Source: Brevundimonas sp. UBA7664 (GTDB lineage: Bacteria > Pseudomonadota > Alphaproteobacteria > Caulobacterales > Caulobacteraceae). From it: a stretch of DNA of 64,000 nt. Location of the stretch: positions 18,711 through 82,710 of the forward strand of contig NZ_DLHQ01000050.1 of the NCBI RefSeq assembly GCF_002483305.1. The letters are read 5' to 3'. A program made the translations under genes and the position numbers. Below, piece after piece: positions 1-64,000 of the stretch. The number at the start of each line of letters is the position of its first letter. Within the stretch, counting starts at the first letter, position 1. The notes below the pieces were generated by a model, which worked only from the letters and a program-made list of their open reading frames with translations, was not told the origin of the DNA and did no database searches.

Positions 1-694
1 CTTCCACCAGCATCGCCACGCCTGCGCCGACGCCATGGAGCTTGAGATAGGCGTTGAGCAGGTCGATGTCGGGGTCGGCGGCGCGCTGATCGAGCCCGGT
101 GACGCACTGAAGAACATGGATGGCGCTGGCCATCGCGAGCAGGGGCAGGGCGGCGCGAACCGCGCGGCCGGCCTGGGGGCTCCCGTCCCAGGCGATCGCG
201 GCCGGCCCGGCCAGCCCGTCGGGGTCGCCGCGGGCGATCAGCACCGGCGCGCGATCCGCGAGCAGGGACTGGTTCAGAAGGTCCTCGATGAGTGCGTCCT
301 GGAGCCCCGCCTGGGCGATCACGACCAGGTCGGCCAGGGCCGAATGGCGGGACAGGGCGAGCGCCGGCCGCAGCCCGCGTGAGAGCACCGACATCCGGGG
401 CGCGCCCTGGCCGGCTCCAAAGACGAGGTCCGCCGCCTTCGCCGCCTGCTGGGCGGCGGTCTCCACGCGCGCCTGCATGGTTCGCTCGGCCTCCGCCAGT
501 TCCTCGACGGCATCCCGAGGAAGCGTTGCGCCGAGCGCCAGACCGAGGGTGACCATATCGACCGCGGAGTCGGGATAGACGGGAACGATGTCGGCCACGG
601 CGTCGTGCTGACCCGCCAGCCAAGCGGCGAAGGCCAGGGCGGCCGGGTCGCCGGCGCCGCCGGAGGCCAGGGCAAGGATGCGTTTCAGGCTCAT
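1..694 (-). CDS. Universal stress protein (tandem USP domains), 3' end runs off the window
   Basis: Manual translation from ATG at 694 (AGGAGA RBS upstream): MSLKRILALASGGAGDPAALAFAAWLAGQH...ADLVVIAQ...APVLIAR...AAIAWDGSPQAGRAVRAALPLL, a typical USP pattern. Not in the ORF track because it is open at the window edge. Confidence 0.85.
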   Translation of the reverse strand, partial: MSLKRILALASGGAGDPAALAFAAWLAGQHDAVADIVPVYPDSAVDMVTLGLALGATLPRDAVEELAEAERTMQARVETAAQQAAKAADLVFGAGQGAPRMSVLSRGLRPALALSRHSALADLVVIAQAGLQDALIEDLLNQSLLADRAPVLIARGDPDGLAGPAAIAWDGSPQAGRAVRAALPLLAMASAIHVLQCVTGLDQRAADPDIDLLNAYLKLHGVGAGVAMLVE

Positions 695-742
695 GGTCGA
701 TCTCCTTCGAGCAAACCATGAGCCACCGGCGCGAGCCCGCAC

Positions 743-756
743 TTGATCCGCATCAA
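743..756. promoter_or_regulatory. FixK/FNR-type binding site
   Basis: TTGATccgcATCAA is a perfect match to TTGAT-N4-ATCAA, about 50 nt upstream of the USP start at 694. Confidence 0.85.
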
Positions 757-802
757 GGGATCGGAAAAAGCGCGCGAGCGGCCAGACCGAAAAGGGCGGC
801 GC

Positions 803-1165
803 CTAGGGCTCGACCTTCACGGTTTCCAGATAGGCGACCAGGTCGTCGATCTCGCTGGCGCGAAAGACATAGGCCGGCATCGCCGGGTGGCTGGTGACCA
901 GGCCTTCGGCGAAGGCCTCCTCGAGCTGATCGAGCGGGCGGCGGTGAACAATCTCGCGAAACGGCGTGGCTGCGGCCATCGGACTGTCACCGACAGCGCC
1001 CACCGCATGGCAGCTCGCGCAGGCCCCGGTCGCGAGCTGCCGGCCCCGCACGGCCGCCTGCTCCATTGTGTCGGGACGGGTCGATATCGTCGTGGACAGG
1101 GGCTCCGGGCTGGCGCAGGCGGCGCAGCTCAGCGCGAGGGCGGCAGCGAGGCGAGGTAGGAACAT
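803..1165 (-). CDS. Small exported c-type cytochrome (possible lipoprotein)
   Basis: MFLPRLAAALALSCAAC signal/lipobox-like N-terminus, CASCH heme motif, distal HPAMP Met ligand; GGAGAT RBS before ATG 1165. Confidence 0.85.
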   Translation of the reverse strand: MFLPRLAAALALSCAACASPEPLSTTISTRPDTMEQAAVRGRQLATGACASCHAVGAVGDSPMAAATPFREIVHRRPLDQLEEAFAEGLVTSHPAMPAYVFRASEIDDLVAYLETVKVEP

Positions 1166-1214
1166 CGTGCATCTCCAGGGCGGCCCAGACTGGGGTGTTG
1201 GTGAAGGCGGGGCG

Positions 1215-1228
1215 TTGATCCTGATCAA
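1215..1228. promoter_or_regulatory. FixK/FNR-type binding site in a divergent promoter
   Basis: TTGATcctgATCAA is a perfect consensus, centred between the divergent cytochrome c (1165) and USP (1279) starts. Confidence 0.85.
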
Positions 1229-1278
1229 GGCGGAGGACGATCGGGCGCCGTTCTCTTTCTCCACAGACGGAGACAGCC

Positions 1279-2109
1279 ATGACCTACGCCAGCCTTCTTG
1301 TCGCCGTCGATGACGGCCCCGAGAGCGACAGCCGCCTCGAACTGGCCTGTGACCTCGCCAATGCCTTCAACGCTCATCTGACCGGCCTCTGCACCGGTTC
1401 CATCGCGCCGCCGCTGTATGATCCGCTGGGCGGCGGGGCCATGGTCGGCGAGTTGCTGGCTCTCTATCGCGACATGGCGGAGGCCGAGGTGAAGCGCGCC
1501 GCCGAGCGGTTCGCCGACATCACGCGCGCGCGCGACGTCGAGACCGACTGGCGAGGCCAGATCGGGTTTCCGGGCGAGGTGTGTTCCCGCGAAGCGCGGG
1601 CGGTGGACCTGGTCATCCTCGGCGGCCGCAATGCGCGGGCGCCCTGGCACGCCCCGGATGTGGCCGACGTCCTGATGGGCAGCGGACGGCCCGTGCTGGT
1701 CACCCCGCCGACCCGCCTGCGCAATCCGGTCGGCGAGCCCGCCCTGGTCGCGTGGAAGGACTGCCGGGAAGCCCGCCTGGCCTTGTCCGCGGCGCTTCCG
1801 CTGCTGCGGCGGGCCAGGGGCGTCACGATCTATGCGATCCGCGCCCCCGATGACATCGAAGCCGCCGGCGACGAACTGTCCGACATCGTGCGCTTTCTGG
1901 CCCGACACGGGGTCGCCGCCGAGCCCGTGGTCGTGGCCCCGACCGAGGCCTCCGCCGGGCGTCAGGTCCTCGACGAAGCCCTCGCGCGAAGCGCGGGCCT
2001 GATCGTGGCGGGGGGCTATGGGCATAGCCGCCTGCGGGAATGGGCGCTCGGCGGCGTGACCCGCGACCTCATCAGCGACAGCCCGATCTGCCTCTGCCTC
2101 TCCCACTAG
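1279..2109 (+). CDS. Universal stress protein (tandem USP domains)
   Basis: LLVAVDDGPES, DLVILG, GRPVLVTP, LVAWKDCREARLAL, C-terminal LIVAGGYGHSRLREWALGGVTRDL...PICLCLSH. Confidence 0.92.
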   Translation: MTYASLLVAVDDGPESDSRLELACDLANAFNAHLTGLCTGSIAPPLYDPLGGGAMVGELLALYRDMAEAEVKRAAERFADITRARDVETDWRGQIGFPGEVCSREARAVDLVILGGRNARAPWHAPDVADVLMGSGRPVLVTPPTRLRNPVGEPALVAWKDCREARLALSAALPLLRRARGVTIYAIRAPDDIEAAGDELSDIVRFLARHGVAAEPVVVAPTEASAGRQVLDEALARSAGLIVAGGYGHSRLREWALGGVTRDLISDSPICLCLSH

Positions 2110-2157
2110 AGACCCCGGGCTATCGACAGACGCCGGATTGCAGGCGCACTGAGGAGA

Positions 2158-2739
2158 ATGGTCGAGACGCGATCTGCGCTGAAGGTCGGGCACGATGTGC
2201 CCTGGGTGACCAGCTGGACGGGCGAAGCCATCGTGGGCGTCGGACCGTGCCCGAGCGTCCGCGGCCGTCTCGCGATCGGCCAGATCCAGGACGCGGGCTG
2301 CGGCAAGCCGCAATACTCAAAGAACCACATGGTCCGGCAACGTCTCTCGGTCGTCCGGATGCTGTGTCCCATGTGCGGCGAGCCGACCGCGCCGGGGGAT
2401 CGCTGGACCGAGGTGGCGAAGCTCGTCGCCGCGGGCGTTCTGAGGTCACGCGGGATAGCGATCGCGACGGCGATCGACGGTGACACGGTGTTGCTCGACG
2501 CCGGCTCGATCGCCCCGCTGCACAGGCGCTGCGTCGACCGGTCGCTTCTCCACTGCCCGCATCTGCGAGCGAGCCCCGACGTTCGTGTGATGAAGTTTCC
2601 GGAGACCTGGTCGGTGATCCCCCTGTTGGTGGATACGGACGCGGTGGACGGCCACAGGCCCGACGTCATCGGGTTTCTGCAGCTCTGCGGCCTGACGCGA
2701 ACCGTCGACCGGCGATGGCGGCTGAACCTGGGCCGCTAG
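2158..2739 (+). CDS. Hypothetical protein with Cys/His motifs (possible Zn-binding)
   Basis: 193-aa ORF with GGAG RBS; contains VPWVTSWTGE, CPMC, PLHRRC and HCPHL. Confidence 0.6.
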   Translation: MVETRSALKVGHDVPWVTSWTGEAIVGVGPCPSVRGRLAIGQIQDAGCGKPQYSKNHMVRQRLSVVRMLCPMCGEPTAPGDRWTEVAKLVAAGVLRSRGIAIATAIDGDTVLLDAGSIAPLHRRCVDRSLLHCPHLRASPDVRVMKFPETWSVIPLLVDTDAVDGHRPDVIGFLQLCGLTRTVDRRWRLNLGR

Positions 2740-2762
2740 TTTCCGATTTCAGGGAAGGACGA

Positions 2763-2838
<76 letters not shown>

Positions 2839-3036
2839 GGACCATGCGTCTGGCGAAGCCTCGCGAGGGTCACGCCGTCCCGGCCGCGCCGGTCAGGACC
2901 GGCGTCGGCGAGGGGGCGTTCCTAATGGGAATGATTGTCGCGTGCAAGGAGATTTGGCGCTCCGTTTCGGTTTGTCGCAGGACCGGATAAGCTCGTTCGG
3001 AATCAGCCGCGGGGGTGCGGCGGGGGGACGAACAAC

Positions 3037-4488
3037 ATGGCTTTCTGGAACCGCCGGCGCTCGATCGACGCCATGCTGGCCCCGCACGACGGGCCGGCGT
3101 TGAAGAAGACGCTGGGCTGGCCGCATCTGATGGCCCTGGGCGTCGGGGCCATCGTCGGCACTGGCATCCTGACCCTGATCGGGGTCGGCGCCGGCCTGGC
3201 CGGGCCGGCGGTGATGATCAGCTTCGCCCTTGCGGGTCTGGTCTGCGCCTGCGCCGCCCTGGCCTATGCCGAACTGTCGACGATGATGCCGGCGGCGGGC
3301 AGCGCCTACACCTATTCCTATGCCGTGCTGGGCGAGTTGATCGCCTGGATCGTCGGCTGGAGCCTGATCCTCGAATACTCCCTGGTGGTGTCGGCGGTGG
3401 CGGTCGGCTGGTCCGGCTATGCGACCGGCTTCCTCGCCGGGATGGGCGTGGAGCTGCCCGCCATGCTGGCGGCGGGACCGCACGTCGAGGGCGGTCTGAT
3501 CAACCTGCCGGCGGTGTTCATCATCGCCGTGGTGACGGGTCTGCTGCTGCTCGGCACGCGCGAGAGCGCCACGCTGAACGCCGTGCTCGTGGTCATCAAG
3601 ATTGTGGCCCTGATCGCCTTCGTGGCCATCGCCCTGCCGGCCTTCGACGCCGCCAACTTCACCCCCTTCATGCCCAACGGGTTCGGATCCCCGGCCCTGC
3701 CGTTCGCGGAACAGATCACCGGCCAGCCCGTGGTCCAGACCGGGGTCATGGCGGCGGCGGCGATCATCTTCTTCGCCTTCTACGGCTTCGACGCCATCTC
3801 GACGGCGGCCGAGGAAACCAAGCGGCCCGAGCGCGATCTGGCCATCGGCATCGTCGGCTCCATGGTCGTCTGCACCGCCCTGTATCTGGTCGTCGCCGCC
3901 GCCGCCATCGGCGCCCGCCCGGTCGCCAGTTTTGCCGAAAGCCCCGAGCCGCTGGCGCTGATCCTGCGCGAGATGGGGCAGGGGACGGCGGCGCAGTGGA
4001 TCGCCGTCTCGGCCGTTGTCGCACTGCCGACCGTGCTGCTGGCCTTCCTGTTCGGCCAGAGCCGCATCTTCCTCGGCATGGCCCGCGACGGCCTGCTGCC
4101 GCGCAAACTGGCCAAGGTGTCGGCGCGCGGCGTGCCGGCGGTGGTGACCATCTTCACCGCCATCGTGGTGGCGGGCCTCGCCGGCGTCATGCGGCTGGAC
4201 GAGCTGGCCTCGCTGGCCAATGCCGGAACGCTGGCGGCTTTCGCGGCGGTCGGCGTCTGCCTGATCGTGCTGCGCATCCGCGACCCGCACCGCCCGCGCG
4301 TCTTCAAGGCGCCGCTGTGGTGGCTGGTCGGAGCGATCACCATCATCGGCTGCATCGTCTTCTTCTTTAGCCTGCGCGCCTCGACCCAGATGTGGTTCGT
4401 GATCTGGAACGCCATCGGCCTCGTCCTCTATTTCGGCTGGTCGGCCTGGAACTCGCGCCTGGCCAAGGGCGAGGAGACCGCCGGCTGA
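3037..4488 (+). CDS. APC family amino acid permease
   Basis: LKKTLGWPHLMALGVGAIVGTGI, GPAVMISF, GSAYTYSY, FFAFYGFDAISTAAEETK; many TM segments. Start set at ATG 3037 (MAFWNRRRS). Confidence 0.93.
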   Translation: MAFWNRRRSIDAMLAPHDGPALKKTLGWPHLMALGVGAIVGTGILTLIGVGAGLAGPAVMISFALAGLVCACAALAYAELSTMMPAAGSAYTYSYAVLGELIAWIVGWSLILEYSLVVSAVAVGWSGYATGFLAGMGVELPAMLAAGPHVEGGLINLPAVFIIAVVTGLLLLGTRESATLNAVLVVIKIVALIAFVAIALPAFDAANFTPFMPNGFGSPALPFAEQITGQPVVQTGVMAAAAIIFFAFYGFDAISTAAEETKRPERDLAIGIVGSMVVCTALYLVVAAAAIGARPVASFAESPEPLALILREMGQGTAAQWIAVSAVVALPTVLLAFLFGQSRIFLGMARDGLLPRKLAKVSARGVPAVVTIFTAIVVAGLAGVMRLDELASLANAGTLAAFAAVGVCLIVLRIRDPHRPRVFKAPLWWLVGAITIIGCIVFFFSLRASTQMWFVIWNAIGLVLYFGWSAWNSRLAKGEETAG

Positions 4489-4838
4489 TGGCGTTGCGCG
4501 ACCTCTCCGGCGCGGTCGACTTCACCGTGCTGGAGCGGATGACCGGCGGCGACGACGGCATCACCGAGGAGGTGCTGGGCCTGTTCGTCCAGCAGGCCGC
4601 GATGTGGTCGCCGCTGCTGGACGTGCGCGAGGACGGCTGGCGCGACGGCGTGCACACCATCCGGGGGGCGGCCGCGGGCATCGGCGCGGGCGCCCTGGCG
4701 GCGGCCTGCCAGACGGCCGAGACGGCGGAGAAGGCCGCGGCGCCGCCGTTGCTGGAGCGGGTGCGCGACGCCCTGGAGATCGCGCTCGCGGACGTCGCCG
4801 CCTATCGTCACGAATTGTTGCTCAGATCACTGCGTTGA
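4488..4838 (+). CDS. shpA: Single-domain histidine phosphotransfer (Hpt) protein, ShpA-like
   Basis: MALRDLSGAVDFTVLERMTGGD...WRDGVHTIRGAAAGIGA...AAYRHELLLRSLR closely resembles Caulobacter ShpA as I recall it; the phospho-His is in HTIRG. ATG overlaps the permease TGA. Confidence 0.8.
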   Translation: MALRDLSGAVDFTVLERMTGGDDGITEEVLGLFVQQAAMWSPLLDVREDGWRDGVHTIRGAAAGIGAGALAAACQTAETAEKAAAPPLLERVRDALEIALADVAAYRHELLLRSLR

Positions 4839-4896
4839 CAACTTTGAGATGTCGGGCGCATCCTTTCAACGCTCACCACGGGCCATGGAGGTAGAC

Positions 4897-5259
4897 ATGC
4901 TGACGCTTTCCGCGATTGCAGCGACCATCCTGTTTGTTGCGACCCCGGCCGTGTCCCAGGATCGGGCGCTCGGCAATCCCAACTGGATCCCCGGTCAAAC
5001 CCCCTCCACCCTGACCCTGTATGAGCAGTCGGGTCTTCAGGGAAACAGTGTCCTGATCGTCGAAAGCGAAGGCAATCTCTCGGGCCGGACCGCCAGCCTG
5101 CGGGCCTCGGGCGGAAGCTGGGAAGTCTGCGATCAGCACAATTTCCGCGGCGAGTGCCGGGTCGTGGATGGCTGGGCGTTGAGCCTGAACCGCGATATCG
5201 GCTTGCGGAACATACGCTCCGTGCGCCCGGTGGCGCCGGACGACACCAGCCGCAACTAA
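4897..5259 (+). CDS. Secreted beta/gamma-crystallin domain protein
   Basis: Signal peptide; LTLYEQSGLQG...SLRASGGSWEVCDQHNFRGECRVV...IRSVRPV crystallin motifs; GGAGG RBS. Confidence 0.8.
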   Translation: MLTLSAIAATILFVATPAVSQDRALGNPNWIPGQTPSTLTLYEQSGLQGNSVLIVESEGNLSGRTASLRASGGSWEVCDQHNFRGECRVVDGWALSLNRDIGLRNIRSVRPVAPDDTSRN

Positions 5260-5582
5260 CCCCGTTCGCGGTCGAACGCCGCGAACTCATGGGCGATGCA
5301 GCGGTCGATCAGCAGCCGCCAGACCGGCTCGGCGATGTCCGGCGACAGGCCGGCCGGGCCGGCGGCGGCCAGCACCTTGGCCACAACGTCCTCGATGCGG
5401 GCGTCGTCATGGACGACGGACCGGTCCGGCTTGATGCGGGCGGCGGCGTCCATGTAGCGCTGGCGTTCGGCCAGCAGGGTGACCAGGGCGCGGTCCAGCG
5501 CATCCACGCCCTGGCGCACCTCGGCCATGGAGCCGCAGGCTTCCGGCGCGGTGCGCGGATCGATGGTGACGTTATCCGACAA
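5256..5582 (-). CDS. Chorismate mutase type II (AroQ-like, monofunctional)
   Basis: SMAEVRQGVDALDRALVTLLAERQRYMDAAARIK...DDARIEDVV. Start uncertain (TTG at 5582 overlapping the fpr end). Confidence 0.85.
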   Translation of the reverse strand: MSDNVTIDPRTAPEACGSMAEVRQGVDALDRALVTLLAERQRYMDAAARIKPDRSVVHDDARIEDVVAKVLAAAGPAGLSPDIAEPVWRLLIDRCIAHEFAAFDRERG

Positions 5583-6387
5583 AGGCGCGCTCCAGCACAT
5601 AGTCGCCCGGCTCGGCGTTCGAACCTTCCTTCATGCCGAAGGTTTCGAGCAGTTCGGCGGTTTCCTTGATCATGGCCATGGAGCCGCACAGCATGACCCG
5701 GTCGCGCTCGGGCGAGAAGCCGTGCGGCAGACCCAGATCGTCGAACAGGGCCCCGGACTTGATCCGGTCGGTGATCCGGCCGGCGTGTTCGAACGGCTCG
5801 CGGGTGACGGTGGGATAGTAGGTCAGCTGCGCCTTGGCCTCCTCGCCGATCAGGGGGTCGTCATGGATGCCCGAGGTGAGGAAGTCGCGGTAGGTCAGGT
5901 CGGCCTCGTGGCGCACCGTGTGGCAGACCACGACATGGCCGAACCGGCTGTAGGTGTCGGGATCGCGCGCCACGCTGAGCCAGGGCGCCAGGCCGGTGCC
6001 GGTCCCGATCAGCCACAACCGTTCGCCACCGGTCAGGGCGTCCAGCACCAGGGTGCCGGTCGGCTTCTTGCCCATCAGCACCGTATCGCCCGGCTGGATC
6101 TTCTGCAGGCGCGAGGTCAGGGGGCCGTCGGGGACCTTGATCGACAGGAACTCCAGCTGCTCGTCCCAGCCCGGGCTGGCGATGGAATAGGCGCGCAGGA
6201 TGGGCTTGCCGCCGTCTTCTCCCGGCAGGCCGAGCATGACGAACTCGCCCGAGCGAAACCGGAAATCCTCGGGGCGGGCGATGGCGAAGCTGAACAGCTG
6301 GTCGGTCCAGTGGCGAACCCACAGCACTTCCAGTTCATGGAAGGCCGAGGCTTTCGCGGGCGGCGGAGAGGCGGCGACGTCGGTCAT
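5572..6387 (-). CDS. fpr: Ferredoxin--NADP(+) reductase
   Basis: WTDQLFSF, FRSGEFVMLGL, RAYSIASP, GPLTSRLQ, GTGLAPWLS, MLCGSMAM, C-terminal YVLERAFV. Confidence 0.95.
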   Translation of the reverse strand: MTDVAASPPPAKASAFHELEVLWVRHWTDQLFSFAIARPEDFRFRSGEFVMLGLPGEDGGKPILRAYSIASPGWDEQLEFLSIKVPDGPLTSRLQKIQPGDTVLMGKKPTGTLVLDALTGGERLWLIGTGTGLAPWLSVARDPDTYSRFGHVVVCHTVRHEADLTYRDFLTSGIHDDPLIGEEAKAQLTYYPTVTREPFEHAGRITDRIKSGALFDDLGLPHGFSPERDRVMLCGSMAMIKETAELLETFGMKEGSNAEPGDYVLERAFVG

Positions 6388-6810
6388 TGCGCGCTTCTTA
6401 GGGGGTGAGGGGCGAGGGGGGAAGGGATGCCGTGTCGCGCCGGACAGGCTCGGCGAGCGTCCGCCCCGATGCTGTCTTCTCGCCCCTGATCATCGCGCCC
6501 CTTCCGACCCCTGACCGTGTCATCCCGCCCCCTGTCCCGACCTCCTGCGCCCACCATTCCGTCGCCTGCGACCGAAGCTGACGTATCGATGTGTCTCTAT
6601 GTACAACGGCCACAGGGGCAGGATTTTTGACGGTTCGAAACCCATCACGGCATCGGCATCCGCTTCGGCGGGCGGGTCTGGCGGCGATCTGCCGCAGGGT
6701 GGCTCGACTGTGCGGAAATTTCGGGATTCCACGGTGTACTCTCGCCCCCTCCGGCCGCTGCGCGGAATCGGGGGATGACGCCGGCCGAAACGCCCGCTAG
6801 CGTCAGCGCC

Positions 6811-9069
6811 ATGCGCAACAAACTCCTCGCCTCCACCCTGTTCCTCGCGGCCCTGTCGCCGTTCACCGCCGTGATGGCGCAAACCGCGGACCCGGCGGTC
6901 CTGACACCCGAACGGGTGTTCGCCAATCCGTCGCTGGCCGGACCGGTGGCGCGGGGCGTCAGCCTGTCGCCGGACGGCGAGCTGGTCGCCTTCCTGCGCT
7001 CGCGCGAGGACGACGTCGATGTGCTGGACCTGTGGGCCGCGCCGACCGGTGAGGGCGAGCCGTTCAAGCTGATCGACGCGCGGGCCCTGGTCCCCGACGC
7101 CGGCGAACTGTCCGAGGCCGAGAAGGCCCGACGCGAGCGGATGCGGATCAGCCAGCGCGGCGTGGTCGAATATTCGTGGGACCAACAGGGCCGCTACATC
7201 CTGGCCCCGCTGGAGGGCGACATCTTCCTGGCCAGCCGCGAGGGCGGGGCGGTGCGCCGCCTGACCGAGACCCCGGCCGACGAGATCGACGCCAAGGTCT
7301 CGCCTCAGGGCAATTTCGTCTCCTTCGTGCGCGACCAGGACCTGGTCGTGCTGGACCTGAACGGCGACCGCGAGACCGCGGTCACCACCGACGGCGAGGG
7401 GCTGATCACCTGGGCCACGGCCGAGTTCATCGCCCAGGAAGAGATGGACCGGGACACCGGCTACTGGTGGAGCCCGGACGAGCGCTACATCGCCCTGCAG
7501 CGCACGGACGAGAGCACGGTCGACATCGTGCCCCGTCTGGACATCACTGGCGGCGGCGCCTCCGTGGTCGAGCAGCGCTATCCGCGCGCCGGCCGCCCCA
7601 ATGCCGTGGTCGAGCTGTATGTCCACGATCGTCAGGGCGGCGAGCGGGTCAAGGTCGACCTGGGCTCGAATCCCGACATCTACCTGGCCCGCGTGAACTG
7701 GTCGGCGGACGGCCGCACCCTCTATGTCCAGCGCCAGTCGCGCGACCAGAAGACCCTGGACCTGCTCAGCGTCGATCCGGCCACGGGCGCGTCACGCGTG
7801 ATCGTGACCCAGCGGTCCGACGCCTGGGTGTCGCTGAACAATGACTTCCGCGCCCTCGAGAATGGCGACTTCATCTGGGCCTCGGAAGAGAGCGGGTGGA
7901 AGCATCTATATCTGTACAATCGCGACGGCCGCCGGCTGCGCGCGATCACGAGCGGCGAGTGGCCGGTCAAGTCGCTGGACGGGGTCAACCAGCAGACCGG
8001 CGAGGTCTTCTTCACCGCCTCGATGCGCGACGGCCGCGAGCTGCCGATCGAACAGCAGATGTTCCGCGCCAGCCTGCGCCGGACCGTGACGCCGACGCCG
8101 GTGACGCCCGCCGGCGGCTGGTGGTCGGCCTCGATGAACCGCACGGGCACGGCCTATGTCGGCAACTACACCGACATGGATACGCCGGCGCAGTCGGGCC
8201 TCTATCGCGCCGACGGGACCTTCGTGCGCTGGATCGAGGAGAACCGGCTGGACGCCGACCATCCGATGTATCCCTACGTCTCCCGGCGTGGCGAGACGAC
8301 CTTCGGCACGCTGGAAAGCCATGGCGAGACCCTGGTCTGGCAGATGACCACGCCGCCGGGCTTCGATCCGTCGAGACAGTATCCGGTGGTCATGCAGGTG
8401 TATGGCGGGCCGGGCGGCGGCGGGGTCAAGAAGGGCTGGCAGTCATCGACCAGCCAGCTGCTGACCGAGGCCGGCTATATCGTCTTCCGCCTCGACAACC
8501 GCGGCGAGGGCCTGCGCTCGGCGGCGTTCAAACAGGCGCTGTATCTGAAGATGGGTCAGCCCGAGATCGAGGATCAGGTGCTGGCGGCGAACTATCTGCG
8601 GTCGCTGCCCTATGTCGCCGACGACCGCATCGCCATGATGGGCTGGTCCTATGGCGGCTTCATGAGCCTGATGGCCCTGACCGAGCCGGACATGGGCCTG
8701 GCCTCGGCCATCGTCGGCGCGCCGCCGACCGAGTGGAGCCTGTACGACACCCACTACACCGAACGCTTCATGTCGACGCCCGAGGCGAACGTCGCAGGCT
8801 ACGCCGCCTCGGACGCCATTCCGCGGCTGCCGAACCTGACCGGGCGGATGCTGCTGCTGCACGGCATGGCCGACGACAACGTCATCCTCGAGAACACCAC
8901 GCGGGTGATGGACGCCATGCAAGCGTCGTCCATCCCGTTCGAACTGATGCTCTTCCCCGGCCAGCGCCACGGCGTGCGGGGCAATGAAAGGCAGCTGATG
9001 CAATGGCGGACGTATCTGGACTTCCTCGATCGCACGATCGGGACTCGAGCGCCGGCAGCACAGGACTGA
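6811..9069 (+). CDS. S9 family dipeptidyl peptidase IV-like exported peptidase
   Basis: Signal peptide, DPPIV N-terminal propeller (EEMDRDTGYWWSPD), nucleophile GWSYGG, HGMADDNV, and catalytic His in GQRHG. Confidence 0.93.
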   Translation: MRNKLLASTLFLAALSPFTAVMAQTADPAVLTPERVFANPSLAGPVARGVSLSPDGELVAFLRSREDDVDVLDLWAAPTGEGEPFKLIDARALVPDAGELSEAEKARRERMRISQRGVVEYSWDQQGRYILAPLEGDIFLASREGGAVRRLTETPADEIDAKVSPQGNFVSFVRDQDLVVLDLNGDRETAVTTDGEGLITWATAEFIAQEEMDRDTGYWWSPDERYIALQRTDESTVDIVPRLDITGGGASVVEQRYPRAGRPNAVVELYVHDRQGGERVKVDLGSNPDIYLARVNWSADGRTLYVQRQSRDQKTLDLLSVDPATGASRVIVTQRSDAWVSLNNDFRALENGDFIWASEESGWKHLYLYNRDGRRLRAITSGEWPVKSLDGVNQQTGEVFFTASMRDGRELPIEQQMFRASLRRTVTPTPVTPAGGWWSASMNRTGTAYVGNYTDMDTPAQSGLYRADGTFVRWIEENRLDADHPMYPYVSRRGETTFGTLESHGETLVWQMTTPPGFDPSRQYPVVMQVYGGPGGGGVKKGWQSSTSQLLTEAGYIVFRLDNRGEGLRSAAFKQALYLKMGQPEIEDQVLAANYLRSLPYVADDRIAMMGWSYGGFMSLMALTEPDMGLASAIVGAPPTEWSLYDTHYTERFMSTPEANVAGYAASDAIPRLPNLTGRMLLLHGMADDNVILENTTRVMDAMQASSIPFELMLFPGQRHGVRGNERQLMQWRTYLDFLDRTIGTRAPAAQD

Positions 9070-9100
9070 TCGCGTAATCAACGATACTTCGGGGGGCCGG

Positions 9101-10684
9101 GTGATGCGTTTCAACAGGATGGGGCTCGGCGCCCTTGCCTTGGCGGCGTCCGTGGCGCTGGGCGGCTGTATTGTTATCGAGGCGCCAGACCGCGACATGG
9201 TCTGGGCCGAGGCCAGCCCGGCCTGGACTGGCGACAGGGCGGGCGAGCCCGATCGCTCGGAAGCCCACCTCGCGGGCAACACGCCGGCGCAGGTAGCCAC
9301 CAACAGCGTCTTGGCCTGGGGCAGGCACGACCCGGACGCGGTTGTGCTGTGGGCTAGTGGATCAGGTATTTCGGGAATGCCCGTCCTTCTCAAGGACAAC
9401 ATCGAAACCGCCGACATGCCGACCACGGCCGGGTCGCTGGCGCTGGTCGACAACGCGCCTGGCCGGGACGCGCCGCTGGTCGCCCGTCTGCGCGAGGCCG
9501 GGGCCGTGATCCTCGGCAAGACCAATCTGTCGGAATGGGCCAATATCCGGTCGTCGAACTCGACCAGCGGCTGGAGCGCCGTAGGCGGGCTGACGCGCAA
9601 CCCCCATGCGCTGGACCGCAACACCTGCGGCTCGTCCTCGGGCAGCGGAGCGGCGGTGGCGGCGGGACTGGCGCCGGCGGCGATCGGGACCGAGACGGAC
9701 GGGTCGATCACCTGCCCGGCGGCCATCAACGGCATCGTCGGCTTCAAGCCGACGGTCGGTCTGGTCAGCCGCACCCACATCGTGCCGATCAGCCATTCCC
9801 AGGACACGGCCGGACCGATGACGCTGACGGTCGAGGACGCGGCCATCGTGCTGACGGTCATCGCCGGCAGCGATCCGCTGGATCCCGCGACGGTCGAGGC
9901 CGACGCGCGCAAGGTCGATTATCGCGCGGCGCTGGACGCGGGGTCGCTGCGCGGGACGCGGATCGGGGTGATGCGCTGGCCCTCGGGCTACAACGCCGCG
10001 ACCCTGGCGGTGTTCGAGACCAATCTTCAGGTGCTGCGCGACGCCGGCGCGGTGCTGGTCGACATCACCGAGGCGCCGTCGGACGAAGGGGCGATGGGCG
10101 CGGCCGAACTGACGGTGCTGCTGACCGAGCTGAAGGTCGACCTGAACGCTTATCTGGCCTCGACCCGGCCCGACCAGGTGCGGACCCGGACCCTGGCCGA
10201 CGTGATCGCCTTCAACGAAGCGGAGCCGCGCGAACTGGCCCTGTTCGGGCAGGAGCTGTTCCTGCTCGCGGAGCAGACCGGCGGCCTGGACGATCCGGCT
10301 TACATCGAGGCGCGGGCGACGTCGCTGCGGCTGGCCGGGGCGGAGGGGATCGACAAGCTGCTGCGCGAGCATCGGGTCGTCGCCCTGATCGCGCCGACGA
10401 CCGGCCCGGCCTGGACCACGGATGTGGTCAACGGCGACCATTACGGCGGCGCGGTGTCGACCATGCCGGCCATCGCCGGCTATCCGCATCTGACCGTGCC
10501 CATGGGCTTCGTCCGCGGCCTGCCCGTCGGTATGAGCTTCATCGGCGGCCAGTGGGAGGACGCCCGGATCCTGTCGCTGGGCTACGCCTTCGAGCAGCTG
10601 ACGCAAGCCCGTCGCAGCCCCACATTCGCCCGGACCGTGGACGTGATGGACGAGACGGCGCCGCTGCTGGCCCCCGTGCACTGA
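9101..10684 (+). CDS. Amidase-signature family enzyme (possible lipoprotein)
   Basis: PVLLKDNIET, GKTNLSEWAN, CGSSSGSGAAVAAG, GTETDGSITCPA; LGGC lipobox-like N-terminus. Confidence 0.93.
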   Translation: MMRFNRMGLGALALAASVALGGCIVIEAPDRDMVWAEASPAWTGDRAGEPDRSEAHLAGNTPAQVATNSVLAWGRHDPDAVVLWASGSGISGMPVLLKDNIETADMPTTAGSLALVDNAPGRDAPLVARLREAGAVILGKTNLSEWANIRSSNSTSGWSAVGGLTRNPHALDRNTCGSSSGSGAAVAAGLAPAAIGTETDGSITCPAAINGIVGFKPTVGLVSRTHIVPISHSQDTAGPMTLTVEDAAIVLTVIAGSDPLDPATVEADARKVDYRAALDAGSLRGTRIGVMRWPSGYNAATLAVFETNLQVLRDAGAVLVDITEAPSDEGAMGAAELTVLLTELKVDLNAYLASTRPDQVRTRTLADVIAFNEAEPRELALFGQELFLLAEQTGGLDDPAYIEARATSLRLAGAEGIDKLLREHRVVALIAPTTGPAWTTDVVNGDHYGGAVSTMPAIAGYPHLTVPMGFVRGLPVGMSFIGGQWEDARILSLGYAFEQLTQARRSPTFARTVDVMDETAPLLAPVH

Positions 10685-10700
10685 GACGACCCGAGAGACA

Positions 10701-10725
10701 GGAACCGGCCCCAAGGGCGGCCGTT
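10701..10725 (+). promoter_or_regulatory. SigT/EcfG (general stress) type promoter
   Basis: GGAAC-N16-CGTT directly upstream of the ATG at 10734. Confidence 0.6.
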
Positions 10726-10733
10726 GGAGGCCG

Positions 10734-11213
10734 ATGGAAAAGCAGTTCGTCAAATTCGCCACGGCGACGGCCAAGGTGGCCGGCAAGCCCTGGACCTTTA
10801 TCGCCTGCCTGGCGATCGTGCTGACCTGGGCCGTCTCCGGTCCGGTCTTCAACTTCAGCGAGACCTGGCAGTTGATCATCAACACCGGCACGACGGTGAT
10901 CACCTTCCTGATGGTGTTCCTGATCCAGAACACCCAGAACCGCGACGGCGCGGCGATCCACGCCAAGCTGGACGAACTGGTGTTCGCGGTGAAGCAGGCT
11001 GATGACCGCTTCATCGGCATCGAACACCTGACCGAGCTCGAACTGGATGCGATCCTGAGGGAGGTCGAGGGCCGCGGCCTGGCCGTGCAGGCGGGCAAGC
11101 CGGCCCGCGCCCTTCCCGGCAAACGCGCGCGGGCGGAAGCGATCGAGGACGCGCAGCCGAAGAAGGCCAGCCCGCGTCGCACCGCTGGAACGAAGACGAG
11201 GACCAAGTCGTGA
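10734..11213 (+). CDS. Low-affinity iron permease (Fet4-like) family small membrane protein
   Basis: WAVSGPVFNFSETWQLIINTGTTVITFLMVFLIQNTQNRDGAAIHAKLDEL signature. Confidence 0.9.
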   Translation: MEKQFVKFATATAKVAGKPWTFIACLAIVLTWAVSGPVFNFSETWQLIINTGTTVITFLMVFLIQNTQNRDGAAIHAKLDELVFAVKQADDRFIGIEHLTELELDAILREVEGRGLAVQAGKPARALPGKRARAEAIEDAQPKKASPRRTAGTKTRTKS

Positions 11214-11485
11214 CAGGCCTCGTCGCCAACGTCGTCGGCACCCTCGCGGCCCTGTGTTCGATCACCAGTTTCGCCCCGCAGATGATCAAGATCTGGAAGG
11301 AGCGTGACGCATCGGCGGTGTCGCTGAAGACCTATTCCCTGACGGTGACCTGCTTCGTGCTGTGGACGGCCTATGGCGTTCTGACCACGGCCTGGCCGGT
11401 CACCATCGCCAATGCCTGCGCCCTCGTCATGGCCTCCGGGGTGCTGGCGATGAAGTGGCGGTTCAGCGACACCCGGCCCCGCTGA
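11210..11485 (+). CDS. SemiSWEET / PQ-loop sugar transporter
   Basis: SFAPQMIKIWK...SLKTY...LWTAYG...WPVTIAN; three TM helices; GTGA overlap with the upstream gene. Confidence 0.88.
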   Translation: MTGLVANVVGTLAALCSITSFAPQMIKIWKERDASAVSLKTYSLTVTCFVLWTAYGVLTTAWPVTIANACALVMASGVLAMKWRFSDTRPR

Positions 11486-11487
11486 GC

Positions 11488-13335
11488 TCAGCGGGCGGCG
11501 GCCGCCTGGGCGGCGTGGACGAGGGCGATGATCCGGTCCGCGGCCTCGTCGGCCGAGCAGGCGGCGGCGTCGATGCGCAGCTCCGGCGCCTCGGGCGCCT
11601 CATAGGGGCTGTCGATGCCGGTGAAATGGCTCAACTGGCCGGCCCGGGCCTTGGCGTAGAGCCCCTTGACGTCCCGCGCCTCGGCCACCGCCAGCGGTAC
11701 ATCGACGAAGACCTCGACGAACTCGCCGGGCTCCATCAGCTCGCGCGCCATGCGGCGTTCCTCGCGGAAGGGCGAGATGAAGGAGACCAGCACGATCAGG
11801 CCCGCGTCCGTCATCAGCCGCGCCACCTCGGCCACCCGGCGGACGTTCTCGACCCGGTCGGCGTCGGTGAAGCCGAGGTCGCGGTTCAGGCCGTGGCGGA
11901 CATTGTCCCCATCCAGCAGGACCGAATGCAGGCCCTCGGCGAGCAGCCGCTGCTCGACCTGGTTGGCGATGGTCGACTTGCCAGCGCCGGACAGGCCGGT
12001 GAACCACAGCACCAGCGGCGACTGGCGTTTGAGGGCCGCGCGGTCGGCCCGGCTGACGCTCAAGGCCTGCGGCCGGACATTGGCCGACCGGCGAAGGGCG
12101 AAGCGGATCATGCCGGCCCCGGCGGTCTCGTTGTTCATCCGGTCGATCAGGATGAAGCCGCCGAGATCGCGGTTGGCGGCATAGGGTTCGAAGGCGACGG
12201 GGGCGTCCAGCGCCAGGGTGCACAGGCCGATGTCGTTCAGCGTCAGGGTCGGGGTGGCCAGGCGCTCGCCGGTATCGACATTGACCTTGTGGCGCAGGTC
12301 GCTGATCCGGGCCGGGACCGTGGTCGCGCCGAGCTTGAGCCAGTAGGACCGGCCCGGCAGCAGGGGGCGGTCCGACATCCACACCAGATGAGCCTCGAAC
12401 TGGTCCGCGACCTGAGGCGGGGCGCCGGCGGCGGCGATCAGGTCGCCGCGCGAGACGTCGACGTCCGGGGTCAGGGTCAGGGTCACGGACTGGCCGGTCC
12501 GGGCCTCGTCGAGGTCCCCGTCCAGGGCGACGATGCGTTCGATCGCGGCGCTCACGCCCGACGGCAGGATGCGGACGGCGTCGCCGGGCCGGGCGACGCC
12601 GGCCACGATCCGGCCCGCGACTCCACGGAAGTCCGCGTTGGGCCGGTTGACCCCCTGCACTGTCATTCGCAGCGGGCCGGACGTGGTCTCGGCCAGGCTG
12701 ACTGTCTGGAGATGCGCCATCAGACCCGGACCGGTGTACCAGGATGTCAGGTCGCCCGCCGCCGAGATGTTCTCGCCCGAACGGGCACAGGTCGGGATGG
12801 CGATGATATCGGTCAGGCCGATCGGGTCGGCGAAGGCGCGGTAGTCATCGACGATCGCGTCGAACCGGTCCTGCGACCCCTCGACCAGATCCATCTTGTT
12901 GACCGCCAGCACGACGCGCCGGACCCCCAGCAGGGCCAGCAGCCGGCTGTGCCGCCGCGTCTGGGTCAGCACCCCCTTGCGGGCGTCGATCAGCACGATG
13001 GCCAGGTCGGCCGTCGAGGCGGCGGTGACCATGTTGCGGGTGTACTGCTCGTGTCCCGGGGTGTCGGCGAGCACGAAGCGGCGCTCGCCGATGTCGAAGA
13101 AGCGATAGGCGACGTCGATGGTGATGCCCTGCTCGCGCTCGGCCGACAGGCCGTCGACGAGGAAGGACAGGTCCAGCGCGCCGTCGAGATCGGGCAGGGC
13201 CGCGATCTGATCGGAGGGAATGGCGCCGGCGTCGTACAGCAGGCGGCCGATCAGGGTCGATTTGCCGTCGTCGACCGAGCCGCAGGTGATCAGCCGGACG
13301 ATCTCGCGGGGGCCGGTATCGTGAACGGGGGCCAT
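11488..13335 (-). CDS. cysNC: Bifunctional sulfate adenylyltransferase subunit 1 / adenylylsulfate kinase (CysNC/NodQ-like)
   Basis: [22 protein letters not shown] and NKMD GTPase motifs; C-terminal [32 protein letters not shown]. Confidence 0.95.
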
Positions 13336-14240
13336 CAGAAATAGCCCTCGCGCTTCTTCTGCTCCATCGAGGCGGATGGGTCGTGGTCGATGGCCCGCCC
13401 CTGGCGTTCGGACACCAGCGCCTCGCGGACCTCGCGCACCACGGCGTCGAGGGTGTCGGCGTCGCTGTCGACGGCGGCGGTCAGAGGCCAGCAGCCAAGG
13501 GTGCGGAAGCGGACCCGTCGCATCCGGGCGGCCTCGCCGGGCCGCAGGGGCATGCGCGCGTCGTCCAGCATCAGCAGGGCGCCGTTACGCTCGATGATCG
13601 GCCGTTCGGCGGCGAAATAGAGCGAGGGCAGGGCGAGGTTCTCACGCTGGATGTAGCGCCAGACGTCCAATTCGATCCAGTTCGACAGGGGAAAGACCCG
13701 CACCGACTCCCCATCGCTGAGGCGGGTGTTGTAGAGGCTCCACAGTTCGGGGCGCTGGCGTTTGGGGTCCCAGCCGTGCGCCGCCGTGCGGACCGAGACG
13801 ATGCGCTCCTTGGCCCGGCTCTTCTCCTCGTCACGACGCGCGCCCCCGAAGGCGGCGTCGAACCCGTGCAGGTCCAGCGCCTGTTTCAGCCCCTGGGTCT
13901 TCCACAGGTCGGTATGGACATTGGCTCCGTGATCGAACGGGTTGATCCCGTCCGCCTCAGCCTCGGGGTTGCGGTGGACCAGCAGCCGCATGCCAGCCGT
14001 CGCCGCGGCCTTGTCGCGGAAGGCGTACATCTCGCGGAATTTCCACATCGTATCGACGTGAAGCAGGGGGAAGGGCGGGACGGCCGGGAAGAAGGCCTTG
14101 CGCGCGAGGTGCAGCAAGACCGCCGAGTCCTTGCCGCCGGAAAACAGCAGCACCGGCCGTTCGCACTCGGCGACGACTTCCCGGAAGATATGAATGGCCT
14201 CGGCTTCCAGTGAGCCCAGGACGTCGTCGTGCAGCCGCAT
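13335..14240 (-). CDS. cysD: Sulfate adenylyltransferase subunit 2
   Basis: [50 protein letters not shown]. Confidence 0.96.
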
Positions 14241-14278
14241 GGGTCAGCTTTGGCCCCGGAATCGCGCGGCGCCAAGCC

Positions 14279-14671
14279 TCACGCGGGAATGACCGCGGTG
14301 GTCTCGATCTCGACCCGCGCTGCGTCCTCGATCAGGCCCTTGACCTCAACCACGGCCATGGCGGGGTAGTGGGGCCCGATCCGCTCGCGCCAGGCGGCGC
14401 CGATGTCGCGCAGGGCGGCGAGATATTCGCGCTTGTCGACCACGTACCAGGTCATGCGGACGATGTGCTCGGGGCCCGCGCCCGCTTCGGCGAGGACGGC
14501 GAGCGTATTGTCTATCGTCTGGCGGAACTGGGCGGCGAAACCGTCAGGGAAGGCGCCGGCCGTGTTCCAGCCGATCTGGCCGGCGACGAAGACCGTCCGA
14601 CCGGTCGCCTCTATTCCGTTGGAATAGCCTTTGGGCCGGGGCCAGCCTTCGGGCAGCAGGACGCGGTTCAC
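14279..14671 (-). CDS. RidA/YjgF/YER057c family protein
   Basis: WPRPKGYSNG, FVAGQIGW, HIVRMTWY, YPAM, VEIETTAVIP. Confidence 0.9.
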   Translation of the reverse strand: MNRVLLPEGWPRPKGYSNGIEATGRTVFVAGQIGWNTAGAFPDGFAAQFRQTIDNTLAVLAEAGAGPEHIVRMTWYVVDKREYLAALRDIGAAWRERIGPHYPAMAVVEVKGLIEDAARVEIETTAVIPA

Positions 14672-15086
14672 GAGACACTCTCCACGAAGGGGGCGATCCG
14701 GGCGCGCAGGGCGTCGGGCCAGGGCTCCGGCTTCAGCGACTCGCCGACATAGACGATGGTCTGGATCGCCTCGAAGCGGAGGTCGGCCCCGGCCGAAATG
14801 CGGTGGCGCAGGGTGCAGGACGCGCCACCCAGTCTTGTGACAGACAGGGCGAAGGTCAGAACGTCCTCCAGCCGGGATGGCGCAATGAAGCGCGCCTCAA
14901 CAGCGGCGGTGGGTACGCTTACGTGGCGGTTGACGTGCAGTTCGCGGAACGAGGCCTCAAGCGGGCCGGCGAACCAGTCCTCGACCACCCCGTTCAGCAT
15001 CTCGAAATAGCGCGGGAAGAAGACGATGCCGGCCGCGTCGCAGTCGGCGAAGCGGACGCGGCGTTCGCTCGTGAAGACCTGAACCG

Positions 15087-15090
<4 letters not shown>
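14668..15090 (-). CDS. Acyl-CoA thioesterase (4HBT-like hotdog fold)
   Basis: VRFADCDAAGIVFFPRYFEM motif. Confidence 0.9.
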
Positions 15091-16696
<1,606 letters not shown>

Positions 16697-16697
<1 letters not shown>

Positions 16698-17863
16698 CAG
16701 ACGCCTCCCGCAAGGCCCGCCAGCACCTGCCGGGCGATGACGATCTTCTGGACCTCGGAGGCCCCCTCATAGATGCGCAGGGCGCGGATCTCGCGGTAGA
16801 GGCGTTCGACCGGATGGCCCGAGACGACGCCAAGGCCGCCGAACAGCTGGACGGCCGCGTCGATGACCTGCTGCGCCTCGTCAGTGGCGTAGAGCTTGGC
16901 CATGGCGGCCTCGCGGGTGATGCGCGGCGCGCCCTGGTCCTTGAGCCATGCGGCGCGGTAGATCAGCAGGGCCGAGGCGTCGATCTTCAGCGCCATGTCG
17001 GCGAGCGAGGCCTGGACCAGTTGCAGGTCGCTCATCGGCGCGCCGAACAGCCGGCGGGCGGAGGTGCGGGCCGCGGCCTCGTCAAGGGCGCGGCGCGAGA
17101 AGCCGAGGGCGGCGGCGGCGACCGTGGAGCGGAACACGTCGAGCGTGGCCATGGCGATGCGGAAGCCCTCGCCCGGCGTGCCGAGGAGGCGGTCGCCGTC
17201 GATGCGGCAGCCGTTGAACCGGATCGTCGCCAGCGGATGCGGGGCCATCAGGGGGATGCGCTCGACCACCTCGAAACCCGGCGCGTCGGCGTCGACGACG
17301 AAGGCGCTCAGCCCCTTGGCCCCGGGCGCCTCGCCGGTGCGGGCGAAGACGGTGTAGCGGTCGGCGAGGCCGCCGTTGGAGATGAAGGTCTTGGTCCCAT
17401 CGAGGACCCAGCCGTCGCCGTCCCGGCGCGCGCCGGTCGACAGGGCGGCGACGTCGGAGCCGGCGTCGGGTTCGGACAGGGCGAAGGCAGCGATGGTCCG
17501 ACCCGCCGCGACGCCGGGCAGCCACCGGGCCTTCTGGTCCTCCGTACCGAAAAGGCTGATCGGACCGGAGCCGAGGCCCTGCATGGCGAAGACGAAGTCG
17601 GCGAGGCCCGAGCGGCGGGCGAGGGTCTCGCGTGTCAGGCACAGGGTGCGGACGTCGAGCTTGCCGTGGGCGTCGGGGACGGCGTTGTTCAGCCAGCCGC
17701 CCTCGGCCAGGGCCTTGAGGATGGTGCGGCAATCGCCGTCGAGGTCGTGGTCGCCGTGCAGGTTCACCGCATCGGTGCGGTCCGCCCAGGCGTCGAGATC
17801 GGCGGCGAAGGCGCGGTGGCGGTCGTCGAAGAAGGGCCAGTCGAGGAAGGTGCGGTCGGCCAT
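16697..17863 (-). CDS. Acyl-CoA dehydrogenase
   Basis: [46 protein letters not shown]. Confidence 0.93.
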
Positions 17864-17866
17864 GAC

Positions 17867-18679
17867 TCAGTTCCCCTCGAACACCGGCTCGCGCTTGGCG
17901 GCGAAGGCCTCATAGGCGCGGCGGAAGTCGTTGGTCTGCATGCAGATGGCCTGGGCCTGGGCCTCGGACTCGATGGCGGCGTCGAGACTCATGTCCCATT
18001 CGACGTTGAGCTGGTTCTTGGTGATCCCGTGGGCGAAGGTCGGGCCCTTCGCGAGCGACAGCGCCAGTTCTCGGGCGGCGTCCATCAGGCCGTCCGGCTC
18101 GACCAGCCGGTTGTGGAAGCCCCAGCGCTCGCCTTCGTCGGCGGTCATGACGCGGCCGGTGAACAGCAGCTCCGACGCCCGGCCCTGGCCGATCTGGCGG
18201 GGCAGGATGGCGCAGGCGCCCATGTCGCAGCCGGCCAGGCCGACGCGGGTGAACAGGAAGGCGGTCTTCGTCCGCGGCGTGGCGAGGCGCAGGTCCGAGG
18301 CCATGGCCATGATGGCCCCGGCCCCGACGCAGACCCCGTCCAGCGCCGCGATGACCGGCTGGGGGCAGCCGCGCATCGCCTTGACCAGATCGCCGGTCAT
18401 GCGGGTGAAGACCAGCAACTCGGGCATGGCCATCTCGGTCAGCGGGCCGATGATCTCGTGCACGTCGCCGCCCGACGAGAAATTGCCGCCCGCGCCGGTG
18501 ACGATCACCACCTTGCAGTCATCGGCGTGGACCAGGGCGCGGAACAGATCGCGCATCTCGGCGTAGGACTCGAACGTCAGCGGGTTCTTCCGCTCGGGCC
18601 GGTTCAGGGTCAGGGTCGCGACGCCGTCGTCGTCGACCGACCAGAGGAAATGGGCCGCCTTGTAGTCGCGCGCCTTCAT
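17867..18679 (-). CDS. Enoyl-CoA hydratase/isomerase family protein
   Basis: [34 protein letters not shown]. Confidence 0.92.
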
Positions 18680-18683
18680 CCGT

Positions 18684-19193
18684 TCAGCTCCTCGTGCCCA
18701 GTTCTTCGGGGGTGGTGGCGTGAAGCGACCGCTTGGTGCGCTCCAGCAGGCGGGTCAGATCGTCGGCCTCGGCCGCGGTCAGATCGGCGAACAGGGCCTC
18801 GATCCAGCGTTCGTGGGCGCGGGCCATGGCGGCGAAACGGGCGTCGCCCTCTGCGGTCAGGCGCACGCGTTGCACCCTTCGATCGGCGCCGGGCAGGTGC
18901 TCGATCAGTCCGTCGGCCTTGAGCCGCTGGGCCAGGCCGGTGACATTGCCGTTGGAGACCATCAGCATGCGTGAGACCTCGCCCATGGTCAGACCGGCGT
19001 CGCCGGCGCGGTCGAGCGCCGACAACATGTCGAACCGGGGCAGGGTCGAGCCGAACTCGTCGCGCAGCCGCTGGGCGATGGTCTGTTCGATGGTGGTGGC
19101 GCAGGTCAGCAGGCGCAGCCACAGGCGCAGGGAGCGTTTGCCGTCCGGCGCGCCGCCGAGACGGTCAGGCAGAGAGGCGAGGGCCGGGTTCAC
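18684..19193 (-). CDS. MarR family transcriptional regulator
   Basis: From GTG 19193: LRLWLRLL...[11 protein letters not shown]...[15 protein letters not shown]...[13 protein letters not shown]. Confidence 0.9.
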
Positions 19194-19951
19194 AGCTCGC
19201 CGCCCGCGACCGGCACCGCCGCGCCGTTGACGCCCGAGGCGCCGGCGCCGCAGAGCCAGACGATGGTCTGGGCCACCTCGTCGGGGGTGATCAGCCGGCC
19301 CTGCGGGTTGGATGCGGCGAGGGCGGCGCGGGCTTCGTCCGCCGTCCGTCCGGTCTTGGCGGTGATGGACTCTATGGAGCGTGCGACAAGCTCGGTTTCG
19401 GTGAAGCCGGGGCAAACGGCGTTGACGGTGACGCCCTTCGACGCGACCTCCAGCGCCAGTGCGCGGGTCAGGCCGACGAGGCCGTGCTTGGCCGCGACAT
19501 AGGCCGAGACATAGGCGTAGCCCTTGAGCCCGGCGGTCGAGGCGACGTTGATGATGCGGCCCCACCGGCGGGTCAGCATGCCAGGCAGGACCAGACGGGC
19601 GGCCTCGGCCGGCGCTTCGAGGTTGAGGGCCAGCATGGCTCGCAAGGCGTCGGCGTCGGTCTTGAGGAAGGGAGCCGAGGTCGCGGCGCCGGCGTTGTTG
19701 ATCAGGATGTCGATCGGTCCGAAACGGTCGCGGCCCGCCTCGATGGCGGCGGCCAACATATCGGGATCGGTGACGTCGGCGGGGGCGGCGAAGGCGAGGT
19801 CGCCGATGCGGTCGGCGGTCTCGGCCAGGCGGACGACGTGGCGGCCGATCAGGGTCACCTGGCAGCCCGCCTCGGCCAACCGTTCGGCGGTGGCGCGGCC
19901 GATGCCGGAGCCGGCTCCGGTGACCACGGCGTGATGTCCGGTGAGGCTCAT
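19190..19951 (-). CDS. SDR family NAD(P)-dependent oxidoreductase
   Basis: [17 protein letters not shown] (YxxxK), NAVCPG; ATG 19951 overlaps the upstream TGA. Confidence 0.92.
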
Positions 19952-22245
19952 ACCGGTCCCGCCTGCTGCTGCTTCTCGAGATTGCGGGCCAACTGGGCGA
20001 AGCCGGCGAGGTACTGGACCGGCGGTTTCTGCCCGCGCCATCCGAGCTCGGCGGCGGCGCGCAGGCTCCAGTTCGGATCGGCCAGATGCGGCCGGGCGAG
20101 GGCGCACAGGTCGGCGCGGCCGGCGGCGAGGATGCTGTTCACGTGGTCGGTCTCATAGATGTTGCCGACGGCCATGGTGGCGACGCCCGCCTCGTTGCGG
20201 ATGCGATCGCTGAAGGGGGTCTGGAACATGCGGCCATAGACGGGCCGCGCTTCTTCCGAGGTCTGGCCCGCCGAGACATCGATCAGGTCGCAGCCCGCCT
20301 CGGCGAAGGCGCGGGCGATGGCGACCGAGTCGTCGGGCGTGAGACCGTCGTCGACCCAGTCGGTGGCGGACAGGCGCACGGACATCGGCTTGTCGTCGGG
20401 CCAGACGGCGCGCATGGCGGCGAAGACCTCGAGCGGGAAGCGCAGCCGGTTCTCGACGGAGCCGCCGTAGTCGTCGGTGCGGTGGTTCGAGACCGGCGTG
20501 AGGAAGGATGACAGCAGGTAACCGTGGGCCCCGTGCAGCTCGACCATGTCGAACCCGGCCTCGTGGGCCCAGGCCGTAGCGCGGACGAAGTCGTCGCGGA
20601 CGCGGTCCATGTCGGCGCGGGTCATCTCCCGCGGGATCTGGTCTTCAACCGACCACGGAATGGCGGAGGCGGCGATCAGGGGCCAGCCGTCCTCCAGCGG
20701 CTGATCGGCGCGCGGTCCCCAGGGCCGTTCGACCGAGCCCTTGCGACCCGCGTGGGCCAGCTGGATGGCGATGCGGGACCCCTGGGCGTGAACGAAGTCG
20801 ACGATCCGTTTCCAGGCGTCGCGGTGGTCCGGGCGGTACATGCCGGCGCAGCCGGGGGTGATACGGCCATCGGCCGAGACGTCGGTCATCTCGGTGAAGA
20901 CCAGACCGGCGCCGCCCAGGGCGCGGGCGCCCAGATGGACGAGGTGGAAGTCACCGACCATCCCTTCCTCGGCCGAGTACATACACATGGGCGAGACGAC
21001 GACGCGGTTGGGCAGGGTCAGGCCGCGCAGACGCAGGGGCGCGAACATCGGCGCGGGGGGATCGTCCGTAGGCGGAGCGCCGGCGTTGGCCGCGAACCAG
21101 CGCTCGACACCGGTCAGGAAATCGCGGTCGCGCAGGCGCAGGTTTTCATGGCTGACGCGCTGGCTGCGGGTCAGCAGGCTGTAGGCGAACTGCAGCGGTT
21201 CGAGATCGACATATCGGTCAACGGTCTCGAACCATTCGGTGGAGTTGCGGGCGGCGCTCTGCAGCTTCAGCACCTCGACGCGCCGCTCGGCCTCATAGGC
21301 GGCGAGGCCTGCATCCAGATCATCGGCCTCCGTCAGCGTCTCGGCGAGGCGGATGGCGTCCTCGAAGGCCAGCTTGGTCCCCGAGCCGATGGAGAAATGG
21401 GCAGTGTGGGCGGCGTCGCCCAGCAGCACCACCTTGCCGTCGCGCCAGTTGGAACAGGCGACGCGCGGGAAGTTGAGCCAGGCCGATCCGCGCAGGTGTC
21501 TGGCGTTGCTCATCAGGGCGTGGCCGCCCAGCCAGTCGGCGAACAGGCCTTCCGCCGCGCAGCAGGTCTGGTCCCGGTCCATGGCGTCGAAGCCGAGGCC
21601 GCGCCAGGTCGTCTCGGTGCATTCGACGATGAAGGTCGAGGCCCCCGGCTCGAACTGGTAGGCGTGGGCCCAGATCCAGCCGTGCGGGGTCTCGACGAAG
21701 GCAAAGGTGAAGGCGTCGAAAGACTGTTTCGTGCCCAGCCAGATGTATTTGTTGGTGCGCACGTCGATGTCGACGCCGAAAGTCTCGGGGTTGTCGTTGC
21801 GGATCCGGCTGTTCAGGCCGTCGGCGGCGACGACCACATCAGCCGGCAGGGCGCGGATGTCGGCGATCTCGCTCTCGAAGCGCAGGTCCACGCCCAGCGA
21901 TCGGGCGCGGTTCTGCAGCAGGGTCAGCAGCTTCTGGCGGCCGATGCCGGCGAAGCCGTGGCCGCCCGAACGGATGGTCTGGCCGTGGATGTGGACGTCG
22001 ATGTCGTCCCAGTGGACGAAGGCGGCCTCGATCGTTGCGGCGGTCTCGGGATCATTGGCCTTGAGATTGGCGAGTGTCTGGTCCGAGAAGACCACGCCCC
22101 AGCCGAAGGTGTCGTCGGGTCGGTTGCGTTCATGCACGACAACCTCGAGCGAGGGATCGCGCAGCTTGAGCGAGATGGCGAGGTACAGGCCGCCCGGCCC
22201 GGCCCCCACCACGGCGATGCTTCTGACAGCCTGATCCGACAACAT
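19948..22245 (-). CDS. abmA: Bifunctional salicylyl-CoA 5-hydroxylase / 2-aminobenzoyl-CoA monooxygenase-reductase
   Basis: N-terminal FAD monooxygenase ([36 protein letters not shown]) fused to an OYE-like reductase ([21 protein letters not shown]). Confidence 0.85.
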
Positions 22246-22246
22246 A

Positions 22247-22260
22247 TTTTAAGCTTGAAA
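22247..22260. promoter_or_regulatory. AT-rich near-palindrome, candidate MarR operator
   Basis: TTTTAAGCTTGAAA (12/14 symmetric) immediately upstream of the operon's first codon, in an otherwise GC-rich region. Confidence 0.55.
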
Positions 22261-22331
22261 CAAAATCCGGCGATAGTCCAGAACTGGTTGGGCGGGTAGC
22301 CGAACCCGGTCCGACCGGGCAGGGTGGATGG

Positions 22332-23258
22332 ATGACGGACAGAACTGAGACGCCGTTGGTCGCGGGGGTGGAACTGGGCGGCACCAAGGTCGTCTGCCTG
22401 CTGGCGAGCGGTCCGGGTGACATCCGCGAGCACGTGCGCATCCCGACCACGACGCCGGAAGTGACCTTGGCTGGCATCGCCGCGGTGCTGGAGCGTTGGC
22501 GATCCGGTCCGGGGTTCGCGGCCCTCGGCGTGGCCAGCTTCGGTCCGCTGGAGCTGGACGACCGCTCGCCGCGCTTCGGCCAGATCATCGCCACGCCCAA
22601 GCCGGGCTGGACCGGATGTGCGCTGACCGCGCTGGGCGAGGGCCTGGCCGTGCCCTTGGCCATCGACACCGACGTTAACGGGGCAGCCCTGGCGGAGGGG
22701 CGTTGGGGCGCGGCGCGTGGGCTGCGCAGCTATGCCTACGTCACCGTCGGGACGGGGATCGGCGTCGGTTCGATCGTCGACGGCCGGTCGGTGCGGGGGC
22801 TGGGCCATTCCGAGGCGGGCCACCTGCGGGTCGGACGGCTGAAGGGCGACGACTGGCCGGGCGTCTGCCCCTATCACGGTGATTGCGTCGAAGGCCTCGC
22901 CTCGGGCCCGGCGGTGGCGGCGCGGGCGGGCCGGCCGGGCGATGCGCTTGATCCTGACGATCCCGCCTGGACCATGGTCGTCCACGCCTTGGGCGGACTG
23001 TTGCACAACCTGGTCCTCACCACGGCGCCGGAGCGCATCCTGATCGGCGGCGGGGTTGCGGACGGGCAGGGATGGCTGTTCCCGCGTCTGCGCGCTGCCC
23101 TGGTCGACAGTCTCGCGGGCTACGCCACGGCAGACCGGATCGCGGCCGACCTCGAGGCCTTCGTGCAGCCGCCCGGGCTGGGGGCCCTGGCCGGTCCCCT
23201 GGGCGCGATCGCCCTGGCCCACAAAGCCTTGTCGGAGGGGCCGCTCAGCCGCCGGTGA
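22332..23258 (+). CDS. ROK family sugar kinase (fructokinase-like)
   Basis: VELGGTK, IPTTTP, SFGP, DTDVNGAALAE, GTGIGVG, EAGH, CPYHGDCVEGLASG. Confidence 0.9.
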   Translation: MTDRTETPLVAGVELGGTKVVCLLASGPGDIREHVRIPTTTPEVTLAGIAAVLERWRSGPGFAALGVASFGPLELDDRSPRFGQIIATPKPGWTGCALTALGEGLAVPLAIDTDVNGAALAEGRWGAARGLRSYAYVTVGTGIGVGSIVDGRSVRGLGHSEAGHLRVGRLKGDDWPGVCPYHGDCVEGLASGPAVAARAGRPGDALDPDDPAWTMVVHALGGLLHNLVLTTAPERILIGGGVADGQGWLFPRLRAALVDSLAGYATADRIAADLEAFVQPPGLGALAGPLGAIALAHKALSEGPLSRR

Positions 23259-24144
23259 ACATGGCCCGGTCGGCCCTGACCGCCTCGACGATCATCGCCG
23301 TCACGGCGCGGATGCGGGCGAGGGGCTTGAGGTCGGCGTGGGTCACCATCCAGAGGCTGCGGTCCAGATGCACGGCGTCCGGAAGGACGCGGCGCAGGCC
23401 GGCTTCGCGGGCGGCGATGAAGTCGGGCAGGACGCAAAGGCCCGCGCCGGCGAGGGCGGCCTGGAGCTGGGCGATCAGGTTGGAGCTCTGCAGGGCGACA
23501 TGGATGTCGACGTCCGGCGCCTGCATATAGTCGAGCTCGGGCGCATAGAGCAGGTCGCCGATATAGCCGATGAACCGGTGACCGGCCATGTCGGCGCGGG
23601 TGCGGATCGGCGGCCGGGCGTCGAGGTAGGCCGGGGCGGCGTACAGGCTGAGGCCATAGTCGGTCAGCTTGCGCGAAATCAGCCGGCCCTCGCGCGGGGC
23701 GCTGAGCGTCACGGCGATGTCGGCCTCGCGCTTGGACAGGCTGAGCACGCCGGAGATGGCGACCAGCTGGATGTCCAGTCCGGGGTGCCGGTCGGCGAGT
23801 GTCGCCATCAGGGGCGCCAGAACATAGCTGCCGAACCCTTCGGGCGCGCCGATGCGGACCGTGCCGGTCAGGGCCTGGTCGGCCTCACCCAGCTGGCTGG
23901 CGGCCAGCAGGGTCAGGCTCTCGATCTTCTCGGCGGTCGGCATCAGCCGTTCGCCGTGCGGGGTCAGGGCGTAGCCCTGCGGGCTGCGATCAAACAGGCG
24001 GGCGCCCAGTCCGTCCTCCAGGGCCGCGATGCGGCGGGCCACGGTCGTGTGGTCCATGCCGACCCGGGCTGCGGCCGTGGTCAGCCGCCCCGTGCGCGCC
24101 ACGGCCAGAAAGGCGCGGAGGTCGTTCCAGTTGAAGTCGGCCAC
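23245..24144 (-). CDS. LysR family transcriptional regulator
   Basis: FNWNDLRAFLAVARTGRLTTAAARVGMDHTTVARRI; GTG 24144 with AGGAG RBS. Confidence 0.92.
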   Translation of the reverse strand: MADFNWNDLRAFLAVARTGRLTTAAARVGMDHTTVARRIAALEDGLGARLFDRSPQGYALTPHGERLMPTAEKIESLTLLAASQLGEADQALTGTVRIGAPEGFGSYVLAPLMATLADRHPGLDIQLVAISGVLSLSKREADIAVTLSAPREGRLISRKLTDYGLSLYAAPAYLDARPPIRTRADMAGHRFIGYIGDLLYAPELDYMQAPDVDIHVALQSSNLIAQLQAALAGAGLCVLPDFIAAREAGLRRVLPDAVHLDRSLWMVTHADLKPLARIRAVTAMIVEAVRADRAMFTGG

Positions 24145-24154
24145 AATCCGCTCC

Positions 24155-24170
24155 TGTGCAAAAATGCACA
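24155..24170. promoter_or_regulatory. Perfect palindrome in the LysR divergent promoter
   Basis: TGTGCA-AAAA-TGCACA. Confidence 0.6.
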
Positions 24171-24257
24171 ATGATTGCTCAAGTCTTGGCATCGTCAGGA
24201 CAGAAAAGCCATGACATATCGTCGTCATCCGAACGTCTCCGTTCCAAGGACACCGTC

Positions 24258-24446
24258 ATGGCCTTCGACTCCGCCGCCTATACGCCCGCCATCCGGACCG
24301 CTATTCCCACGCCGACAGCCGCGCTGATCGACGCGTTCGACGCTCCCTGCCCAATCTGGGCGGCCGAGAACCCGGACCGCGCCCTGGCGTTGCTGTTCGT
24401 GGCCCCGCGCGATTGCGCGGCCGTGGATGTCCTCGTCTCGCTGTAA
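24258..24446 (+). CDS. Small hypothetical protein (62 aa) upstream of phaC
   Basis: AAGGA RBS then MAFDSAAYTPAIR...DVLVSL; ends 15 nt before the phaC ATG. Confidence 0.5.
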   Translation: MAFDSAAYTPAIRTAIPTPTAALIDAFDAPCPIWAAENPDRALALLFVAPRDCAAVDVLVSL

Positions 24447-24461
24447 GCGGAAAGCCTGCCC

Positions 24462-26246
24462 ATGACCGTTTCCCAGCCGCCGCTTCCCCAACTGCCCGAT
24501 CCGACCGTCGTGGCCGAGACCCTGACCACCCTGATGCAGAACGCCGCCGCCGCGGTGCGAACCACCATGGCCCAGGCCGCCACGCCTTGCGCTCTACCCT
24601 ACGATCCGACGACGCTGACGCGGGCGATGATCGACTTCAACACCGCGGTGATGACCCAGCCGGCGGCGCTGTTCGAGGCCCAGGCGAAGAACTGGACCGA
24701 CTGGACCGCCCTGTGGCGCACCATGGGCGAGCGGGCCATGGGCCAGGAGACTTCCCCGGTCGCGGCGCCGGTCAAGGGCGACCGCCGCTTTTCGGACCCC
24801 GCCTGGAGCGACGAGCCGGTCTACGACTATCTGAAACAGGCCTATCTGCTGGCCGCGCGCCAGCTGCAGGATTTCGTCGCCGCCGCCCCGGTCGATGACG
24901 CGACCCGCGCCCAGGTCGATTTCGCCAGCCGCCAGATGATGAACGCCCTGGCGCCGACCAACTTCCCGCACACCAATCCGCAGGTGGCCCGTCGCACCAT
25001 CGAGAGCGGTGGTCTGAGCCTGATGACGGGTCTGTCGAACCTGCTGGAAGATGTCGGCAAGGGGCAGGGGCTGGTCAGCCGTCGCGCGCCCAACGACTTC
25101 GAACTGGGCGTCAACGTCGCCGCCACGCCGGGTGCGGTGGTGTTCAAGAACGACCTGATGGAGCTGATCCAGTATGCGGCGACGACCGACAAGGTCTATC
25201 GCCGTCCGCTGCTGTTCGTGCCGCCACTGGTCAACAAATACTACCTGTTCGACCTCACGCCGAAGGCCAGCTACCTGAAATGGCTGGTGGATCAGGGGCA
25301 CACCGTCTTCGTCATCTCCTGGGCCAATCCGGACGAGAGCCACGCCGACAACGGTCTGGACGCCTATGTGAAGGATGGCGTTGTCGCCGCGCTGGACGCC
25401 GTCCAACTGGCCACGGGCGAGGCGGACGCGGATCTGGTTTCCTACTGCCTCGGCGGCACGCTCTCGGCCATGACGCTGGCCTATCTGGCCGCGACAGATC
25501 GCGCCGATCGAGTTTCCTCGGCGACCCTGATCGCCACCCTCGTCGACTTTGGCGACATGGGCGAATGGTCGGTGTTCACGAGCGAGCAGGACCTGAACGC
25601 CTTCGACCGCTATCTCGACGACAAGGGCTATGTCGAGGCCCACGACCTGACCAAGCTGTTCTCGGCGGTGCGGGCCAACGACCTGATCTGGTCGTCGGTG
25701 GTGAACCACTATCTGCTGGGCGACGAGGCGCGCGCCTCGGACCTGCTGTGGTGGTTCGATGACGGCTCGCGCATCCCGGCCCGGATGCTCAAGGAATACG
25801 GCCGCCAGATCCTGCGCGGGAACCAGCTCAAGGACGGCGGAGTCGCGATCGACGGCGTGACGCTGGACCTCAAGGCCATCGAGACCCCGGTGATGATCGT
25901 GGCCCTGAAGGACGACCATGTCTCGGCGTGGAAGAACACCTATGCCGGGCGCGCCTTCTTCGGCGGGCCGACGCGGTTCCTGCTGGGCGGCTCGGGCCAC
26001 AATGCGGGGATGATCAATCCGCCGGCGGCCAACAAGCACGGCTACTGGACCAATGACGACGCTCCGGCCGACGCCGAGGCCTGGCTGGCCGGCGCCGAGC
26101 AGAAGACCGGATCATGGTGGCCGGAATGGCAGGGCTGGCTTGACGCCGCCGCGGCCGACGACAAGGTCAAGGCGCGCAAGGTCGGTTCCGGCAAGCTCAA
26201 GGCCGGCGTCGCCGCCCCGGGCGACTACGTCCGCGTTCGGCACTAG
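24462..26246 (+). CDS. phaC: Class I-like poly(3-hydroxyalkanoate) synthase
   Basis: PVKGDRRFSDPAW, PTNFPHTNP, ATPGAVVFKNDLMELIQY, PPLVNKYYLFDL; catalytic SYCLGG, KDDH and GSGH. Confidence 0.92.
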   Translation: MTVSQPPLPQLPDPTVVAETLTTLMQNAAAAVRTTMAQAATPCALPYDPTTLTRAMIDFNTAVMTQPAALFEAQAKNWTDWTALWRTMGERAMGQETSPVAAPVKGDRRFSDPAWSDEPVYDYLKQAYLLAARQLQDFVAAAPVDDATRAQVDFASRQMMNALAPTNFPHTNPQVARRTIESGGLSLMTGLSNLLEDVGKGQGLVSRRAPNDFELGVNVAATPGAVVFKNDLMELIQYAATTDKVYRRPLLFVPPLVNKYYLFDLTPKASYLKWLVDQGHTVFVISWANPDESHADNGLDAYVKDGVVAALDAVQLATGEADADLVSYCLGGTLSAMTLAYLAATDRADRVSSATLIATLVDFGDMGEWSVFTSEQDLNAFDRYLDDKGYVEAHDLTKLFSAVRANDLIWSSVVNHYLLGDEARASDLLWWFDDGSRIPARMLKEYGRQILRGNQLKDGGVAIDGVTLDLKAIETPVMIVALKDDHVSAWKNTYAGRAFFGGPTRFLLGGSGHNAGMINPPAANKHGYWTNDDAPADAEAWLAGAEQKTGSWWPEWQGWLDAAAADDKVKARKVGSGKLKAGVAAPGDYVRVRH

Positions 26247-26267
26247 AGGGTCCGCCGGCCGGACCGG

Positions 26268-27890
26268 CTATCTCTGAGCCGGGTCAGCCTGGTCCAGCAT
26301 CCGCTCCAGCGTCGCCAGCTCATCCGCTTCCTTCGCCGGCTTGTCCCAACGAATCCGGCTGATCCGGGGGAAGCGCATCGCGACACCGGACTTGTGGCGT
26401 TTCGATCGCTGCAGGCCCTCGAACGCCACCTCCAGCACCAGGCCGAACTCGCGGCTCGCCCGCACCGATCGCACCGGGCCAAACCGTTCGACGGTGTTGT
26501 CGCGCACGAATTTGTCCAGATGTTTGAGCTCCTCGTCGGTGAAGCCGAAATAGGCCTTGCCCACCGGCGTCAGCACATGGGCGCCGTCGGCGTCCTCGGT
26601 CCAGACGCCGAAGGTGAAGTCCGAATAGAAGCTGGACCGCTTGCCGTGCCCCCGCTGGGCGTACATCAGCACGGCGTCGATCAGATGCGGATCTCGCTTC
26701 CATTTGAACCACGGCCCCTTGGGCCGGCCCGCCTCATAGACGCTGTCGAGCCGTTTCAGCATCAGCCCTTCCGCCGCCTGCGGGTCTCCCGCGGGCGGCG
26801 CGGCGCGCAGGGCCGCGAGCTCGTCCCACGATGCGAAGGACTGGAGCGGCGACAGGTCGATGCGTTTGGAAGCGATCGCGGCGACGAAGGCCTCCAGCCG
26901 CGCGCGCCGTTCGACGAAGGCCAGCCCCCGCAGGTCGACCCCGTCCGCCGCCAGCAGGTCGTAGGCGCGGATGCCGGCGGGATGGGCTGTCATCACCTTC
27001 GGATCCGCCGCCTTTCGGTTGAGGCGCTGCTGAAGGTCGCCGAAGGACGCGACACGCCCGTCCCGCAGCACCAGCAGTTCGCCGTCGATCACGCCCTCGT
27101 AGGTCAGGGTCTCCACCACATCGGGGAAGGCCGCCGAGACATCCTCGCCGGTCCGGCTGTACAGGCGCTTCACCCCGCCCTCGCTGACCGCCTGGACGCG
27201 GATGCCGTCCCATTTCCATTCCGCGGCGTAGGCGGCGGGGTCCAGTTTCGGGAAATCCGCCTCGTCGATAGGCTGGGCCAGCATGACCGGGCGGAAGCGG
27301 CCGTGCGCATCGGCCGAAGGACGCTCGGCCTTGCCGTCCAGCCAGGCGAGGAGGTCGGCATAGGGCGGGGCCTGGGCGTGCCAGACCTCCTGGATGTCGG
27401 CGACCTCGACCTCGCCGAAGTCGGCCGCGGCCTGCCAGGCGAGGCGCGCCGAGACGCCGACCCGCAGGCTCCCGGTCACCAGCTTCAGCAGAGCCCAGCG
27501 GCCGTCGGCGTCCAGGGCGTCCAGCCAGCCTTCGATCAGGCCCCGCACCTCGCCCCGTTTCGCCTCTCTGAGGGCGTCAACCACCTCGGACAGATCGGGT
27601 TCACGGTTGGCTCCGTGACGGGCGGGCCAGATCAGGGCGACGGTCTCGGCCAGATCGCCCACATAGTCGTAGGACAGCCGGAACAGCTCCGGATCGACGC
27701 GGCCTTCCACCGCCTGTCGGATCATGGCCGGCTTGGCGGCGTTGAACGACAGGGCGCCGGTCAGGGCGGCGAGGGCCCAGCCCCGGTCGGGGTCCGGCGC
27801 ATCGGCCAGGTGATCACGGATCAGCCGCAGTTTGACGTTGCGCGACGCCGTCAACGACAGCCGATCCAGCAGGGCCGCGAAGGCGCGCAT
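26268..27890 (-). CDS. ATP-dependent DNA ligase (DNA-damage-associated family)
   Basis: FRPVMLAQP, EWKWDGIR (KxDG), IDGELL, EGLMLKR, WFKWKR, SGVAMRFPRI. Confidence 0.93.
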   Translation of the reverse strand: MRAFAALLDRLSLTASRNVKLRLIRDHLADAPDPDRGWALAALTGALSFNAAKPAMIRQAVEGRVDPELFRLSYDYVGDLAETVALIWPARHGANREPDLSEVVDALREAKRGEVRGLIEGWLDALDADGRWALLKLVTGSLRVGVSARLAWQAAADFGEVEVADIQEVWHAQAPPYADLLAWLDGKAERPSADAHGRFRPVMLAQPIDEADFPKLDPAAYAAEWKWDGIRVQAVSEGGVKRLYSRTGEDVSAAFPDVVETLTYEGVIDGELLVLRDGRVASFGDLQQRLNRKAADPKVMTAHPAGIRAYDLLAADGVDLRGLAFVERRARLEAFVAAIASKRIDLSPLQSFASWDELAALRAAPPAGDPQAAEGLMLKRLDSVYEAGRPKGPWFKWKRDPHLIDAVLMYAQRGHGKRSSFYSDFTFGVWTEDADGAHVLTPVGKAYFGFTDEELKHLDKFVRDNTVERFGPVRSVRASREFGLVLEVAFEGLQRSKRHKSGVAMRFPRISRIRWDKPAKEADELATLERMLDQADPAQR

Positions 27891-28954
27891 CAGTCGTCGT
27901 CCTCGTCCTCATAGCCCACCAGATGCAGCGCCCGCGCGGTGAGGCCGTTCAGTTCGGCCCAGCGCCGAAGGGCGTCGTCGCGGCCATGAGTGATCCACAC
28001 CTCCCGCGGCGACAGCTCCTTCAGGGTGTCGGTCAGTTCGTCCCAGTCGGCGTGGTCCGACAGGACGAGAGGCAGCTCCACCCCCCGCTGCCGCGCCCGC
28101 GCGCGCACGCTCATCCAGCCCGAGGCGAAGGCCGTGACCGGATCGGGAAAGCGGCGGCTCCAGCGGTCGGCGAGGGCCGACGGCGGGGCGATGATGATGC
28201 GTCCCGCGAAATCGGCCTTGGACCCGGTCGCCGGCGCCAGCGGTCCCAGCATGACGCCGAAATGCTCGTACAGCCGGTTCAACCGTTCGAGGGCGCCGTG
28301 GACATAGATGGTCTCGTCATAGCCCGCCTCGCGCAGCAGGCGGATCACCCGCTGCGCCTTGCCCAGGGCGTAGGCGCCGACCAGATGGGCGCGCTCGGGG
28401 AACTGCCGCACCGAATGCAGCAGCCGTCCGATCTCCTGGGTATCTGGCGGATGGCGGAACACCGGCAGGCCGAAGGTGGCTTCGGTGATGAAGACATCGC
28501 TGGGCACCGGCTCGAACGGGACGCAGGTCGGATCGCGGCGGCGCTTGTAGTCGCCCGAGGCCGTCACCGTCAGCCCGCCCTGCCGCACCGTCGCCTGGGC
28601 CGAGCCCAGCACATGGCCGGCCGGGGACAGGGTCACCTCGGCTCCGCCCACCATCAGCCGCTCGCCATAGGCCAGTGGTTGAACACTCGTGGCGAAGTCG
28701 CGGCCGTAGCGCTCGCCCATGATGGCGAGGGTTTCGGGCGTCGCCAGCACCGCGCCGTGGCCGGCGCGGGCATGGTCGGCATGGCCGTGGGTGATGACCG
28801 CACGGTCCACGGGGCGCGGGGGGTCGATGAAGAAAGCGCCCGCCGGACACCAGAGGCCGTCCGGTGTCGGCCGCAGAATCGCGCTCAGTTCCGGGGCGAC
28901 GGCGGACTTCAGCGGTCGCCCCCGGTCATCCACACGACCTGTCCCGACAAGCAC
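27890..28954 (-). CDS. Ligase-associated DNA damage response exonuclease (MBL/beta-CASP)
   Basis: FFIDPPRPVDRAVITHGHADHA, AGHVLGSAQ, FITEATFGLPVF, LSDHADW. Start codon uncertain. Confidence 0.9.
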   Translation of the reverse strand: MLVGTGRVDDRGRPLKSAVAPELSAILRPTPDGLWCPAGAFFIDPPRPVDRAVITHGHADHARAGHGAVLATPETLAIMGERYGRDFATSVQPLAYGERLMVGGAEVTLSPAGHVLGSAQATVRQGGLTVTASGDYKRRRDPTCVPFEPVPSDVFITEATFGLPVFRHPPDTQEIGRLLHSVRQFPERAHLVGAYALGKAQRVIRLLREAGYDETIYVHGALERLNRLYEHFGVMLGPLAPATGSKADFAGRIIIAPPSALADRWSRRFPDPVTAFASGWMSVRARARQRGVELPLVLSDHADWDELTDTLKELSPREVWITHGRDDALRRWAELNGLTARALHLVGYEDEDDD

Positions 28955-29043
28955 GGACCCATCGCCATCCTGATCATCACAACCTCCATCCGAAATTGAT
29001 CAAGTCGATCAGGCCGCGTTCGGTTGCCTGGAGGCCCGACGGC

Positions 29044-31491
29044 TCAGCCGAGCCGATCCGCGATGCCCGAGAGGGTCTCCTTCAGCCCCGTCATCCGTTT
29101 GGCGGTCTGATCCTCGCCCGTCACCCGGATTTCCCCGGCGAGGGCCTCGATCTGGCGAGCGACCGCGGCGTCGCGGCCGTTCGCATCGACCAACGGCGTC
29201 GCCAGGTCCAGCGCGCCGGTGATGCGGGCCATCATCTCGGCGGGCATGGCGTCATCGCGCGCCAGCTGGTCCAGATAGGCGCGGGCGACCACGGGATGGG
29301 CGGGCCAGCTCACCGGGAACTGCTGCTGGGGGTTCACCGCGCCACCGACGTCGGCCATGGCCGCGGCGGCGATCTCGTTGGCGGTCAGATGCTCGCTCGG
29401 CTCCAGCGTCAGCACGTCCAGGCCACGGGCGATCTCCGTGCCGTAGATGCGGCCATTGTACCAGTATACGGACCAGTAACCGCCCATGGTGCCGTGCTGC
29501 TCATTGATCGGTCCACGGTCGAAATAGGCGATCTCGCGGGGATTGGCCGAGTCGGTGAAGTCGCTGATCGACAATCCGCCCTGGTACCAGGCCTGGACGA
29601 ACAGGTCGCGGCCGGGCACCGGGATCAGCGAACCGTTGTGGGCGACGCAGTTTTCCTTGTCCGTCTGGGCCGCCGGCAGCTTGTAGTAGCTGCGGAAGAC
29701 CAGCTGGCCGTCGACGATGTCATAGATGGCGTTGGCGCCCCAGGTGCGGGGATCCTGGACCCGGCAGCGCGGACGTCCGCCGCCGCCCCATTCGTCGGTG
29801 AAGATCACCTTGGTGCCGTCGTTGTTGAAGGTGGCGGAGTGCCAGTAGGCGAAGCCTGTGTCGGTCACCGCATCGAGCCGCCGCGGCTCGAGCGGGTTGG
29901 AGATGTCGAAGAGGATGCCGTTGCCCGAGCAGGCCCCGCCCGCGATGTTGCGCGACGGGAACAGGGTGATGTCGTGGCAGTGGTCGGTGCGACCTGTGGT
30001 CTGCGTCCCTTCACCGTGGTCGCCGCCCTGCCACAGGCCGGCGATCTGGCCGGTCTCGGCGTCGGCGAAGACCGTGGGGCTGTCGATGATGCGCGACCGG
30101 GACGGGTCGGCCAGGGGGATCTCGATGACATCAACCCGGAACAGGGCCGTGCGCGGATCGCCCGGCGTGCCGACGACGCACCCGGCCAGTTCCTCTTCAT
30201 CGCGGATGTTGGCGGTGCCGGAGTTGTAGACGACCAGGCGCCGTGCGTCTTGGGCCACCACCGAATGGGTGTGCGAGCCGCGGCAGGTCTGGACCTGCCC
30301 GACCTGGACGGGGCGGGTCCGGTCGCTGATGTCGAAGATCCGCAGGCCGCGGAACCGCTCGGGGTTCACCTGGCCGGTCACGCCCTGGCGGCCGCAGTCG
30401 ACCCGGCCGCTGTTGGACTCGACCGACATCAGCAGCAGGTTGCCGACGATCGACACGTCGCCCTGACCGCCGGGGCAGACGATCGAACTGATCAGTTCGG
30501 GCTCGGCGGCGTCGGTCAGCCGGTACAGGTTGACGCCGTGATAGTTGCCGACCGCCAGAAGGTCGCCGGCGAATGCCATGTCGGTGTTGGCGAAGCTGAG
30601 GAAGGGCGAGCGGCGGCCGAACTGGGACGCGGCGCTGTCGCGGGCGACCCCGTCGTCGGCGACCGTCGGAACCGCCGGGGGCAGGCCCTCGGGGTTGGCG
30701 GGATCGAAGAAGCCGGTCGGCTTGGGCAGGCTGGCGATGAGGGCCAGGTTGCTGGCCGCCTGACCTGCGTCGCGGAATCCGGCGGACAGGGTGCTGCGCG
30801 GATCGCCGGCCTGCTGGCGCGACAGGGCCGTCATGCGGTCGATCTCGGCCTGCTGTTCGTTGGTCACGTCGTTGGCGAAGCGGAACAGCACCGGATCGTA
30901 GGCGGAGCCGGAGCGCGCGAACAGGTCGGCGACCATCTTCACCGCCCCCTCGTGGTGGGCGATCATCAGCCGGAGGAACTGCTGGTCGAAGTCGGGGCCG
31001 CTGGCGGCGGCAAGCGCGGCCATCTGTTCCGCCGTGGCCATGCCCGGCATGCCGGCATGGGCCGCGCCGTGCTGGCTGTGATCCATTCCCGCCATGCCGG
31101 CGTGGCCGGCGGCGGCGGCCGGCGCTTCTTGGCCGCGCTCGCGCAGCCAGCCCTGCATGAATTCGATCTCGTCGGCCTGGGACGCATTGATACGGCCGGA
31201 GATGTCGCGGATCGCCTGGGTGTTGGTCCGCCCGGCGACGAGCGCGGCCATCTCGACGGCCTGGGCATGGTGAAGGATCATGTCCTGCATGAATTTCACG
31301 TCGTCGGCGGAATAGCGGTTGTCGGCGATGCGCGAGGCTTCCTCGCCGCTCAGGGCGCGGGCGGCCTGGCCCGGCGCGCCGGGCTGCACGATCGGGGCGT
31401 CCTGCGCGAAGGCGCCGGTGGCGCAGAGCAAGACGCCAGCGGCGACGGAGGAGCCCAGAAGCTTGCGAATGGACGGCGCGGATCGATGCAT
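29044..31491 (-). CDS. Exported DUF305 (ferritin-like) + LVIVD-repeat/propeller protein
   Basis: Signal peptide; DVKFMQDMILHHAQAVEMA...FLRLMIAHHEGAVKM (DUF305), followed by a repeat region (RIFDISD, CHDITL, IAYFDRG). Start set at ATG 31491. Confidence 0.8.
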   Translation of the reverse strand: MHRSAPSIRKLLGSSVAAGVLLCATGAFAQDAPIVQPGAPGQAARALSGEEASRIADNRYSADDVKFMQDMILHHAQAVEMAALVAGRTNTQAIRDISGRINASQADEIEFMQGWLRERGQEAPAAAAGHAGMAGMDHSQHGAAHAGMPGMATAEQMAALAAASGPDFDQQFLRLMIAHHEGAVKMVADLFARSGSAYDPVLFRFANDVTNEQQAEIDRMTALSRQQAGDPRSTLSAGFRDAGQAASNLALIASLPKPTGFFDPANPEGLPPAVPTVADDGVARDSAASQFGRRSPFLSFANTDMAFAGDLLAVGNYHGVNLYRLTDAAEPELISSIVCPGGQGDVSIVGNLLLMSVESNSGRVDCGRQGVTGQVNPERFRGLRIFDISDRTRPVQVGQVQTCRGSHTHSVVAQDARRLVVYNSGTANIRDEEELAGCVVGTPGDPRTALFRVDVIEIPLADPSRSRIIDSPTVFADAETGQIAGLWQGGDHGEGTQTTGRTDHCHDITLFPSRNIAGGACSGNGILFDISNPLEPRRLDAVTDTGFAYWHSATFNNDGTKVIFTDEWGGGGRPRCRVQDPRTWGANAIYDIVDGQLVFRSYYKLPAAQTDKENCVAHNGSLIPVPGRDLFVQAWYQGGLSISDFTDSANPREIAYFDRGPINEQHGTMGGYWSVYWYNGRIYGTEIARGLDVLTLEPSEHLTANEIAAAAMADVGGAVNPQQQFPVSWPAHPVVARAYLDQLARDDAMPAEMMARITGALDLATPLVDANGRDAAVARQIEALAGEIRVTGEDQTAKRMTGLKETLSGIADRLG

Positions 31492-31580
31492 CGGCTTGAT
31501 CTCCATTTTACGAACGTGCGTCAGGGCTAGCATGGGATTTCCGACGGCACCAACCGTGGCGTCTCTCCCCGGCCCCGGGA

Positions 31581-33212
31581 CTAGCCGGCCACGCGCCTGA
31601 GCACCACGCCGGCCATCGGCGGCAGCGCGCCCCGGGGCGGCGTTGCCAGATTGACCGCCTCGACGACCTGCATGCCTTCTGGCGGCGACCACGGCGCGGG
31701 CTCGTGACCGAGGTTGAAGACACAGACCAGCCGTTCGTCGTCGGACACCCGTTCGAAGCAGAGAATGTCCCCGTCCGACTCCAGCATGTGCATCTCGCCC
31801 CGGACGAGGGCGGGGTGCGATTTTCTCAGGGCGACCAAACGACGGGTGACGTGGAGCATGGCGTGCGGATCCGCCTCCTGCCGATCCACGGCGAGGTCGA
31901 CGTGGCGCGGGTCGAGCGGGAGCCAGGGTTCGACGGTCGAGAAGCCGGCCCAGGGCTGGTCGGCGCGCCACGGAATGGGCGTGCGCGCGCCGTCGCGGCC
32001 GAGGGTCCGGGGCCAGTTGGCGATGGCCTCTGGATCGACCAGCCGGTCGAAGGGAACCTCGCCCTGGGGCAGGGCCAGCTCCTCGCCCTGATAGATGAAG
32101 ACGTTGCCGCGCAGGGTCATGAGCAGGAGCATGGCCATCCGGGCCATGGCGTTGAGGTCGCGACCACCGGCCCAGCGCGAAATGGCTCGCGGCGCATCGT
32201 GGTTCGAGAAGGTCCAGGACGGCCAGCCCTGTCCGTCACGCCCGTGCCAGGCCTCGGCGCCCATGCGGACCAGCTGCCGCTCCAGCGTCGGGGCGTAGAG
32301 GTAGAGGAAGCCGTAGGCGCTGTTCAGATGGCCCTCGCCGCGGGTGAAGGCCTGCATCTCGCGCTCGGCATGGTCGCCCGCCACCTCGGCGACGCTGAAG
32401 CGACCGCCATAGCTGTCGGTGAGGGCGCGGATACGGGCGAGGAAGTCGACAATGCCCGGCTGGGACTGGTTGTGCACCTTGTCCTGGAAGTCGAACGGCC
32501 GGGTCCGCGGTCCGCCGGGCGGCAGCGGCGGATTGTCGGTCAGCTTCGGGTCATGCATCGAAAAGTTGATGGCGTCGAAGCGGAAGCCGTCGACGCCGCG
32601 GTCCAGCCAGAAGCGCGCGACCTCCAGCAGGGAGTCCTGGACCGCTGGATTGTGCAGGTTCAGCTGCGGCTGCTCCGGCAGGAAATTGTGCATGTAATAC
32701 TGACCCCGCCGCGCGTCCCAGGTCCAGGCCGGCCCGCCGAAGACCGACTGCCAGTTGGAGGGCGGCGAGCCGTCGGGTTTGGCGTCGGCCCATACGTACC
32801 AGTCCGCTTTCGGCCCCGAGCGGGACTGGCGGCTTTCCGCGAACCAGACATGCTTGTCGGAGGTGTGGGCGAAGACCAGATCGGTGATGATCTTCAGGCC
32901 GAGCTGATGGGCGCGGGCGATCAGGCGGTCGAAATCGGCCAGGGTCCCGAAGACCGGATCGACGTCGCAATAGTCGGCAACGTCATAGCCGAAATCCTTC
33001 ATCGGCGAGGTGAAGAAGGGGCTCAACCAGACTCCGTCCACGCCCAGCGAGGCGATGTGATCGAGGTGGGCGGTGACGCCGGGCAGGTCGCCGACGCCGT
33101 CGCCGTTCGTGTCGGCGAAGCTGCGCGGATAGACCTGATAGATCACGGCCCCACGCCACCATTCTGCGGTGGCGGCAGGGGCGGGCGGGCGGTCGGATGA
33201 GCGGGGGGTCAC
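31581..33212 (-). CDS. GH13 alpha-glucosidase
   Basis: WWRGAVIYQVYPRSFADTNGDGVGDL, VDGVWLSPF, GVDGFRFDA, FSNHD, YQGEEL. Confidence 0.93.
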   Translation of the reverse strand: MTPRSSDRPPAPAATAEWWRGAVIYQVYPRSFADTNGDGVGDLPGVTAHLDHIASLGVDGVWLSPFFTSPMKDFGYDVADYCDVDPVFGTLADFDRLIARAHQLGLKIITDLVFAHTSDKHVWFAESRQSRSGPKADWYVWADAKPDGSPPSNWQSVFGGPAWTWDARRGQYYMHNFLPEQPQLNLHNPAVQDSLLEVARFWLDRGVDGFRFDAINFSMHDPKLTDNPPLPPGGPRTRPFDFQDKVHNQSQPGIVDFLARIRALTDSYGGRFSVAEVAGDHAEREMQAFTRGEGHLNSAYGFLYLYAPTLERQLVRMGAEAWHGRDGQGWPSWTFSNHDAPRAISRWAGGRDLNAMARMAMLLLMTLRGNVFIYQGEELALPQGEVPFDRLVDPEAIANWPRTLGRDGARTPIPWRADQPWAGFSTVEPWLPLDPRHVDLAVDRQEADPHAMLHVTRRLVALRKSHPALVRGEMHMLESDGDILCFERVSDDERLVCVFNLGHEPAPWSPPEGMQVVEAVNLATPPRGALPPMAGVVLRRVAG

Positions 33213-33346
33213 GCCGGGCCTTCATCGGGTTGATGGGTCACCCACTGTTGAACACCACCTGCGCCGCGGCGTCACCCACCGGCGTCGGCCCAACCGCTCA
33301 ATCCGGGCGCTACTGCACCAGCGCCTCGATCAGATCGCCCATGCGG

Positions 33347-33988
33347 TCAGGTTTCGCTGACCCTGGCGGCCTTGATCCCTGCACGATTTGCTCGATCCCT
33401 CAGAACGTCCAGAACCCGGGCGAAGGCGAGGTCCCTGGAACGCAGCAGGACGAGCAGGTGGTAGATGAGATCCGCCGCCTCCTCCGTCAGCTCCGCCACA
33501 TCCCCGGCCGCGCCTGCGAGGGCGACTTCCACGCCCTCCTCCCCCACCTTCTGGGCGGCGCGCTTCGGGCCTTGCGCCAGCAGGCGGGCGGTCCAGCTTT
33601 CAGCCGGGTCCGCGGCGGCGCGTTCGGCGATGGTCGCCTCCAGCCGGGCGAGTCGACCGAGACCCGGCGCATCCTCCTCGCCGAAACAGCTGATGCGGTT
33701 CAGGTGGCAGGCGTTGCCGACGGGACGGACCTTCAGGACCAGCGCATCGGCGTCGCAGTCGGGGGTGATCGATACGACGTGAAGCCGGTCGCCCGAGGTC
33801 TCGCCCTTGCGCCAGCGGCGGCCGCGCGAGCGGGAGAAGAAGGTGGCTTCACCGGAGGCGATCGTCTCGTCGAGGGCGGCGCGATCCATATAGGCCAGGG
33901 TCAGGACCTGCAGGGTGCCGGCGTCCTGGACGACGACGGGGATCAGGCCCTGGCCCTTGGCGAAGTCGAGTTGGTCGGAATCGATCAC
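33347..33988 (-). CDS. hisIE: Bifunctional phosphoribosyl-AMP cyclohydrolase / phosphoribosyl-ATP pyrophosphatase
   Basis: GLIPVVVQD...WRKGETSG...DCDADAL...CH, followed by AAQKVGEEGVEV...EEAADLIYHL. Confidence 0.95.
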   Translation of the reverse strand: MIDSDQLDFAKGQGLIPVVVQDAGTLQVLTLAYMDRAALDETIASGEATFFSRSRGRRWRKGETSGDRLHVVSITPDCDADALVLKVRPVGNACHLNRISCFGEEDAPGLGRLARLEATIAERAAADPAESWTARLLAQGPKRAAQKVGEEGVEVALAGAAGDVAELTEEAADLIYHLLVLLRSRDLAFARVLDVLRDRANRAGIKAARVSET

Positions 33989-34752
33989 AGTCTCATTTCC
34001 TGTCCGGCGTCCGAAAGGAACGCCTTGAGATCGGGAATGGCCAGGGCCCCGGTGTGGAAGACGCTGGCGGCGAGGGCGCCGGAGACGTCGGCCTGTTCGA
34101 ACACATCGCGGAAATGCGAGGCCGCGCCGGCGCCGCCCGAGGCGACCAGCGGGATGGTCAGACGGGCGCGGGCGGCGGCGAGCTGGGCGATGTCATAGCC
34201 GCGACGGACGCCGTCCTCGTCCATGCAGTTGAGCACGACCTCGCCGGCGCCGAGGGCCTGGGCCTCGACGATCCAATCAAGGGTGCGGCGGCCGGCCCCG
34301 CGGCTGGCGGTCGGGTCGCCGGTGTACTGGTGCACCAGCCAGTCGTCTCCGGCGCGTTTGGAGTCGACGCCGACGACCACGCACTGGCTGCCGAGGCGTT
34401 CGGCCATTTCGCCGATCAGGTCCGGGCGTTCGAGGGCGGGGGAGTTGATCGAGACCTTGTCGGCGCCGTGGTCGAGGCAGCGGGCGGCCTGATCGACCGA
34501 GCGGATGCCGCCGGCGACGCTGAAGGGGATGTCGAGCAGGCGGGCGATGTTACGGACCCAGCCGTAGTCGAGCGTGCGGCCCTCGGGGCTGGCGGTGATG
34601 TCATAGAAGACTAGTTCATCCGCGCCCTGATCGCGGTAACGGGCGGCGAGCTCGGCGGCGTCGCCCATGTCCGCGTGGCCCTGGAAGCGGACGCCCTTGA
34701 CCACCCGGCCGTCCTTGACGTCGAGACAGGGGATGATGCGGCGGGCCGTCAT
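33985..34752 (-). CDS. hisF: Imidazole glycerol phosphate synthase cyclase subunit
   Basis: MTARRIIPCLDVKDGRVVKG, DKVSINS, ASGGAG, ALAASVFH. Confidence 0.95.
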   Translation of the reverse strand: MTARRIIPCLDVKDGRVVKGVRFQGHADMGDAAELAARYRDQGADELVFYDITASPEGRTLDYGWVRNIARLLDIPFSVAGGIRSVDQAARCLDHGADKVSINSPALERPDLIGEMAERLGSQCVVVGVDSKRAGDDWLVHQYTGDPTASRGAGRRTLDWIVEAQALGAGEVVLNCMDEDGVRRGYDIAQLAAARARLTIPLVASGGAGAASHFRDVFEQADVSGALAASVFHTGALAIPDLKAFLSDAGQEMRL

Positions 34753-35474
34753 GCCGCGAGCGCTTCTTCGAGCGTAAAGCGGTTCTCGTAGAGGGCGCGG
34801 CCGACAATGGCTCCGTCGCAGCCGAGGGCGGCGGCGGCGGTCAGGTCGGCGACCGTGGCCACACCGCCGGAGGCCTGGACCTTCAGATCGGGACGGCGGC
34901 GGATGATCTCGCCCAGCAGGTCGAGGTTGGGGCCGGTCAGCGCGCCGTCGCGGCCGACGTCGGTGACCAGCAGGTGGCGCGCGAGGGTGGGCGGATAACG
35001 GTCCAGGGCGGTCCACAGATCGACCCCCGCCGCCTCGGTCCAGCCCTTGAGGGCCGGGACCCAGCGGTCGCCGTCGGCCTTGACGTCGATGGCCAGGGTG
35101 ATGCGATCCGGACCGAACCGGCGCAGCCAGTCGGCCACGGTCTCCGGCTGTGACACAGCGAGAGATCCGACCACGACCCGGGCGACACCGGCGTCGATCA
35201 GGGCGGCGACATCGTCGGCGGAGCGGACCCCGCCGCCGGACTGGATGCGGATGTCGATGGCGCGGGCGAGGTCGCCGATGAGGGCGTGCTGGACCGCGCG
35301 CCCGGCTTCGGCGCCGTCGAGGTCGACGATGTGGGCCCAGGTCGCGCCGGCGGCCGCGAAGGCGGCGAGGCGGGCGGCGGGCTGGTCATCGTAGCGGGTG
35401 ACGGCGTCGAACCGGCCGTGCATCAGCCGCACGCAGATCCCGTCTTTCAGGTCGATGGCGGGATAGACGATCAC
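34749..35474 (-). CDS. hisA: ProFAR isomerase
   Basis: IVYPAIDLKDGICVRL, HIVDLDGA, QSGGGVRS, TDVGRDGALTGPN; GTG start. Confidence 0.93.
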   Translation of the reverse strand: MIVYPAIDLKDGICVRLMHGRFDAVTRYDDQPAARLAAFAAAGATWAHIVDLDGAEAGRAVQHALIGDLARAIDIRIQSGGGVRSADDVAALIDAGVARVVVGSLAVSQPETVADWLRRFGPDRITLAIDVKADGDRWVPALKGWTEAAGVDLWTALDRYPPTLARHLLVTDVGRDGALTGPNLDLLGEIIRRRPDLKVQASGGVATVADLTAAAALGCDGAIVGRALYENRFTLEEALAA

Positions 35475-36073
35475 GCGGGAAGCTCCAGGAAATTGCGCAG
35501 GATGCGGGCGCCGGCGGCGGCGGAGCGCTCGGGGTGAAACTGGCAGCCCCAGCGGTTGGCGCTGCGGACCATGGCGGGCACCGGGCCGCCGTAGTCGGCG
35601 CGGGCAAGGGTCGCCGAGCCGTCCGGGCAGACGAAGCCGTGGACGAAATAGGCGTATGCGCCGTCTTCGATCCCTTCGAGCAGGGGATCGCCCCGATCGG
35701 CCGTCAGGCGCGACCAGCCCATGTGCGGCACGGTCAGGCCCTTGCCGGGCTCCAGCCGACGGACGGCGCCGGGGATCAGGCCGAGCAGGGGGATGGGCTC
35801 GCCCTCCTCGCTGGTCTCGAACAACAGCTGCTGGCCGAGGCAGACGCCGAGCAGGGGACGCGGGAAGGCGCGGATCGGTTCGACGAGGCCGAGCGCGGTC
35901 AGCCGGGCCATGGCGTAGGCGGCCGCGCCCACGCCCGGCAGGATCAGCCGTTCGGCTTCCGTGACCGCCAGAGGGTCGTCGGTCAGGCGGACGATCGCGC
36001 CCAGCCGCTCCAGGGCGAACCGGACCGAGGCGGTGTTGCCGGCGCCGTAGGCGAGGACGGTGACCTCGGTCAC
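35471..36073 (-). CDS. hisH: Imidazole glycerol phosphate synthase glutaminase subunit
   Basis: YGAGNTASV, LPGVG, LGVCLGQQ, PHMGW, QFHPERS. Confidence 0.95.
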   Translation of the reverse strand: MTEVTVLAYGAGNTASVRFALERLGAIVRLTDDPLAVTEAERLILPGVGAAAYAMARLTALGLVEPIRAFPRPLLGVCLGQQLLFETSEEGEPIPLLGLIPGAVRRLEPGKGLTVPHMGWSRLTADRGDPLLEGIEDGAYAYFVHGFVCPDGSATLARADYGGPVPAMVRSANRWGCQFHPERSAAAGARILRNFLELPA

Positions 36074-37506
36074 AGCACGCCCTTGGTGCTGGGCACGGCG
36101 TCGCCCTCGATGCGGATGGCCTGACGCAGGGCGCGGCCAAAGGCCTTGTAGACGGCCTCCGTCTTGTGGTGGTCGTCGTCGCCGGTGACCGAGACATGGA
36201 CGGCCGCGCCCATGGCTTCGGCCAGCGAGCGGAAGACGTGGGCCGTCAGATCGGTGCGGTAGTCGCCGATGAAGGGGGTCGAGAAGGTCCCCTCGAAAAC
36301 CGGGAAGGGTCGGCCGGAGAGGTCGATGGAGACGCTGGCGTTGGCCTCATCCATGGGCAGGACGAAGCCGTAGCGGGCGATGCCGCGGCGTTCGCCGAGC
36401 GCCTGCTTCAGGGCCTGGCCGAGGGCGATGGCCGAGTCCTCAATGGTGTGGTGCGGGTCGGTGTGCAGGTCGCCCTCACAGGCCAGCCGCAGGGAGAAGC
36501 CGCCGTGGGCGGCGACCTGCTCCAGCATGTGGTCGAAGAAGCCAACGCCGGTGGCGATGGAGACCGGGCCGGTCGCGTCGAGGTCGACGGCGCAGACGAT
36601 GCGGGTCTCCTTCGTGTCGCGGACGGCCTCGCCAGTGCGGTGGACACGGCCGGATGCCGCGCCGAGACCGAGGGCGGCGAGGAGCCGGTCGTTGACCCCG
36701 GCCCTGGCGGAGACGGGCAGTCGCAGCCGGTCGCCGGCGCGTTCGGCGGCGAGGCCGAACCGGGCGAGCGCGGTGAGGACGGCGTCCGGGTCGGTGGGCC
36801 GGGCCATGATCACGGGGCCGAAGCCAGGCTCGATCTTCATGTCGCGGGAGAGTGCCTTGCTCAGCCGCTCGCGCTCGGACCGGACGAGGGCGATGCGCGC
36901 CGTCGTCTCCATCATCCGCGAGGGGTCAAGCGCCTGCAGGGCGAGGCGGATGGAGACCTCGGGCAGGGCGTAGGGCTCAAGCACAGAGGCGAGACGGGCG
37001 AGCGTTTCCGGCTGGCCGAGGGCGGCGCCGACGCGGGCGCCGGCCAGGCCATATGCGAGCGAGAGGCTACGCAGGACGATCAGGTTGGCGTGGTCCTGGA
37101 GGACGGTCGTGGCCGATGGGGCGTCCGCGAACTCGGCCATGCCTTCATCGATGACCAGCAACGCCGGGGCGACCCGTTCGGCCATTTCGGCCACCGCCTC
37201 GGGCGAGCCGAGGGCGCGGAGGATGACGACACCGGTCGCCGCGCCGGCGGCGGGCGGAGCGTAGAGGGCGGCGAGGGCGCGATACGGCTCGGCGTCGGGG
37301 GCCTCGACGCGCTGTCCGTCACGGGCGGCGAGGCGGAAGACCAACTCGAGGCCGTGGGTCAGGCCGCGGACCGGCAGAACGCTTTCGGCGCTCACGCCAT
37401 AGATCTGGGCCATGCGGGCGGCCAGCGCGCGCGGCTCGGCCGGATATCGGTCGAGGCCGTCGCCGCCGGCGACCAACGGGGGGAAGGGGGCGGGCAGGTT
37501 GTTCAT
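36070..37506 (-). CDS. hisB: Fusion of a degenerate HisC-like aminotransferase domain and imidazoleglycerol-phosphate dehydratase
   Basis: C-terminal about 190 aa: TKETRI, TGVGFFDHMLEQ, DPHHTIED, PMDEA, DDHHKTEAVYKAFGRAL, PSTKGVL. N-terminal about 285 aa HisC-like (DRYP, IDEGM, LRSLSLAYGLAGARVG) but without the PLP lysine. Confidence 0.88.
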   Translation of the reverse strand: MNNLPAPFPPLVAGGDGLDRYPAEPRALAARMAQIYGVSAESVLPVRGLTHGLELVFRLAARDGQRVEAPDAEPYRALAALYAPPAAGAATGVVILRALGSPEAVAEMAERVAPALLVIDEGMAEFADAPSATTVLQDHANLIVLRSLSLAYGLAGARVGAALGQPETLARLASVLEPYALPEVSIRLALQALDPSRMMETTARIALVRSERERLSKALSRDMKIEPGFGPVIMARPTDPDAVLTALARFGLAAERAGDRLRLPVSARAGVNDRLLAALGLGAASGRVHRTGEAVRDTKETRIVCAVDLDATGPVSIATGVGFFDHMLEQVAAHGGFSLRLACEGDLHTDPHHTIEDSAIALGQALKQALGERRGIARYGFVLPMDEANASVSIDLSGRPFPVFEGTFSTPFIGDYRTDLTAHVFRSLAEAMGAAVHVSVTGDDDHHKTEAVYKAFGRALRQAIRIEGDAVPSTKGVL

Positions 37507-38810
37507 GCGCCGGTCCTCAGATCCGCGGCGCGGGCGTGGGCTTCCAGTCCCTCCAGCCGGGCGAGGCGGGCGGCGACGGGCGCGAGGGCGGCGGCCCCGG
37601 CCTCGGTCACGACCTGGACCGACATGGTGGTCATGAAGCTGGCCGTGGTGACGCCGCCCATGGTGCGCGCGGCGCCGTCGGTGGGCAGGACGTGGCTGGG
37701 GCCGGCGGCGTAGTCGCCGAGGGTCTCGGCCGCGAAGCCGCCGACGAAGACGGCCCCGGCGGCGGAGATGCGGCTAACCAGTTTGTCGGCGTCCACGGTC
37801 TGCAGGGCGAGGTGCTCCGGCGCATAGAGGTTGGCGACCTCGCAGGCCTCGGCGACGTCGCGGACGCGGATGGCGCGGCCTTCGGCGAGGGAGGCTCGGG
37901 CGATGTCGGCCCGGGGCAGGGTCGCGAGTTGCTGCTCCACCTCGGCGAGGATGGCGTCGATGTTGGCCCGGCTTACAGAGACGAGGATGACCTGGGCGTC
38001 GGCGTCGTGCTCGGCCTGGCTGAGCAGGTCGGCGGCGGCGATTTCAGGGTCGGCGTCACGGTCGGCGATGACCAGCAGTTCGGACGGACCGGCGGGCATG
38101 TCGACGGCGGGGCCGCCGGGCAGGTTCGACGCCTGCTTCTTGGCCTCGGCGACCCAGGCGTTGCCGGGGCCGAACAGCTTGTCGCAGGGTTCGATGACGC
38201 CGTCGTCCAGTTCGGCGCCGAAGGTCAGGGCGGCGATGGCCTGGGCGCCGCCGATCAGCCAGAGCGCATCGAGTCCGGCCTCGGCCGCGGCGAAGATCAT
38301 CGCCGGGTGCGGCTCGCCCGCGGCCGAGGGCGGGGTGACGGCGATGCGGCGGCCGACTCCGGCGACACCGGCGGGGATGGCCAGCATCAACAGGGACGAG
38401 AACAGCGGCGCCGAACCGCCGGGGACATAGAGGCCCGCCGAGCGCAGGGGACGCCAGACGAGGCGTGAGCGGACGCCGGGAATGATCTCGACGTCGGGGG
38501 TGTCCTCCGGTCGTGTGGCCTCGTGGAAGATGCGGATGTTCTCGGCCGCCATGCGGATGGACCGGGTGTCGGCGGGCCGCAGGGCGTCGCGGGCGGCAGC
38601 GACGCGGTCGGGCGTCAGCTCCAGCCGGCGCGGTGCGGCGCCGTCCAGTTTCAGGCTCCAGTCGGTCACGGCAGCGCCGCCGCGCGCGCGGACGTCGTCC
38701 ATGATCTCGCGCACCGTATCGGTCACGCGCGACTCGGTGCGGCGGCGGGGACGGGCCAGGGCCTCAAGGCGGCCGGCGGCGTCGAGGGTGCTCCAGTCGA
38801 TACGTCGCAT
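37503..38810 (-). CDS. hisD: Histidinol dehydrogenase
   Basis: AGLYVPGG, GGAQAIAAL, GPGNAWV, DMPAGPSE, DLLSQAEHD, APEHL, GDYAAGPSHVLPT. Confidence 0.95.
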   Translation of the reverse strand: MRRIDWSTLDAAGRLEALARPRRRTESRVTDTVREIMDDVRARGGAAVTDWSLKLDGAAPRRLELTPDRVAAARDALRPADTRSIRMAAENIRIFHEATRPEDTPDVEIIPGVRSRLVWRPLRSAGLYVPGGSAPLFSSLLMLAIPAGVAGVGRRIAVTPPSAAGEPHPAMIFAAAEAGLDALWLIGGAQAIAALTFGAELDDGVIEPCDKLFGPGNAWVAEAKKQASNLPGGPAVDMPAGPSELLVIADRDADPEIAAADLLSQAEHDADAQVILVSVSRANIDAILAEVEQQLATLPRADIARASLAEGRAIRVRDVAEACEVANLYAPEHLALQTVDADKLVSRISAAGAVFVGGFAAETLGDYAAGPSHVLPTDGAARTMGGVTTASFMTTMSVQVVTEAGAAALAPVAARLARLEGLEAHARAADLRTGA

Positions 38811-39691
38811 CACATCATCTTCTCGATCGGAAGGACGAGGATGGCCGAGGCGCCGGCGGCCTTGAGCCGTTCCAGCGTCTCCCAGAAGACGGCCTCCTGA
38901 CAGACGGCGTGGACAGCGACGGCGTCGTCGCGGCCGGACAGGGGCATAACCGTTGGCGCGCCGGCGCCGGGCAGGATGGCGGTGATTTCGGCCAGGGCCG
39001 AACGGGGGGCGTTCAGCATGACGTATTTGGCGCCCTGCGAGGACACCACCCCGGCCATGCGCTCGACGATGCTGTCCAGCAGGTGCTGCAGGCCGGCCTC
39101 GGGCGCGACGGGCGATTTGATCAGCACCGCCTGGCTGTCCAGCACCGTCTCCTTCGCCGCCAAGCCGTTGGCCTCCAGCGTCGCGCCGGTCGAGACCAGG
39201 TCGCAGATAGCGGAGGCGAGCTTCAACCGGGGCGCCACCTCGACCGCGCCGCGCATGGTGACGATGTCGGCGGAGACGCCCTGCGCATCCAGATAGCGGC
39301 GCAGGATTTTCGGATAGGAGGTGGCGATGCGCAGACCGTCCAGCGAGGCCGGGCCGTCGTAGGCCAGGGTCGGGGGGATGGCGATCTTGAGGGTGCAACG
39401 GCCGAAGCCCAGCGGCATCAGCACCTCGGCCGTCGGGCCGCCGTTGCGGACCTCCTCCAGCACATTCTCGCCGACGATGCCGAGGTCGCAGACGCCGTCT
39501 GCGACGAATGTGGGAATGTCGTCGTCGCGGACGCGCAACAGGTCGATCGGGTAGTTTTCCACCCGATAGAGCAGGTCGTTGTTGCCCTTGACCACGCGCA
39601 GGCCCGCGTCGCGGACGAGGTCGAGGCTGCGGTCGGACAGGCGGCCGGATTTCTGGACGGCGATACGCAGCCGCCCCTGGACAGTGCTCAT
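38810..39691 (-). CDS. hisG: ATP phosphoribosyltransferase, long form
   Basis: IAVQKSGRLS, RVRDDDIP, IATSYP, GAVEVAP, ICDLVSTGATL, plus the C-terminal regulatory domain. Confidence 0.96.
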   Translation of the reverse strand: MSTVQGRLRIAVQKSGRLSDRSLDLVRDAGLRVVKGNNDLLYRVENYPIDLLRVRDDDIPTFVADGVCDLGIVGENVLEEVRNGGPTAEVLMPLGFGRCTLKIAIPPTLAYDGPASLDGLRIATSYPKILRRYLDAQGVSADIVTMRGAVEVAPRLKLASAICDLVSTGATLEANGLAAKETVLDSQAVLIKSPVAPEAGLQHLLDSIVERMAGVVSSQGAKYVMLNAPRSALAEITAILPGAGAPTVMPLSGRDDAVAVHAVCQEAVFWETLERLKAAGASAILVLPIEKMM

Positions 39692-39701
39692 GACGGGGTA
39701 C

Positions 39702-40019
39702 TCAGACTTTCGGGTTCAGACGGTCCAGCACCAGGCGGTAGCCCTGATGCGGCATCTCTTTCAGGAAGCGGGCGACCCGCACGACGGTGGTCGGGCTGGC
39801 CTGGGCCTCGGCGGCGATCTCGCGATAGGACTTCCCGCCGGCGTCGAGCAGGCGGGCGACCTCCCAGCGCTCGGCGAAGGCCCGCACCTCGGACGGGGTG
39901 CACAGGTCGGCCAGGAAGGCGTCGACCTCGTCCCGCGTGTTCAGCGACAACAGGGCGTCATAGAGGGCGACGCGGCTGTTGGCCGTGGCGGCGGCGTTGC
40001 GGGGGAGGGTATCGGTCAT
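39702..40019 (-). CDS. YerC/YecD TrpR-related regulator
   Basis: FLADLCTPSEVRAFAERWEVARLL...SYREIA...SPTTVVRVARFL. Confidence 0.88.
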   Translation of the reverse strand: MTDTLPRNAAATANSRVALYDALLSLNTRDEVDAFLADLCTPSEVRAFAERWEVARLLDAGGKSYREIAAEAQASPTTVVRVARFLKEMPHQGYRLVLDRLNPKV

Positions 40020-40023
40020 GGCG

Positions 40024-40051
40024 CGTTCCACTATGGTGTAACGCTGGAACG
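40024..40051. promoter_or_regulatory. Inverted repeat at the head of the his operon (candidate operator)
   Basis: CGTTCCA-N14-TGGAACG, 5 nt upstream of the TrpR-like ATG. Confidence 0.5.
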
Positions 40052-40094
40052 GTCAAGCGGATAAATCTCGCGGTGCTGCAATGGGCTCCGAAGA

Positions 40095-41150
40095 TTAACG
40101 CAGCGCCGCGTTGATCCGGTCGAGGGCCGCCGCGCCCGGGGTCAGCTCGGCGTCGGACAGGGCGTTGAGCGGCCGGGCGACCGTCGCCAGCGCGTCATGC
40201 AGATCTTCCGACTCGGGGTCGACATAGAGCAGGCCGGTGACGATCTCACCGACGGCCTGTCGTTCGTGCAGATAGGCCATGGCCTTGACCCGGTCCGTCG
40301 CGTCGTAGTCCTGGGCCACCTTGCGCAGCATCAGGATCGAGCCGTCGTGCTGGGCGACTTCCACCAGAGAGCCGGGCGCGTAGGCGGCGGTGACGGGTAC
40401 GCGGCCGAGGATCACGTCCAGCCGGTTGACCGCCTCATTGTGCTCGCGCACCCAGTCGAAGCTCTTGGTCGAACCCTTGTGGTTGTTGAACGCCACGCAG
40501 GGGCTGAGCACGTCGATGAAGGCCGCACCCTTGTGGGTCAGGGCCGCCTTGATCAGGGGGACCAACTGGTCCTTGTCGCCGGAGAAGCTGCGGCCGACGA
40601 AGGTGGCGCCCAGTTGCAGGGCCATGGCGACCAGGTCGATCCCGCTGTCGGAATTGACCACGCCCTTCTTGGACTTGCTGCCCTTGTCGGCGGTGGCGGA
40701 GAACTGGCCCTTGGTCAGGCCGTACACCCCGTTGTTCTCGACGATATAGGCCATGTTGACCCCGCGCCGCATGGCGTGGGCGAACTGGCCCAGACCGATC
40801 GAGGCGCTGTCGCCGTCGCCGGAGACGCCCAGATAGATCAGCTCGCGATTGGCCAGATTGGCGCCGGTCAGGACAGAGGGCATCCGTCCGTGCACGGTGT
40901 TGAAGCCGTGGCTGGCGCTGAGGAAATAGTCCGGCGTCTTGGACGAGCAGCCGATCCCCGACAGCTTGGCGAGGCGATGGGGCTCCAGATCAATCTCGAA
41001 ACAGGCCTGGACGATGGCGGCGCTGATCGAGTCGTGGCCGCAGCCCGCGCACAGGGTCGAGACCCGGCCCTCGTAGTCGCGGCGCGTGAAGCCGAGCGCG
41101 TTGGTCGGCAGGGAGGGATGATGGAACTGTGGCTTGACGATGTAGGTCAT
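40095..41150 (-). CDS. korB: 2-oxoacid:ferredoxin oxidoreductase beta subunit
   Basis: STLCAGCGHD, SGIGCSSK, HGRMPS, TPP motif GDGDSASIG...NNGVYGLTKGQ. Confidence 0.9.
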   Translation of the reverse strand: MTYIVKPQFHHPSLPTNALGFTRRDYEGRVSTLCAGCGHDSISAAIVQACFEIDLEPHRLAKLSGIGCSSKTPDYFLSASHGFNTVHGRMPSVLTGANLANRELIYLGVSGDGDSASIGLGQFAHAMRRGVNMAYIVENNGVYGLTKGQFSATADKGSKSKKGVVNSDSGIDLVAMALQLGATFVGRSFSGDKDQLVPLIKAALTHKGAAFIDVLSPCVAFNNHKGSTKSFDWVREHNEAVNRLDVILGRVPVTAAYAPGSLVEVAQHDGSILMLRKVAQDYDATDRVKAMAYLHERQAVGEIVTGLLYVDPESEDLHDALATVARPLNALSDAELTPGAAALDRINAALR

Positions 41151-42985
41151 TGCGCCATCTCCCCGGCCGCAAGGGCGTCGACCGCGCCCATCCCCCGGGC
41201 GAGCTCGGACTGGATGAACCGCGCGGTGATCGGCGAGCCGTCGTAGTTGAGCACCTTGACCAGACGGGCCGGATCGACCCCGCCCTCGTTGATCAACAGG
41301 GTGCGAAGCTGGGCGTCGCGATTCTGCTCGACCACGAAGACCAGTTCGTGATGGGCGATGAAGTCGAACACCTCGCCGGGGAAGGGGAAGGCGCGGACGC
41401 GCAGGGCGTCCACGTTCAGGCCCTGTGATTCCAGACCCGCCAGGGCCTCGTCCATCGCCGGTGAGGTCGAGCCGTAATAGATCACGCCGAAGGAGGTCTG
41501 TTTCGGGGCCCTGCGCAGGATCGGCGCGGGTACGAGCGTTCTGGCGGTCTCGAACTTGCGCAGCAACCGTTCCATGTTGTCGACATAGACGGACCCCTCC
41601 TCGCTGTAGCGGGCATAGGGATCGCGGGAGGTGCCGCGGGTGAAATAGGCGCCCTTCGACGGATGCGTCGCCGGCAGGGTGCGGAACGGGATGCCGTCGC
41701 CGTCGACATCCTTGTAGCGGCCGAAGTCCGCGCCCGCCTCGAGCATCTCGGCGGTCATGACCTTGCCGTGGTCGAGGCGGCGGCTGTCGTCCCACCGGAA
41801 GGGTTCGACCAGCCATTCGTTCATGCCCATGTCGAGGTCGAGCATGACGAAGACCATGGTCTGGAGCCGGTCGGCCAGATCGAAGGCCTGGGCGCCCATT
41901 TCGAAGCATTCGCCGGGACCTTCGGGCAGCAGCAGGACGTGTTTGGTGTCCCCGTGGCTGGCGTAGGCGGCCGACAGAATGTCCGACTGCTGGGTGCGGG
42001 TCGGCATGCCTGTGGACGGTCCGCCGCGCTGGACGTCGAAGATCACCGCGGGAATCTCGGCGAAATAGGACAGGCCGATGAATTCCTGCATCAGCGAGAC
42101 GCCTGGCCCCGAAGTGCAGGTGAAGGCGCGCGCGCCGTTCCAGCCGGCGCCGACGACCATGCCGATCGAGGCGATTTCGTCCTCCGCCTGGACGATGGCG
42201 TAGCGGGCTTGCCCGGTTTCCGGATCGTGACGCAGCTTGCCACAGTAGTCCGTGAAGGCTTCCGCCAGCGAGGTCGACGGCGTGATGGGGTACCAGGCGC
42301 AGACCGTGGCCCCGCCGTAGACTGCGCCGAGCGCCGCCGCGGTGTTGCCGTCGACGAAGATCCGGTCGCCCACCGCATTGGCCCGCTCCAGCTGCAGTCC
42401 GAGCGGTTGGAGGGTCTGTTTCGCGTGGTCGAAGCCGATGTGCAGGGCCTCGATATTGGCCGGGATCATCGCCGGCTTCGAGGCGTAGGCCTCGGCCAAC
42501 AGGCTTTCGACCACCTCCTGCTCGATGCCGAGCAGGAAGGTCAGGGCGCCCAGGCAGATGATGTTCTTCATCACCTTGCGCTTGGACGGCTCGACGTAGG
42601 CGGCGTTGCACAGGGCCGTCAGAGGGACGCCGACGACGGTGATGTCATCGCGGAACCGGCTCGGCGGCATCGGCTTGGTGGAATCGTAGAACAGGTAGCC
42701 GCCGGGATCGATCTCGGCGACGTCGCGGTCCCAGGTCTGGGGATTCATGGCGACCATCAGGTCGACGCCGCCGCGCCGGCCGAGCCAGCCGTGGCCGCTC
42801 ACCCGGATCTCGTACCAGGTCGGCAGCCCCTGAATGTTCGACGGGAAGATGTTCCTCGCGGCCACGGCCACGCCCATCCGCAGGATGGCCTTGACGAACA
42901 GGCCGTTGGCGCTGGCCGAGCCCGAGCCGTTGACGTTGGCGAACTTCACCACGAAGTCGTTCACCGCCCGGGTCGGCCCCGTCAT
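41147..42985 (-). CDS. korA: 2-oxoacid:acceptor oxidoreductase alpha subunit (gamma-alpha fused)
   Basis: NVNGSGSASAN, IFPSNIQGLPTW, WYPITPSTS, QAEDE, TSGPG, DVQRGGPSTGMPT. Confidence 0.9.
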   Translation of the reverse strand: MTGPTRAVNDFVVKFANVNGSGSASANGLFVKAILRMGVAVAARNIFPSNIQGLPTWYEIRVSGHGWLGRRGGVDLMVAMNPQTWDRDVAEIDPGGYLFYDSTKPMPPSRFRDDITVVGVPLTALCNAAYVEPSKRKVMKNIICLGALTFLLGIEQEVVESLLAEAYASKPAMIPANIEALHIGFDHAKQTLQPLGLQLERANAVGDRIFVDGNTAAALGAVYGGATVCAWYPITPSTSLAEAFTDYCGKLRHDPETGQARYAIVQAEDEIASIGMVVGAGWNGARAFTCTSGPGVSLMQEFIGLSYFAEIPAVIFDVQRGGPSTGMPTRTQQSDILSAAYASHGDTKHVLLLPEGPGECFEMGAQAFDLADRLQTMVFVMLDLDMGMNEWLVEPFRWDDSRRLDHGKVMTAEMLEAGADFGRYKDVDGDGIPFRTLPATHPSKGAYFTRGTSRDPYARYSEEGSVYVDNMERLLRKFETARTLVPAPILRRAPKQTSFGVIYYGSTSPAMDEALAGLESQGLNVDALRVRAFPFPGEVFDFIAHHELVFVVEQNRDAQLRTLLINEGGVDPARLVKVLNYDGSPITARFIQSELARGMGAVDALAAGEMAQ

Positions 42986-44763
42986 TTCGAGCACCCGCCG
43001 GCGTGGGTCATCTCGATGATGACCTTCTGCATGTCCCAGGCCCCCGTCGGGCAGCGCTCGGCGCACAGGCCGCAGTGCAGGCAGACGTCCTCGTCCTTCA
43101 CCAGCACCCGTCCCGTGGGCAGGGCGCCGGAAATGTAGAGGTCCTGGGTCAGGTTCAGGGCCGGCGCCTTGAGGCGGGGGCGCAGGTCCTCTTCCTCGCC
43201 ATTGACGGTGAAGGTGATGCAGTCGGTCGGACAGATGTCGACGCAGGCGTCGCATTCGATGCACAGCGGCGTGGTGAACACCGTCTGGACGTCGCAGTTC
43301 AGGCAGCGCTGGGCTTCGGCCAGGGCGAGGGCGGCGTCGAAGCCCAGCTCTACCTCGGCCTTCACATTTCCCAAGGCTTCGGCGATCGGCAGCTGGGGCA
43401 CGATCTGGCGATCATCGTCGGAGATGTCGTTGTCATAGCTCCACTCGTGGATGCCCATCTTCTGGGATGAGACCAGCACGCCGGGCGGCGGTCTGAGGCG
43501 CACGTCATTGCCGCGGCAGAAATGGTCGATCGAGATCGCCGCGTCGTGACCATGGGCCACGGCCCAGATGATGTTCTTGGGCCCGAACGCCGCGTCGCCG
43601 CCGAAGAAGACCTTGTCGTTGGTCGATTGAAGCGTGGTCTCATTGACGACGGGCATGCCCCATTCATCGAACTCCAGACCGATATCGCGCTCGATCCAGG
43701 GGAAGGCGTTCTCCTGACCGATGGCCACCAGCACGTCGTCGCATTCGATGTGCTGATCCGGGGCACCGGTTGGTTTCAGTGTGCGGCGGCCCTTGTCGTC
43801 GATCACCGGCGTGACCTTCTCGAAGGTGACCCCGGTCAACTGGCCGTCGGCATGGGTGAAGGCCTTGGGGACGAGAAAGTTGAGGATCGGGATGCCCTCG
43901 TGCGTCGCGTCCGTCTTCTCCCAGGGCGAGGCCTTCATCTCCTCGAACCCGGAGCGCACGACGACCTTGACGTCCTCGCCGCCGAGGCGGCGGGCGGTGC
44001 GGCAACAGTCCATGGCGGTGTTGCCGCCGCCCAGAACGATCACCCGCCGGCCGATCTTCTCGATATGGCCGAACGAGACGCTCGAAAGCCAGTCGATGCC
44101 GATGTGGATATTGGCGGCGGCTTCCCGTCGGCCCGGCACGTCCAGATCGCGTCCGCGGGGCGCCCCGGTGCCGACGAAGACAGCGTCGTAGTCTTCCTTG
44201 AGCAGCGCGCCCAGGCTGTCGATACGCTCGCCCAGCCGCATCTCCAGGCCAAGGCCGGTGATGTAGCCCATCTCCTCGTCGATCACGCTTTCGGGCAGGC
44301 GAAACCGCGGGATCTGGCTCCGGATCATGCCACCCGATTTGGCGTCCGCGTCATAGACGACCACGTGATAGCCGAGTGGGGCGAGGTCCCGCGCCACGGT
44401 CATCGAGGCCGGACCCGCGCCGATGCAGGCGATCTTCTTGCCGATCCGGTTGAGCGGCGCGACCGGCATGCGGGCGGCGACATCGCCCTTGTTGTCGGCG
44501 GCGACGCGCTTGAGCCGGCAAATGGCCACCGGCTCGTCCTCGACCCGCCCTCGGCGACAGGCGGGCTCGCACGGGCGGTCGCAGGTCCGCCCGAGGATGC
44601 CGGGGAAGACGTTGGACTTCCAGTTGACCATATAGGCGTCGGCGTGGCGCCCTTGGGCGATCAGCCGGATGTATTCGGGAACGGGCGTATGGGCCGGACA
44701 GGCCCACTGGCAATCGACGACCTTGTGGAAATAATCCGGCGCCTCGGTGTTCGTGGACTCCAA
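42982..44763 (-). CDS. GltD-like FAD/NAD(P)-dependent oxidoreductase with a C-terminal 2x[4Fe-4S] ferredoxin domain
   Basis: CQWACPAH, GRTCDRPCEPAC, GAGPAS, GGGNTAMDC, CIECDACVDICP, CLHCGLCAERCP. TTG start at 44763 with AGGAG RBS. Confidence 0.88.
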   Translation of the reverse strand: MESTNTEAPDYFHKVVDCQWACPAHTPVPEYIRLIAQGRHADAYMVNWKSNVFPGILGRTCDRPCEPACRRGRVEDEPVAICRLKRVAADNKGDVAARMPVAPLNRIGKKIACIGAGPASMTVARDLAPLGYHVVVYDADAKSGGMIRSQIPRFRLPESVIDEEMGYITGLGLEMRLGERIDSLGALLKEDYDAVFVGTGAPRGRDLDVPGRREAAANIHIGIDWLSSVSFGHIEKIGRRVIVLGGGNTAMDCCRTARRLGGEDVKVVVRSGFEEMKASPWEKTDATHEGIPILNFLVPKAFTHADGQLTGVTFEKVTPVIDDKGRRTLKPTGAPDQHIECDDVLVAIGQENAFPWIERDIGLEFDEWGMPVVNETTLQSTNDKVFFGGDAAFGPKNIIWAVAHGHDAAISIDHFCRGNDVRLRPPPGVLVSSQKMGIHEWSYDNDISDDDRQIVPQLPIAEALGNVKAEVELGFDAALALAEAQRCLNCDVQTVFTTPLCIECDACVDICPTDCITFTVNGEEEDLRPRLKAPALNLTQDLYISGALPTGRVLVKDEDVCLHCGLCAERCPTGAWDMQKVIIEMTHAGGCSK

Positions 44764-44932
44764 CGCGTGGAACTCCTCTTCCCCCGCTCCCGCGCCTGGG
44801 TGGGAAGAGCTGTCCGAATACACAGGACCGCTCGCCCTACGCACGCAACAGAAGCTCGAGCGACCATTCAGACCGCGCCCGTAGTCTCAATCAGTACGTC
44901 CGGGGGCGCCGCCCGTCCAGCGGCAACCTGTG

Positions 44933-44956
44933 CCCGTCGCCGGGCCCGGCGACGGG
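44933..44956. repeat. Perfect 24-bp GC-rich palindrome
   Basis: CCCGTCGCCGGG/CCCGGCGACGGG, with no loop spacer. Confidence 0.7.
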
Positions 44957-45114
44957 AACGCTAAGCCCGTTCGGCTCGCGTTGTGCGGTCCGCTGTGCCG
45001 CGATCCGCTCCGCCGCATCGGGCCGGTCCCCGACATGGATGCCGCGGGTCATGGTCACATGGGCCTGTTCGAACGCTCCGGCGCCCGGGAGCGGGCGCGG
45101 CCGGTACGTCCTGA

Positions 45115-46011
45115 TCACCCCCTGCGGCGCGAGAGCTCGAGAGCCAGAAAGTCAAACACCGTGCGCATCCGCGCGCTGGTGTTCAACTCTCGATGGGCGA
45201 CAAGCCACATGGGCACGATAAAGGGCGCCATCGAGGGCATCACCCGGCGCACCAGAGGCTCGGCGTCACCGATGTCCTCCGTAATCAGGCCAATGCCCGC
45301 GCCGTTCTTCACGAACTCCCACTGGACGAGGTGGTTGTCACAGATCACCGGAAAATTCCTGCGGGTGACGCCCACGCCGACGGCGTTCAGCGCCTTCATC
45401 AGCACATCGGTGCTGGCGAAACCGAGGAAGTCGGCGACCCTCAGATCGTCAAGCGACTGCAGTGGGCCGAGCGTGTCCAGGTAGGACCGGGAAGCATACA
45501 TGTAGGCCTTGTCGTCCCGGATCTTTCTGGCGATCAGCTCCTGCTGGGTCGAAGCGACATTGCGGATGGCGATGTCGGCTTCGCGGCGACGCAGATCCGA
45601 TGACGCGTTCGACGCGACGATCTCCACCTCCAGGCCGGGATGCGCCTTGCGCAGTCTGGCAATGATCGGCGGAAGCAGAAAGGCGGAATAGGCCTCGCTC
45701 GCCGTGATGCAGATCGGCCCGTCGAGCGACTGCGACTGACCGGAAGCGGCGATCGACAGACGGGTCGCCGCCTCGCCCATGCCTCGGACATGCTCCAGAA
45801 GTTCAAGACCGGCCGGGGTGAGCACCAGCCCACGACCGATGCGTTCGAACAGCACCAGGCTGAGCTCTGCCTCCAGGGCCTCGACCTGGCGGCTGAGCGT
45901 GGGCTGGGTGAGACCGAGGGCGCGCGCCGCCGCCGTCAGCGACCCCTCCTCGGCCGTGACCAGGAAGGCTCGGGCCCTGTTCCAGTCGAAGTTTACTGAT
46001 CGCCATTCCAT
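45115..46011 (-). CDS. LysR family transcriptional regulator
   Basis: MEWRSVNFDWNRARAFLVTAEEGSLTAAARALGLTQPTLSRQV. Confidence 0.92.
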   Translation of the reverse strand: MEWRSVNFDWNRARAFLVTAEEGSLTAAARALGLTQPTLSRQVEALEAELSLVLFERIGRGLVLTPAGLELLEHVRGMGEAATRLSIAASGQSQSLDGPICITASEAYSAFLLPPIIARLRKAHPGLEVEIVASNASSDLRRREADIAIRNVASTQQELIARKIRDDKAYMYASRSYLDTLGPLQSLDDLRVADFLGFASTDVLMKALNAVGVGVTRRNFPVICDNHLVQWEFVKNGAGIGLITEDIGDAEPLVRRVMPSMAPFIVPMWLVAHRELNTSARMRTVFDFLALELSRRRG

Positions 46012-46118
46012 GCAGATCTGTATGGCCTGAATCCATTTCCCTGCAATCCCTGCCGGTCCACGCATGGGTATAGCGACGATCTCAAGTCCGGGGCGTTCGT
46101 CGTGAGAGCTACCGAGGA

Positions 46119-46153
46119 GCGGCTTTCGACTGGCCGGCGTTGACCTGTCAGCA
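46119..46153 (+). repeat. IS6-like right-end sequence (copy 1 of a direct repeat)
   Basis: GCGGCTTTCGACTGGCCGGCGTTGACCTGTCAGCA is 30/35 identical to 60376-60410, which follows an IS6 transposase remnant. Confidence 0.6.
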
Positions 46154-47098
46154 CCGTGCTGGATGTGTCGACAAGTGACCGGCCCGCCATGCTAGCCAAA
46201 GCGCCGCGGCACCCAATGTGGAGCAGATGGCGACCGCGGGTAGCGAGGCTTCTGGGCCGAACGCGCCGCCCGTAAGCCAATCGGGCAGACCGCTGCGGGC
46301 CGTGCTGCGAGACATCGCACTGCCGAAGTCGCCCCCTGATACCGCGGCGCCAAACAGGTAGCCTTGAGTGAAATTCCAGGCGGCATGAAAGCCGATCGAG
46401 ACCCAAAGCCGTCCAGTCAGTGCGTAGAATGCGGCCAGCATGATGCCGGCTTCAATCGCGACGCAGGCCGCTGTGAAGAGGGTCGCGCCAGGATTGCCGA
46501 TGTGTCCTGCCCCAAACAGCAGAGCCGAGACGATGAAGGCAGGCCAAGGGCCAAACCCCCGCCAGATCAGCCGCAGCAAGATCCCGCGAACCAGCACTTC
46601 CTCGAAGACCCCGGACTCAAGGGCCAGGCTGACGGCTCGCCAGGCCGGCGCCGGGCCCAGGAATTCGAAGTCATAGAGGCGAAAGCCGATCATGATCGCC
46701 ATGACCGCGGAAAAGGTCAGGGCCCCCAACAGCCCGCCCGCCAGCAGACCAAATGGCGCCGCCTTGAGAGCAAGCTCGCCGGGCGCCCGGTCTTCTCCGA
46801 GTCTCACCAAAAGGGCGTAGGCGCCCAGAATGATCAGACAGCCCAGAACATGGGCGACGAACTGGGTCGCCGGGTCGTCCGGCAAGACCTGCGAAAGGAA
46901 TTCCATGCTGGGCCCGAAGGCCAGGGCGACAGCCAGAATGAGCGCGAGCATCCAACCGACTGTCCGCGCCCAGAGGAACTTTCCGGGCCGCAAGACACGT
47001 CGGTTCCCCAGATCCACCGGGATGAACTGGTGGAGGATTCCTCGGCCTGTGACCGAGGGCGGTCGGCCGCTCATTCGCGAATTTTCATGGGCCATCAC
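46148..47098 (-). CDS. CPBP (CAAX protease/Abi) intramembrane glutamic endopeptidase
   Basis: VFEEVLVRG, LFGAGH, GFHAAWNF, LTGGAFGPEASL; multiple TM segments. Confidence 0.9.
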   Translation of the reverse strand: MMAHENSRMSGRPPSVTGRGILHQFIPVDLGNRRVLRPGKFLWARTVGWMLALILAVALAFGPSMEFLSQVLPDDPATQFVAHVLGCLIILGAYALLVRLGEDRAPGELALKAAPFGLLAGGLLGALTFSAVMAIMIGFRLYDFEFLGPAPAWRAVSLALESGVFEEVLVRGILLRLIWRGFGPWPAFIVSALLFGAGHIGNPGATLFTAACVAIEAGIMLAAFYALTGRLWVSIGFHAAWNFTQGYLFGAAVSGGDFGSAMSRSTARSGLPDWLTGGAFGPEASLPAVAICSTLGAAALWLAWRAGHLSTHPARC

Positions 47099-47422
47099 GG
47101 AAGCTCTCTTTGAGTAGGCCGAGGGTCGGAATGCGTTCCGTAGGGGAGAAGGCGTTTTCAGTTACCGCGTCTGCACATGCGGGGGTTTGGACGGACCCGG
47201 CCGAAGAGGCTTGAACGAAACGGCTATTCGCAGGCGTCGCTGCTTTTCAGTTTACACGGCGCTCACTCGCAACGAGCGGCGGGTCCCTGATGTCAGCCCT
47301 TCCGTTCAAGCCGCTCAAACAGGCGCCCCCCAAGCTCCCGACCTCACCGGCCGATGACGTGGAAAGCCTATGCCCATCAACCAAACCCACCTGCTCGCGT
47401 GCAGCCCAAATGGCGAAGCGTG

Positions 47423-47878
47423 ATGTGGTACGAACAATCCCCACGCGCCGAGGGGAGCTTCTGCAGAAGCCTGCGCGCACTAACCGCCGCGGTATTCGGC
47501 CTCACGTCGTCGGGTACTGCAGCGGCCGCCCGAGATCATGACCCCTCCCTGAGACGAACGAGCGACAGGGCCCTGTTCCAGATTCACATTTCCAGCGACT
47601 TCCTTCCCATCCCTATCCGGCGGATCCACACTTGGACGGTTCAGGTTTCCAATCAGGACGGACGCCCCGTTGAGGGCGCTTCGATCGAAATTGCCGGCGG
47701 GGGGCCGGTGCATCACCACGGACTGCCAACCCGGCCACGGGTTACGGCGACCGGCAGTCCCGGCGTCTACAAGATCACCGGGGTTCGTTTCCCGATGACC
47801 GGGCGGTGGATTTTGAACCTGGCCATCCATACTCTCGACGGTCGATCTGACACCGTGACCTTCAAAGTCATTCTCTGA
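47423..47878 (+). CDS. Exported YtkA/FixH-like Ig-fold protein
   Basis: IHTWTVQV...GRPVEGASIEIAGGGPVHHHGLPTRPRV...GVRFPMTGRW...DTVTFKVIL. Start uncertain. Confidence 0.7.
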   Translation: MWYEQSPRAEGSFCRSLRALTAAVFGLTSSGTAAAARDHDPSLRRTSDRALFQIHISSDFLPIPIRRIHTWTVQVSNQDGRPVEGASIEIAGGGPVHHHGLPTRPRVTATGSPGVYKITGVRFPMTGRWILNLAIHTLDGRSDTVTFKVIL

Positions 47879-48017
47879 CGCGCCCGCGGCCATCAGCCTG
47901 ACTGCTCTTTCACCGATGCACTCGGGTCGGGCCGGGGGGGGGCTGGATTGGACGGGTGACGCACAATGCCGATCCTCATTAGCGCCAGATTTCCGTCAAC
48001 CTGGCCTTCGGGTTTCG

Positions 48018-48033
48018 GCCCTTGCGTTCAAGA
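48018..48033 (+). promoter_or_regulatory. 16-bp motif shared with 49779-49794 (inverted copy)
   Basis: GCCCTTGCGTTCAAGA, about 50 nt before ATG 48083; core CTTG-N4-CAAG. Confidence 0.45.
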
Positions 48034-48082
48034 CCCGTCCCTATGGCGGTCCTAAGCGAGGTCGAGACAAGGAGAAGTCGAT

Positions 48083-48490
48083 ATGGAATTCGCAATCGGC
48101 GTGGGTTTGGCGCTTCTGGCGGGCCTGTTCCTGTCGTGGGTGGGGATGGACAGGGATCGGGCGGCATACCCCGTGATCCTTATCGTGATTGCCGTACTCT
48201 ACGAACTGTTCGCGGTGTTGGGCGGCTCAACCCCTGCATTGTTGTCAGAGCTCCTGCCGACGGCCGTCTTCGTCGGCGTGTCCGTCCTGGGCTTCCGCAC
48301 AAGCCTGTGGTGGGTGGTCGCCGGCCTCATCGGGCACGGCGTTTACGACATCTTCCACCCGGCAATCTTTACGAACCCGGGCGTGCCCACGTGGTGGCCG
48401 ATGTTCTGCATGGCCTACGACGTAGCGGCCGGCGTTTTCCTGGCCTGGCGGCTCACGCGCGGCCGCGGTCTCCAGGCCCAGTTTGCCTGA
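48083..48490 (+). CDS. Small integral membrane protein (DUF6010-like)
   Basis: Four hydrophobic segments; GHGVYDIFH and PTWWPMFCMAYDV; GGAG RBS. Confidence 0.75.
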   Translation: MEFAIGVGLALLAGLFLSWVGMDRDRAAYPVILIVIAVLYELFAVLGGSTPALLSELLPTAVFVGVSVLGFRTSLWWVVAGLIGHGVYDIFHPAIFTNPGVPTWWPMFCMAYDVAAGVFLAWRLTRGRGLQAQFA

Positions 48491-48577
48491 TTGATCAGGG
48501 CCGCAGGGTGGCTCCCATCCTGCGGCCCTGTCGTCGTAGTCCTTCCAAGCAAGCTTCACAGCAGTTAAGTCTTCCGT

Positions 48578-49345
48578 ATGGAGGTCTTGGCGCAAACGCG
48601 TGTTGTGCTGTGGGAAGGCGGCAGCCTTTGGCTGGTCGATGCTGCCCGCTTCGAGGGGGAAACCCGAAGCACCGATTTCCACGCCCACCACGCCATTCAG
48701 GTCACCCTCGGTCTTGGCGGTCAGTTCCGTCTGGTCGGTGACGACGGCGCCAGTGTAACGCGAGATGGGGTGGTGGCCGCGGATGCCCTTCATCGGTTTG
48801 AGGCGGAGGGGCGCTTCGCACTTCTTTTCGTTGAACCCGAGAGCCGGCTCGGTCGAGCGGTCGCGGCCCGCCACATCCAGGGGATGCTCACTGAGCTTGC
48901 ACCGTCGCCAATCCTTGCGGCCGAACTGGACGCATTCAAGACGTCCGACTGGCGAGCCCCGGATAGCGAGATTGTCGCATGGGGACGGAGGCTTGTCGGC
49001 GTGCTGGCGGCCGATGAGCGCGCCGAGATACCCGACTATCGGATCCGAAAGGTCATTGCGTGGGCAAGTGAACGGCTTGATCGGACGCTGAGCCTGGCTG
49101 ACGCCGTCCCGATCGCGGGCCTTTCGTCGAGCCGGCTACGGCACCTGTTCGTCGAGCAGACCGGCTTGCCGTTCAAGACCTACCTGCTGTGGTTGCGGCT
49201 CAGCCAAGCTGTCGCGGTCGTGGCGACGGGGTCACCGCTTACCGCGGCGGCGCATGAGGCCGGGTTCTCGGATTCAGCGCATCTCAGCCGTACTTTCAGG
49301 CGGATGTTCGGGGTCGCCCCCACTGCTCTGCGGATGCTGACCTGA
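48578..49345 (+). CDS. AraC family transcriptional regulator
   Basis: HAHHAIQ cupin; LSSSRLRHLF...YLLWLRL...AAAHEAGFSDSAHLSRTFRRMFG. Confidence 0.92.
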   Translation: MEVLAQTRVVLWEGGSLWLVDAARFEGETRSTDFHAHHAIQVTLGLGGQFRLVGDDGASVTRDGVVAADALHRFEAEGRFALLFVEPESRLGRAVAARHIQGMLTELAPSPILAAELDAFKTSDWRAPDSEIVAWGRRLVGVLAADERAEIPDYRIRKVIAWASERLDRTLSLADAVPIAGLSSSRLRHLFVEQTGLPFKTYLLWLRLSQAVAVVATGSPLTAAAHEAGFSDSAHLSRTFRRMFGVAPTALRMLT

Positions 49346-49520
49346 TCCTTCGATCAAGCGAAAACGCGGGGCGGGCGCCGGTGAGCAGCGCCAGGAAGTC
49401 TGGGGTTTCTCAGACGGCCAGGCCGCAGATTTGGATGCTGATGCGGCGCGAGCAGCCTGCTCCTGTGCCAGGCTTGGACGATCGACCGAGCGGGCTATTC
49501 CTCGAGCAGCGCCGTGCCCG

Positions 49521-49557
49521 AAACGTAAAGACGGGCCGACTGTGAGATCGGCCCGTC
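49521..49557 (-). terminator. Rho-independent terminator of the metallothionein-like gene
   Basis: 10-bp stem GACGGGCCGA/TCGGCCCGTC with an 8-nt loop, followed on the minus strand by TTTACGTTT; 12 nt after the stop. Confidence 0.75.
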
Positions 49558-49569
49558 ATTCGGCGCTCC

Positions 49570-49719
49570 TCAGTTGGAGGCGCAGTTCGTCTCAGTGGTG
49601 CAGCGGCAGTCGTCGCCGCACTGGCAGTCGGGACCGCAGGCGCAGTGGCCTTCGGTGGCGCAGGAGCCCTTGGCGGGCGCCAGATCGGCCTTGGGGGTGT
49701 TCTGATCGGCGTTGGGCAT
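49570..49719 (-). CDS. Metallothionein-like Cys-rich peptide (49 aa)
   Basis: MPNADQNTPKADLAPAKGSCATEGHCACGPDCQCGDDCRCTTETNCASN*, with 8 Cys + 1 His; GAGGAG RBS; downstream terminator. Below the ORF-track length cutoff. Confidence 0.8.
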   Translation of the reverse strand: MPNADQNTPKADLAPAKGSCATEGHCACGPDCQCGDDCRCTTETNCASN

Positions 49720-49778
49720 CGAAGTCTCCTCAGTTCTTGTTGTCGATGCTCAGGTTCTAACCTCGGACCCAGCCCGCT

Positions 49779-49794
49779 TCTTGAACGCAAGGGC
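49779..49794 (-). promoter_or_regulatory. 16-bp motif shared with 48018-48033
   Basis: Minus strand GCCCTTGCGTTCAAGA, about 60 nt before the metallothionein-like ATG. Confidence 0.45.
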
Positions 49795-49796
49795 TG

Positions 49797-50705
49797 TTAT
49801 CGAACAGGGGTCTTCGGGGGGTGTTTGCTGCTCGGAGCTTGGCGTCCGACAAGCGGGTCCGCCAGGCTCGACGGTCCCTTCGGAAAGCTCCTCGACAAGA
49901 CGGCCGCGAAGACCAGGACGGCAATCAGGCCCGGCAGACTGGCCTCAAGGCCGAAGGCGCCGCCGGTCAGCCAGTCCATGCCGGCGGCCTGGACCGGGAC
50001 CAGCAGGCTCGGCTCGGCCGCGCCGCTCACTCCGAATCCCAACAGAACGCCCTGGGTGACATTGGCCGTGAAGTGCAGGCCGATCGGCAGGGCGAGGCTC
50101 CGCGTCCGGACATAGGCCATGCCGAAAAGAACCGAAGCGGCGAAGATGTTGACGCCGGCCCAGATCTTCGTGGCCCCCTCCATCCCGGGATTGCCAAGGT
50201 GGGTCAGGACGAAGAAGGCGCCGATCACCAACTGCGCCGGCCACAGCCCGATCCCGTCGATGAGGCGCTGGAACAGAACGCCCCGGAACAGCAACTCTTC
50301 GGCCAGGGCAACGCCGGCCATGAGCAGGATGGCCGACCCCAACGCGGAAGGGTTCGGCGGCGCGATCTCCCACTGGACCCAGCCCCCCAGCGTCAGGAAC
50401 AGGGCCGGCGCCGCCATCAGCAGACCACCAAGGATGGCGCCCAATCCGAACTGGGTGAGCCAGCGGACGTCGGCGCGACCGGTCACCTCGGAGACGGGTC
50501 TTCGGCGCAGGGCCTGGATCGCCACAGTCGCGAGAATGATGATGAGCGCCTGCTCGTAGATCGTGATCTCGCGGCCGAGATGGGCGGAAAGGACGATCGT
50601 CGGGGCCAGCAGCGCGGCAAGAAGAACCATAAAGGCCGCGACCCACCAGCCGTTCCGAAGTCGGTGATCGCGGTCGACAAAAGCTGCAGCAAACCATTTT
50701 GGCAT
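49797..50705 (-). CDS. CPBP (CAAX protease/Abi) intramembrane glutamic endopeptidase
   Basis: LAEELLFRG, FVLTHLGN, GLHFTANV, LTGGAFGLEASL; ATG 50705 with GGAGA RBS. Confidence 0.9.
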   Translation of the reverse strand: MPKWFAAAFVDRDHRLRNGWWVAAFMVLLAALLAPTIVLSAHLGREITIYEQALIIILATVAIQALRRRPVSEVTGRADVRWLTQFGLGAILGGLLMAAPALFLTLGGWVQWEIAPPNPSALGSAILLMAGVALAEELLFRGVLFQRLIDGIGLWPAQLVIGAFFVLTHLGNPGMEGATKIWAGVNIFAASVLFGMAYVRTRSLALPIGLHFTANVTQGVLLGFGVSGAAEPSLLVPVQAAGMDWLTGGAFGLEASLPGLIAVLVFAAVLSRSFPKGPSSLADPLVGRQAPSSKHPPKTPVR

Positions 50706-50749
50706 GAGGGGTCTCCCTGGCCGTTGTGGGCGGCGATAGGCCGCAAGCT

Positions 50750-52201
50750 TTACCATGAGCGCGCCGTCAGGATCGCTCCGGCACCGCGATCACCGTCTCG
50801 GAAACGGGAGAGGCTGACCAATCCGGCGATGAGAGCGAGAGCGGCGCCGATCCCCAGTCCGAGGCGGGGAGCCGCTTCGCCGGGCGTCAGTGTGAACAGC
50901 AGCGTCATGAGAACCGCCCCGGCGGTCTGCCCGGTCAGCCGGGCCGCGCCCTGCAAGCCGCCAGAGGCGGCGCTCCGTTCGAGCGGAGCCGACAGGAACA
51001 TGTTGCGATTGTTCGGGGTCTGGAACAGGCCGAAACCCATGCCGCACGCTGCCGCGAAGAAGAGCATCGGCCGGACGTCCTGCGCCAGGGGCCACAACGC
51101 AGCCACCATCAGTCCCAGGGCGAGTAAGGCCCCGCCGGCCGCGCACAGCCAGGCCGTCGGGAACCGGTCCGCGAGCCGGCCTGAGGCGATCGCGGTCACG
51201 GCGACGCTGAGCGGCCAGACCGTCATGTAGAACCCCGTGGCGGAGGCGCTCTGACCAAGTCCATGCTGGAGGTAGAAGGGCAGCGCCACCATGGCGGCGG
51301 CCTGGCCTGAGAAGCAGAAGACCGAAGCGATCACGGAGAGGCGCAGCGACCGTCCACGCAGAAGGTCGAGCGGGATGAGCGGGGCCGCCTTCGGCATCTC
51401 CCTGCGGAGGAGCAAAACAAGGCACGCCAGACCGGCCGCGGCCACGGCGCCCGCCATGAACGGGCGCGACGGCGAAAGCTGCGCGCCGATGAAGAGGCCA
51501 CCGAACATTCCGCCGCTGAGACCCATGCTGATCAGGTCGAGGCGATGGGAGCCAGCCGGCGTTCGGGGCAGCTGCCGGCAGGCAAGAAGGACGGCGACGC
51601 CCAGGGGAATATTGAGCGCATAGAGCCAGGGCCATTGAGCGTGGGAGAGAATCAGCGCGCCCACCCCGGGACCGGCCGATGAGGCTAGGGCGACCGTCAG
51701 CGCATTCCAGCCGATGGCCGCGCCCAGCCGCTGGGGAGCCACCGAAAATCGCAGCAGCGGAACCCCGAGCGCCATGATGGCGGCGCCCCCCAGCCCTTGC
51801 AGGGCCCGGCCCGCGACCAGCCAGGCGAGCGTTGGCGCAATCGCGCAAAACCCTGAGGCGAGCATGAACAGCAGGGCCCCGAGGGTGAAGACCGGGCGGT
51901 AGCCGAACCGCTCCCCCAGGGCCGCGCACGGCAGCAGGGCGACCAGCAGGGCCGTCTGATAGGCGGTGACGACGAGCACCGCCAGGGCCGGAGTGGCGCC
52001 GAGGGCGTTGGCGATCGTCGGCAGCGCCAGGTTCGTCATCCCGGCGTCCAGCACCACCAGGGTCATCGCGGTCAGAACAGCGGCGATCGCGACGAGGCGT
52101 ACGGGCGTGGGTGGTCTGCGCTTGGGCGCCGCGCGCCGTTCAGAACACCGCACCCGCATCGACCCGGCGGGACCCGCCGGATCCGGGTCCAGCGGCATCA
52201 T
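50750..52201 (-). CDS. MFS transporter, DHA2-type (14 TM)
   Basis: VLDAGMTNLALPTIA, LGERFGYRPVF, GRALQGLGGA, FQTPNNR. Confidence 0.9.
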   Translation of the reverse strand: MMPLDPDPAGPAGSMRVRCSERRAAPKRRPPTPVRLVAIAAVLTAMTLVVLDAGMTNLALPTIANALGATPALAVLVVTAYQTALLVALLPCAALGERFGYRPVFTLGALLFMLASGFCAIAPTLAWLVAGRALQGLGGAAIMALGVPLLRFSVAPQRLGAAIGWNALTVALASSAGPGVGALILSHAQWPWLYALNIPLGVAVLLACRQLPRTPAGSHRLDLISMGLSGGMFGGLFIGAQLSPSRPFMAGAVAAAGLACLVLLLRREMPKAAPLIPLDLLRGRSLRLSVIASVFCFSGQAAAMVALPFYLQHGLGQSASATGFYMTVWPLSVAVTAIASGRLADRFPTAWLCAAGGALLALGLMVAALWPLAQDVRPMLFFAAACGMGFGLFQTPNNRNMFLSAPLERSAASGGLQGAARLTGQTAGAVLMTLLFTLTPGEAAPRLGLGIGAALALIAGLVSLSRFRDGDRGAGAILTARSW

Positions 52202-52749
52202 GCGCGCGCCGGGCCCGGGACCCAGAACCCCTTGTCTTCCACGTAGCGGGTCAGGCGATGATGCTGCCGATCCTCCACCCGCAAGTCGCGTTCCGTAAAG
52301 CGGAACAGCAGGGCGGTATCGCTGACGCACCGGGTGTCGTGAATGTCCCCGGGCAAATAGAGCTGGGCTTCCCCGGCCCGAACCAGCGTGCTGTTCCGCT
52401 TGACCAGCCGGACCGCGCCGTCCTCGTCCTCGATCCGGGCGTAGGCGCCCATCTCGATCTCGCCTTGCTGGATGCCGTAGAGGACCCAGCTCCGGCCATG
52501 GTCGTGCGGCGGCCGATAGAGCCCGGCCTGTTCGGTGTGGGCGAGAAGCACAAATCCATGGTCCGGGTCGCGATAGAGCTCCTCGTTGGCAGGGGCATCC
52601 CTGTGCAGCGCGCCGAGCCAAGCCTCGCCGGAGGGTGCGCTGAGCAGCGTCTCCATCCGCCTCTGACAGGCTTGACCCAGCTCACTGGTCAGCGGCCCCC
52701 ACTGGGACCGGACACCTTCGATAAATGCCTGCAGTGCTGTCTTGCCCAT
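52198..52749 (-). CDS. Cupin / cysteine dioxygenase-like protein
   Basis: PPHDHGRSWVLYG...GDIHDTR (HxH...H metal triad); ATGA overlap with the MFS gene. Confidence 0.7.
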   Translation of the reverse strand: MGKTALQAFIEGVRSQWGPLTSELGQACQRRMETLLSAPSGEAWLGALHRDAPANEELYRDPDHGFVLLAHTEQAGLYRPPHDHGRSWVLYGIQQGEIEMGAYARIEDEDGAVRLVKRNSTLVRAGEAQLYLPGDIHDTRCVSDTALLFRFTERDLRVEDRQHHRLTRYVEDKGFWVPGPARA

Positions 52750-52876
52750 GATCGTACCTCCGTTCGGGAGCATGGGCCGGAGGGTACGGTCTCGCGGTTA
52801 TTGCGGAAGACGCAGCAGTTGCAGTTTATTAGTGCGTCAGACGCCACAATAGGCGCCGGCCGCCCGGGACTGAGCC

Positions 52877-53764
52877 ATGTCGCCTCCGGATCTGAACCTG
52901 TTGATCACCCTCGACGCCCTGTTGACCGAGGGCAGCGTCGCCGGCGCCGCCCGGAGGCTGCGTCTCAGCCCCTCGGCCATGAGCCGCGCGTTGTCCCGCC
53001 TGCGCCAGACCACCGGCGACCCGCTCCTCGTCAGGGCCGGCCGCGGCCTGGTCCCGACGCCCAGGGCGATCGAGCTGAGGGACCGGGTCCGCCAGATCGT
53101 TGATGAGGCAGGGGCGGTGCTGCGTCCTGACGACCACCTCGACCTCGCGACGCTGATCCGCACCTACACCGTCAGGACCAGCGACGGATTTGTGGAGAAT
53201 TTTGGCCCTCGCCTGCTCGCCATGATCGCCGCGGAAGCCCCGGGGGTCCGCCTGTTCTTCCTCCAGAAGACAGACAAGGACAGCACCCCTTTACGCGACG
53301 GGCGCGTCGACCTCGAGACCGGCGTCATCGAGGAGACTACAGGCCCGGAAGTGCGCAGCCAGGCCCTTTTCCGGGACAGGCTGGTCGGCGTTGTACGGAA
53401 GGAACATCCGCTCAGCCGCGCGGCCGTCACGGCCACCGGGTATCTGAAAGCCTCCCACGTTGTGGTGTCCCGCAACGGTCTGGAGGAAAGCGCCGTCGAC
53501 AACCCCTTCCTGCCGCCGGGTACGCAGCGGGCGGTGGCTACGATCGTCAGCGGCTTCTCCGCGGCCCTGTCGCTGGTCCGGGCGTCGGACCTCGTGGCCA
53601 CAGTTCCGGACCGGCATACCCGCAACCTGCGTGAAGGCCTGTTCAGCTTCTCCCTTCCGCTGGATTCTCAGGCTTTCACGGTTTCGATGCTGTGGCACCC
53701 GCGAATGGACGCCGATCCCGCTCACCGCTGGCTACGGGGCTGTGTTCGAAAAGTCTGCGCCTGA
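52877..53764 (+). CDS. LysR family transcriptional regulator
   Basis: DLNLLITLDALLTEGSVAGAARRLRLSPSAMSRALSRLR...DPAHRWLR. Confidence 0.93.
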   Translation: MSPPDLNLLITLDALLTEGSVAGAARRLRLSPSAMSRALSRLRQTTGDPLLVRAGRGLVPTPRAIELRDRVRQIVDEAGAVLRPDDHLDLATLIRTYTVRTSDGFVENFGPRLLAMIAAEAPGVRLFFLQKTDKDSTPLRDGRVDLETGVIEETTGPEVRSQALFRDRLVGVVRKEHPLSRAAVTATGYLKASHVVVSRNGLEESAVDNPFLPPGTQRAVATIVSGFSAALSLVRASDLVATVPDRHTRNLREGLFSFSLPLDSQAFTVSMLWHPRMDADPAHRWLRGCVRKVCA

Positions 53765-53903
53765 ACAACCACCCGCACCGGCCGCGCTTCACGGCCATCA
53801 CCCAATGGTCGTCATCCCAACGCCGCGCCAGCTGCGGATATCGGGTCGCCAGCCTGGGACGAGCTCTCCGTGCGCGTCCAGGGGTGGGCGGTCTCCGGTC
53901 CCG

Positions 53904-54464
53904 CTATTTCAGGAAAACGAGCTCGAACAGGAAGGCGCCGAAGGTGCCGACCAGACCGGCCAGGAACGCGGCATAGGCGAACGAGAGATAGCGATATTTC
54001 TTGAACTGCAGCACCCGCCCGTTCTGGTAGAGATCGCGCGCCATGACCCTGTATGTCGCCTCTTCGGATCGGAGGGTGTCGATGATGTGGTCGATATAGT
54101 CGTCTTCCGGAATGCCGGAGAAGGCGCCGAAGAAGACCACATTGGTGTTCGGCCCGATCGTCGCGGGCGGCTTCATGATCTTCGGGCGCAGGGCCAGGAC
54201 CGAGAAGAGGGTCGCAAGAAACGAGAACGAAGCGAGGATCAGCAGGGGCACGGTGGCCCGGCTGGATGTGATCTCGTTGATGGCGAGGGTGAAGACCACG
54301 AAGGTCGCCCCCATCAGGATCGAGGCCTTGCTGTCGGCCATCTCCGACAGGGCGATATGGCCCGACTGGGCCGTGACGAGGAGGTTGTGGACCTCCTTGG
54401 GGAACTCGTAGTCGGGATGCCCGACGGGCGGGCGCGTGGAGACGGCGGACTTTTCCCTGGGCAT
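53904..54464 (-). CDS. Pycsar effector family (DUF5706/PycTM-like) membrane protein
   Basis: MADSKASILMG (ADxKA), two TM helices, LRP, NVVFFGAF, LYQNGRVLQFKKYRYLSFAY, then a C-terminal TM. GAGG RBS and an in-frame upstream stop fix the start. Confidence 0.8.
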   Translation of the reverse strand: MPREKSAVSTRPPVGHPDYEFPKEVHNLLVTAQSGHIALSEMADSKASILMGATFVVFTLAINEITSSRATVPLLILASFSFLATLFSVLALRPKIMKPPATIGPNTNVVFFGAFSGIPEDDYIDHIIDTLRSEEATYRVMARDLYQNGRVLQFKKYRYLSFAYAAFLAGLVGTFGAFLFELVFLK

Positions 54465-54616
54465 CGGCCGAACCTCGGGCAGCGGTTATCCTGAAGCGAC
54501 CGGCCCGGATACCCGAAGCGGTCTCCATGACGACCTTAGACGCGAACGCGGCCGGTTCACAACGCAGGTGGCCCCGACCCTGCTCCCGGGGCTGGAGAGC
54601 GTGGTCGGAGCTCGCC

Positions 54617-55432
54617 CTATTGGGCCCGGATTCGGCCGGTCCTGGCGTCCAGCGTGGCCAGAACGCGATGCTCGCCCGCCGTTCCGAAATGGCTGGTCAA
54701 CGGGCCGCCCGTCCACAGGTGCAAGGCGAAGCCCGGATCCTCCTCGACGATTCGCGGCCGATCGCGATCCGTCCCGCGCGACTCGTCCTCGAGGTCCAGC
54801 ACGACCTGCGGCGCGCAGGGCGGCGCGACGATCAGGGGGTGACCCGCGAACTGGGTGACGAGCGGACGGTGGAGATGCCCGGCGATCAGTCCGACGACCT
54901 GTGGCCGGGCCGCCAGCGCCGCCGCGAGACGTTCCGACCAGACGCCGTCGACGCCGACGTCCATCCAGGCGATCCCTGATTTCACGGGCGGATGGTGGAG
55001 GGCGATCAGCGTCGGCGTATCGGGCCGCGCCTCCAGGCGTGTGGTCAGCCACGCCGCGCGCCGATCGCAGAAGGCTCCGCCATGGCGGCCGGTCTCCACC
55101 GTGTCCAGCACCAGGATACGAAGGCCTCCGGACTGGGCCTCGTACTGGACGAAGCCGTCGCCATCGGGCTCCACGCCCAACCCTTCGATGAAGACCTCGC
55201 GCAGGTCGTGATTGCCCATCACCGGCAGGATCGGGGCCGAAAGGGGGGCGAGAAGATCCTTCAGCCGACGGTAGCAGGATGCGTCGCCACCCTCCGTCAG
55301 ATCACCGGTGGCCAGCACCACATCCGGGCCGATCTCCACAAGCCGGGCCACCACCGTGCGCAGACGCGCCACATTGAGCTCAGAGACTGCTCTCCCGCCG
55401 ATATGCAGATCCGTGATCTGAGCGATCAGCAT
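54617..55432 (-). CDS. CpdA/Icc-like metallophosphoesterase (cyclic nucleotide phosphodiesterase)
   Basis: MLIAQITDLHI, TGDLTE, GNHD, HHPP, GHLH calcineurin-like motifs. Confidence 0.88.
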   Translation of the reverse strand: MLIAQITDLHIGGRAVSELNVARLRTVVARLVEIGPDVVLATGDLTEGGDASCYRRLKDLLAPLSAPILPVMGNHDLREVFIEGLGVEPDGDGFVQYEAQSGGLRILVLDTVETGRHGGAFCDRRAAWLTTRLEARPDTPTLIALHHPPVKSGIAWMDVGVDGVWSERLAAALAARPQVVGLIAGHLHRPLVTQFAGHPLIVAPPCAPQVVLDLEDESRGTDRDRPRIVEEDPGFALHLWTGGPLTSHFGTAGEHRVLATLDARTGRIRAQ

Positions 55433-55618
55433 CGTCGCGAAGTCCCGTCCATGGCGCGCCGAGGTCCTTGATGTCAGAAGCGCCGCGGCCAAGCTAGGCC
55501 CCGCGCGCTATTGGGCTGTCCAACCCCGCCATGGCTGCATTAGGCTGGCCACGTCGTCGCTGCTTGGCTTGCGACTGGAAAGCGTGACCGCCGGACCGGG
55601 CAAGCAGCTGGAGCGACC

Positions 55619-57859
55619 ATGTCTATCAGGGCGGCGCTGGGGAAGTGGCGGCACGGCGTATCGCCGCCGATGCTCGGCATAGCGGCGCTGTTCGCAATCA
55701 CCATCCTGCAGGTGATCGGCGTCCCCATCGCGGACCGCATCGGCCTGGCCGTCTTCGACGCGTATCAGCGCGCCGCGCCGAGACCCTATGAGGACGCGCC
55801 GGTCCGTATCGTCGACATCGACGACGAGTCCATCCGGCGCCTGGGTCAATGGCCGTGGCCCCGCGAAGAGATTGCGGTCCTGACCGACCGGCTGACCGAG
55901 GCGGGGGCCGCCGTCATCGCCTACGACATCGTCTTCTCCGAACCTGACCGGACAGCCCCGGGCCGCCTCGCGGAACGGCTGCGCACGAGCGGCGACCGCG
56001 AGGCGGCCGCCGTCATCGCCCGCCTGCCTGACCCCGATGAAACCCTGGCGCGCTCCCTGGAGGCGTCGCCGGCGGTGCTGGGCTATTTCCTGACCCATGA
56101 CGGTCACGCGCAGGCGCCGTCGCCCAAGGCCGGAATCGCGATCGCGGGCTCTTCGCCGACGAGCGTACCCGCCTTCTCCCATGCCATCATGCCCTTGCCG
56201 GGACTGTTGGAAAGCGCGTCGGGCGCGGGGTTTGTCAGCACCATCGGCGACGCTGACGGCATTGTGCGGCGCGCCCCCCTGATCGCGCGTCAGGGCGATG
56301 AATTCGTACCCAGCCTTTCGCTCGAATCCCTTCGTCTGGCGCAACAGGCCGGTTCCATCATGGTCAGAACGAACAACGCCAGCGGCCAGCGCGGAGGGGA
56401 TGGCGGGGACGTGGTGGCGGTACGGGTCGGACAGTTCGAGATCCCGACCACGGCCCAGGGTGAGATGTGGCTGCGCTTCACGGGCCCCCAGCCCGCTCGC
56501 GTGGTGCCGGCCTGGCGCGTGATGGAGGCCCGGATGACGCCGGCGGAGCTTGAAGCCGCCTTCGCGGGCCGGATCGTCTTCGTCGGAGCGGGGGCAATCG
56601 GACTGCGCGACCTGGTGGCGACGCCGATCGAGGAGCGCACCCCGGGCGTCACCGTCCATGCCCAGGTCGTGGAGCAGGCGATCCTCGGCCGCTTCCTGGT
56701 TCGGCCCGACTGGGCTCTCGGGCTCGAGCGGGCCCTGATGGTGTTGGCGGGCCTTGCCCTGGCGCTCGCCCTGCCCTGGATCGGCGCCCGATGGAGCGCT
56801 GTGGCGGGTCTGGTCGCGGTCGCCGCCATGATCGGGCTGAGCTGGTCGGCCTTTCGCGAGATGGATTTCCTCGTCGATCCGACCTGGCCGATCATGGGCC
56901 TGGTCGCCGTCTACGGGGTGGTGACCTTCGCCACCTATTTCCGCGAGGAGCGGCGGCGGGCCTTCATTCACGGAGCGTTCGGTCGGTACCTGACGCCGGA
57001 GATGGTCCGACGCATAGCCGCGGATCCCGGCGCTCTCGAACTGGGCGGGCAGGAACGCGAGATGACCGTGCTCTTCTGCGACATCCGCGGCTTCTCGCGT
57101 ATCGCGGAGCAGATGACGCCGCAGGCGACCATCCGCTTCCTGATCGCCTTCCTGACCCCGATGTGCGACCTCCTGCTCGAACGGAAGGCCACCATCGACA
57201 AGTTCATCGGGGACGCCATCCTCGCCTTCTGGAACGCCCCGCTCGACGATCCGGACCAGCACGTTAACGCCGCGCGGGGCGCCCTGGGCATGGTGGCCGC
57301 GCTCAAGGTGCTCAACGAGACCATGCCGGGGCGCTCCGTCGACCCGTGGCCGGGCGAGGTGAAGATCGGGATCGGCATGAGCACCGGTCCCTGCTGCGTC
57401 GGCAACATGGGCGCCGCCCGGCGGCTGTCCTATTCGCTGATCGGGGACACGGTGAACCTCGCGTCCCGGATCGAGGGCCTGACCAAGACCTACGGTGTTC
57501 CGATCATGATAGGCGAGGCCCTGCACCGGTCCATTCCGACCTTCGCGACGCTGGAGATAGACCGGGTGAAGGTCCTCGGCCGCGACGCGCCTGAGACCTT
57601 GTACGCCCTGCTGGGTGACGAGAGCCTCGCCGGGGATAATGACTACATGGCTTTCGCAGAAGGCCATGCGGCGCTGCTCGACGACTACCGCGCCCGGAAC
57701 TGGCGCGCGGCCCTGCGGCGGATCAAGCAACTGGCGGCGGCCGCGGAGCGGTTCGGGGTGGGGGAGACCTACGCCCTGATCGCCGCGCGTATCGCCGCAT
57801 TCAGGAAAACCGATCCTGGCCCCCAGTGGGACGGGGTGTTCCTGGCGACTGAGAAGTAG
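55619..57859 (+). CDS. CHASE2-domain class III adenylate/guanylate cyclase
   Basis: N-terminal TM; CHASE2 (IVDIDDESIRRLGQWPWPR, IAYDIVFSEPDR, DADGIVRR, PGVTVHAQ); three TMs; cyclase LFCDIRGFS, IDKFIGDA, VGNMG...YSLIGDTVNLASRIEG. Confidence 0.93.
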   Translation: MSIRAALGKWRHGVSPPMLGIAALFAITILQVIGVPIADRIGLAVFDAYQRAAPRPYEDAPVRIVDIDDESIRRLGQWPWPREEIAVLTDRLTEAGAAVIAYDIVFSEPDRTAPGRLAERLRTSGDREAAAVIARLPDPDETLARSLEASPAVLGYFLTHDGHAQAPSPKAGIAIAGSSPTSVPAFSHAIMPLPGLLESASGAGFVSTIGDADGIVRRAPLIARQGDEFVPSLSLESLRLAQQAGSIMVRTNNASGQRGGDGGDVVAVRVGQFEIPTTAQGEMWLRFTGPQPARVVPAWRVMEARMTPAELEAAFAGRIVFVGAGAIGLRDLVATPIEERTPGVTVHAQVVEQAILGRFLVRPDWALGLERALMVLAGLALALALPWIGARWSAVAGLVAVAAMIGLSWSAFREMDFLVDPTWPIMGLVAVYGVVTFATYFREERRRAFIHGAFGRYLTPEMVRRIAADPGALELGGQEREMTVLFCDIRGFSRIAEQMTPQATIRFLIAFLTPMCDLLLERKATIDKFIGDAILAFWNAPLDDPDQHVNAARGALGMVAALKVLNETMPGRSVDPWPGEVKIGIGMSTGPCCVGNMGAARRLSYSLIGDTVNLASRIEGLTKTYGVPIMIGEALHRSIPTFATLEIDRVKVLGRDAPETLYALLGDESLAGDNDYMAFAEGHAALLDDYRARNWRAALRRIKQLAAAAERFGVGETYALIAARIAAFRKTDPGPQWDGVFLATEK

Positions 57860-57865
57860 CGTGGC

Positions 57866-58684
57866 CTAGGGGGTGCCAGGCGATTGCCCATATCGCCCGC
57901 GCTCGCCGAATTCCTCGTGGATCAGAGGACTGACGATCAGGGGATTCAGCTCCGGCGCCGTCGGGCCGCGCCGCGGATCGCCGAGCAGGGCGGCCAGTTC
58001 GGCAAGGCCGTGGTCCGAGATCAGGAAGGGTCCGATCGGGGCCTGGCCCGTCGCCGGCACGAAGACCGCGTATCCGACAGACTCCACCGGCACCGTGACG
58101 CCCCCCGACGTGACGTCGATAGCGCCCGCCGGCTCGTCCGGCGCGCCGCCCGGGCCGCGCAGCAGGATCAGCGAGGCGCTTTCGGGATCGGATCCTGTCA
58201 CGCCCGGCACGCCGAGTTCGAAGCGGGCGATGTTGATGGCGTCCTCGCCGACGACCCCCTCGACGATGGTGCCGCGAACGCCGATCGCCGCCGCCGGCGT
58301 GCGGATGGCGGTCCCGCCCGGCGTGGCCCGGGTGGGCCTGCCCGACATGAACCGGAACGAGCCCCTCGCGACCTCGGCTCCCACGGCGCTGGCGGATCGG
58401 TCGGGGTCGTACACGAACCGGTCGATCACCAGTCGGGCGTTGGCGCCGACCTGGAAGCTGGTGCCGTCCCGCAGCAGGATCTGCACGTGACTGGCGCGGC
58501 CGGTGTTGACCGGATTGCCCAGCGATACGCGTTCGCGAACGCGCGCCTGGTGAATTTGCGGCTCCGCCTGGGTGGCCATGCGCACGTCGTTGACGACGAC
58601 CGCGTTGGCGCCGACGGTCTGGGCGACCGCAGGCGTTCCCACGCCCACCAGCGCAAGCGCGAGGCAGGTTCCGATGCGGGTCAT
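57866..58684 (-). CDS. Exported FecR-domain protein
   Basis: Signal peptide; VNTGRASHVQILLRDGTSFQVGANARLVIDRFVYDP...GSFRFMSG...TPAAAIGVRGT; no cytoplasmic anti-sigma segment. Confidence 0.85.
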   Translation of the reverse strand: MTRIGTCLALALVGVGTPAVAQTVGANAVVVNDVRMATQAEPQIHQARVRERVSLGNPVNTGRASHVQILLRDGTSFQVGANARLVIDRFVYDPDRSASAVGAEVARGSFRFMSGRPTRATPGGTAIRTPAAAIGVRGTIVEGVVGEDAINIARFELGVPGVTGSDPESASLILLRGPGGAPDEPAGAIDVTSGGVTVPVESVGYAVFVPATGQAPIGPFLISDHGLAELAALLGDPRRGPTAPELNPLIVSPLIHEEFGERGRYGQSPGTP

Positions 58685-59961
58685 TGCGGACTCCCTGACC
58701 GTCCAAACCGGTAGACCATGCGCACCTCAGCGCCGAAGCTGTTGTGATCGTGCAGCAGGCTGGCGCCGTCGTACCAGCGCGCGGAGTGGCTGGCGGCGGC
58801 CTCCAGGAACATACCGTGGCGATCGAGCGGCACGCCGACCACTGCCCGCACATAGGCCCGTATCTCGGTTGCACCGCCCCCCAGGGCGCCCTCGCGAAAG
58901 TCGATATATCTCAGCATGGCGGAACCGCCGATGTAGGCGCCATTGTCGGAGATGGGCGTTTGCGTGGCCGCGAACACCCGGCCGCCGAAGTAGCCCAGAT
59001 CCGTCTGTTCGGCCTCCTTCGCCTCCACCGCGATGCCCGCGGTCCAGGCGCGATCGGCTCCCGATATGTCGCGATAGCTGAGCATGACGTCGTAGCGCAT
59101 GCCGTCCCGGAGCGAGGCTGCGGCCGGCCCCAGATAGTCCTGATCGACCGCCTCGAGCCTGACGGTCCAGCGCCCGGTCGGGCTCGCGGTGTCGCCGAGT
59201 TCCGCCTGGAGCCCAAATTCGGTGACCAGTCCGTCGCCGGCCAGCCGCGCATGTCGCGCCATCAGGCCGGTCGCCAGGCGCTGATCCTCCCCCCTGAGGC
59301 GGAAGTCGTAGCCGAGCCGCGCTGAGCCGGTCAGGTAGTCCGCGTCGGGCCCGGAGATGTCCGTCCGGGTCTCGAAGGCGGCGCCGGCGTAGCCCTGGCC
59401 CGACAGACGGGATGCGAAACGCGCGTCCAGCGCGCCCGACGCCGTGATCGCCAGCCCTTCCTCGGAGGGCGCGGGGAAGCCCGGGATCTCGATCTGGGTC
59501 GTCAACGCCCCGAGCGCGTCGGTCTCGTATCCCAGGCCGAGCGTCAGGACGCCCGTGACGCCGTCGCCGCGTGTGGCGAACGGAGTCAGGGGAGCCGGAG
59601 CGCAGGCCTCGCGCGCCTCCGCCCAGCCGGTCGCGGTCGCATTGCGCACGTTCGCCAGCTGATAGGCGCCCCGGCGGTAGTCAGCGAGACGGCACAGGAC
59701 CGTCCCGTAGTAGAGCCGCACCTCGTCCGAACCGGCGTCGGGCCGCAGCAGGAGCGAACGCTCAAGCGTCGCGGCGGCTCCGGTCAGGTTCCCGGCCCCG
59801 ACCTGCCGGCGCGCCGCCGCCAAAGTTCCGGCGTCGCTTTCCGTCGCGTCGATGAGGGCGTCGACTTCTGCCTCGCCGGCTTCCTGGGCGGCGGCGGCGC
59901 CGCAGCCCAAGGCCGCCATGCCCGCGACGATGCCGACCAGACGCCAACGGACGTGTTTCAC
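58681..59961 (-). CDS. Outer-membrane protein: N-terminal TPR-like helices + beta-barrel (DUF560/Slam-like)
   Basis: Signal peptide; GAAATLERSLLLRP...VRLYYGTVLCRL TPR-like segment; alternating strands (LTLGLGYE, ARLGYDF, YDVMLSY) ending VRMVYRF. GTG 59961 fits the RBS. Confidence 0.65.
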   Translation of the reverse strand: MKHVRWRLVGIVAGMAALGCGAAAAQEAGEAEVDALIDATESDAGTLAAARRQVGAGNLTGAAATLERSLLLRPDAGSDEVRLYYGTVLCRLADYRRGAYQLANVRNATATGWAEAREACAPAPLTPFATRGDGVTGVLTLGLGYETDALGALTTQIEIPGFPAPSEEGLAITASGALDARFASRLSGQGYAGAAFETRTDISGPDADYLTGSARLGYDFRLRGEDQRLATGLMARHARLAGDGLVTEFGLQAELGDTASPTGRWTVRLEAVDQDYLGPAAASLRDGMRYDVMLSYRDISGADRAWTAGIAVEAKEAEQTDLGYFGGRVFAATQTPISDNGAYIGGSAMLRYIDFREGALGGGATEIRAYVRAVVGVPLDRHGMFLEAAASHSARWYDGASLLHDHNSFGAEVRMVYRFGRSGSPQ

Positions 59962-60072
59962 GACCAAGCCCCCTCAGGATCCTGATCGCAATCTATGTCA
60001 GTCGCTGGCGGCGTCCAGTGGTTTCGTAACATCGTTCGGTTAACCGGAATGCCCGGAAGCCATGGGCACAAT

Positions 60073-60413
60073 TTCGGCGGAACCCTCAAACGCCTCGGAT
60101 GGCTCTCGCAATCCCGCAAAAATCAGTGACATCAAGCGGCGGTGGCGGCGCTGTGAGGCAAATGCTGAAAGGTCTCCGGCAAATTCGGCGCAAGCCGCTG
60201 TCGGGGATGATCAAATCCCACCCCTTAGTCCGAAGATTTCTCACCACCCACGCGGCGATCTACAACACCTTCAACATCCAACGTCACCTGATCAGCAGAC
60301 CCCCTCTTCGCCGTTTCCGCGCCGAAGCTGCCGCGGCCTGGGCGAAGGCCGTTGCCTGATTTCAGACGGGGTAGGGCGGCGTTCGACTCGGCGGAGTTAA
60401 CCTGTCAGCAGCC
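60073..60413 (+). mobile_element. IS6-family transposase remnant with right end
   Basis: RRFLTTHAAIYNTFNIQRHLISRPPLRRFRAEAAAAW matches IS6 transposase C-termini. The upstream part is frameshifted or degenerate. It is followed by GTTAACCTGTCAGCAGCC, an IR-like end. Confidence 0.75.
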
Positions 60414-60683
60414 CCTGCGAGGCCTGGCCGACGATGCCTGGACTGCGGCGACCCATGCCGCCTGACGCGGGAAGGGGAGGGGCATTCTGCAGCCGTCCGG
60501 ACGTATGTGGTCAGTACCGGTTTCGATTTGGCCACACTACCCGGCTGGCCGGTCAGTGTTGCCGCCAGCCCAAGTTACGGCTGACAGGGCCTGACAGCGC
60601 CACACCGCGGGTTGTTCAAACGATCCGATTCACCTCTATTCATCCTCAGTCTGGCGATCCAGTAACCTCCTGTCGGTGGACGT

Positions 60684-61667
60684 ATGCGTGACATCCTTCG
60701 TTTCTCGAGTTCGGCGATCCCGCCCGCTCGTCGATTTGAGGCCTATCGTGAACTACATACCCACCGTTCAGAAATCCTGCCGGGGCGTGAAGCGTTTAAG
60801 GCCGAGGTCGTCGCCTGGCGTCTGGGCGACATGCTGGTGTTCGACCGTCGTCTGTCAGGGGTCGTGCATTCAAGGCAGGAACGCGTCAACGGCGATGGCG
60901 TGGATCGTTTCGTGGCGACGCTGGTGCGGTCCGGGCGACTGAGCGGACAGGCGAGGACTGGTTTCGAAGTCGAGCCAGGGCAGATCATCATGCTCGACAC
61001 CCGTCGCGCGGTCATCATCGAGCATCACGCTGCGCATATCGTCACCGTCAGTGTGGCCCGCGGCGTGATCGAGGCTGCCTTCGATCGGACGGACGGTTTG
61101 CATGGCCAGATTCTGACCGCCCCTGCGAACGGCTTCCTGGCTGATTTCATGGTCATGCTGGCCGAGCGAACCGCCGACATGGCCCCTCTGAAGGTCGCTC
61201 CGGTGAGCCGCGCCTTTCTGGATATCCTGTCGACGGCGGGTAGCGTCACAGCGTCGCAGGGGCTGGAACTGAGGCGGCTGGAGCTGGCTCGCCGACGGGC
61301 TGTTGACCGCTATATCGATGACAACCTGTCGGACCGGAAACTGTCGGTCGGAATGATCAGCCGGGCCACCGGCGTGTCGCGCTCGGCACTGTATCGAATG
61401 TTCGCCGAGCAGGGGGGAGTTGGCCGCCATGTGAAGGCGCAGCGGCTGGCCGCAGTCAGGAAGGCGCTGGATAATGGCGGCACAGAGCCTCTGGCGGCTC
61501 TCGCCCATACCCTCGGTTTTGCCAGCGACAGTCAGATGAGTCGTCAGTTCAGCCTCGCCTATGACACGACGCCCGGCGCCTATCGCCGGGCCTGGGCAGA
61601 GCGCGGGGCCGATGACCCTACCCAAGGCCGCGATCAACGGGCGGCCTGGATGAGGGAATTGAACTGA
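60684..61667 (+). CDS. AraC family transcriptional regulator
   Basis: RRFEAYRE N-terminal ligand-binding domain; LSVGMISRATGVSRSALYRMF...LGFASDSQMSRQFSLAYDTTPGAYR. Confidence 0.9.
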   Translation: MRDILRFSSSAIPPARRFEAYRELHTHRSEILPGREAFKAEVVAWRLGDMLVFDRRLSGVVHSRQERVNGDGVDRFVATLVRSGRLSGQARTGFEVEPGQIIMLDTRRAVIIEHHAAHIVTVSVARGVIEAAFDRTDGLHGQILTAPANGFLADFMVMLAERTADMAPLKVAPVSRAFLDILSTAGSVTASQGLELRRLELARRRAVDRYIDDNLSDRKLSVGMISRATGVSRSALYRMFAEQGGVGRHVKAQRLAAVRKALDNGGTEPLAALAHTLGFASDSQMSRQFSLAYDTTPGAYRRAWAERGADDPTQGRDQRAAWMRELN

Positions 61668-61752
61668 GATCATCTTGTTCAAATGTCCCGAAGCCGGAAC
61701 GCACAGACATTTCACCGGTATTTCGGCGATGTTAGAAATCCGTGTTTTCTGG

Positions 61753-61821
61753 TGCACTCGAACGCGAAGCATCGTTCGAATGCAGGGTTGAGCGAGCAAA
61801 CAGTCGTCTTCGCGACTGTTT
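61753..61821. promoter_or_regulatory. Two tandem hairpins in the long leader of the secreted protein
   Basis: TGCACTCGAACG/CGTTCGAATGCA (11/12 bp, 61753-61784) and AAACAGTCG/CGACTGTTT (9 bp, 61798-61821). Confidence 0.5.
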
Positions 61822-62133
61822 CTGGCGGTGCATCTCGGGGGTTGGTTCATGTCGATGCGATTTTGGGAGCCTGGCGGCGGGTCATTGCCGCGAGCGCACG
61901 TCGCAACGAAACGCCGGCCTAGAACCGACCGTCACCCGTACTTCTATTGCGGGACGCAGAGCGGCGCTTTCAGCTGCATCCTCGCGCCCGCGGCAGCGGT
62001 GGGGCTGCACGCACAGGCACTCGACTAACGGCCCTGCAGATAACGGCGTGTTCGGACAACCGGCGCCGTCCGTATTTCAACGACTCCAACAGCGCCGTCA
62101 GAACGCTGTGACGCACAAACAATGGGGACTTTC

Positions 62134-64000
62134 ATGATCATCGGTACACGCGGGCTTTCCAGACTTCAGCTGCACGGTGCGCGCGCGCCGCGTTCGCGTT
62201 CGATGCTGGCGGGGCTGCTGACGGGTACGGCGCTGGGCTGTTCGTTGATGGTCGCAATGGCGACGCCCGCACTGGCCGATAACGAATGCGGTCCGGCAGG
62301 AGCCACGGTGGTGTGTCCCGCCAACACCTACAACACCGGTATCCGCTATGCGAACCTGGCCGAGGCGCTGGCGTTGAACGTCCCCGTGGGCGCGTTCGTC
62401 AACACGACGGCGAACTACACTGCAGGTATCGAGGTCCAGGGCGGCAACTTCGACGTCTCCATCTTTCAGCGCGGGCCGATCCGCACATCAGGCCTGGACG
62501 CCCCGGGCATCTACGTTGAGACCAATGCGGGGAACGTAACGATCGACGCGGATGACGTCGCGACCACAGGCGATTACTCGACGACGTCCAACTTCGGTGC
62601 CGAAGGCATCTTTGTTTACAGCAACACCGGCGATGTATCCGTCACGGCCCGCAATGTCAGCGTCGACGGGTTCGCCACCAGCGCGCTCGCGGTGGTGGTC
62701 AACAATGCGGATATTGTCTTTGACATCGACGCCATAACTTCCACGTCTACAAACTCGGCCACCGTCTTTGCGCAGACCCAGGGTTCGGGCGACGTCACCA
62801 TCACAAGCGGATCGATCGACAGCCGTAACCAGGGGATCGCTGTCTTCGGCGCGGGCGCCGGCACGGTGATCGTCACCAGCGACTCGATCAGTATCGCCAA
62901 CAGTGATGCCCAAGGCCACTTCGGCATCATCATGGGCGTCAACGCCAAGGACGTGATCGTCGATAGCGGCTCCATCAGCACGACGGGCCTTGCGGCGCGC
63001 GGGATAGGCATCACCGCAGCCAGCGTCGACATCACCAGCGACAGTATCGTCACCACCGGCGGGCCGACGACGACCCGTGCCTCGGACGGCATTGCGGTGA
63101 TCGCATTGACGGGCGACGTCACCATCGACAGCGGCACAATCAGCACCAGTGGCCTGGCAGCGCGGGGCGTGGGCGCGACCGCCAATCTGGGCTCTGTCGA
63201 TATCACCAGCGGTTCGATCACCACGGCAGGCAACGGCGCCCTCGGGATCCAGGCTTTCGGGTCAACCGGGGTAACCATCGACAGCGGATCCATCTCGACC
63301 TCGGGTACGACGAACACGGGTGGCGGTATGACTCGCCAGGCCGATGCGATCTGGGTCACGGGTGGCGCAGGTGCGAACTTCTCCATCACCAGCGACAGCA
63401 TCACCACGACGGGGGTGGATGCGCGGGGTATCGTGGTCGATGACGACGGCGTGGTTGGCTATGGCGTCAGCAACGCGGCGGCCGGAACGGGCGCTCTGGT
63501 CATCGACAGTGGCGGGATCACCACCGGGGGCTTCGGGGCGCGTGGTATGGCGATCAGCCATGCGGGGGCGGTGGATATCGTCTCCGGCACGATCGCCACC
63601 GAGGGCGACAGCGCCAGCGGCATCACCCTGTTCGCCTCGGCGGACACGGTCATCAACAGCGGGACGATCACCACCGAAGGCCAGGATGCGTTCGGCATCG
63701 AGGTGCGGGGCGCGACCGGCGACGTGACCATCACGTCGGACAGCGTGACCACGCTGGGCGACTATTCGAACGGCCTGCTGGTCTTCGCCGACGATGGCGC
63801 GGTCTCGATCACCAGCGGGTCGGTTTCGACGTCGGGCGACGGCGCCACCGGCATTTCGGTGGTCACCAACAGCGGCGCAGTGACGATCGATTCCGGCTTC
63901 GTCTCGACGTCCGGCGACTACGTCTATGATGAGCGCGGCGCGGGCGAGGATCGCTTTGCCGAAGGCATCTCGGTCTTCACCGACACGGGCGCCATCTCGA
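62134..64000 (+). CDS. Large secreted repeat-rich protein (autotransporter/adhesin-like beta-helical passenger), 3' end runs off the window
   Basis: Manual translation is open from ATG 62134 to the window end. Extended signal peptide (...LLTGTALGCSLMVAMATPALA), CGPAGATVVC, then many about 22-25 aa repeats VTI(D/T)SG(S/T)I(S/T)TxGxxAxGIxV. Confidence 0.85.
   Translation, partial: MIIGTRGLSRLQLHGARAPRSRSMLAGLLTGTALGCSLMVAMATPALADNECGPAGATVVCPANTYNTGIRYANLAEALALNVPVGAFVNTTANYTAGIEVQGGNFDVSIFQRGPIRTSGLDAPGIYVETNAGNVTIDADDVATTGDYSTTSNFGAEGIFVYSNTGDVSVTARNVSVDGFATSALAVVVNNADIVFDIDAITSTSTNSATVFAQTQGSGDVTITSGSIDSRNQGIAVFGAGAGTVIVTSDSISIANSDAQGHFGIIMGVNAKDVIVDSGSISTTGLAARGIGITAASVDITSDSIVTTGGPTTTRASDGIAVIALTGDVTIDSGTISTSGLAARGVGATANLGSVDITSGSITTAGNGALGIQAFGSTGVTIDSGSISTSGTTNTGGGMTRQADAIWVTGGAGANFSITSDSITTTGVDARGIVVDDDGVVGYGVSNAAAGTGALVIDSGGITTGGFGARGMAISHAGAVDIVSGTIATEGDSASGITLFASADTVINSGTITTEGQDAFGIEVRGATGDVTITSDSVTTLGDYSNGLLVFADDGAVSITSGSVSTSGDGATGISVVTNSGAVTIDSGFVSTSGDYVYDERGAGEDRFAEGISVFTDTGAIS

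Follow-up and report, generated by a model that had tools for sequence, protein, structure and literature searches.

The histidine operon of Brevundimonas sp. UBA7664 carries, in the place usually taken by hisC, a gene whose product joins an intact IGP dehydratase (IGPD) to a HisC-derived domain without the lysine that forms the Schiff base with pyridoxal phosphate (PLP). As judged by comparison with related sequences, this N-terminal domain, here called the dead domain, is incapable of transamination; it descends from an intact bifunctional HisC-IGPD fusion and is under purifying selection.

The fusion gene and its operon

The window, the whole analysed stretch of 64,000 nucleotides, contains a histidine operon with the gene order YerC-hisG-hisD-[fusion]-hisH-hisA-hisF-hisIE (Table 1). 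The fusion gene lies between hisD and hisH and thus occupies the hisC slot, as proposed in a preliminary description of this DNA. The hisD stop overlaps the start of the fusion gene (ATGA), and the GTG start of hisH overlaps its stop (GTGA). The YerC/YecD gene was found at the equivalent place in the genomes G010, G195 and G091.

The single open reading frame of 478 aa matched both PF00155 and PF00475, which confirms the in-frame fusion of a HisC-like domain to an intact IGPD described before. The PF00155 match covers aa 102-235 (54.4 bits, Pfam cut-off 19.7) and the PF00475 (IGPD) match aa 319-460 (195.5 bits, Pfam cut-off 27). The HisB model NF002111 scored 242.4 bits, above its cut-off of 231, and the hisC model TIGR01141 scored 101.4 bits, below the curated equivalog cut-off of 276.55. 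The same domain-model searches of the fusion protein revealed no known ligand-binding family matching the N-domain, and around the junction of the two domains the window sequence offers no in-frame start codon (ATG, GTG or TTG). The N-domain had been described as shortened, and it indeed measures 288 aa versus about 355-360 aa in intact relatives; missing are the N-terminal arm (~45 aa) and an internal strand and helix bearing the SPxNPTG (Asn157) loop. Chance and a sequencing error, the latter already argued against, are ruled out by more than 120 protein clusters (81-95% identity) of equal length containing both domains.

Table 1. Features of the fusion gene and the surrounding histidine operon (positions in the window).
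Feature	Position	Strand	Evidence
YerC/YecD TrpR-like gene, operon head	39702..40031	-	TIGR02531 66.6 bits
hisG (long form)	38810..39691	-	TIGR00070 and TIGR03455
hisD	37503..38810	-	TIGR00069 441.9 bits
Whole gene, pseudo-HisC/IGPD fusion, only hisB of the genome	36070..37506	-	478 aa; ORF and domain matches
N-terminal HisC-derived pseudo-aminotransferase domain, aa 1-288	36643..37506	-	PF00155, TIGR01141, Foldseek, omega
His51 (CAC), E. coli Glu86 position, beside the lost imidazole-binding Asp85	37354..37356	-	column counts
DEGM (aa 120-123) replacing DEAY; Asp184/Glu185 retained, Tyr187 gone	37138..37149	-	alignment
Leu150 (CTC) at the PLP Schiff-base Lys position, E. coli HisC K214	37057..37059	-	codon and alignment
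Glu177 (GAG), E. coli Ala241 position	36976..36978	-	column counts
IGPD domain, intact, aa 289-478 and stop codon	36070..36642	-	PF00475, NF002111, Foldseek, omega
hisH	35471..36073	-	TIGR01855 192 bits
hisA	34749..35474	-	ORF; one copy by tblastn; orthologues in matching order
hisF	33985..34752	-	ORF; orthologues in matching order
hisIE	33347..33988	-	NF002747 240 bits

The IGPD half and the remaining pathway

In an alignment of 45 sequences, residues H326, H352, H353, E356, H423, H446, H447, E450 and P472-G476 of the IGPD half were invariant; these columns make up the His/Glu motifs that bind Mn (D.HH..E twice, FDHM) and, at the C-terminus, PSTKG. Foldseek matched this half to 6fwh, 8qax, 4gqu and 2f1d with TM scores (target) of 0.87-0.93. 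The fusion gene encodes the only IGPD in the genome, which is 99.95% complete and holds the rest of the pathway genes; we therefore infer that the predicted fusion protein is enzymatically active as an IGPD and assembles into the 24-mer. The earlier statement that the IGPD half is intact is thus supported by its invariant metal-binding columns, the model cut-offs passed and its status as sole genomic copy.

Transamination and the dephosphorylation of histidinol phosphate had been expected to be encoded outside the operon, and a search for other hisC genes had been suggested. Credible genes were found for both steps: a standalone hisC on contig C3 (TIGR01141, 303.4 bits, above cut-off) and a HisN-type phosphatase on C53 (287 bits, above cut-off). 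A HAD-type histidinol-phosphate phosphatase was absent from the fusion protein and from the genome (TIGR01261 without a match). The dead domain was also considered as a histidinol-phosphatase and rejected, since the HisN equivalog scored above cut-off elsewhere and the domain bears no resemblance to a phosphatase. Standalone hisC was above cut-off in all eight genomes checked, plus G000, and its product shares about 25-30% identity with the dead domain. It survives also in genomes without a his operon; an aromatic-amino-acid gene context around standalone hisC was looked for and not found.

Loss of the aminotransferase active site

Residues 113-230 of the N-domain align without gaps with residues 177-294 of E. 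coli HisC (phmmer against the PDB, E 6.5e-18); the aligned segments are LRTLSKAFALAGLRCG in the window and LRSLSLAYGLAGARVG in E. coli HisC. The CTC codon reported at the position of the Schiff-base lysine was confirmed on the minus strand, as was the change from DEAY to DEGM, where VADEAY of E. coli reads VIDEGM and Tyr187 has become Met. We compared 54 dead domains, drawn from Brevundimonas, Asticcacaulis and uncultured Caulobacteraceae, with 17 intact fusions. The homologue alignment that had been called for gave a clear result: lysine occupied the K214 column in 0/54 dead domains versus 17/17 intact fusions. Its place was taken by Leu (18), Phe (15), Tyr (11), Gly (4), Ser (2), Trp (2), Met (1) and Arg (1), and among 28 sampled Brevundimonas species by Leu in 27 and Met in one. 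No substitute lysine was conserved among the 54 dead domains, as the best lysine column reached at most 54% and two domains were free of lysine. The N-domain of the window has only K218 and K224, both within the non-conserved C-terminal part.

Asp184, Ser213 and Arg222 are retained in the window domain, as is Glu185; in 7 of the 54 dead domains, Pro or Gln stands at the Arg222 position. The window domain also has Tyr55, a PLP contact from the partner subunit, which just 19/54 members of the dead clade possess. The N-terminal NExP motif, Asp85, PTF (Tyr110 region) and the C-terminal Arg335, substrate-binding residues conserved at ≥90% in the intact fusions, are gone from the dead clade. With the SPxNPTG loop deleted and both Tyr187 and Lys214 gone, the set of PLP contacts is incomplete. 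The description of the domain as a catalytically dead HisC homologue therefore holds: the Schiff-base lysine has disappeared without a conserved substitute, together with the majority of the remaining contacts to PLP and substrate. Of the roles offered earlier, a channel formed by the dead domain as such is hardly to be expected now that the substrate site is lost; the choice among scaffold, channel and regulator is one that we can only infer.

Two positions set the dead domains apart from the intact forms. The His51 column holds His in 51/54 dead domains and Asp, Glu or Gln in 17/17 intact fusions, and the Glu177 column holds Glu in 54/54 dead domains and Pro, Ala or Gln in 17/17 intact fusions.

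Conservation and selection

Pooled over seven independent Brevundimonas sister pairs, omega of the dead domain was 0.195 (95% CI 0.165-0.23), compared to 0.126 for true HisC and 0.047 for IGPD; the dead-domain value is only about 1.5x that of genuine HisC in the same genomes. At nonsynonymous sites the dead domain evolved 1.8x faster than true HisC. In close Asticcacaulis pairs its omega was 0.02-0.09, about equal to that of IGPD. About 50 columns of the N-domain are near-invariant across genera, and the dead domain is conserved in at least four genera, including Brevundimonas, Asticcacaulis and other Caulobacteraceae; the best 80 related loci were from Brevundimonas only. Whether the lysine-less fusion is under purifying selection or decays freely had been named as a check, and an omega of about 0.2, far below 1, together with conservation across genera shows that the former applies. 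Part of this low omega could reflect selection against misfolding alone, in a domain whose removal would cost an essential gene its start.

Origin from an intact bifunctional fusion

Intact HisC-IGPD fusions of about 540-555 aa, with the lysine present, occur in Sphingomonadales, in Robiginitomaculum and in a few Caulobacteraceae. Examples are those of Blastomonas marina (P0217), Allosphingosinicella, Sphingosinicella, Sphingomonas sp. LY54, Robiginitomaculum (P0338) and the Caulobacteraceae G195 and G069; fusions of ~552 aa are found by the hundreds in Allosphingosinicella, Sphingosinicella and Sphingomonas. In databases the intact fusions are annotated as 'histidinol-phosphate transaminase'. 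Two of them (P0211 and P0217, 551 aa) scored 277.5 and 278.3 bits across the whole TIGR01141 model, and their IGPD half and linker are of the same type as in the window fusion.

The intact fusions have their domains (PF00155 and PF00475) in the same order as the window fusion, share with it a linker of the type …ALG/AFG…R.(A/G)E..R(D/E)TKET.I, and fall with it into one group on the IGPD tree (90/95). In G195, a Caulobacteraceae genome assigned to the 'same GTDB genus', the lysine-bearing fusion lies in a YerC-hisG-D-[C-B]-H-A-F-IE operon, in a slot identical to that of the window. The intact forms keep Lys214, DEAY, SPxNPTG, NExP, Asp85 and Arg335 and pass the hisC cut-off, whereas the window domain fails in all of these; it is ~70 aa shorter than the HisC half of the intact fusions and, lacking the lysine and the substrate site, is not catalytically competent. 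Because an intact fusion occupies the same operon slot, the dead domain derives from a bifunctional enzyme. The fusion preceded the inactivation of the HisC half, a point beyond the reach of the preliminary description.

In the N-domain tree, dead and intact forms were split by one branch (support 100/99) after a long stem; this single split could be inflated by shared acceleration. On the IGPD tree, the lysine-bearing fusions nest among the dead ones and at least two state changes are required via starred branches, but a single clade passes the AU test (p = 0.061). G195 (genus g1) and G069 (genus g8) carry near-identical intact fusions, which hints at operon transfer between genera. The proteins form a length series from 551 aa (intact) over 500 (Asticcacaulis) to 478 and 467 (Brevundimonas) and 416 aa (G010). 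Much more degraded N-domains were observed in two lineages, G010 with a ~75-aa deletion and G081 without RG..H, DE and EP; large parts of the domain are therefore dispensable, at least there.

Possible roles of the dead domain

AF2 modelled the full fusion with a pLDDT of 89.3 and a pTM of 0.85, the N-domain being a confident compact fold; the pTM of the intact fusion was 0.89, and both pTM values are only suggestive of a contact between the domains. Foldseek matched the N-domain to the HisC structures 7szp, 1gew and 1fg3 with TM scores (target) of 0.65-0.71, and to HisC structures overall with 0.62-0.71 and a probability of 1.00, which together with PF00155 assigns it to the fold-type I PLP-enzyme fold. 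In the IGPD 24-mer of 432 symmetry the N-terminal sheet lies on the outer side (PMC10978614), and an N-terminal domain can therefore decorate the particle.

Most likely, the dead domain would have a structural or assembly role in the HisB particle. The ancestral bifunctional HisC-IGPD would have catalysed consecutive steps, from IGP to IAP and from IAP to histidinol-P. With a standalone hisC present, the fused aminotransferase may have become redundant in the lineage of Brevundimonas and Asticcacaulis. In a burst of change, the fused domain would have lost the Schiff-base lysine, the N-terminal arm, the Asn157 loop and the substrate-binding residues, and would afterwards have settled under renewed purifying selection. 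At present, the standalone HisC would transaminate and the HisN-type phosphatase dephosphorylate, while the IGPD 24-mer may depend on the dead domain to fold, stay soluble or assemble. The N-domains may dimerise on the outer surface of the particle, and His51 and Glu177 may help to seal or span the cleft left without its cofactor. Taken as a whole, this account of redundancy-driven loss in an ancestral fusion, followed by structural use within the HisB particle, seems to us probable, with some reserve.

We regard it as possible, if rather doubtful, that the old cleft was instead rebuilt as a PLP-independent site for histidine, histidinol-P, IAP or a metal and regulates IGPD. His51 and Glu177 are polar, fixed in the dead clade alone and located at former active-site positions, a pattern that a structural plug and a binding site would explain equally well; if the IGPD tree is right, both would have arisen more than once, which would be strong evidence for adaptation. 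Asp120, Glu121, Ser147 and Ser149 are retained as well, and the long stem followed by a constraint in Asticcacaulis as tight as that on IGPD forms a burst-then-stasis pattern typical of a functional shift. However, His51 and Glu177 are missing in G010, G081 and P0342, Arg222 is not fixed, the K214 column is free to vary, so that this part of the cleft is unconstrained, and no known ligand-binding family was matched. A putative rebuilt site made of His51, Glu177 and the four retained residues Asp120, Glu121, Ser147 and Ser149 might serve in metabolite or metal sensing, or in docking the standalone HisC, a proposal that we likewise make only tentatively.

HisC, as a fold-type I enzyme, forms dimers with the active sites at the interface, to which its N-terminal arm contributes. 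The dead domain might thus recruit the standalone HisC, by heterodimer or surface contact, and IAP made by IGPD would be passed on directly. Since the ancestral fusion joined consecutive steps, proximity may have paid, and the domain is conserved; nevertheless, the low identity between standalone HisC and the dead domain and the deletion of the arm make such docking improbable. Slightly less credible still is a trapped relic without a role, which would persist only because ribosomes must pass through it to make the essential IGPD, and would slowly shrink. The length series, the in-frame deletions and the raised rate at nonsynonymous sites agree with decay, but omega is far under neutrality in Brevundimonas and lower again in Asticcacaulis, and neither the near-invariant columns nor the compact AF2 fold would be expected from it. 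A still-working aminotransferase, using another lysine or non-covalently bound PLP or PMP, is hardly conceivable, although Asp184 and Ser213 are retained and most members also keep Arg222. The lysines are poorly conserved, and Tyr187, Asp85 and Arg335 are lost along with the Asn157 loop and the N-terminal motif that binds the substrate.

Comparison with known systems

By sequence and by fold, the N-domain matched HisC of E. coli and Klebsiella best (1FG3, 1GEW, 1GEX, 1GEY, 7SZP). Asp184, Glu185, Ser213 and Arg222 are common to E. coli HisC and the N-domain; unlike E. coli HisC, the window domain is fused to IGPD and has neither Lys214, Tyr187 and Asp85 nor the N-terminal arm and the Asn157 loop. 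The bifunctional HisNB (NF003937) of Gammaproteobacteria and other phyla likewise carries a C-terminal IGPD behind another domain of the his pathway, and it is with this model that the IGPD half of the window fusion reached its top score (270 bits versus a cut-off of 443, model positions 166-355 only). The N-terminal partner is a HAD phosphatase in HisNB, whereas it is HisC-derived in the window.

With its catalytic residue lost, its fold kept and its sequence under purifying selection, the window domain fits the general picture of pseudoenzymes. Unlike these, it is covalently joined to the enzyme that acts one step earlier in the pathway, and close relatives provide a graded natural series from active over dead to partly deleted. 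The literature searched yielded no account of either a HisC-IGPD fusion or a HisC pseudoenzyme, and the accessible reviews of his fusions name hisD, N, B, H, F, I and E as fused genes, without hisC. hisC thus joins the his genes known in fusions. The graded series, all in one operon slot, offers a tractable model for the origin of pseudoenzyme domains and for entrenchment once a second gene copy brings redundancy. The lysine-less fusions are currently named either 'HisB' alone or 'histidinol-phosphate aminotransferase/IGPD'; the annotation should be corrected, as the second name, if taken literally in pathway reconstructions, assigns a transaminase activity of which the protein is incapable.

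HisC-like/IGPD fusion gene and its operon

The best-supported reading is that the fusion protein acts as HisB only: its N-terminal domain cannot transaminate and has probably lost the capacity to hold PLP as well. The gene belongs to a compact histidine operon on the minus strand (YerC/YecD-hisG-hisD-fusion gene-hisH-hisA-hisF-hisIE), in which adjacent genes overlap by 1–4 nt (ATGA for hisD/fusion gene, GTGA for fusion gene/hisH), an arrangement that fits translational coupling. The start codon of the fusion gene is secure: it follows a GAGG Shine-Dalgarno and is conserved in Brevundimonas, and the corresponding ATG in Asticcacaulis is directly preceded by a stop codon. The TrpR-related YerC/YecD gene is a candidate regulator of the operon; it was also seen at the equivalent position in an uncultured Caulobacteraceae genome (G010), a genome from the same GTDB genus as the window (G195) and an Asticcacaulis genome (G091).

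Features of the histidine operon in the window
Feature	Position	Strand	Remarks
YerC/YecD TrpR-like gene	39702-40031	-	TIGR02531, 66.6 bits; directly upstream of hisG
hisG, long form	38810-39691	-	
hisD	37503-38810	-	
HisC-like/IGPD fusion gene	36070-37506	-	478 aa
Leu150 at Lys214 position (codon CTC)	37057-37059	-	gap-free alignment to E. coli HisC
hisH	35471-36073	-	
hisA	34749-35474	-	
hisF	33985-34752	-	
hisIE	33347-33988	-	

Residues 289–478 scored 195.5 bits against PF00475 and 242.4 against NF002111 (cut-off 231), their metal-binding His/Glu columns were all invariant in 45 relatives, and Foldseek matched them to IGPD structures with TM 0.87–0.93. This half passed every sequence and fold test and is an intact imidazoleglycerol-phosphate dehydratase domain fused in frame, as first described. 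The bifunctional HisNB model NF003937 (270 bits, positions 166–355) outscored any monofunctional HisB model, which raises the possibility that the fusion originated in a hisC-hisNB operon through loss of the phosphatase part.

Loss of the HisC active site

Residues 1–288 are homologous to HisC: they matched PF00155 with 54 bits, and their closest PDB matches were E. coli and Klebsiella HisC (E 6.5e-18), with a fold TM of 0.65–0.71. The hisC equivalog model, however, scored them at just 101 bits (cut-off 276.55). Residues 113–230 aligned without gaps to E. coli HisC 177–294, which placed Leu150 opposite Lys214 and DEGM opposite DEAY, the two replacements noted in the preliminary description; Asp184, Ser213 and Arg222 (E. 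coli numbering) are kept. The shortening noted there could be traced by comparison with intact relatives: the N-terminal arm (~45 aa, with the NExP substrate motif) and the PTF (Tyr110) segment are absent, the strand and helix bearing the SPxNPTG (Asn157) loop are gone (alignment, and secondary structure against an intact fusion), and Asp85 and the C-terminal substrate Arg are also lost. In lysine, substrate site and model cut-off the domain falls short of what defines HisC, but it retains the fold.

None of 54 dead domains had Lys in the Lys214 column (L18, F15, Y11, G4, S2, W2, M1, R1), compared to 17/17 intact fusions. A substitute Schiff-base lysine, the alternative raised earlier, is excluded on sequence grounds, as no other Lys column was more than 54% conserved, two domains contained no Lys at all, and the only lysines of the window's domain, K218 and K224, both lie within a variable region.

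Proteins of the same length with both domains formed >120 clusters (81–95% identity). Among the 200 Caulobacteraceae genomes sampled, the domain was fused to IGPD in four genera: the window's genus, with a match in 17/18 genomes (15 Lys-less like the window's, one degraded, in G081, and one intact and Lys-bearing, in G195), Asticcacaulis (18/18), and two uncultured genera. With both Lys loss and fusion conserved across genera, the Lys-less fusion is a conserved state rather than an error, in line with the initial argument against a sequencing error.

Origin from intact HisC-IGPD fusions

A search with the Asticcacaulis N-domain, together with a read-through of all proteins of the representative library, yielded HisC-IGPD fusions of 528–577 aa with every catalytic motif intact (LKTLSKAWGLAG, DEAY, SPNNPTG, NESP), two of which cleared the hisC cut-off across the whole model (277.5 and 278.3 bits). 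Named sources were Blastomonas marina, Allosphingosinicella, Sphingosinicella, Sphingomonas, Robiginitomaculum and Caulobacteraceae MAGs; NCBI labels these proteins 'histidinol-phosphate transaminase'. Lys-bearing fusions of this kind occurred in G195, in the identical operon slot, and in G069, from a sister genus. These intact forms indicate that fusion preceded inactivation and that the domain in the window is orthologous to, but degenerate relative to, an enzyme with two activities that act in consecutive steps.

In the N-domain tree, one branch with 100/99 support, following a long stem, divided dead from intact forms; in the IGPD tree they were intermixed, and a single dead clade was not rejected (AU p = 0.061). 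The G195 and G069 fusions (loci L120 and L121) were mutual closest relatives (100/99) though from different genera, and adjoined the dead forms in the IGPD tree, which suggests whole-operon transfer between Caulobacteraceae genera.

The nearest known systems are HisC itself and the intact fusions, which are database entries only. A review lists fusions of hisD, N, B, H, F, I and E, with hisC absent (PMC10138114), hisC is likewise not among the fusions in PMC1963479, and a recent IGPD network analysis mentions no bifunctionals other than IGPD+HPP. Our literature search turned up no description of a HisC pseudoenzyme.

Missing activities elsewhere in the genome

The window genome (99.95% complete) encodes one IGPD, the fusion gene, and single copies of hisG, hisD, hisA and hisIE, all within this operon. 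As anticipated, transamination and phosphatase are encoded outside it: a standalone hisC on contig C3 (303 bits) and an IMPase-type HisN histidinol-phosphatase on C53 (287 bits) both scored above cut-off, and neither a HAD-type nor a PHP-type phosphatase was found in the genome. A standalone hisC above cut-off was present in 8/8 other genomes checked, including carriers of the intact fusion; the dead domain's decay is most obviously explained by redundancy with this gene.

Three genomes of the same GTDB genus (G171, G227 and G214; 96–100% complete) had no IGPD, no hisD and apparently no his operon, and are likely histidine auxotrophs. Each retains a standalone hisC-type gene (~300 bits), which suggests a second role protecting this aminotransferase against loss. 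A second HisH/HisF-like pair lies outside the operon in the window genome (C39:16796-18056, minus strand; 38% and 28% identical to the operon copies), and may be imidazole-glycerol-phosphate-synthase-like, serving another pathway.

Selection on the dead domain and its possible role

Fusion gene and standalone hisC were compared in an identical set of 28 Brevundimonas species. Over all 378 pairs, median dN was 0.249 for the dead domain, 0.143 for true HisC and 0.085 for IGPD; the dead domain therefore changes 1.8 times faster than true HisC. Pooled over seven phylogenetically independent sister pairs, omega was 0.195 (bootstrap 95% CI 0.165–0.23), 0.126 (0.10–0.15) and 0.047 (0.03–0.065), respectively. 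In close Asticcacaulis pairs dead-domain omega was 0.02–0.09, about equal to IGPD. These values show that the domain is still under purifying selection rather than in free decay.

As part of the best-supported reading, the domain has most likely been retained as a structural component of the HisB particle. IGPD is a 432-symmetric 24-mer with its N-terminal sheet outward (PMC10978614), so that N-terminal dead domains would decorate the particle surface. AF2 scores for the whole chain (pLDDT 89, pTM 0.85; intact fusion P0211: 91, 0.89) are compatible with a fixed two-domain arrangement. HisC forms dimers, and by analogy the dead domains might associate in twos at the twelve two-fold axes.

Across genera ~50 columns of the domain are near-invariant, mostly common to intact HisC (RG, R58, DE, S.S, G..G...G, E..R....L). 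Fixation specific to the dead clade was seen for two residues, His51 (51/54; position of E. coli Glu86, beside the lost Asp85) and Glu177 (54/54; position of Ala241). In a structural role they may occupy or span the empty cleft; less probably, the old site was rebuilt around them for binding or regulation. Docking of the standalone HisC by the domain is a still less likely alternative. A trapped relic would suit the faster change and deeper decay of some lineages, but not the low omega. Residual activity is opposed by the absent lysine and substrate site.

The domain is not indispensable in every background, given deeper decay in three cases: G010 has a further deletion of ~75 aa, removing RG..H and DE; G081 lacks RG..H, DE and EP; and the homologue P0342 has lost RG..H and EP, with Pro at the Lys column. 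Fusion lengths form a series of 551, 500, 478, 467 and 416 aa. G010 (locus L183, C6:60000-76000) carries the dead-domain gene and an extra full hisC (6643-7875 and 10576-11643, respectively); the latter scores 289.5 bits, lies directly after hisIE and is 52% identical to the window genome's standalone HisC.

Both halves of the homologue P0396 (491 aa) look degenerate, the HisC part without Lys and the IGPD part without the metal-binding motifs D.HH..E; this protein may be a paralogue that is dead throughout. Six much longer proteins (P0335, P0344, P0347, P0353, P0387 and P0392; 778–827 aa) carry a HisC-like region at the C-terminus, and P0529 (719 aa) combines PF00155, PF00815 (HisD) and PF00475; additional hisC fusions, for instance with hisD, may exist.

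Follow-up and report, generated by a model that had tools for sequence, protein, structure and literature searches.

We propose that a 49-codon gene in the window (the whole 64,000-nucleotide stretch of Brevundimonas sp. UBA7664 DNA that was analyzed) encodes a cytoplasmic metallothionein-like peptide that would be one output of an accessory metal-defense regulon, a reading to which we assign a probability of roughly 0.65 from sequence and genomic context. A metal-defense regulon with thiol-based sequestration as its cytoplasmic arm is the most economical reading because one regulator-box pair drives peptides that are not homologous and that share only their CxC type of Cys richness, and because its further targets include copper-type periplasmic proteins and a phytochelatin-synthase homolog. 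The preliminary description of this DNA had drawn attention to the peptide and did not mention the AraC regulon, which we judge to be the more novel part.

The product of the gene, MPNADQNTPKADLAPAKGSCATEGHCACGPDCQCGDDCRCTTETNCASN (49 aa, ∼5 kDa), consists of a variable polar N-terminal tail (residues 1 to 19) followed by an eight-Cys core, C-x5-CxCGPxCxCGDxCxC-x5-C, with the cysteines placed as C20-x5-C26-x-C28-x3-C32-x-C34-x3-C38-x-C40-x5-C46. Cys accounts for 8 of the 49 residues (16%) and for 30% of the 27-aa core, the core contains three CxC motifs, and F, W, and Y are all absent from the peptide. The CxC repeats had been recognized correctly in the preliminary description, but the C-x5-H spacing given there is off by one, since the actual arrangement is C20-x4-H25-C26, that is, C-x5-C, and His25, which it had counted as part of the motif, varies across the family alignment. 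The signals and codon usage that it had listed (RBS, ATG, stop, intrinsic terminator, and host-like codons) were all confirmed: the GAGGAG sequence lies 6 nt from the ATG and is kept at 6 orthologous loci, an 11-pair hairpin is followed by a T tail, and GC3 is 0.88 (Table 1). The hairpin starts 12 nt past the stop codon, is the sole terminator-like site within 700 nt, and recurs at the equivalent position in the orthologs. In the window, the gene is monocistronic with its own terminator, and it is convergent with a gene for an AraC-family regulator.

Table 1. Features of the locus, with positions counted from the first nucleotide of the window
Feature	Position	Strand	Remarks
IS6-like end, left	46119-46153		30 of 35 positions identical to the right end
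CPBP (Rce1-like) intramembrane protease, copy 1	46148..47098	minus	PF02517
Regulon box CCGTTTCGTTCAAG	47210..47223	minus	ahead of CPBP copy 1, divergent from the box of the YtkA-like gene
Regulon box CCCTTCCGTTCAAG	47297..47310	plus	upstream of the YtkA-like gene
YtkA-like protein	47354..47878	plus	PF13115, E 1e-11
Regulon box CCCTTGCGTTCAAG	48019..48032	plus	50 nt upstream of the membrane-protein/AraC operon
Membrane protein, 135 aa, ∼4 TM	48083..48490	plus	first gene of the operon with AraC
AraC-family regulator	48578..49345	plus	N-terminal cupin + HTH_18
Intrinsic terminator of the peptide gene	49520..49557	minus	11-bp G+C-rich stem (49557-49530) + T tract
Cys-rich peptide gene	49570..49719	minus	ATG, 49 codons, TGA
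RBS GAGGAG	49726..49731	minus	6 nt 5' of the peptide ATG
-10-like TAGAAC	49754..49759	minus	downstream of the peptide-gene box
Regulon box CCCTTGCGTTCAAG	49780..49793	minus	60 nt upstream of the peptide ATG
IS6-like end, right	60376-60410		30 of 35 positions identical to the left end

A homolog search, which the preliminary description had suggested, yielded about 30 relatives of the peptide, mostly in Caulobacterales. We ran phmmer over 1.84 billion cluster representatives and covered 5.8 billion proteins by two word-indexed searches; homologs were found with E values of 1e-24 to 1e-11 in these searches of 1.8 to 5.8 billion proteins, in about 13 to 22 clusters, all members of which are unnamed or "hypothetical" (two relatives carry the label "hypothetical protein" at NCBI). 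From the 1.84 billion nameless representatives, phmmer returned only members of the peptide family and two low-complexity long proteins. Further loci, belonging to Brevundimonas, Caulobacter, other Caulobacteraceae, Hyphomonadaceae, and Parvularculaceae, came from a scan of species genomes with a back-translated pattern, and a search with the peptide only of 36 genomes of the same genus found nothing. In the alignment of 30 sequences, whose members are 44 to 52 aa long and contain 8 or 9 Cys, the CxCGPxCxCGDxCxC block is invariant, including the six core Cys, and its Gly, Pro, and Asp are also fixed. Aromatic residues number 0 to 2 per member and are confined to the N-terminal tail in the members that were inspected.

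Among six Brevundimonas and other Caulobacteraceae orthologs, the Cys core shows a dN/dS of ∼0.1 to 0.5 (median, ∼0.25), whereas the 19-residue N-terminal tail evolves at a dN/dS of ∼1, yet remains in frame and polar in composition; indels between the orthologs occur in multiples of three only. These values bear on the reading that the ORF has no function as a peptide, being either a chance frame in G+C-rich DNA or a leader peptide that senses cysteine. Several frames are indeed open over the same 150 nt in all orthologs, and the ORF lies just ahead of the membrane-protein gene in distant lineages, but selection acts on the core at the level of amino acids, with Gly, Pro, and Asp fixed besides Cys, and the ORF is equipped with an RBS, a promoter box, and a terminator of its own, so that we regard a nonfunctional ORF as very improbable. 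The leader peptide or attenuator was rejected on two grounds, the terminator belonging to the gene itself and the position of the gene in Brevundimonas, where it is convergent with the other genes and not upstream of them. Antisense and alternative frames were also set aside, as neither the substitution pattern nor the direction in which the RBS, box, and terminator point supports them. Judged from its homologs, from purifying selection on the Cys core, and from the conservation of the RBS, box, and terminator, the 49-codon ORF is a real gene, as the preliminary description had claimed.

Modest evidence for a short and relatively abundant transcript comes from RNA-derived contigs that cover the coding sequence and terminator of an ortholog that shares ∼91% identity with the one in B. 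denitrificans, while the 1.5 kb beside it, containing the genes for the regulator and the membrane protein, has almost no coverage. The contigs, from four metatranscriptome libraries of three studies (activated sludge, wastewater, and soil), are of low depth, metatranscriptomes may contain DNA, and runs X30 to X32, in which coverage was too fragmentary to interpret, were excluded.

At the level of its sequence, the peptide has the features by which metallothioneins are recognized, namely, a mass below 10 kDa, Cys-rich CxC motifs, few aromatic residues, and no predicted fold. None of the six orthologs has a hydrophobic stretch in its N-terminal tail, so that a signal peptide is lacking and the peptide should be cytoplasmic. 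AlphaFold2, run with the 30-sequence alignment, gave a low-confidence coil (pLDDT 57) devoid of secondary structure; this outcome is the one expected of an apo-metallothionein and not of a disulfide-knotted fold. Scans of the peptide against Pfam and NCBIfam gave no family, with no metallothionein family of Pfam, PF02069 included, matched at an E value of ≤10, and a search of the PDB with the profile of the peptide family gave none either. Taken with the regulon context described below, these class-level features and the lack of a match to a known family support the earlier view of an alphaproteobacterial metallothionein-like peptide.

The promoter of the peptide gene carries a 14-nt box, CCsTTkCGTTCAAG (longer form, AGCCsTTkCGTTCAAG), of which CGTTCAAG is a stretch. 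The pattern CCNNTNCGTTCAAG has 4 matches in the 2.9-Mb genome, against 1 for the reversed control, and all four are found in this locus, spanning 2.6 kb. The box of the peptide gene is conserved at loci L002 to L006 and that of the membrane-protein/AraC operon at L002 to L005; in another Brevundimonas (L005), homologs of the YtkA-like and CPBP copy 1 genes lie kilobases away from the peptide gene, each with its own box. A -10-like hexamer of the form TAnAnn follows ∼20 nt past the box, and no good -35 is present near the box promoters; from these two observations we infer that the box overlaps the -35 region and serves an activator, the AraC-family regulator, which would bind there. The regulon defined by this box, shared over four promoters, is real, judged from the restriction of the box to this locus and from its conservation ahead of the same genes in other Brevundimonas, and the copy ahead of the membrane-protein/AraC operon would give autoregulation. 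Matches of the type CCGGTCCGTTCAAG were discarded as noise, for they lie inside genes of ABC substrate-binding proteins, where they encode a GPFK motif.

The regulator combines an N-terminal cupin domain with an AraC-type double helix-turn-helix (PF12833, E 2.5e-19; PF00165, E 3e-8), the latter matching the DNA-binding domains of AraC, MarA, Rob, and SoxS in the PDB. Its AlphaFold2 model (pLDDT 92) has an N-domain that is β-rich over residues 5 to 85, and Foldseek aligned the full-length model with ToxT, Rns, and CsvR (E 1e-10) and the N-domain with metal and small cupins, such as oxalate decarboxylase (OxdC) and HEPD. In 17 homologs of 44 to 100% identity, the residues H35-x-H37-H38-x2-Q41, D69, H72, and E86-P-E88 are invariant, and more distant members of the subfamily retain HxH...Q. 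The set HxH-x3-(E/Q)...H is the canonical metal-ligand set of cupins, and we propose on these grounds that the sensor domain would bind a metal. ToxT, Rns, and CsvR share the two-domain plan, with an N-terminal cupin ligand domain and a double HTH, but they bind fatty acids and, to our knowledge, are without a metal site, whereas the subfamily of the window regulator keeps the HxH-x3-Q...H ligands. The protein would probably be both the sensor and the activator of the regulon.

We surveyed the neighborhood by tblastn of the neighbors in the window against related loci and by all-against-all clustering of ORFs, and only two neighbors proved to be conserved: the AraC regulator, at 14 of 17 loci, and the 135-aa membrane protein, at 12 of 17. 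In Brevundimonas, the membrane gene precedes araC and the two converge with the peptide gene; in Caulobacter, Phenylobacterium, Hyphomonadaceae, and Parvularculaceae, the regulator, peptide, and membrane-protein genes follow each other in that order on a single strand. The membrane protein itself matches no Pfam family; it has 110 homologs, a few of them with PF19473 (DUF6010), so that it is distantly DUF6010-like, and it is fused to DUF3703 in three lineages (L009, L013, and L014). The YtkA-like protein is predicted to be periplasmic or membrane anchored and carries the motif GGGPVHHHGLPT. In Bacillus subtilis, the YtkA domain (CtaK and the C terminus of YcnJ) is involved in copper trafficking (PMC13344008).

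On the same strand as the peptide gene lies an MFS-CPBP pair that ends 77 nt upstream of it and that might look like the export and immunity part of a system in which the peptide is secreted or modified, as a RiPP or a bacteriocin-like product, all the more so as a second CPBP protein belongs to the regulon and CPBP proteins are known as bacteriocin-immunity factors. We give this reading hardly any weight. A modifying enzyme is conserved near none of the at least 17 loci, the MFS and CPBP2 genes are missing from most of them, the N-terminal "leader" is neutral (dN/dS ∼1) and lacks any signal or recognition motif, and the conserved partners are the regulator and metal-type proteins. The upstream MFS-CPBP2 pair was dropped as a functional partner, whether in RiPP maturation, immunity, or export, on account of the same absence from most related loci.

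The regulator subfamily is rare, being found in 3 of 400 sampled alphaproteobacterial species and in 3 of 200 other Brevundimonas species, and 400 Pseudomonadota contained 4 more full-length members; the carriers span the Alpha- and Betaproteobacteria. Orthologs of the window peptide are present in the three other Brevundimonas carriers. In five carriers outside the genus, namely, genomes G216, G419, G293, and G850 and plasmid pMTS1 of Cupriavidus sp. P-10, the box precedes a Cys-rich ORF of 54 to 66 aa with 13 to 16 Cys that has no sequence relation to the window peptide, and genome G896 has a box with one mismatch and a similar Cys-rich ORF of uncertain start codon. Across 7 unrelated peptide genes, the distance from the box to the ATG is 59 to 61 nt. 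Other genes are found under the box as well. YtkA-like homologs are driven by it in five lineages (L005, L055, L057, L063, and L066), the box-driven ones in relatives sharing a GGMPxHxHGLPT motif. DUF3703 occurs there in relatives as a separate protein or as a fusion with the membrane protein or YtkA, and Polaromonas and Sinorhizobium add a cytochrome c peroxidase and a DUF4386 membrane protein, respectively.

A further set is that of Brevundimonas G462, where six boxes occur within 5 kb. They precede an operon of DUF3703, a phytochelatin synthase homolog (PF05023, E 1.9e-85), and CPBP1; a gene for an alpha/beta hydrolase; the operon of the membrane protein and AraC; an operon of the peptide and a DUF3995-like protein; and a gene for a GNAT acetyltransferase, while no gene was recognized behind the sixth box. 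Bacterial phytochelatin-synthase homologs mostly hydrolyze glutathione instead of making phytochelatins, which speaks against the metal reading. Phytochelatins themselves detoxify Cd, As(III), Hg, Zn, Pb, and Cu (PMC9917255). Behind the AraC-box-peptide unit of Cupriavidus come genes for a CzcI-like small protein, an outer-membrane factor, a CzcB-like adaptor, and an RND pump whose best family is CusA/CzcA, this adjacency to czc being a single case.

The frequent company of the membrane protein invites a variant of the metallothionein reading, in which the peptide would be a metal chaperone that passes its metal to this co-regulated protein, which is often accompanied by DUF3703, for export or insertion. 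It would account for the presence of the two at 12 of 17 loci and for the operon that they form in distant lineages, where the membrane-protein gene comes immediately after the peptide gene, and the conserved polar residues of the membrane protein (E56, H85, D89, H92, C109, and D113) would suit such a partner. However, G293, G419, and Cupriavidus have the regulator and unrelated Cys-rich peptides without the membrane protein, and Polaromonas has the membrane protein without any peptide. Such free exchange of nonhomologous peptides argues against a specific docking partner, and we hold the chaperone role to be improbable.

The nature of the stress is the point at which another reading departs from metal defense: the system may provide thiol defense against soft electrophiles or oxidants, with the peptide as a sacrificial thiol or redox buffer and with the phytochelatin-synthase homolog, GNAT, and hydrolases processing glutathione conjugates. 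The box-driven phytochelatin-synthase homolog, GNAT, alpha/beta hydrolase, and cytochrome c peroxidase of the relatives speak for it, as do the glyoxalase and the DJ-1/PfpI protein near the Phenylobacterium unit, and eukaryotic metallothioneins, too, scavenge oxidants. Yet YtkA-type copper-trafficking domains recur in the regulon, a czc-like cluster adjoins the unit in Cupriavidus, and the canonical cupin metal site is retained in the sensor domain. Moreover, the fixed geometry of CxCGPxCxCGDxCxC suits a defined metal cluster and would be needless for a bulk thiol buffer, so that a role in electrophile or oxidant defense appears unlikely to us, although it is the main rival of our reading.

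Returning to the metallothionein-like peptide and its metal-defense regulon, the rarity in the genus, the carriage on plasmids, and the IS6-like ends of a segment indicate that the module is accessory and horizontally transferred. A Cupriavidus megaplasmid carries the regulator, box, and Cys-rich peptide, and plasmids of Polaromonas and Sinorhizobium carry versions of the regulon without the peptide. In the window, the locus occupies the left end of the IS6-bounded segment.

Our working model is that the AraC-type regulator would sense stress through its cupin domain, probably by binding a metal directly, and would then bind the 14- to 17-nt box overlapping the -35 of the four promoters of the locus. 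This would switch on the peptide gene, the operon of the His/Asp/Cys-bearing 4-TM protein and of the regulator itself (a positive feedback), the YtkA-like periplasmic protein, which would handle metal, and the CPBP protease. The eight Cys thiolates of the peptide would wrap a metal-thiolate cluster and thereby sequester a metal of soft or borderline character, be it Cu(I), Cd(II), or Zn(II). In this scheme, the binding of AraC to the box, the metal as a signal, and the binding of metal by the peptide are all probable features deduced from sequence.

The pointers to the metal differ from one component to another. YtkA points to copper, the His3-Gln site of the sensor to a borderline divalent metal, and the Cys-only cluster of the peptide to Cu(I), Cd, or Zn, so that a copper specificity of the peptide would be a guess. 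A sensor site made of His and Gln, without Cys, is better suited to Zn, Ni, Co, or Cu(II) than to Cu(I), Cd, or Hg, and the chemistries of the sensor and of the peptide are therefore not obviously matched. Of note, the alpha/beta hydrolase, GNAT, CPBP protease, and cytochrome c peroxidase of the regulon are not metal proteins and would also agree with an electrophile or oxidant defense.

Beyond the peptide, we put forward tentatively, at slightly less than even odds, that the cupin-AraC proteins with an HxH-x3-Q...H site might constitute an unrecognized class of one-component metal sensors in Proteobacteria, which would run, by way of one short box, a modular, horizontally traded metal-defense kit of thiol and envelope functions. 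The interchangeable parts of this kit would be unrelated metallothionein-like peptides that look as if they had arisen de novo, phytochelatin-synthase homologs, and YtkA-like, DUF3703, and DUF6010 proteins. Bacterial metallothioneins would then be far more common and more diverse than the two families of the literature.

Among known systems, the MymT/RicR regulon of Mycobacterium tuberculosis, in which MymT is a Cu(I) metallothionein, offers a close likeness of organization: a cytoplasmic Cys-rich peptide of ∼50 aa that gene callers easily miss and a small stress regulon with one common operator and envelope proteins alongside. MymT nevertheless has no apparent sequence relationship to the window peptide, it is under a CsoR-type repressor whereas the window peptide would be under a cupin-AraC activator, and its regulon partners are MmcO, LpqS, and SocAB in place of the YtkA-like, DUF6010, DUF3703, and CPBP proteins and the phytochelatin-synthase homolog found here. 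SmtA, BmtA, and PmtA (PF02069; PDB 1JJD) are likewise small, Cys-rich, metal-sequestering proteins with a dedicated metal-responsive regulator, but that regulator is of the ArsR/SmtB or MerR/CadR type and not an AraC protein, and the window peptide stands outside their family, PF02069 being unmatched even at an E value of 10. The ligands of BmtA are Cys9His2, arranged about a zinc-finger-like fold that has aromatic residues, whereas the window peptide has 8 Cys, no conserved His, and no aromatic residue.

In the spacing of its cysteines, the peptide comes closer to eukaryotic proteins, namely, the Cu-thioneins of the Neurospora crassa type, with about 25 aa and 7 Cys, and the type 1 and type 2 metallothioneins of plants, with their CxCGxxCxC blocks. 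The likeness lies in the CxC-x3-CxC-x3-CxC style, the richness in Gly and Asp, the single small domain, and the 7 to 9 Cys, but there is no detectable homology to these fungal and plant proteins, and the family of the window has, in addition, a polar tail of ∼19 variable residues and two outlying Cys set off by a constant x5.

A 2025 review recognizes two lineages only of bacterial metallothioneins, BmtA/SmtA/PmtA and MymT (PMC12193353). If our reading is right, the peptide family would be a third one, apparently unrelated in sequence to either. The regulatory logic, an AraC protein with a cupin metal site acting via a 14-nt box, would also be new for metallothioneins; a literature search found no AraC control of metallothionein or phytochelatin-synthase genes, and it returned nothing relevant on the peptide family, DUF3703, or DUF6010. 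The regulon would thus provide a testable functional context for DUF3703, DUF6010-like, and alphaproteobacterial YtkA-like proteins, the first for both DUFs if the broader reading of a cupin-AraC sensor class holds. Once its inducer has been identified, the pair of promoter and regulator could become a compact part for biosensors. The case of this gene further suggests that cutoffs on short ORFs conceal metal-resistance genes, a point of relevance to metagenomes of polluted or engineered water systems. The organism and its relatives are found in such systems.

The regulon of the cupin-AraC regulator appears to reach other genes of metal chemistry. In another Brevundimonas genome (G462), the 14-nt promoter box that we take as the AraC site precedes an operon that encodes, in order, DUF3703, a phytochelatin synthase homolog (PF05023 match, E 1.9e-85) and a CPBP protease, and at this locus, L084, additional boxes stand upstream of a gene for an alpha/beta hydrolase and of one for a GNAT acetyltransferase. 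Control of a bacterial phytochelatin synthase homolog by an AraC-type box seems not to have been described. On the Cupriavidus plasmid pMTS1, the regulator and box are followed by a gene for a 63-aa peptide with 16 Cys, immediately 3' of which lie a gene for a small, His-rich protein resembling CzcI and an OMF/MFP/CzcA-like RND cluster, and all of these features are without annotation in the plasmid record.

Coordinates of the features discussed here
Feature	Locus	Position	Remark
Direct repeats	window	46119-46153; 60376-60410	IS6-like ends; 30/35 identical
Second CPBP protease	window	49797-50756	(-)
MFS transporter	window	50750-52621	(-)
191-aa protein	window	52198-52773	(-); cupin-like PHDHG and HDTRC motifs
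AraC, box, 63-aa peptide, CzcI-like/RND cluster	L056, Cupriavidus sp. P-10 plasmid pMTS1	4953-10710	
DUF3703, phytochelatin synthase homolog, CPBP protease	L084, G462 contig 29	4399-6764	box-preceded
Small DUF3995-like membrane protein	L005	8255-8578	
	L015/L016	8161-8609	
	L084	10576-11019	
Cys-core relatives	L007	189-293	Polyangiaceae MAG
	L008	1325-1531	Polyangiaceae MAG
55-aa ORF, 17 Cys	L017	582-746	uncultured alphaproteobacterium, 47% G+C

The gene for a DUF3995-like protein (GAWKYRAMIT...YVDICHRAALMYAF), found 3' of the peptide gene at several loci from Brevundimonas and Caulobacter and absent from the window, may be an additional optional member of the regulon. The 191-aa protein, which matched no family in Pfam or NCBIfam, the MFS transporter and the second CPBP protease form one same-strand block in the window, and a Hyphomonadaceae MAG (L014) has this block too, beside its AraC-peptide unit, with identities of 61%, 48% and 47%, respectively; no box was found upstream of the block.

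Beyond the main pattern, the two Polyangiaceae relatives of the Cys core carry CKCGPDCKCGDGCKC and then a His-rich end. Each is fused at its N terminus to a hydrophobic segment, a signal or an anchor, which points to a metallothionein-like protein that is secreted or tethered to the membrane; neither locus has an AraC gene close by. The 55-aa ORF, which carries MSKCNNPNCKCEDCQCGDNCQCGKECHCGPNCTCGDDCHC... and shares the CGPNCxCGDDC block, is by its sequence a predicted longer, repeat-type metallothionein-like peptide. L013, a contig of 63% G+C binned with a Flavobacteriaceae MAG, has AraC, peptide and membrane protein-DUF3703 genes nearly identical to their counterparts at loci from Hyphomonadaceae and Parvularculaceae; the contig is probably alphaproteobacterial and misbinned, and is therefore unfit as proof of the family in Bacteroidota. 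Two metagenome gene calls for members of the family, P0005 and P0016, are over-extended 5' across the promoter region to 169 aa and 83 aa, and their conserved RBS and ATG show the true product to be the C-terminal ~50 aa.

In the window, the regulon occupies the left end of a 14-kb segment between the direct repeats, the first of which overlaps the stop codon of the first CPBP protease gene.

What the first reader, a model, noticed from the sequence alone, without database searches (positions are those of the whole stretch)
53904..59961. Candidate undescribed cyclic-nucleotide system: envelope-sensing CHASE2 cyclase + FecR + OM barrel wired to a phosphodiesterase and a Pycsar-type membrane effector
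Seen: five contiguous genes with no unrelated gene between them, <-PycTM-like <-CpdA-like PDE | CHASE2 cyclase-> <-FecR <-TPR/barrel. They provide synthesis, degradation and a putative receptor/effector of a cyclic nucleotide, plus two exported partners. No CRP/Clr-type receptor is in the window. Known: DUF5706/PycTM proteins are cell-killing membrane effectors of Pycsar anti-phage systems, which use soluble pyrimidine cyclases and no PDE; CHASE2 cyclases often lie beside signal-peptide FecR and barrel proteins. Inference: an outside-in pathway in which an outer-membrane event (phage adsorption, predator or neighbour contact, adhesin engagement) is relayed barrel -> FecR -> CHASE2, raises cNMP and triggers the effector, with the PDE setting a threshold. 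It sits in an IS6-bracketed accessory block, as defence loci often do.
Basis: partly seen in the sequence, partly recalled or inferred. Interest (0 to 1): 0.9.

Follow-up and report, generated by a model that had tools for sequence, protein, structure and literature searches.

The report
Surface-sensing cAMP module with PycTM output
Five neighbouring genes form a recurring accessory unit: an outer-membrane sensor and a membrane adenylate cyclase like the rhizobial NsrA-CyaK pathway, plus a phosphodiesterase and a small membrane protein of the family that kills phage-infected cells in Pycsar defence. That protein is probably the unit's cyclic-nucleotide-responsive output, and nothing here shows a role in phage defence.

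Summary
All five genes are present and intact: a PycTM-family three-helix membrane protein, a class III phosphodiesterase (PDE), a CHASE2 adenylate cyclase, a periplasmic FecR protein and a TPR plus 14-strand outer-membrane barrel.

The sensing half is not new. Barrel plus FecR equal a split form of Sinorhizobium meliloti NsrA (FecR-TPR-barrel). The cyclase carries the CyaK catalytic signature. The PDE is SpdA/Rv0805-like.

- The same five-gene set recurs in at least five other distinct loci, including two Brevundimonas.
- The PDE->PycTM pair also sits beside a CHAT/CHASE2 cyclase and a STAND cyclase.
- A distant PF18967 gene flanks nsrA-cyaK in six of six rhizobial replicons checked.
- This cyclase is the only class III cyclase in the genome.

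Evidence against a defence role:
- Most close PycTM relatives are lone, vertically inherited genes beside spt/obg in Sphingomonadales.
- PycTM evolves slowly (dN/dS 0.10-0.15).
- Genus relatives couple the same input module to a CNBD-oxidoreductase/cytochrome cluster.
- The rhizobial counterpart is a host-signal pathway.

Verdict: a new variant joining two known kinds (NsrA-CyaK-type signalling and a PycTM-type output). It is most likely an outside-in cAMP pathway with a membrane output.

The parts
53904..54464 (-). PycTM-family (PF18967/DUF5706, pJV1-SpdB3 type) inner-membrane protein of 186 aa with three TM helices. It has a conserved N-terminal cytoplasmic motif GHPDYEFPKEVHNLL. It is the probable cNMP-responsive output.
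   Evidence: Pfam 83 bits. PADLOC PycTM E 9e-14. AF2 model pLDDT 85.7, all-alpha, helices 24-66, 72-92, 120-131 and 134-185. 1352 homologues. dN/dS 0.10-0.15.
54617..55432 (-). Class III (calcineurin-like) cyclic-nucleotide phosphodiesterase, immediately upstream of PycTM on the same strand. The ORF is open to 55492, but homologues start at M21 (55432).
   Evidence: Metallophos 65 bits. SpdA 122 bits and CpdA 79 bits, both below their cut-offs. Closest solved structures are Rv0805 and GpdQ, with the DxH, GD, GNHD, HH and GHxH motifs present.
55433..55618 (.). 186-bp divergent intergenic region between the PDE-PycTM operon and the cyclase gene.
   Evidence: ORF coordinates. The consensus promoter scan found nothing informative.
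55619..57859 (+). Receptor adenylate cyclase with a periplasmic CHASE2 domain, TM segments and a class III catalytic domain. It is the only class III cyclase in the genome.
   Evidence: CHASE2 203 bits and Guanylate_cyc 68 bits. Metal Asp residues in LFCDIRG and FIGD. Lys in TIDKFIGD plus Ser in YSLIGD and NLASR, the same signature as CyaK. PF00211 has a single hit in G000.
57866..58684 (-). Secreted FecR-domain protein of 272 aa, with no anti-sigma or TM part.
   Evidence: FecR 36 bits. Signal peptide MTRIGTCLALALVGVGTPAVA-Q read from the sequence. Co-conserved with the barrel and cyclase.
58681..59967 (-). Outer-membrane protein of 428 aa: signal peptide, TPR-like helical periplasmic domain and a 14-strand beta-barrel. 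It overlaps the FecR gene by 4 bp. Together the two genes equal a split NsrA.
   Evidence: AF2 pLDDT 77.6. Foldseek matches CymA, OmpG and BcsC, E 1e-11 to 1e-9. A family HMM hits the genes upstream of FecR-CHASE2 cyclase in Shinella and Paracoccus. Only 22 homologues were found.
60230..60410 (+). IS6-type transposase C-terminal remnant (ends 60359) followed by a 35-bp terminal-repeat-like sequence at 60376-60410.
   Evidence: Sequence read. blastn finds an 86% repeat of 46119-46153.
46119..46153 (+). Second, solo copy of the 35-bp repeat. It marks the left edge of the roughly 14-kb block that carries the module.
   Evidence: blastn. No transposase ORF nearby.

Best explanation
The five genes are a self-contained, horizontally acquired outside-in cyclic-AMP module.

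Proposed mechanism:
1. The outer-membrane TPR-barrel and the periplasmic FecR protein together match the single-chain NsrA receptor of S. meliloti. They perceive a surface or envelope cue and pass it to the periplasmic CHASE2 domain of the inner-membrane cyclase (inferred by analogy with NsrA-CyaK).
2. The cyclase makes 3',5'-cAMP (predicted from its catalytic residues).
3. The PDE-PycTM operon, transcribed divergently, supplies the degrading enzyme and the output. The output is a three-TM protein whose characterised relatives assemble into cNMP-activated membrane pores. I infer that it changes membrane permeability or ion flux when cAMP rises, and that the PDE limits the amplitude and duration of the signal.
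4. I consider a regulated physiological membrane response, or a conditional growth arrest, more likely than dedicated anti-phage suicide.

Shown here: gene identities, intact catalytic motifs, the barrel fold, recurrence of the module, and that this is the genome's only class III cyclase.

Inferred: the cue, the nucleotide made, cNMP binding by PycTM, and the PDE substrate.
For: - Identities.
- Architecture shared with the characterised system. On S. meliloti pSymB, a PF18967 gene lies divergent from nsrA (1190 aa: FecR, TPR and a barrel at aa 600-1200), followed by cyaK.
- That adjacency is kept in six of six further replicons, down to 50% identity.
- The cyaD1 locus carries a FecR gene and spdA (PMC4222275).
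- The five-gene set recurs in L021, L028, L029, L117 and L118, in different chromosomal contexts.
- The PDE->PycTM pair stays adjacent beside other cyclase types: STAND/AAA_16 in L018; CHAT plus CHASE2 in L025, L030 and L031; and in the order PycTM->PDE->cyclase in L056. This places PycTM downstream of the nucleotide rather than in the sensor.
- PDE relatives at about 50% identity sit in operons with a CNBD protein. In this subfamily the PDE therefore travels with cNMP receptors.
- The same input module has interchangeable receptor partners: Clr in S. meliloti, a CNBD-oxidoreductase in genus relatives, and CNBD-patatin in Paracoccus.
- This is the only PF00211 cyclase in the genome.
- PycTM is under purifying selection.
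Against: - No canonical CNBD is visible in the 186-aa all-helical PycTM model, and nucleotide binding is untested.
- Only 5 of 76 species-level loci of this PycTM subfamily have a cyclase or PDE within 10 kb. None of 10 loci from an unbiased alphaproteobacterial sample do.
- The linked copies are nested among lone spt/obg-context genes.
- SpdA, the best-named PDE relative, does not cleave 3',5'-cAMP (PMC4222275).
- The genome has five Crp/Fnr-type ORFs and a core CNBD-patatin that could be the real receptors.
- Genus relatives run the same barrel/FecR/cyclase/PDE set without any PycTM.
Confidence: 0.5

Rival explanations
1. Anti-phage or anti-predator abortive system. Adsorption or contact at the outer membrane activates the cyclase, cAMP opens a lethal PycTM pore, and the PDE prevents accidental firing. 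This would be a purine, surface-sensing relative of Pycsar/Pucsar.
For: - Characterised PF18967 proteins are cNMP-activated abortive-infection effectors. PucTM forms a hexameric cylinder and responds to a purine nucleotide.
- PADLOC PycTM models match over the full length.
- The module is accessory, flanked by an IS remnant, and found in varied contexts.
- Sensors are swapped, and include CHAT and STAND types that are common in conflict systems.
- Paracoccus pairs the same sensor trio with CNBD-patatin, a lytic-type effector.
Against: - No defence genes lie nearby.
- The homologous rhizobial pathway senses host-derived protein and tolerates high cAMP (PMC7529298, PMC5498481), although a PF18967 gene sits at that locus.
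- The nearest PycTM relatives are vertically inherited lone genes.
- dN/dS is 0.10-0.15, not the fast evolution reported for immune clades.
- Genus relatives use the same input for a redox cluster.
- No known Pycsar cyclase is periplasm-sensing.
Confidence: 0.2
2. PycTM is a housekeeping membrane protein with no nucleotide link. The cyclase signals through Crp/Fnr-type regulators or the core CNBD-patatin encoded elsewhere, and the PDE-PycTM adjacency is inherited synteny in one mobile lineage.
For: - 71 of 76 subfamily loci lack a cyclase and PDE, as do all 10 sampled alphaproteobacterial loci.
- The spt/ACP/obg synteny is conserved across Sphingomonadales.
- CNBD proteins exist elsewhere in the genome.
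- G005 and G023 lack PycTM.
Against: - The pair persists beside three unrelated cyclase architectures and in two gene orders.
- A very divergent PF18967 branch independently flanks nsrA-cyaK.
- The CNBD-patatin is core in 37 of 41 relatives whether or not a cyclase is present.
Confidence: 0.2
3. PycTM is a membrane partner of the enzymes rather than an output. It would anchor or regulate the soluble PDE at the membrane, or sit in the cyclase complex, to shape a local cAMP pool.
For: - PDE->PycTM is the tightest adjacency: always the same strand, with a 4-bp overlap in L025 and a 16-bp gap in L118.
- The PDE has no TM segment.
Against: - The rhizobial PF18967 gene has no adjacent PDE.
- PDE homologues function without PycTM in G005, G023 and L119-L121.
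- Characterised family members are effectors.
Confidence: 0.1

Closest known systems
S. meliloti NsrA-CyaK / CyaD1-SpdA-Clr cAMP cascade (autoregulation of infection)
   Same: - An outer-membrane barrel with TPR and FecR elements sits upstream of a CHASE2 class III adenylate cyclase with the same catalytic signature.
- A class III PDE of the SpdA type is present at a cyclase locus.
- A PF18967 gene lies next to the sensor and cyclase.
   Different: - Here the receptor is split into two genes (barrel 428 aa, FecR 272 aa) and is not detectably similar in sequence to NsrA.
- Here the PDE and the PycTM gene form an operon next to the cyclase.
- No Clr is linked.
- The organism is a small-genome, non-rhizobial alphaproteobacterium, and this is its only class III cyclase.
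Pycsar / Pucsar TM systems (PycC or PucC cyclase plus a PycTM/PucTM 3TM effector)
   Same: A class III cyclase is genomically linked to a PF18967 three-TM protein. Pucsar shows that the family can respond to a purine cNMP.
   Different: - The cyclase is a CHASE2 receptor enzyme of the physiological type, not a soluble PycC/PucC.
- The effector is co-transcribed with a PDE, not with the cyclase.
- A host-encoded PDE and two exported sensor proteins are part of the unit.
- No defence phenotype or context is known.
CHASE2 sensors paired with secreted FecR proteins (e.g. the Burkholderia LysM-FecR plus CHASE2 histidine kinase 'BiofilmReg' operon, PMC5192318)
   Same: A periplasmic FecR-domain protein is encoded beside a CHASE2 receptor.
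   Different: The output domain there is a histidine kinase. There is no barrel, PDE or PycTM.
Rv0805 / CpdA / GpdQ class III phosphodiesterases
   Same: Same fold and the full set of metal-binding motifs.
   Different: Substrate untested. The closest curated family, SpdA, prefers 2',3'-cNMP (PMC4222275).

Membership tests
Pycsar system | Effector of the PycTM (PF18967, 3TM) or PycTIR type | tested here: met
   PF18967 83 bits against a cut-off of 27. PADLOC PycTM E 9e-14 over residues 42-174. Three-TM all-helical model.
Pycsar system | Soluble PycC-clade cyclase making cCMP or cUMP | tested here: not met
   CHASE2 receptor architecture. Lys/Ser purine signature identical to the adenylate cyclase CyaK. 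The best solved relatives are adenylate and guanylate cyclases. The product itself cannot be tested here.
Pycsar system | Cyclase and effector form a two-gene operon | tested here: not met
   PycTM is co-oriented with the PDE and the cyclase is divergent. The same layout is seen in L021, L117 and L118.
Pycsar system | Protects against phage by abortive infection | not testable with these tools
   No experiment was possible.
NsrA-CyaK type outside-in cAMP pathway | Inner-membrane CHASE2 plus class III adenylate cyclase | tested here: met
   tblastn gives 37-41% identity to CyaK and to a CyaD-like cyclase.
NsrA-CyaK type outside-in cAMP pathway | Outer-membrane receptor with FecR, TPR and beta-barrel parts encoded next to the cyclase | tested here: inconclusive
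   All three parts are present but on two proteins. No significant sequence match to NsrA itself. The equivalence rests on architecture.
NsrA-CyaK type outside-in cAMP pathway | Crp-like cAMP receptor (Clr) as output | tested here: not met
   No PF00027 hit in the window. Five Crp/Fnr-type ORFs lie elsewhere, with unknown ligands.
SpdA (NF050112) phosphodiesterase | Score above the equivalog cut-off | tested here: not met
   121.7 bits against 400. It is a homologue, not an equivalog.
Class III (calcineurin-like) cNMP phosphodiesterase | Metallophos fold with an intact metal-binding motif set | tested here: met
   (alignment to Rv0805).

The most novel reading that the evidence does not exclude
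A surface-triggered cyclic-purine immune or contact-response system. An outer-membrane receptor detects phage adsorption, predator contact or neighbour contact. A CHASE2 cyclase raises cAMP. A PycTM pore collapses the membrane. A dedicated host PDE acts as a safety catch, in the way ring nucleases do in type III CRISPR. The module exchanges sensors (NsrA-like, CHAT, STAND) like other defence systems. This would extend Pycsar-like signalling to extracellular sensing.
Probability: 0.17. Interest if true: 0.85.

Novelty: new variant of a known kind. Interest (0 to 1): 0.6.

Why it matters
PycTM-family proteins are known only as phage-defence effectors, and CHASE2/NsrA-type cyclases only as regulators that act through Crp-like factors. 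A conserved unit that joins the two, with its own phosphodiesterase, suggests one of two things. Either the 3TM family has a signalling role outside immunity, or envelope sensing can drive a membrane effector.

The hypothesis is directly testable. The rhizobial nsrA-cyaK locus carries an unstudied PF18967 neighbour in a genetically tractable model. The window's organism offers a minimal case: one cyclase, one PDE and one candidate receptor.

Tried and rejected
- tblastn of the barrel protein against plasmids found nothing. BLASTP of the barrel or FecR against NsrA was not significant.
- PycTM had no sequence match and no fold match (best E 0.13) in the PDB. The PucTM structure is apparently not yet in the copy.
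- An IS26-type inverted-repeat pattern search gave chance-level hits. The repeat finder at 25 nt or longer missed the 35-bp repeat.
- The promoter and terminator scan was uninformative.
- Garnerone 2018 and Burroughs 2015 are not held. Searches for DUF5706 and SMb20774 returned no papers.
- Single-query tblastn missed the STAND cyclase in L018. I replaced it with iterated HMMs.
- I considered the core CNBD-patatin as the dedicated receptor and rejected it. It is present in 37 of 41 relatives regardless of whether a cyclase is present.
- I recalled NsrA as 438 aa, which was wrong. PMC7529298 and the pSymB annotation give about 1190 aa.


Full report
**Observation.**

The five ORFs exist as described. 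Pfam assigns them as follows.
- 53904-54464(-): PycTM, 83 bits against a cut-off of 27.
- 54617-55492(-): Metallophos.
- 55619-57859(+): CHASE2 plus Guanylate_cyc.
- 57866-58684(-): FecR.
- 58681-59967(-): no hit.

PADLOC's PycTM models match the first protein over its full length. NCBIfam's best hits for the PDE are SpdA (122 bits, cut-off 400) and CpdA, so it is a homologue of both and an equivalog of neither. Its solved relatives are Rv0805 and GpdQ, and every metal-binding motif is present. Homologues begin at M21, so the gene probably spans 54617-55432.

The 428-aa protein folds, at pLDDT 77.6, into a signal peptide, a helical TPR-like domain and 14 beta-strands. It matches the barrels CymA, OmpG and BcsC. 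The PycTM model (pLDDT 85.7) is all-helical with three membrane helices and has no solved counterpart.

**Cyclase chemistry.**

The catalytic domain has both metal aspartates, Lys in TIDKFIGD, Ser in YSLIGD and NLASR. This is the same signature as the experimentally established adenylate cyclase CyaK. I therefore predict 3',5'-cAMP. It is the only PF00211 gene in the 2.9-Mb genome.

**The sensing half is a known kind.**

In S. meliloti the CHASE2 cyclases CyaD1, CyaD2 and CyaK respond to plant signals through the outer-membrane protein NsrA. The cyaD1 locus also carries a FecR-domain gene (smc02177) and the PDE spdA.

The pSymB record shows nsrA as a 1190-aa protein with FecR and TPR domains, and PMC7529298 places its barrel at aa 600-1200. 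It overlaps the start of cyaK. The window's barrel and FecR genes are therefore a split architectural equivalent, although no sequence similarity to NsrA is detectable. The barrel family itself recurs upstream of FecR and a CHASE2 cyclase in Shinella and Paracoccus plasmids.

**The PycTM link recurs.**

- Close PycTM homologues (66-91% identity) always have the PDE immediately upstream on the same strand and a class III cyclase beside it.
- The full five-gene set appears in L021, L028 and L029 (both Brevundimonas), L117 and L118, in different chromosomal contexts.
- A zinc-ribbon/cyclase/AAA_16 STAND protein replaces the sensor in L018.
- CHAT, then a CHASE2 cyclase, then a 238-aa ORF, then PDE and PycTM occur in L025, L030 and L031.
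- The order is PycTM, PDE, then CHASE2 cyclase in L056.
- Independently, a PF18967 gene too divergent for BLASTP to detect (Pfam 46 bits) lies divergent from nsrA-cyaK. That adjacency holds in all six further Sinorhizobium and Rhizobium replicons I could cross-check, down to 50% identity.

Because the pair survives the replacement of a periplasmic sensor cyclase by a soluble STAND cyclase, PycTM most likely acts downstream of the nucleotide.

**The PDE travels with receptors.**

PDE homologues at about 50% identity sit in operons that encode a Pyr_redox/2xCNBD/4Fe-4S protein and multihaem cytochromes. In two genomes of the window's own genus, that cluster holds barrel, FecR, CHASE2 cyclase and PDE, without PycTM. 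Paracoccus pAMI5 places a CNBD-patatin gene next to the same sensor trio.

The input module thus combines with interchangeable cNMP receptors. In the window the receptor position is occupied by PycTM.

**Evidence against a defence reading.**

- Only 5 of 76 species-level loci of this PycTM subfamily have a cyclase or PDE within 10 kb.
- About 38-48 Sphingomonadales loci carry the gene alone between serine palmitoyltransferase/ACP and an SDR gene/obgE, often with a tandem paralogue.
- In the tree, the nucleotide-linked copies are nested inside that clade.
- PF18967 occurs in 30 of 151 Sphingomonadales and 11 of 401 Alphaproteobacteria sampled. None of the ten fetched loci of the Alphaproteobacteria sample has a cyclase.
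- PycTM is under stronger purifying selection (dN/dS 0.10-0.15) than the PDE (0.26-0.36).
- The rhizobial homologue is a host-signal pathway in which raised cAMP is not reported as lethal (PMC5498481, PMC7529298).
- SpdA cleaves 2',3'- but not 3',5'-cAMP, so the PDE substrate here is open.
- The genome also encodes five Crp/Fnr-type ORFs and a CNBD-patatin. The latter is core in 37 of 41 relatives and does not track the cyclase.

**Mobility.**

PycTM is absent from all 40 relatives and the cyclase from 22 of 24 congeners. A 35-bp direct repeat at 46119-46153 and 60376-60410 brackets a 14-kb block. The right-hand copy follows an IS6-type transposase remnant. No intact transposase is present.

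**Conclusion.**

The most likely mechanism is an NsrA-CyaK-type outside-in cAMP pathway whose local output is the PycTM-family membrane protein, buffered by the PDE (confidence 0.5). The rivals are a defence or abortive role (0.2), a passenger gene (0.2) and an enzyme-partner role (0.1).

Earlier scan notes on PycTM beside NsrA-CyaK, beside spt-ACP, and in a Dehalococcoidales cyclase/PDE cluster were read after my own analyses. The first two agree with what I found. The third is an untested lead that the cyclase-PDE-PycTM triad may recur with a PDE of a different fold.

Noticed in passing
L027-L080 (e.g. L058:10001-10561, Sphingomonas rhizophila): PF18967/PycTM homologues at 40-72% identity sit as a lone gene between serine palmitoyltransferase-ACP and an SDR epimerase-like gene/obgE across Sphingomonadales. 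Thirteen loci carry a tandem paralogue. The family may have a housekeeping or lipid-related membrane role.
   Followed up: partly
L123:1-20000 (G005) and L122 (G023), same genus as the window: The barrel/FecR/CHASE2 cyclase/PDE set is embedded in a cluster of other genes. These are a Pyr_redox+2xCNBD+4Fe-4S protein (855 aa), an FHA-multihaem cytochrome, a 1308-aa LVIVD multihaem cytochrome and an HbpS-like protein. This may be a cAMP-regulated extracellular electron-transfer or redox system.
   Followed up: partly
L106:224-8124 (Paracoccus aminophilus pAMI5): A CNBD-patatin phospholipase gene lies divergent from a TPR-barrel, FecR and CHASE2-cyclase operon.
   Followed up: no
L105:1-14091 (Shinella sp. 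H4-D48 p1): The same barrel/FecR/CHASE2-cyclase trio sits inside an NHLP bacteriocin export cluster (C39 peptidase, ABC exporters).
   Followed up: no
L018:3672-6818: The STAND (zinc-ribbon/cyclase/AAA_16) cyclase next to the PycTM most similar to the window's (91%) lacks the Lys/Ser purine signature (HVGSRVGD, NEVVGN). Its product may differ.
   Followed up: no
window 62122-63999 (runs off the end): A large ORF with no Pfam hit contains several families of degenerate 35-48-nt direct repeats. It is preceded by an AraC-type regulator at 60684-61667 and looks like a repeat-rich secreted or adhesin-like protein.
   Followed up: no
window 46148-47098(-) and 49797-50756(-): Two Rce1-like CAAX protease paralogues lie inside the same IS-remnant-bracketed block, together with a YtkA-like protein, an AraC regulator, an MFS transporter and a LysR regulator.
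   Followed up: no
G000:C15:18970-20934: A CNBD-patatin gene is core to the genus and order (37 of 41 genomes), although most of those genomes lack a homologue of the window's cyclase. Its PBC reads HTA instead of R[ST]A, so its ligand is unclear.
   Followed up: partly

Follow-up and report, generated by a model that had tools for sequence, protein, structure and literature searches.

To our knowledge, nucleotide-activated suicide effectors such as those of CBASS, Pycsar and Thoeris are normally described without an eraser encoded by the host, and ring nucleases are found in type III CRISPR only. The ring nucleases are host-encoded erasers of cyclic oligoadenylates, limiting and resetting the response of a nucleotide-activated toxic effector.

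In the TM systems of Pycsar and Pucsar a cNMP made by the cyclase triggers a membrane effector (10.64898/2026.08.12.744502). PycTM is reported to be activated by cNMP, and PucTM, from a cGMP-producing defence system, to be a hexameric channel, with no structure captured in the cGMP-bound state (10.64898/2026.08.12.744502; PMC11224242). Panoptes (OptS/OptE) also combines a nucleotide cyclase with a TM effector, in this case with tonic signalling (PMC13712596). Apyc1 is described as an anti-Pycsar phosphodiesterase of phages (PMC13712596) and gp48 as a phage metallophosphoesterase related to nucleotide-based immunity (PMC12287305). A further related system is CyaD1/CyaD2/CyaK-NsrA-Clr-SpdA of Sinorhizobium meliloti, a cAMP pathway where an external cue reaches a CHASE2 adenylate cyclase via an outer-membrane beta-barrel and where the cyclase locus encodes the FecR-domain periplasmic protein SMc02177 and the class III phosphodiesterase (PDE) SpdA (PMC5498481, PMC13001267, PMC4222275).

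Organization of the locus

The window, a stretch of 64,000 nucleotides, contains a cassette of five genes and 6 kb at 53904-59967. Its first gene (53904..54464, minus strand) codes for a protein of 186 aa from the PF18967 (PycTM / pJV1-SpdB3) family, a putative cNMP reader or channel, called the 3TM protein here. A spacer of 152 nt (54465-54616) separates it from the gene of a class III (calcineurin-like) metallophosphoesterase (54617..55432, minus strand; 271 aa), which is predicted to be cytoplasmic and a putative cNMP phosphodiesterase; its ATG start at 55432 (MLIAQITDLHIG) is common to all 10 aligned homologues. The unstranded divergent region of 186 nt (55433-55618) is followed by the gene of a CHASE2 receptor-class III nucleotide cyclase fusion (55619..57859, plus strand; 746 aa), a predicted adenylate cyclase. 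Two genes on the minus strand complete the cassette, one for a secreted FecR-domain protein of 272 aa (57866..58684), putatively the periplasmic partner of the CHASE2 sensor, and one for a protein of 428 aa (58681..59967), with a 4-nt overlap between them. The original prediction had placed a PDE gene and a PycTM-like gene 152 nt apart on the minus strand, sharing a divergent region of 186 nt with the cyclase. ORF coordinates and Pfam matches agree with the former and the gene starts at 55432 (minus) and 55619 (plus) with the latter, and every coordinate and distance it gave is correct.

The right edge of the cassette is formed by a multicopy repeat (60147..60410), an IS remnant, of which many copies with 74-87% identity occur in genomes of the same genus and on contig C6 of the source genome. 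The last 35 nt of this repeat are a direct repeat of 46119-46153 (30/35). The cassette is missing from same-genus genomes (36 in one comparison, 40 in another), and in genome G828 the neighbouring LysR-MFS-CPBP block is present and the cassette absent. We lean towards the view that 53904-59967 was acquired horizontally, as a self-contained cyclic-nucleotide circuit of the kind proposed below.

The 3TM protein

With 83.1 bits against Pfam PF18967 (cut-off 27.2) and an E-value of 9.4e-14 against the PADLOC PycTM models, the 3TM protein is of the effector type of Pycsar. Its AF2 model (pLDDT 80.6) has helices at 23-66, 72-92, 120-131 and 134-184; it consists of helices only, with no recognisable nucleotide-binding fold. 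The best Foldseek match of the model in the PDB had an E-value of 0.06 and reflects helical-bundle noise, the PucTM structure evidently being outside the compared set. There are 1352 homologues, and PF18967 was present in 120 of the 120 matches listed.

The PDE-linked 3TM proteins form a single clade (SH-aLRT 100%). Outside the cassettes their closest relatives belong to the core genome of Sphingomonadales, at syntenic positions with neither cyclase nor PDE nearby, so the 3TM fold has a life independent of cyclases. About 70 of the 80 homologous genome loci are core-genome loci lacking cyclase and PDE; in Sphingomonadales the core locus is bordered on one side by genes for an acyl carrier protein and a serine-palmitoyltransferase-like aminotransferase, and on the other by an epimerase-family gene, Obg and L27/L21. 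Annotation as PF18967 or 'Pycsar effector' is no proof of a defence system without context, and a PADLOC-type match alone likewise makes no defence call. In Sphingomonadales the majority of members are core genes in conserved synteny.

The phosphodiesterase

The PDE matches Pfam Metallophos with 65.5 bits, and it has no signal peptide. Class III PDEs share the motif D-Xn-GD-Xn-GNH[E/D]-Xn-H-Xn-GHXH (PMC4222275), all parts of which are intact (ITDLH, TGDL, GNHD, LHHPP and AGHLH) and kept in 10 homologues. Among NCBIfam models SpdA scored best with 121.7 bits (cut-off 400), followed by CpdA with 79.4 (cut-off 225), both below equivalog level. The nearest solved structures are Rv0805 (4.6e-21) and, almost as close, the glycerophosphodiesterase GpdQ (4e-17). 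The substrate specificity of class III PDEs is not readable from sequence (PMC4222275), and the PDE is a putative off-switch for the cyclase signal.

Both best matches would agree with another role, in which the PDE would be a 2',3'-cNMP enzyme like SpdA or Rv0805, shielding the reader from 2',3'-cyclic nucleotides of RNA decay while the signal is ended otherwise. SpdA, encoded at the CHASE2-cyclase locus cyaD1 of S. meliloti, cleaves 2',3'-cAMP and spares 3',5'-cAMP, and a role as insulator was proposed for it; Rv0805 prefers 2',3'-cNMP about 150-fold (PMC4222275). However, the score of the PDE is far under the SpdA cut-off, and the reader in S. meliloti is a CRP-type regulator, which the window cassette lacks: it has no cNMP_binding gene, the nearest one being ~58 kb off (C24:14859-15083), and so no output of the CRP/Clr type. 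Furthermore, the tight coupling of PDE and 3TM genes, which overlap in some loci, fits guarding against the cognate activating ligand equally well. We regard the insulator role as rather unlikely. Homologues of the PDE with 35-46% identity were found in 33 of 400 alphaproteobacterial genomes, in no case with a CHASE2 cyclase or 3TM gene less than 1.5 kb away, which means that the PDE family in general is not linked to cyclases.

The cyclase and its envelope partners

The cyclase is a CHASE2-class III fusion according to Pfam (CHASE2 202.9 bits, Guanylate_cyc 68.1 bits). At the two base-specifying positions, which are Glu and Gly in the guanylate cyclase Cya2 (2w01), it carries Lys (in DKFIGD) and Ser (in YSLIGD), as do class IIIb adenylate cyclases, and it keeps the metal-binding Asp residues and N-x3-R. 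In the source genome (G000, 99.95% complete) the window cyclase is the single match to PF00211, and a profile search of the genome detected no class I or IV cyclase (PF01295, PF01928). As there is only this one cyclase, its reader is most economically sought inside the cassette, which, in a genome lacking any other class I, III or IV cyclase, would come with a writer, an eraser and a likely reader of its own.

The FecR-domain protein matches Pfam FecR with 35.8 bits. No Pfam or NCBIfam match was obtained for the 428-aa protein, which has a signal peptide and a C-terminal end of the ...VRMVYRF type and, from its sequence, is probably an outer-membrane barrel whose N-terminal part is helical. 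Both genes are kept together with the cyclase in five other loci (L021, L133, L138, G005 and G023), the gene of the 428-aa protein lying upstream of the FecR gene, with 50% identity of the 428-aa protein in L021. A 441-aa outer-membrane partner and a 239-aa gene of the type II cassettes had no Pfam match either.

The original prediction had called the cyclase that of the PycTM-like effector; it is not a Pycsar cyclase but a CHASE2 receptor cyclase with Lys/Ser residues of the ATP type. We also consider it very improbable that the cassette as a whole is a canonical Pycsar anti-phage system, in which a pyrimidine cyclase and PycTM act by abortive infection and the PDE is an accessory. The matches to PF18967 and to the PADLOC PycTM and PycC models, the patchy distribution with an IS remnant alongside and the conflict-type partners of some sister cassettes (CHAT protease, AAA_16 STAND-like ATPase) would agree with such a system. 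However, the PycC models fit only the generic catalytic core of the cyclase (residues 475-639), and this 746-aa membrane receptor with purine-type residues is not a small soluble PycC-type cCMP/cUMP cyclase. Instead of a two-gene cyclase-effector operon there is a divergent cyclase gene, with the PDE gene between cyclase and effector, and the PDE-3TM loci are flanked by housekeeping genes, with no defence islands seen. True cyclase-adjacent PF18967 genes of the phylum sample are, moreover, only distantly related to the 3TM clade (3TM HMM E ~1e-5).

The PDE-3TM pair in other loci

A PDE gene directly upstream of a 3TM gene in the same orientation was found in 12 loci (the window, L021, L029, L131, L133, L136, L138, L139, L140, L141, L170 and L171) with unrelated flanks and in four arrangements, an adjacency far beyond chance. 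The 3TM gene is accordingly partnered with the PDE gene and not directly with the cyclase gene, as had been predicted for the window, and this design is kept throughout. Between the PDE and 3TM genes of type II loci there is an overlap of 0-8 nt. A class III cyclase adjoins the pair in 11 of the 11 loci extending past it, the contig of L171 stopping within the PDE gene, and its type varies between CHASE2 with outer-membrane and FecR proteins, CHAT-CHASE2 and a zinc-ribbon-cyclase-AAA_16 protein. Pairwise identities of the 3TM proteins correlate with those of the PDEs (r = 0.79) and far less with those of the cyclases (0.21). Between the window and its closest relative L131, whose 3TM protein is 91-92% identical, nucleotide homology covers 53919-55500 only, that is PDE and 3TM genes, and the two cyclases have unrelated architectures. 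The comparison of these loci shows a conserved and co-inherited two-gene unit, the predicted output, that is combined with interchangeable sensor cyclases.

These data also bear on the notion that the pair has nothing to do with cNMP reading, the 3TM protein being a housekeeping membrane or lipid-related protein, the PDE a GpdQ-like diesterase for a lipid or another phosphodiester, and the cyclase regulating something else. The many core-genome loci without cyclase and PDE, next to the acyl carrier protein and aminotransferase genes, Obg and L27/L21, would speak for it, as would the similarity of the PDE to GpdQ. In contrast, the cyclase stays adjacent to the pair in all loci that could be extended, despite changes of its type and of the flanks; the source genome has no other cyclase and the cassette no obvious alternative reader; and the PADLOC PycTM models recognise the 3TM protein. 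This explanation appears clearly unlikely. The pair, as a unit that moves between bacteria and settles beside varying sensor cyclases, points to an undescribed self-contained cNMP circuit and not to a classical Pycsar defence operon.

The PDE-3TM spacer measures 112-165 nt in the window-type arrangement. Upstream of the 3TM gene it contains the motif GCGTTGTG-N13-14-CGCGTCTA(A/G)GGT (54533..54565, minus strand), which resembles a promoter (-35 TTGTGA / -10 TCTAAG) and is conserved across five aligned type I/III spacers that are 55% identical elsewhere. Judged from this promoter-like motif, the 3TM gene may have its own transcription in the window-type arrangement. The stop codon of the PDE gene is immediately followed by a GC-rich hairpin (54571..54612, minus strand), a possible weak terminator; it lacks a U-tract, varies in position among relatives and is not significant compared to shuffled sequences (z = -1.27, 80 nt). 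A riboswitch or attenuator in the spacer was considered and rejected, as hairpins were present in five folded loci, with none beating the shuffles and none being conserved. A strict consensus scan of 53600-55800 gave no terminator-like or sigma-70-like sites and also missed the spacer motif, and Rfam gave 0 matches for 53500-56000 at E up to 1. Within the 186-nt region, the alignment of four type I loci revealed a conserved TTCTGACATCA (55469-55479, minus strand), which precedes the start of the PDE gene by ~40 nt.

Proposed circuit and comparison with known systems

From the organization of the cassette a circuit can be proposed in which the probable outer-membrane protein and the periplasmic FecR protein would relay a signal from the envelope or from outside the cell to the CHASE2 domain. 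The cyclase would then make a purine cNMP, most likely 3',5'-cAMP as judged from its specificity residues. Modelled on its relatives PycTM and PucTM, the 3TM protein would bind this nucleotide and alter membrane permeability. Hydrolysis of the nucleotide by the metallophosphoesterase encoded directly upstream would set an activation threshold, avert self-intoxication from a leaky cyclase and reset the system, and the output could be defence, against phages or in other conflicts, or else a physiological response of the envelope. We assign a probability of about 0.4 to the reading that the cassette belongs to an undescribed family of mobile circuits, in which a hexameric channel of the PycTM family is obligatorily paired with its own PDE and served by interchangeable sensor cyclases, probably via cAMP.

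The logic could also be inverted, with a tonic cyclase product keeping the 3TM protein shut and loss of the nucleotide, by the PDE or by phage sponges and PDEs, opening it. There is precedent in Panoptes, where a constitutive cyclase holds a TM effector off (PMC13712596), and the tonic signalling suggested in the original prediction is the same idea. However, a constitutive PDE that is co-encoded with the effector, and in type II loci translationally coupled to it, would under this logic be toxic to its own cell, and sensor domains such as CHASE2, CHAT and STAND speak for synthesis that is activated by a stimulus and not constitutive. We regard the inverted logic as extremely improbable.

If the circuit with a stimulus-activated cyclase is true, a conserved PDE-effector unit would mean that cNMP-gated membrane effectors are operable with built-in threshold and reset, and it would show how a toxic cNMP-gated effector becomes safe. 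Proteins of the PycTM family could be driven by envelope-sensing receptor cyclases and not by cytoplasmic phage sensors, and signalling of the Pycsar/Pucsar type would extend to membrane responses, immune or physiological, that are triggered at the envelope, have a threshold and can be reversed. Because it is small (6 kb, five genes) and its genome has no other cyclase, the cassette is a clean experimental system.

The Pucsar preprint is silent on phosphodiesterases (10.64898/2026.08.12.744502), and we found no paper in which 'Pycsar' and 'CHASE2' occur together, although such neighbourhoods may be mentioned by Burroughs et al. 2015 (NAR). The cassette resembles the Pycsar and Pucsar TM systems in the effector family PF18967, the three-TM helical build and the adjoining gene for a cyclase of class III fold. 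It differs in its cyclase, which is a CHASE2 protein predicted to be ATP-specific (in other loci CHAT-CHASE2 or an AAA_16 fusion) instead of a small standalone PycC or PucC, in the obligatory metallophosphoesterase partner of its effector, in the order PDE-3TM divergent from the cyclase, and in a 3TM clade distant from cyclase-adjacent PF18967 genes. With the S. meliloti system it shares an alphaproteobacterial CHASE2 cyclase accompanied by FecR-domain and class III PDE genes, SpdA being the best family match of the PDE, whereas the CRP-type output factor Clr has no counterpart in the cassette, where a 3TM protein stands beside a PDE that scores far under the SpdA cut-off. Panoptes, in contrast, uses an mCpol cyclase, cyclic dinucleotides, a 2TM effector and an inhibitory ligand, and has no PDE. 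The likeness of the cassette PDE to the ring nucleases of type III CRISPR is conceptual only, as proteins and ligands are unrelated. Finally, Apyc1 and gp48 are counter-defence proteins encoded by phages, whereas the cassette PDE is encoded by the host and genetically coupled to the effector.

Gene content of the cassette

The cassette at window 53904-59967 begins with a 186-aa ORF on the minus strand (53904-54464), which matched Pfam PF18967 (PycTM) with 83.1 bits (cut-off 27.2) and the PADLOC PycTM models with 9.4e-14. Its three-transmembrane product (3TM) belongs to the pJV1-SpdB3 3TM family, that of PycTM and PucTM. Upstream on the same strand, after a gap of 152 nt (54465-54616), lies the gene of a calcineurin-like metallophosphoesterase (54617-55432), a putative cyclic nucleotide phosphodiesterase (PDE), whose start was set to the ATG at 55432 because 10 of 10 aligned homologues open with MLIAQI(T/S)D.HIG. 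An intergenic region of 186 nt (55433-55618) separates it from the divergent plus-strand gene of a 746-aa CHASE2 and Guanylate_cyc protein (55619-57859). Two more genes converge on the cyclase 3' end: 57866-58684 encodes a secreted protein with a FecR domain, and 58681-59967 a product of 428 aa that carries a signal peptide and whose C-terminus is barrel-like. A family search of the 428-aa protein (Pfam, NCBIfam) gave no match. The original prediction had described a PycTM-like effector gene as co-oriented with a PDE instead of its cyclase, and its coordinates and distances were all correct.

In the AF2 model of 3TM (mean pLDDT 80.6), the N-terminal helix continues into TM1 (23-66) and is followed by TM2 (72-92), by a loop of lower confidence and by two further helices, one short (120-131) and one long that bears TM3 (134-184). 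Foldseek returned no solved relative. Conservation is strongest in the N-terminus and the 93-158 segment (HPDYEFPKEVHNLL, MADSKASILMG, FFG, EE.YR.MARDLYQNG..L..KKYRYL), both of which are predicted to be cytoplasmic by the positive-inside rule. EcPucTM of the same family is a hexameric channel whose nucleotide-bound state is uncaptured (10.64898/2026.08.12.744502).

The PDE-3TM pair at other loci

Homologues of 3TM were gathered in two ways, as 80 loci from species-representative genomes and as the closest homologues with their contigs from a metagenome-scale protein collection. Among the matches listed, a Metallophos gene precedes the 3TM gene in the same orientation at loci L021, L131, L133, L136, L138-L141, L170 and L171 (3TM 66-91% identical to that of the window), and at L029 it comes directly after it. 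The predicted pairing thus recurs across loci with differing outer flanks; outside the modules the gene content is never the same (cbb3 oxidase, hut genes, PEPCK or aldehyde dehydrogenase, among others).

Four arrangements were found. In type I (window, L021, L133, L138), an outer-membrane protein gene and then FecR converge on the CHASE2 cyclase, from which PDE and then 3TM diverge. Type II (L136, L139, L140, L141, L170, probably L171) has genes for a giant protein, a CHAT protease, a CHASE2 cyclase, a conserved ~240-aa product (no match in a Pfam search), PDE and 3TM, all co-oriented, often with a DUF900 alpha/beta-hydrolase (~590 aa) downstream. The type II genes overlap and encode a giant protein of 1350-2100 aa, a CHAT protease of ~1030 aa and a cyclase of ~665 aa; the cassettes of L136, L139, L140 and L141 span ~1-8600, and L170 has the set without CHAT. 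In type III (L131), PDE and then 3TM diverge from genes for a cytochrome P450 and a 1048-aa zinc-ribbon-cyclase-AAA_16 protein, and type IV (L029) has the order 3TM, PDE, CHASE2 cyclase. At L131/L132 (3672-6818), the pair closest to that of the window (3TM 91-92% identical) is the one partnered with the STAND-like AAA_16 cyclase and P450, not with a CHASE2 cyclase.

At the nucleotide level, the window and L131 are homologous (77.6% over 1594 nt) only in window 53919-55500, that is PDE, spacer and 3TM. Across ten loci, pairwise identities of 3TM correlate with those of PDE (r = 0.79) but little with those of the cyclase catalytic domain (r = 0.21), figures which are descriptive because locus pairs are non-independent. 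Maximum-likelihood analysis of 91 3TM sequences places every PDE-linked one in a single clade (SH-aLRT 100%), which also includes eight core-locus or tandem-duplicate copies. Together these results show that PDE and 3TM form one inherited unit with an exchangeable cyclase. Their adjacency is therefore meaningful and not that of accidental neighbours; at loci that extend past the pair, the conserved unit always adjoins a class III cyclase, and it has been imported as a self-contained cassette.

A scan of 53600-55800 for consensus terminators and promoters gave none, and the pair with its surroundings (53500-56000) had no Rfam match. Little is conserved among the five type I and III spacers (112-165 nt) beyond a ribosome-binding site and one motif, GCGTTGTG-N13-14-CGCGTCTA(A/G)GGT (window 54533-54565). 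The motif reads as promoter-like, with TTGTGA at -35 and TCTAAG at -10 set 16-17 nt apart, so that 3TM may be transcribed from a promoter of its own in type I. A GC-rich hairpin lies ahead of the motif in the window and L138; no hairpin in the spacers is significant or conserved. In type II, co-transcription of PDE and 3TM must be expected, because the genes overlap by 0-8 nt. Another element, TTCTGACATCA (55469-55479, minus strand), ~40 nt upstream of the PDE start, is kept in 4/4 type I loci within otherwise unalignable intergenic surroundings and may be regulatory or a promoter element.

The pairing is rare overall. PF18967 occurs in 26 of 401 Pseudomonadota genomes and adjoins a PDE only in the source genome of the window, while the classical Pycsar layout with a directly adjacent, co-oriented cyclase was seen in three of the 401, with only remotely similar 3TM proteins. 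PDE homologues of 35-46% identity are present in 33 of 400 alphaproteobacterial genomes, and in 0 of these 33 does a cyclase or 3TM gene lie within 1.5 kb. About 70 of the 80 3TM loci, nearly all from Sphingomonadales, share a syntenic core neighbourhood without cyclase or PDE, with acyl carrier protein, serine-palmitoyltransferase-like aminotransferase and hybrid histidine kinase genes on one side and an epimerase/3beta-HSD-family gene, ProB, Obg, L27/L21, GroEL or a MATE transporter on the other. We take this neighbourhood to resemble a bacterial sphingolipid (ceramide) synthesis cluster. In the core loci L020, L022-L026, L169 and L172, 3TM occupies ~8001-8560 of each 16-kb locus, and several Sphingomonadales genomes carry a tandem 3TM pair, the second copy falling in the clade that elsewhere accompanies PDE. 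The sole Caulobacterales record among the 80 loci, L021, is syntenic with the window and labelled Brevundimonas. The core-locus relatives, along with the likeness of the PDE to GpdQ, would suit a membrane or lipid function of the pair independent of cyclic nucleotides, which we regard as improbable.

The cassette in its genome

The source genome is 2.92 Mb in size and 99.95% complete. A search for its 3TM gene in 36 genomes of the same genus and 24 of the same order found none, and 40 genomes of the genus likewise gave no DNA match. Three genomes of the genus (G005, G023, G828) have their own outer-membrane protein-FecR-CHASE2 cyclase-PDE module without 3TM, with the cyclase only 52-55% and the PDE only 44% identical to those of the window, in contrast to 62-70% for the PDE of the L021, L131 and L138 cassettes. 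The right cassette edge is a multicopy repeat (60147-60410), an IS remnant; this ~200-260-nt repeat has many copies in same-genus genomes (max 7 per genome) and one more in the source genome (contig C6). A direct repeat of its last 35 nt lies at 46119-46153 (30/35), 14,257 nt away, and the two bracket the cassette and a LysR-MFS-CPBP block. As G828 has this block (LysR-orf191-MFS-CPBP, 75% nt identity) with nothing cassette-like alongside, the 14-kb unit cannot be taken simply as a single transposon. Just past the IS remnant lie an AraC-family regulator gene (60684-61667) and an open-ended ORF of >626 aa (62122-63999), the latter without a Pfam match.

A profile search of the genome detected exactly one class III cyclase, that of the cassette, and nothing of class I or class IV (CYTH). 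Therefore, the cassette brings a presumably complete signalling circuit into a genome otherwise without cNMP synthesis by classes I, III and IV. Six cNMP_binding-domain proteins (CRP/FNR type) are encoded, none within the cassette.

Cyclase product and PDE substrate

In the cyclase, the aspartates that bind metal (FCD, IGD) are present, as is the N-x3-R motif (NLASR). Lys (DKFIGD) and Ser (YSLIGD) occupy the two positions that specify the base. The corresponding residues are Glu and Gly in the guanylate cyclase Cya2 (2w01), whose derivative engineered into an adenylate cyclase (6fht) carries Lys at the first position. Cyclases of the type II cassettes show Lys and Thr there, and the AAA_16 cyclase of L131/L132 differs at both (Ser/Glu). 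In class III cyclases, Lys with Asp, Thr or Ser specifies ATP as substrate, and by this residue rule the predicted product is cAMP.

The PDE has the full set of class III motifs and no signal peptide. Among protein families it scores best against SpdA (121.7 bits, cut-off 400) and CpdA (79.4 bits, cut-off 225), and its nearest solved structures are Rv0805 (4.6e-21) and GpdQ (4e-17). The substrate of a class III PDE is not assignable from sequence (PMC4222275). SpdA, encoded at the locus of the CHASE2 cyclase cyaD1 and hence predicted to terminate the cAMP signal, cleaves 2',3'- but not 3',5'-cAMP (PMC4222275), a direct warning against substrate calls for the PDE of the window. That the PDE acts on the product of its own cyclase is about an even bet, and an SpdA-like role as an insulator against 2',3'-cNMPs seems unlikely.

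Proposed mechanism and comparison with known systems

We propose, with a probability of roughly 60% for the circuit as a whole, that an envelope cue would be passed by the outer-membrane and FecR-domain proteins to CHASE2, that the cyclase would then produce cAMP, and that its binding by a 3TM oligomer would alter membrane permeability, with the PDE holding the nucleotide below threshold and resetting the system. Such an input would have its parallel in S. meliloti, whose CHASE2 cyclases answer a plant protein via the barrel NsrA and whose cyaD1 locus also holds the genes of SpdA and of a protein with a FecR domain (PMC13001267, PMC5498481, PMC4222275). The purpose of this circuit is roughly evenly balanced between conflict or defence, suggested by the history of the family, by sister cassettes with CHAT or STAND-like partners and by the patchy, IS-flanked distribution, and a physiological envelope response, suggested by the CHASE2/FecR precedent, the housekeeping flanks and the core-gene relatives of 3TM.

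Our literature search found no paper tying Pycsar-family effectors to CHASE2 cyclases or a host metallophosphoesterase; one relevant comparative-genomics paper lay outside its reach. On two of three testable points, cyclase type and operon layout, the locus departs from Pycsar, and it should not be filed as such. A classical Pycsar system with an accessory PDE is highly improbable, and an inverted, Panoptes-like logic barely credible. The locus nevertheless plausibly works in the manner of a Pycsar/Pucsar TM system. Its predicted input side is similar to that of the S. meliloti CHASE2 pathway, but a membrane protein stands where S. meliloti has a CRP-type output.
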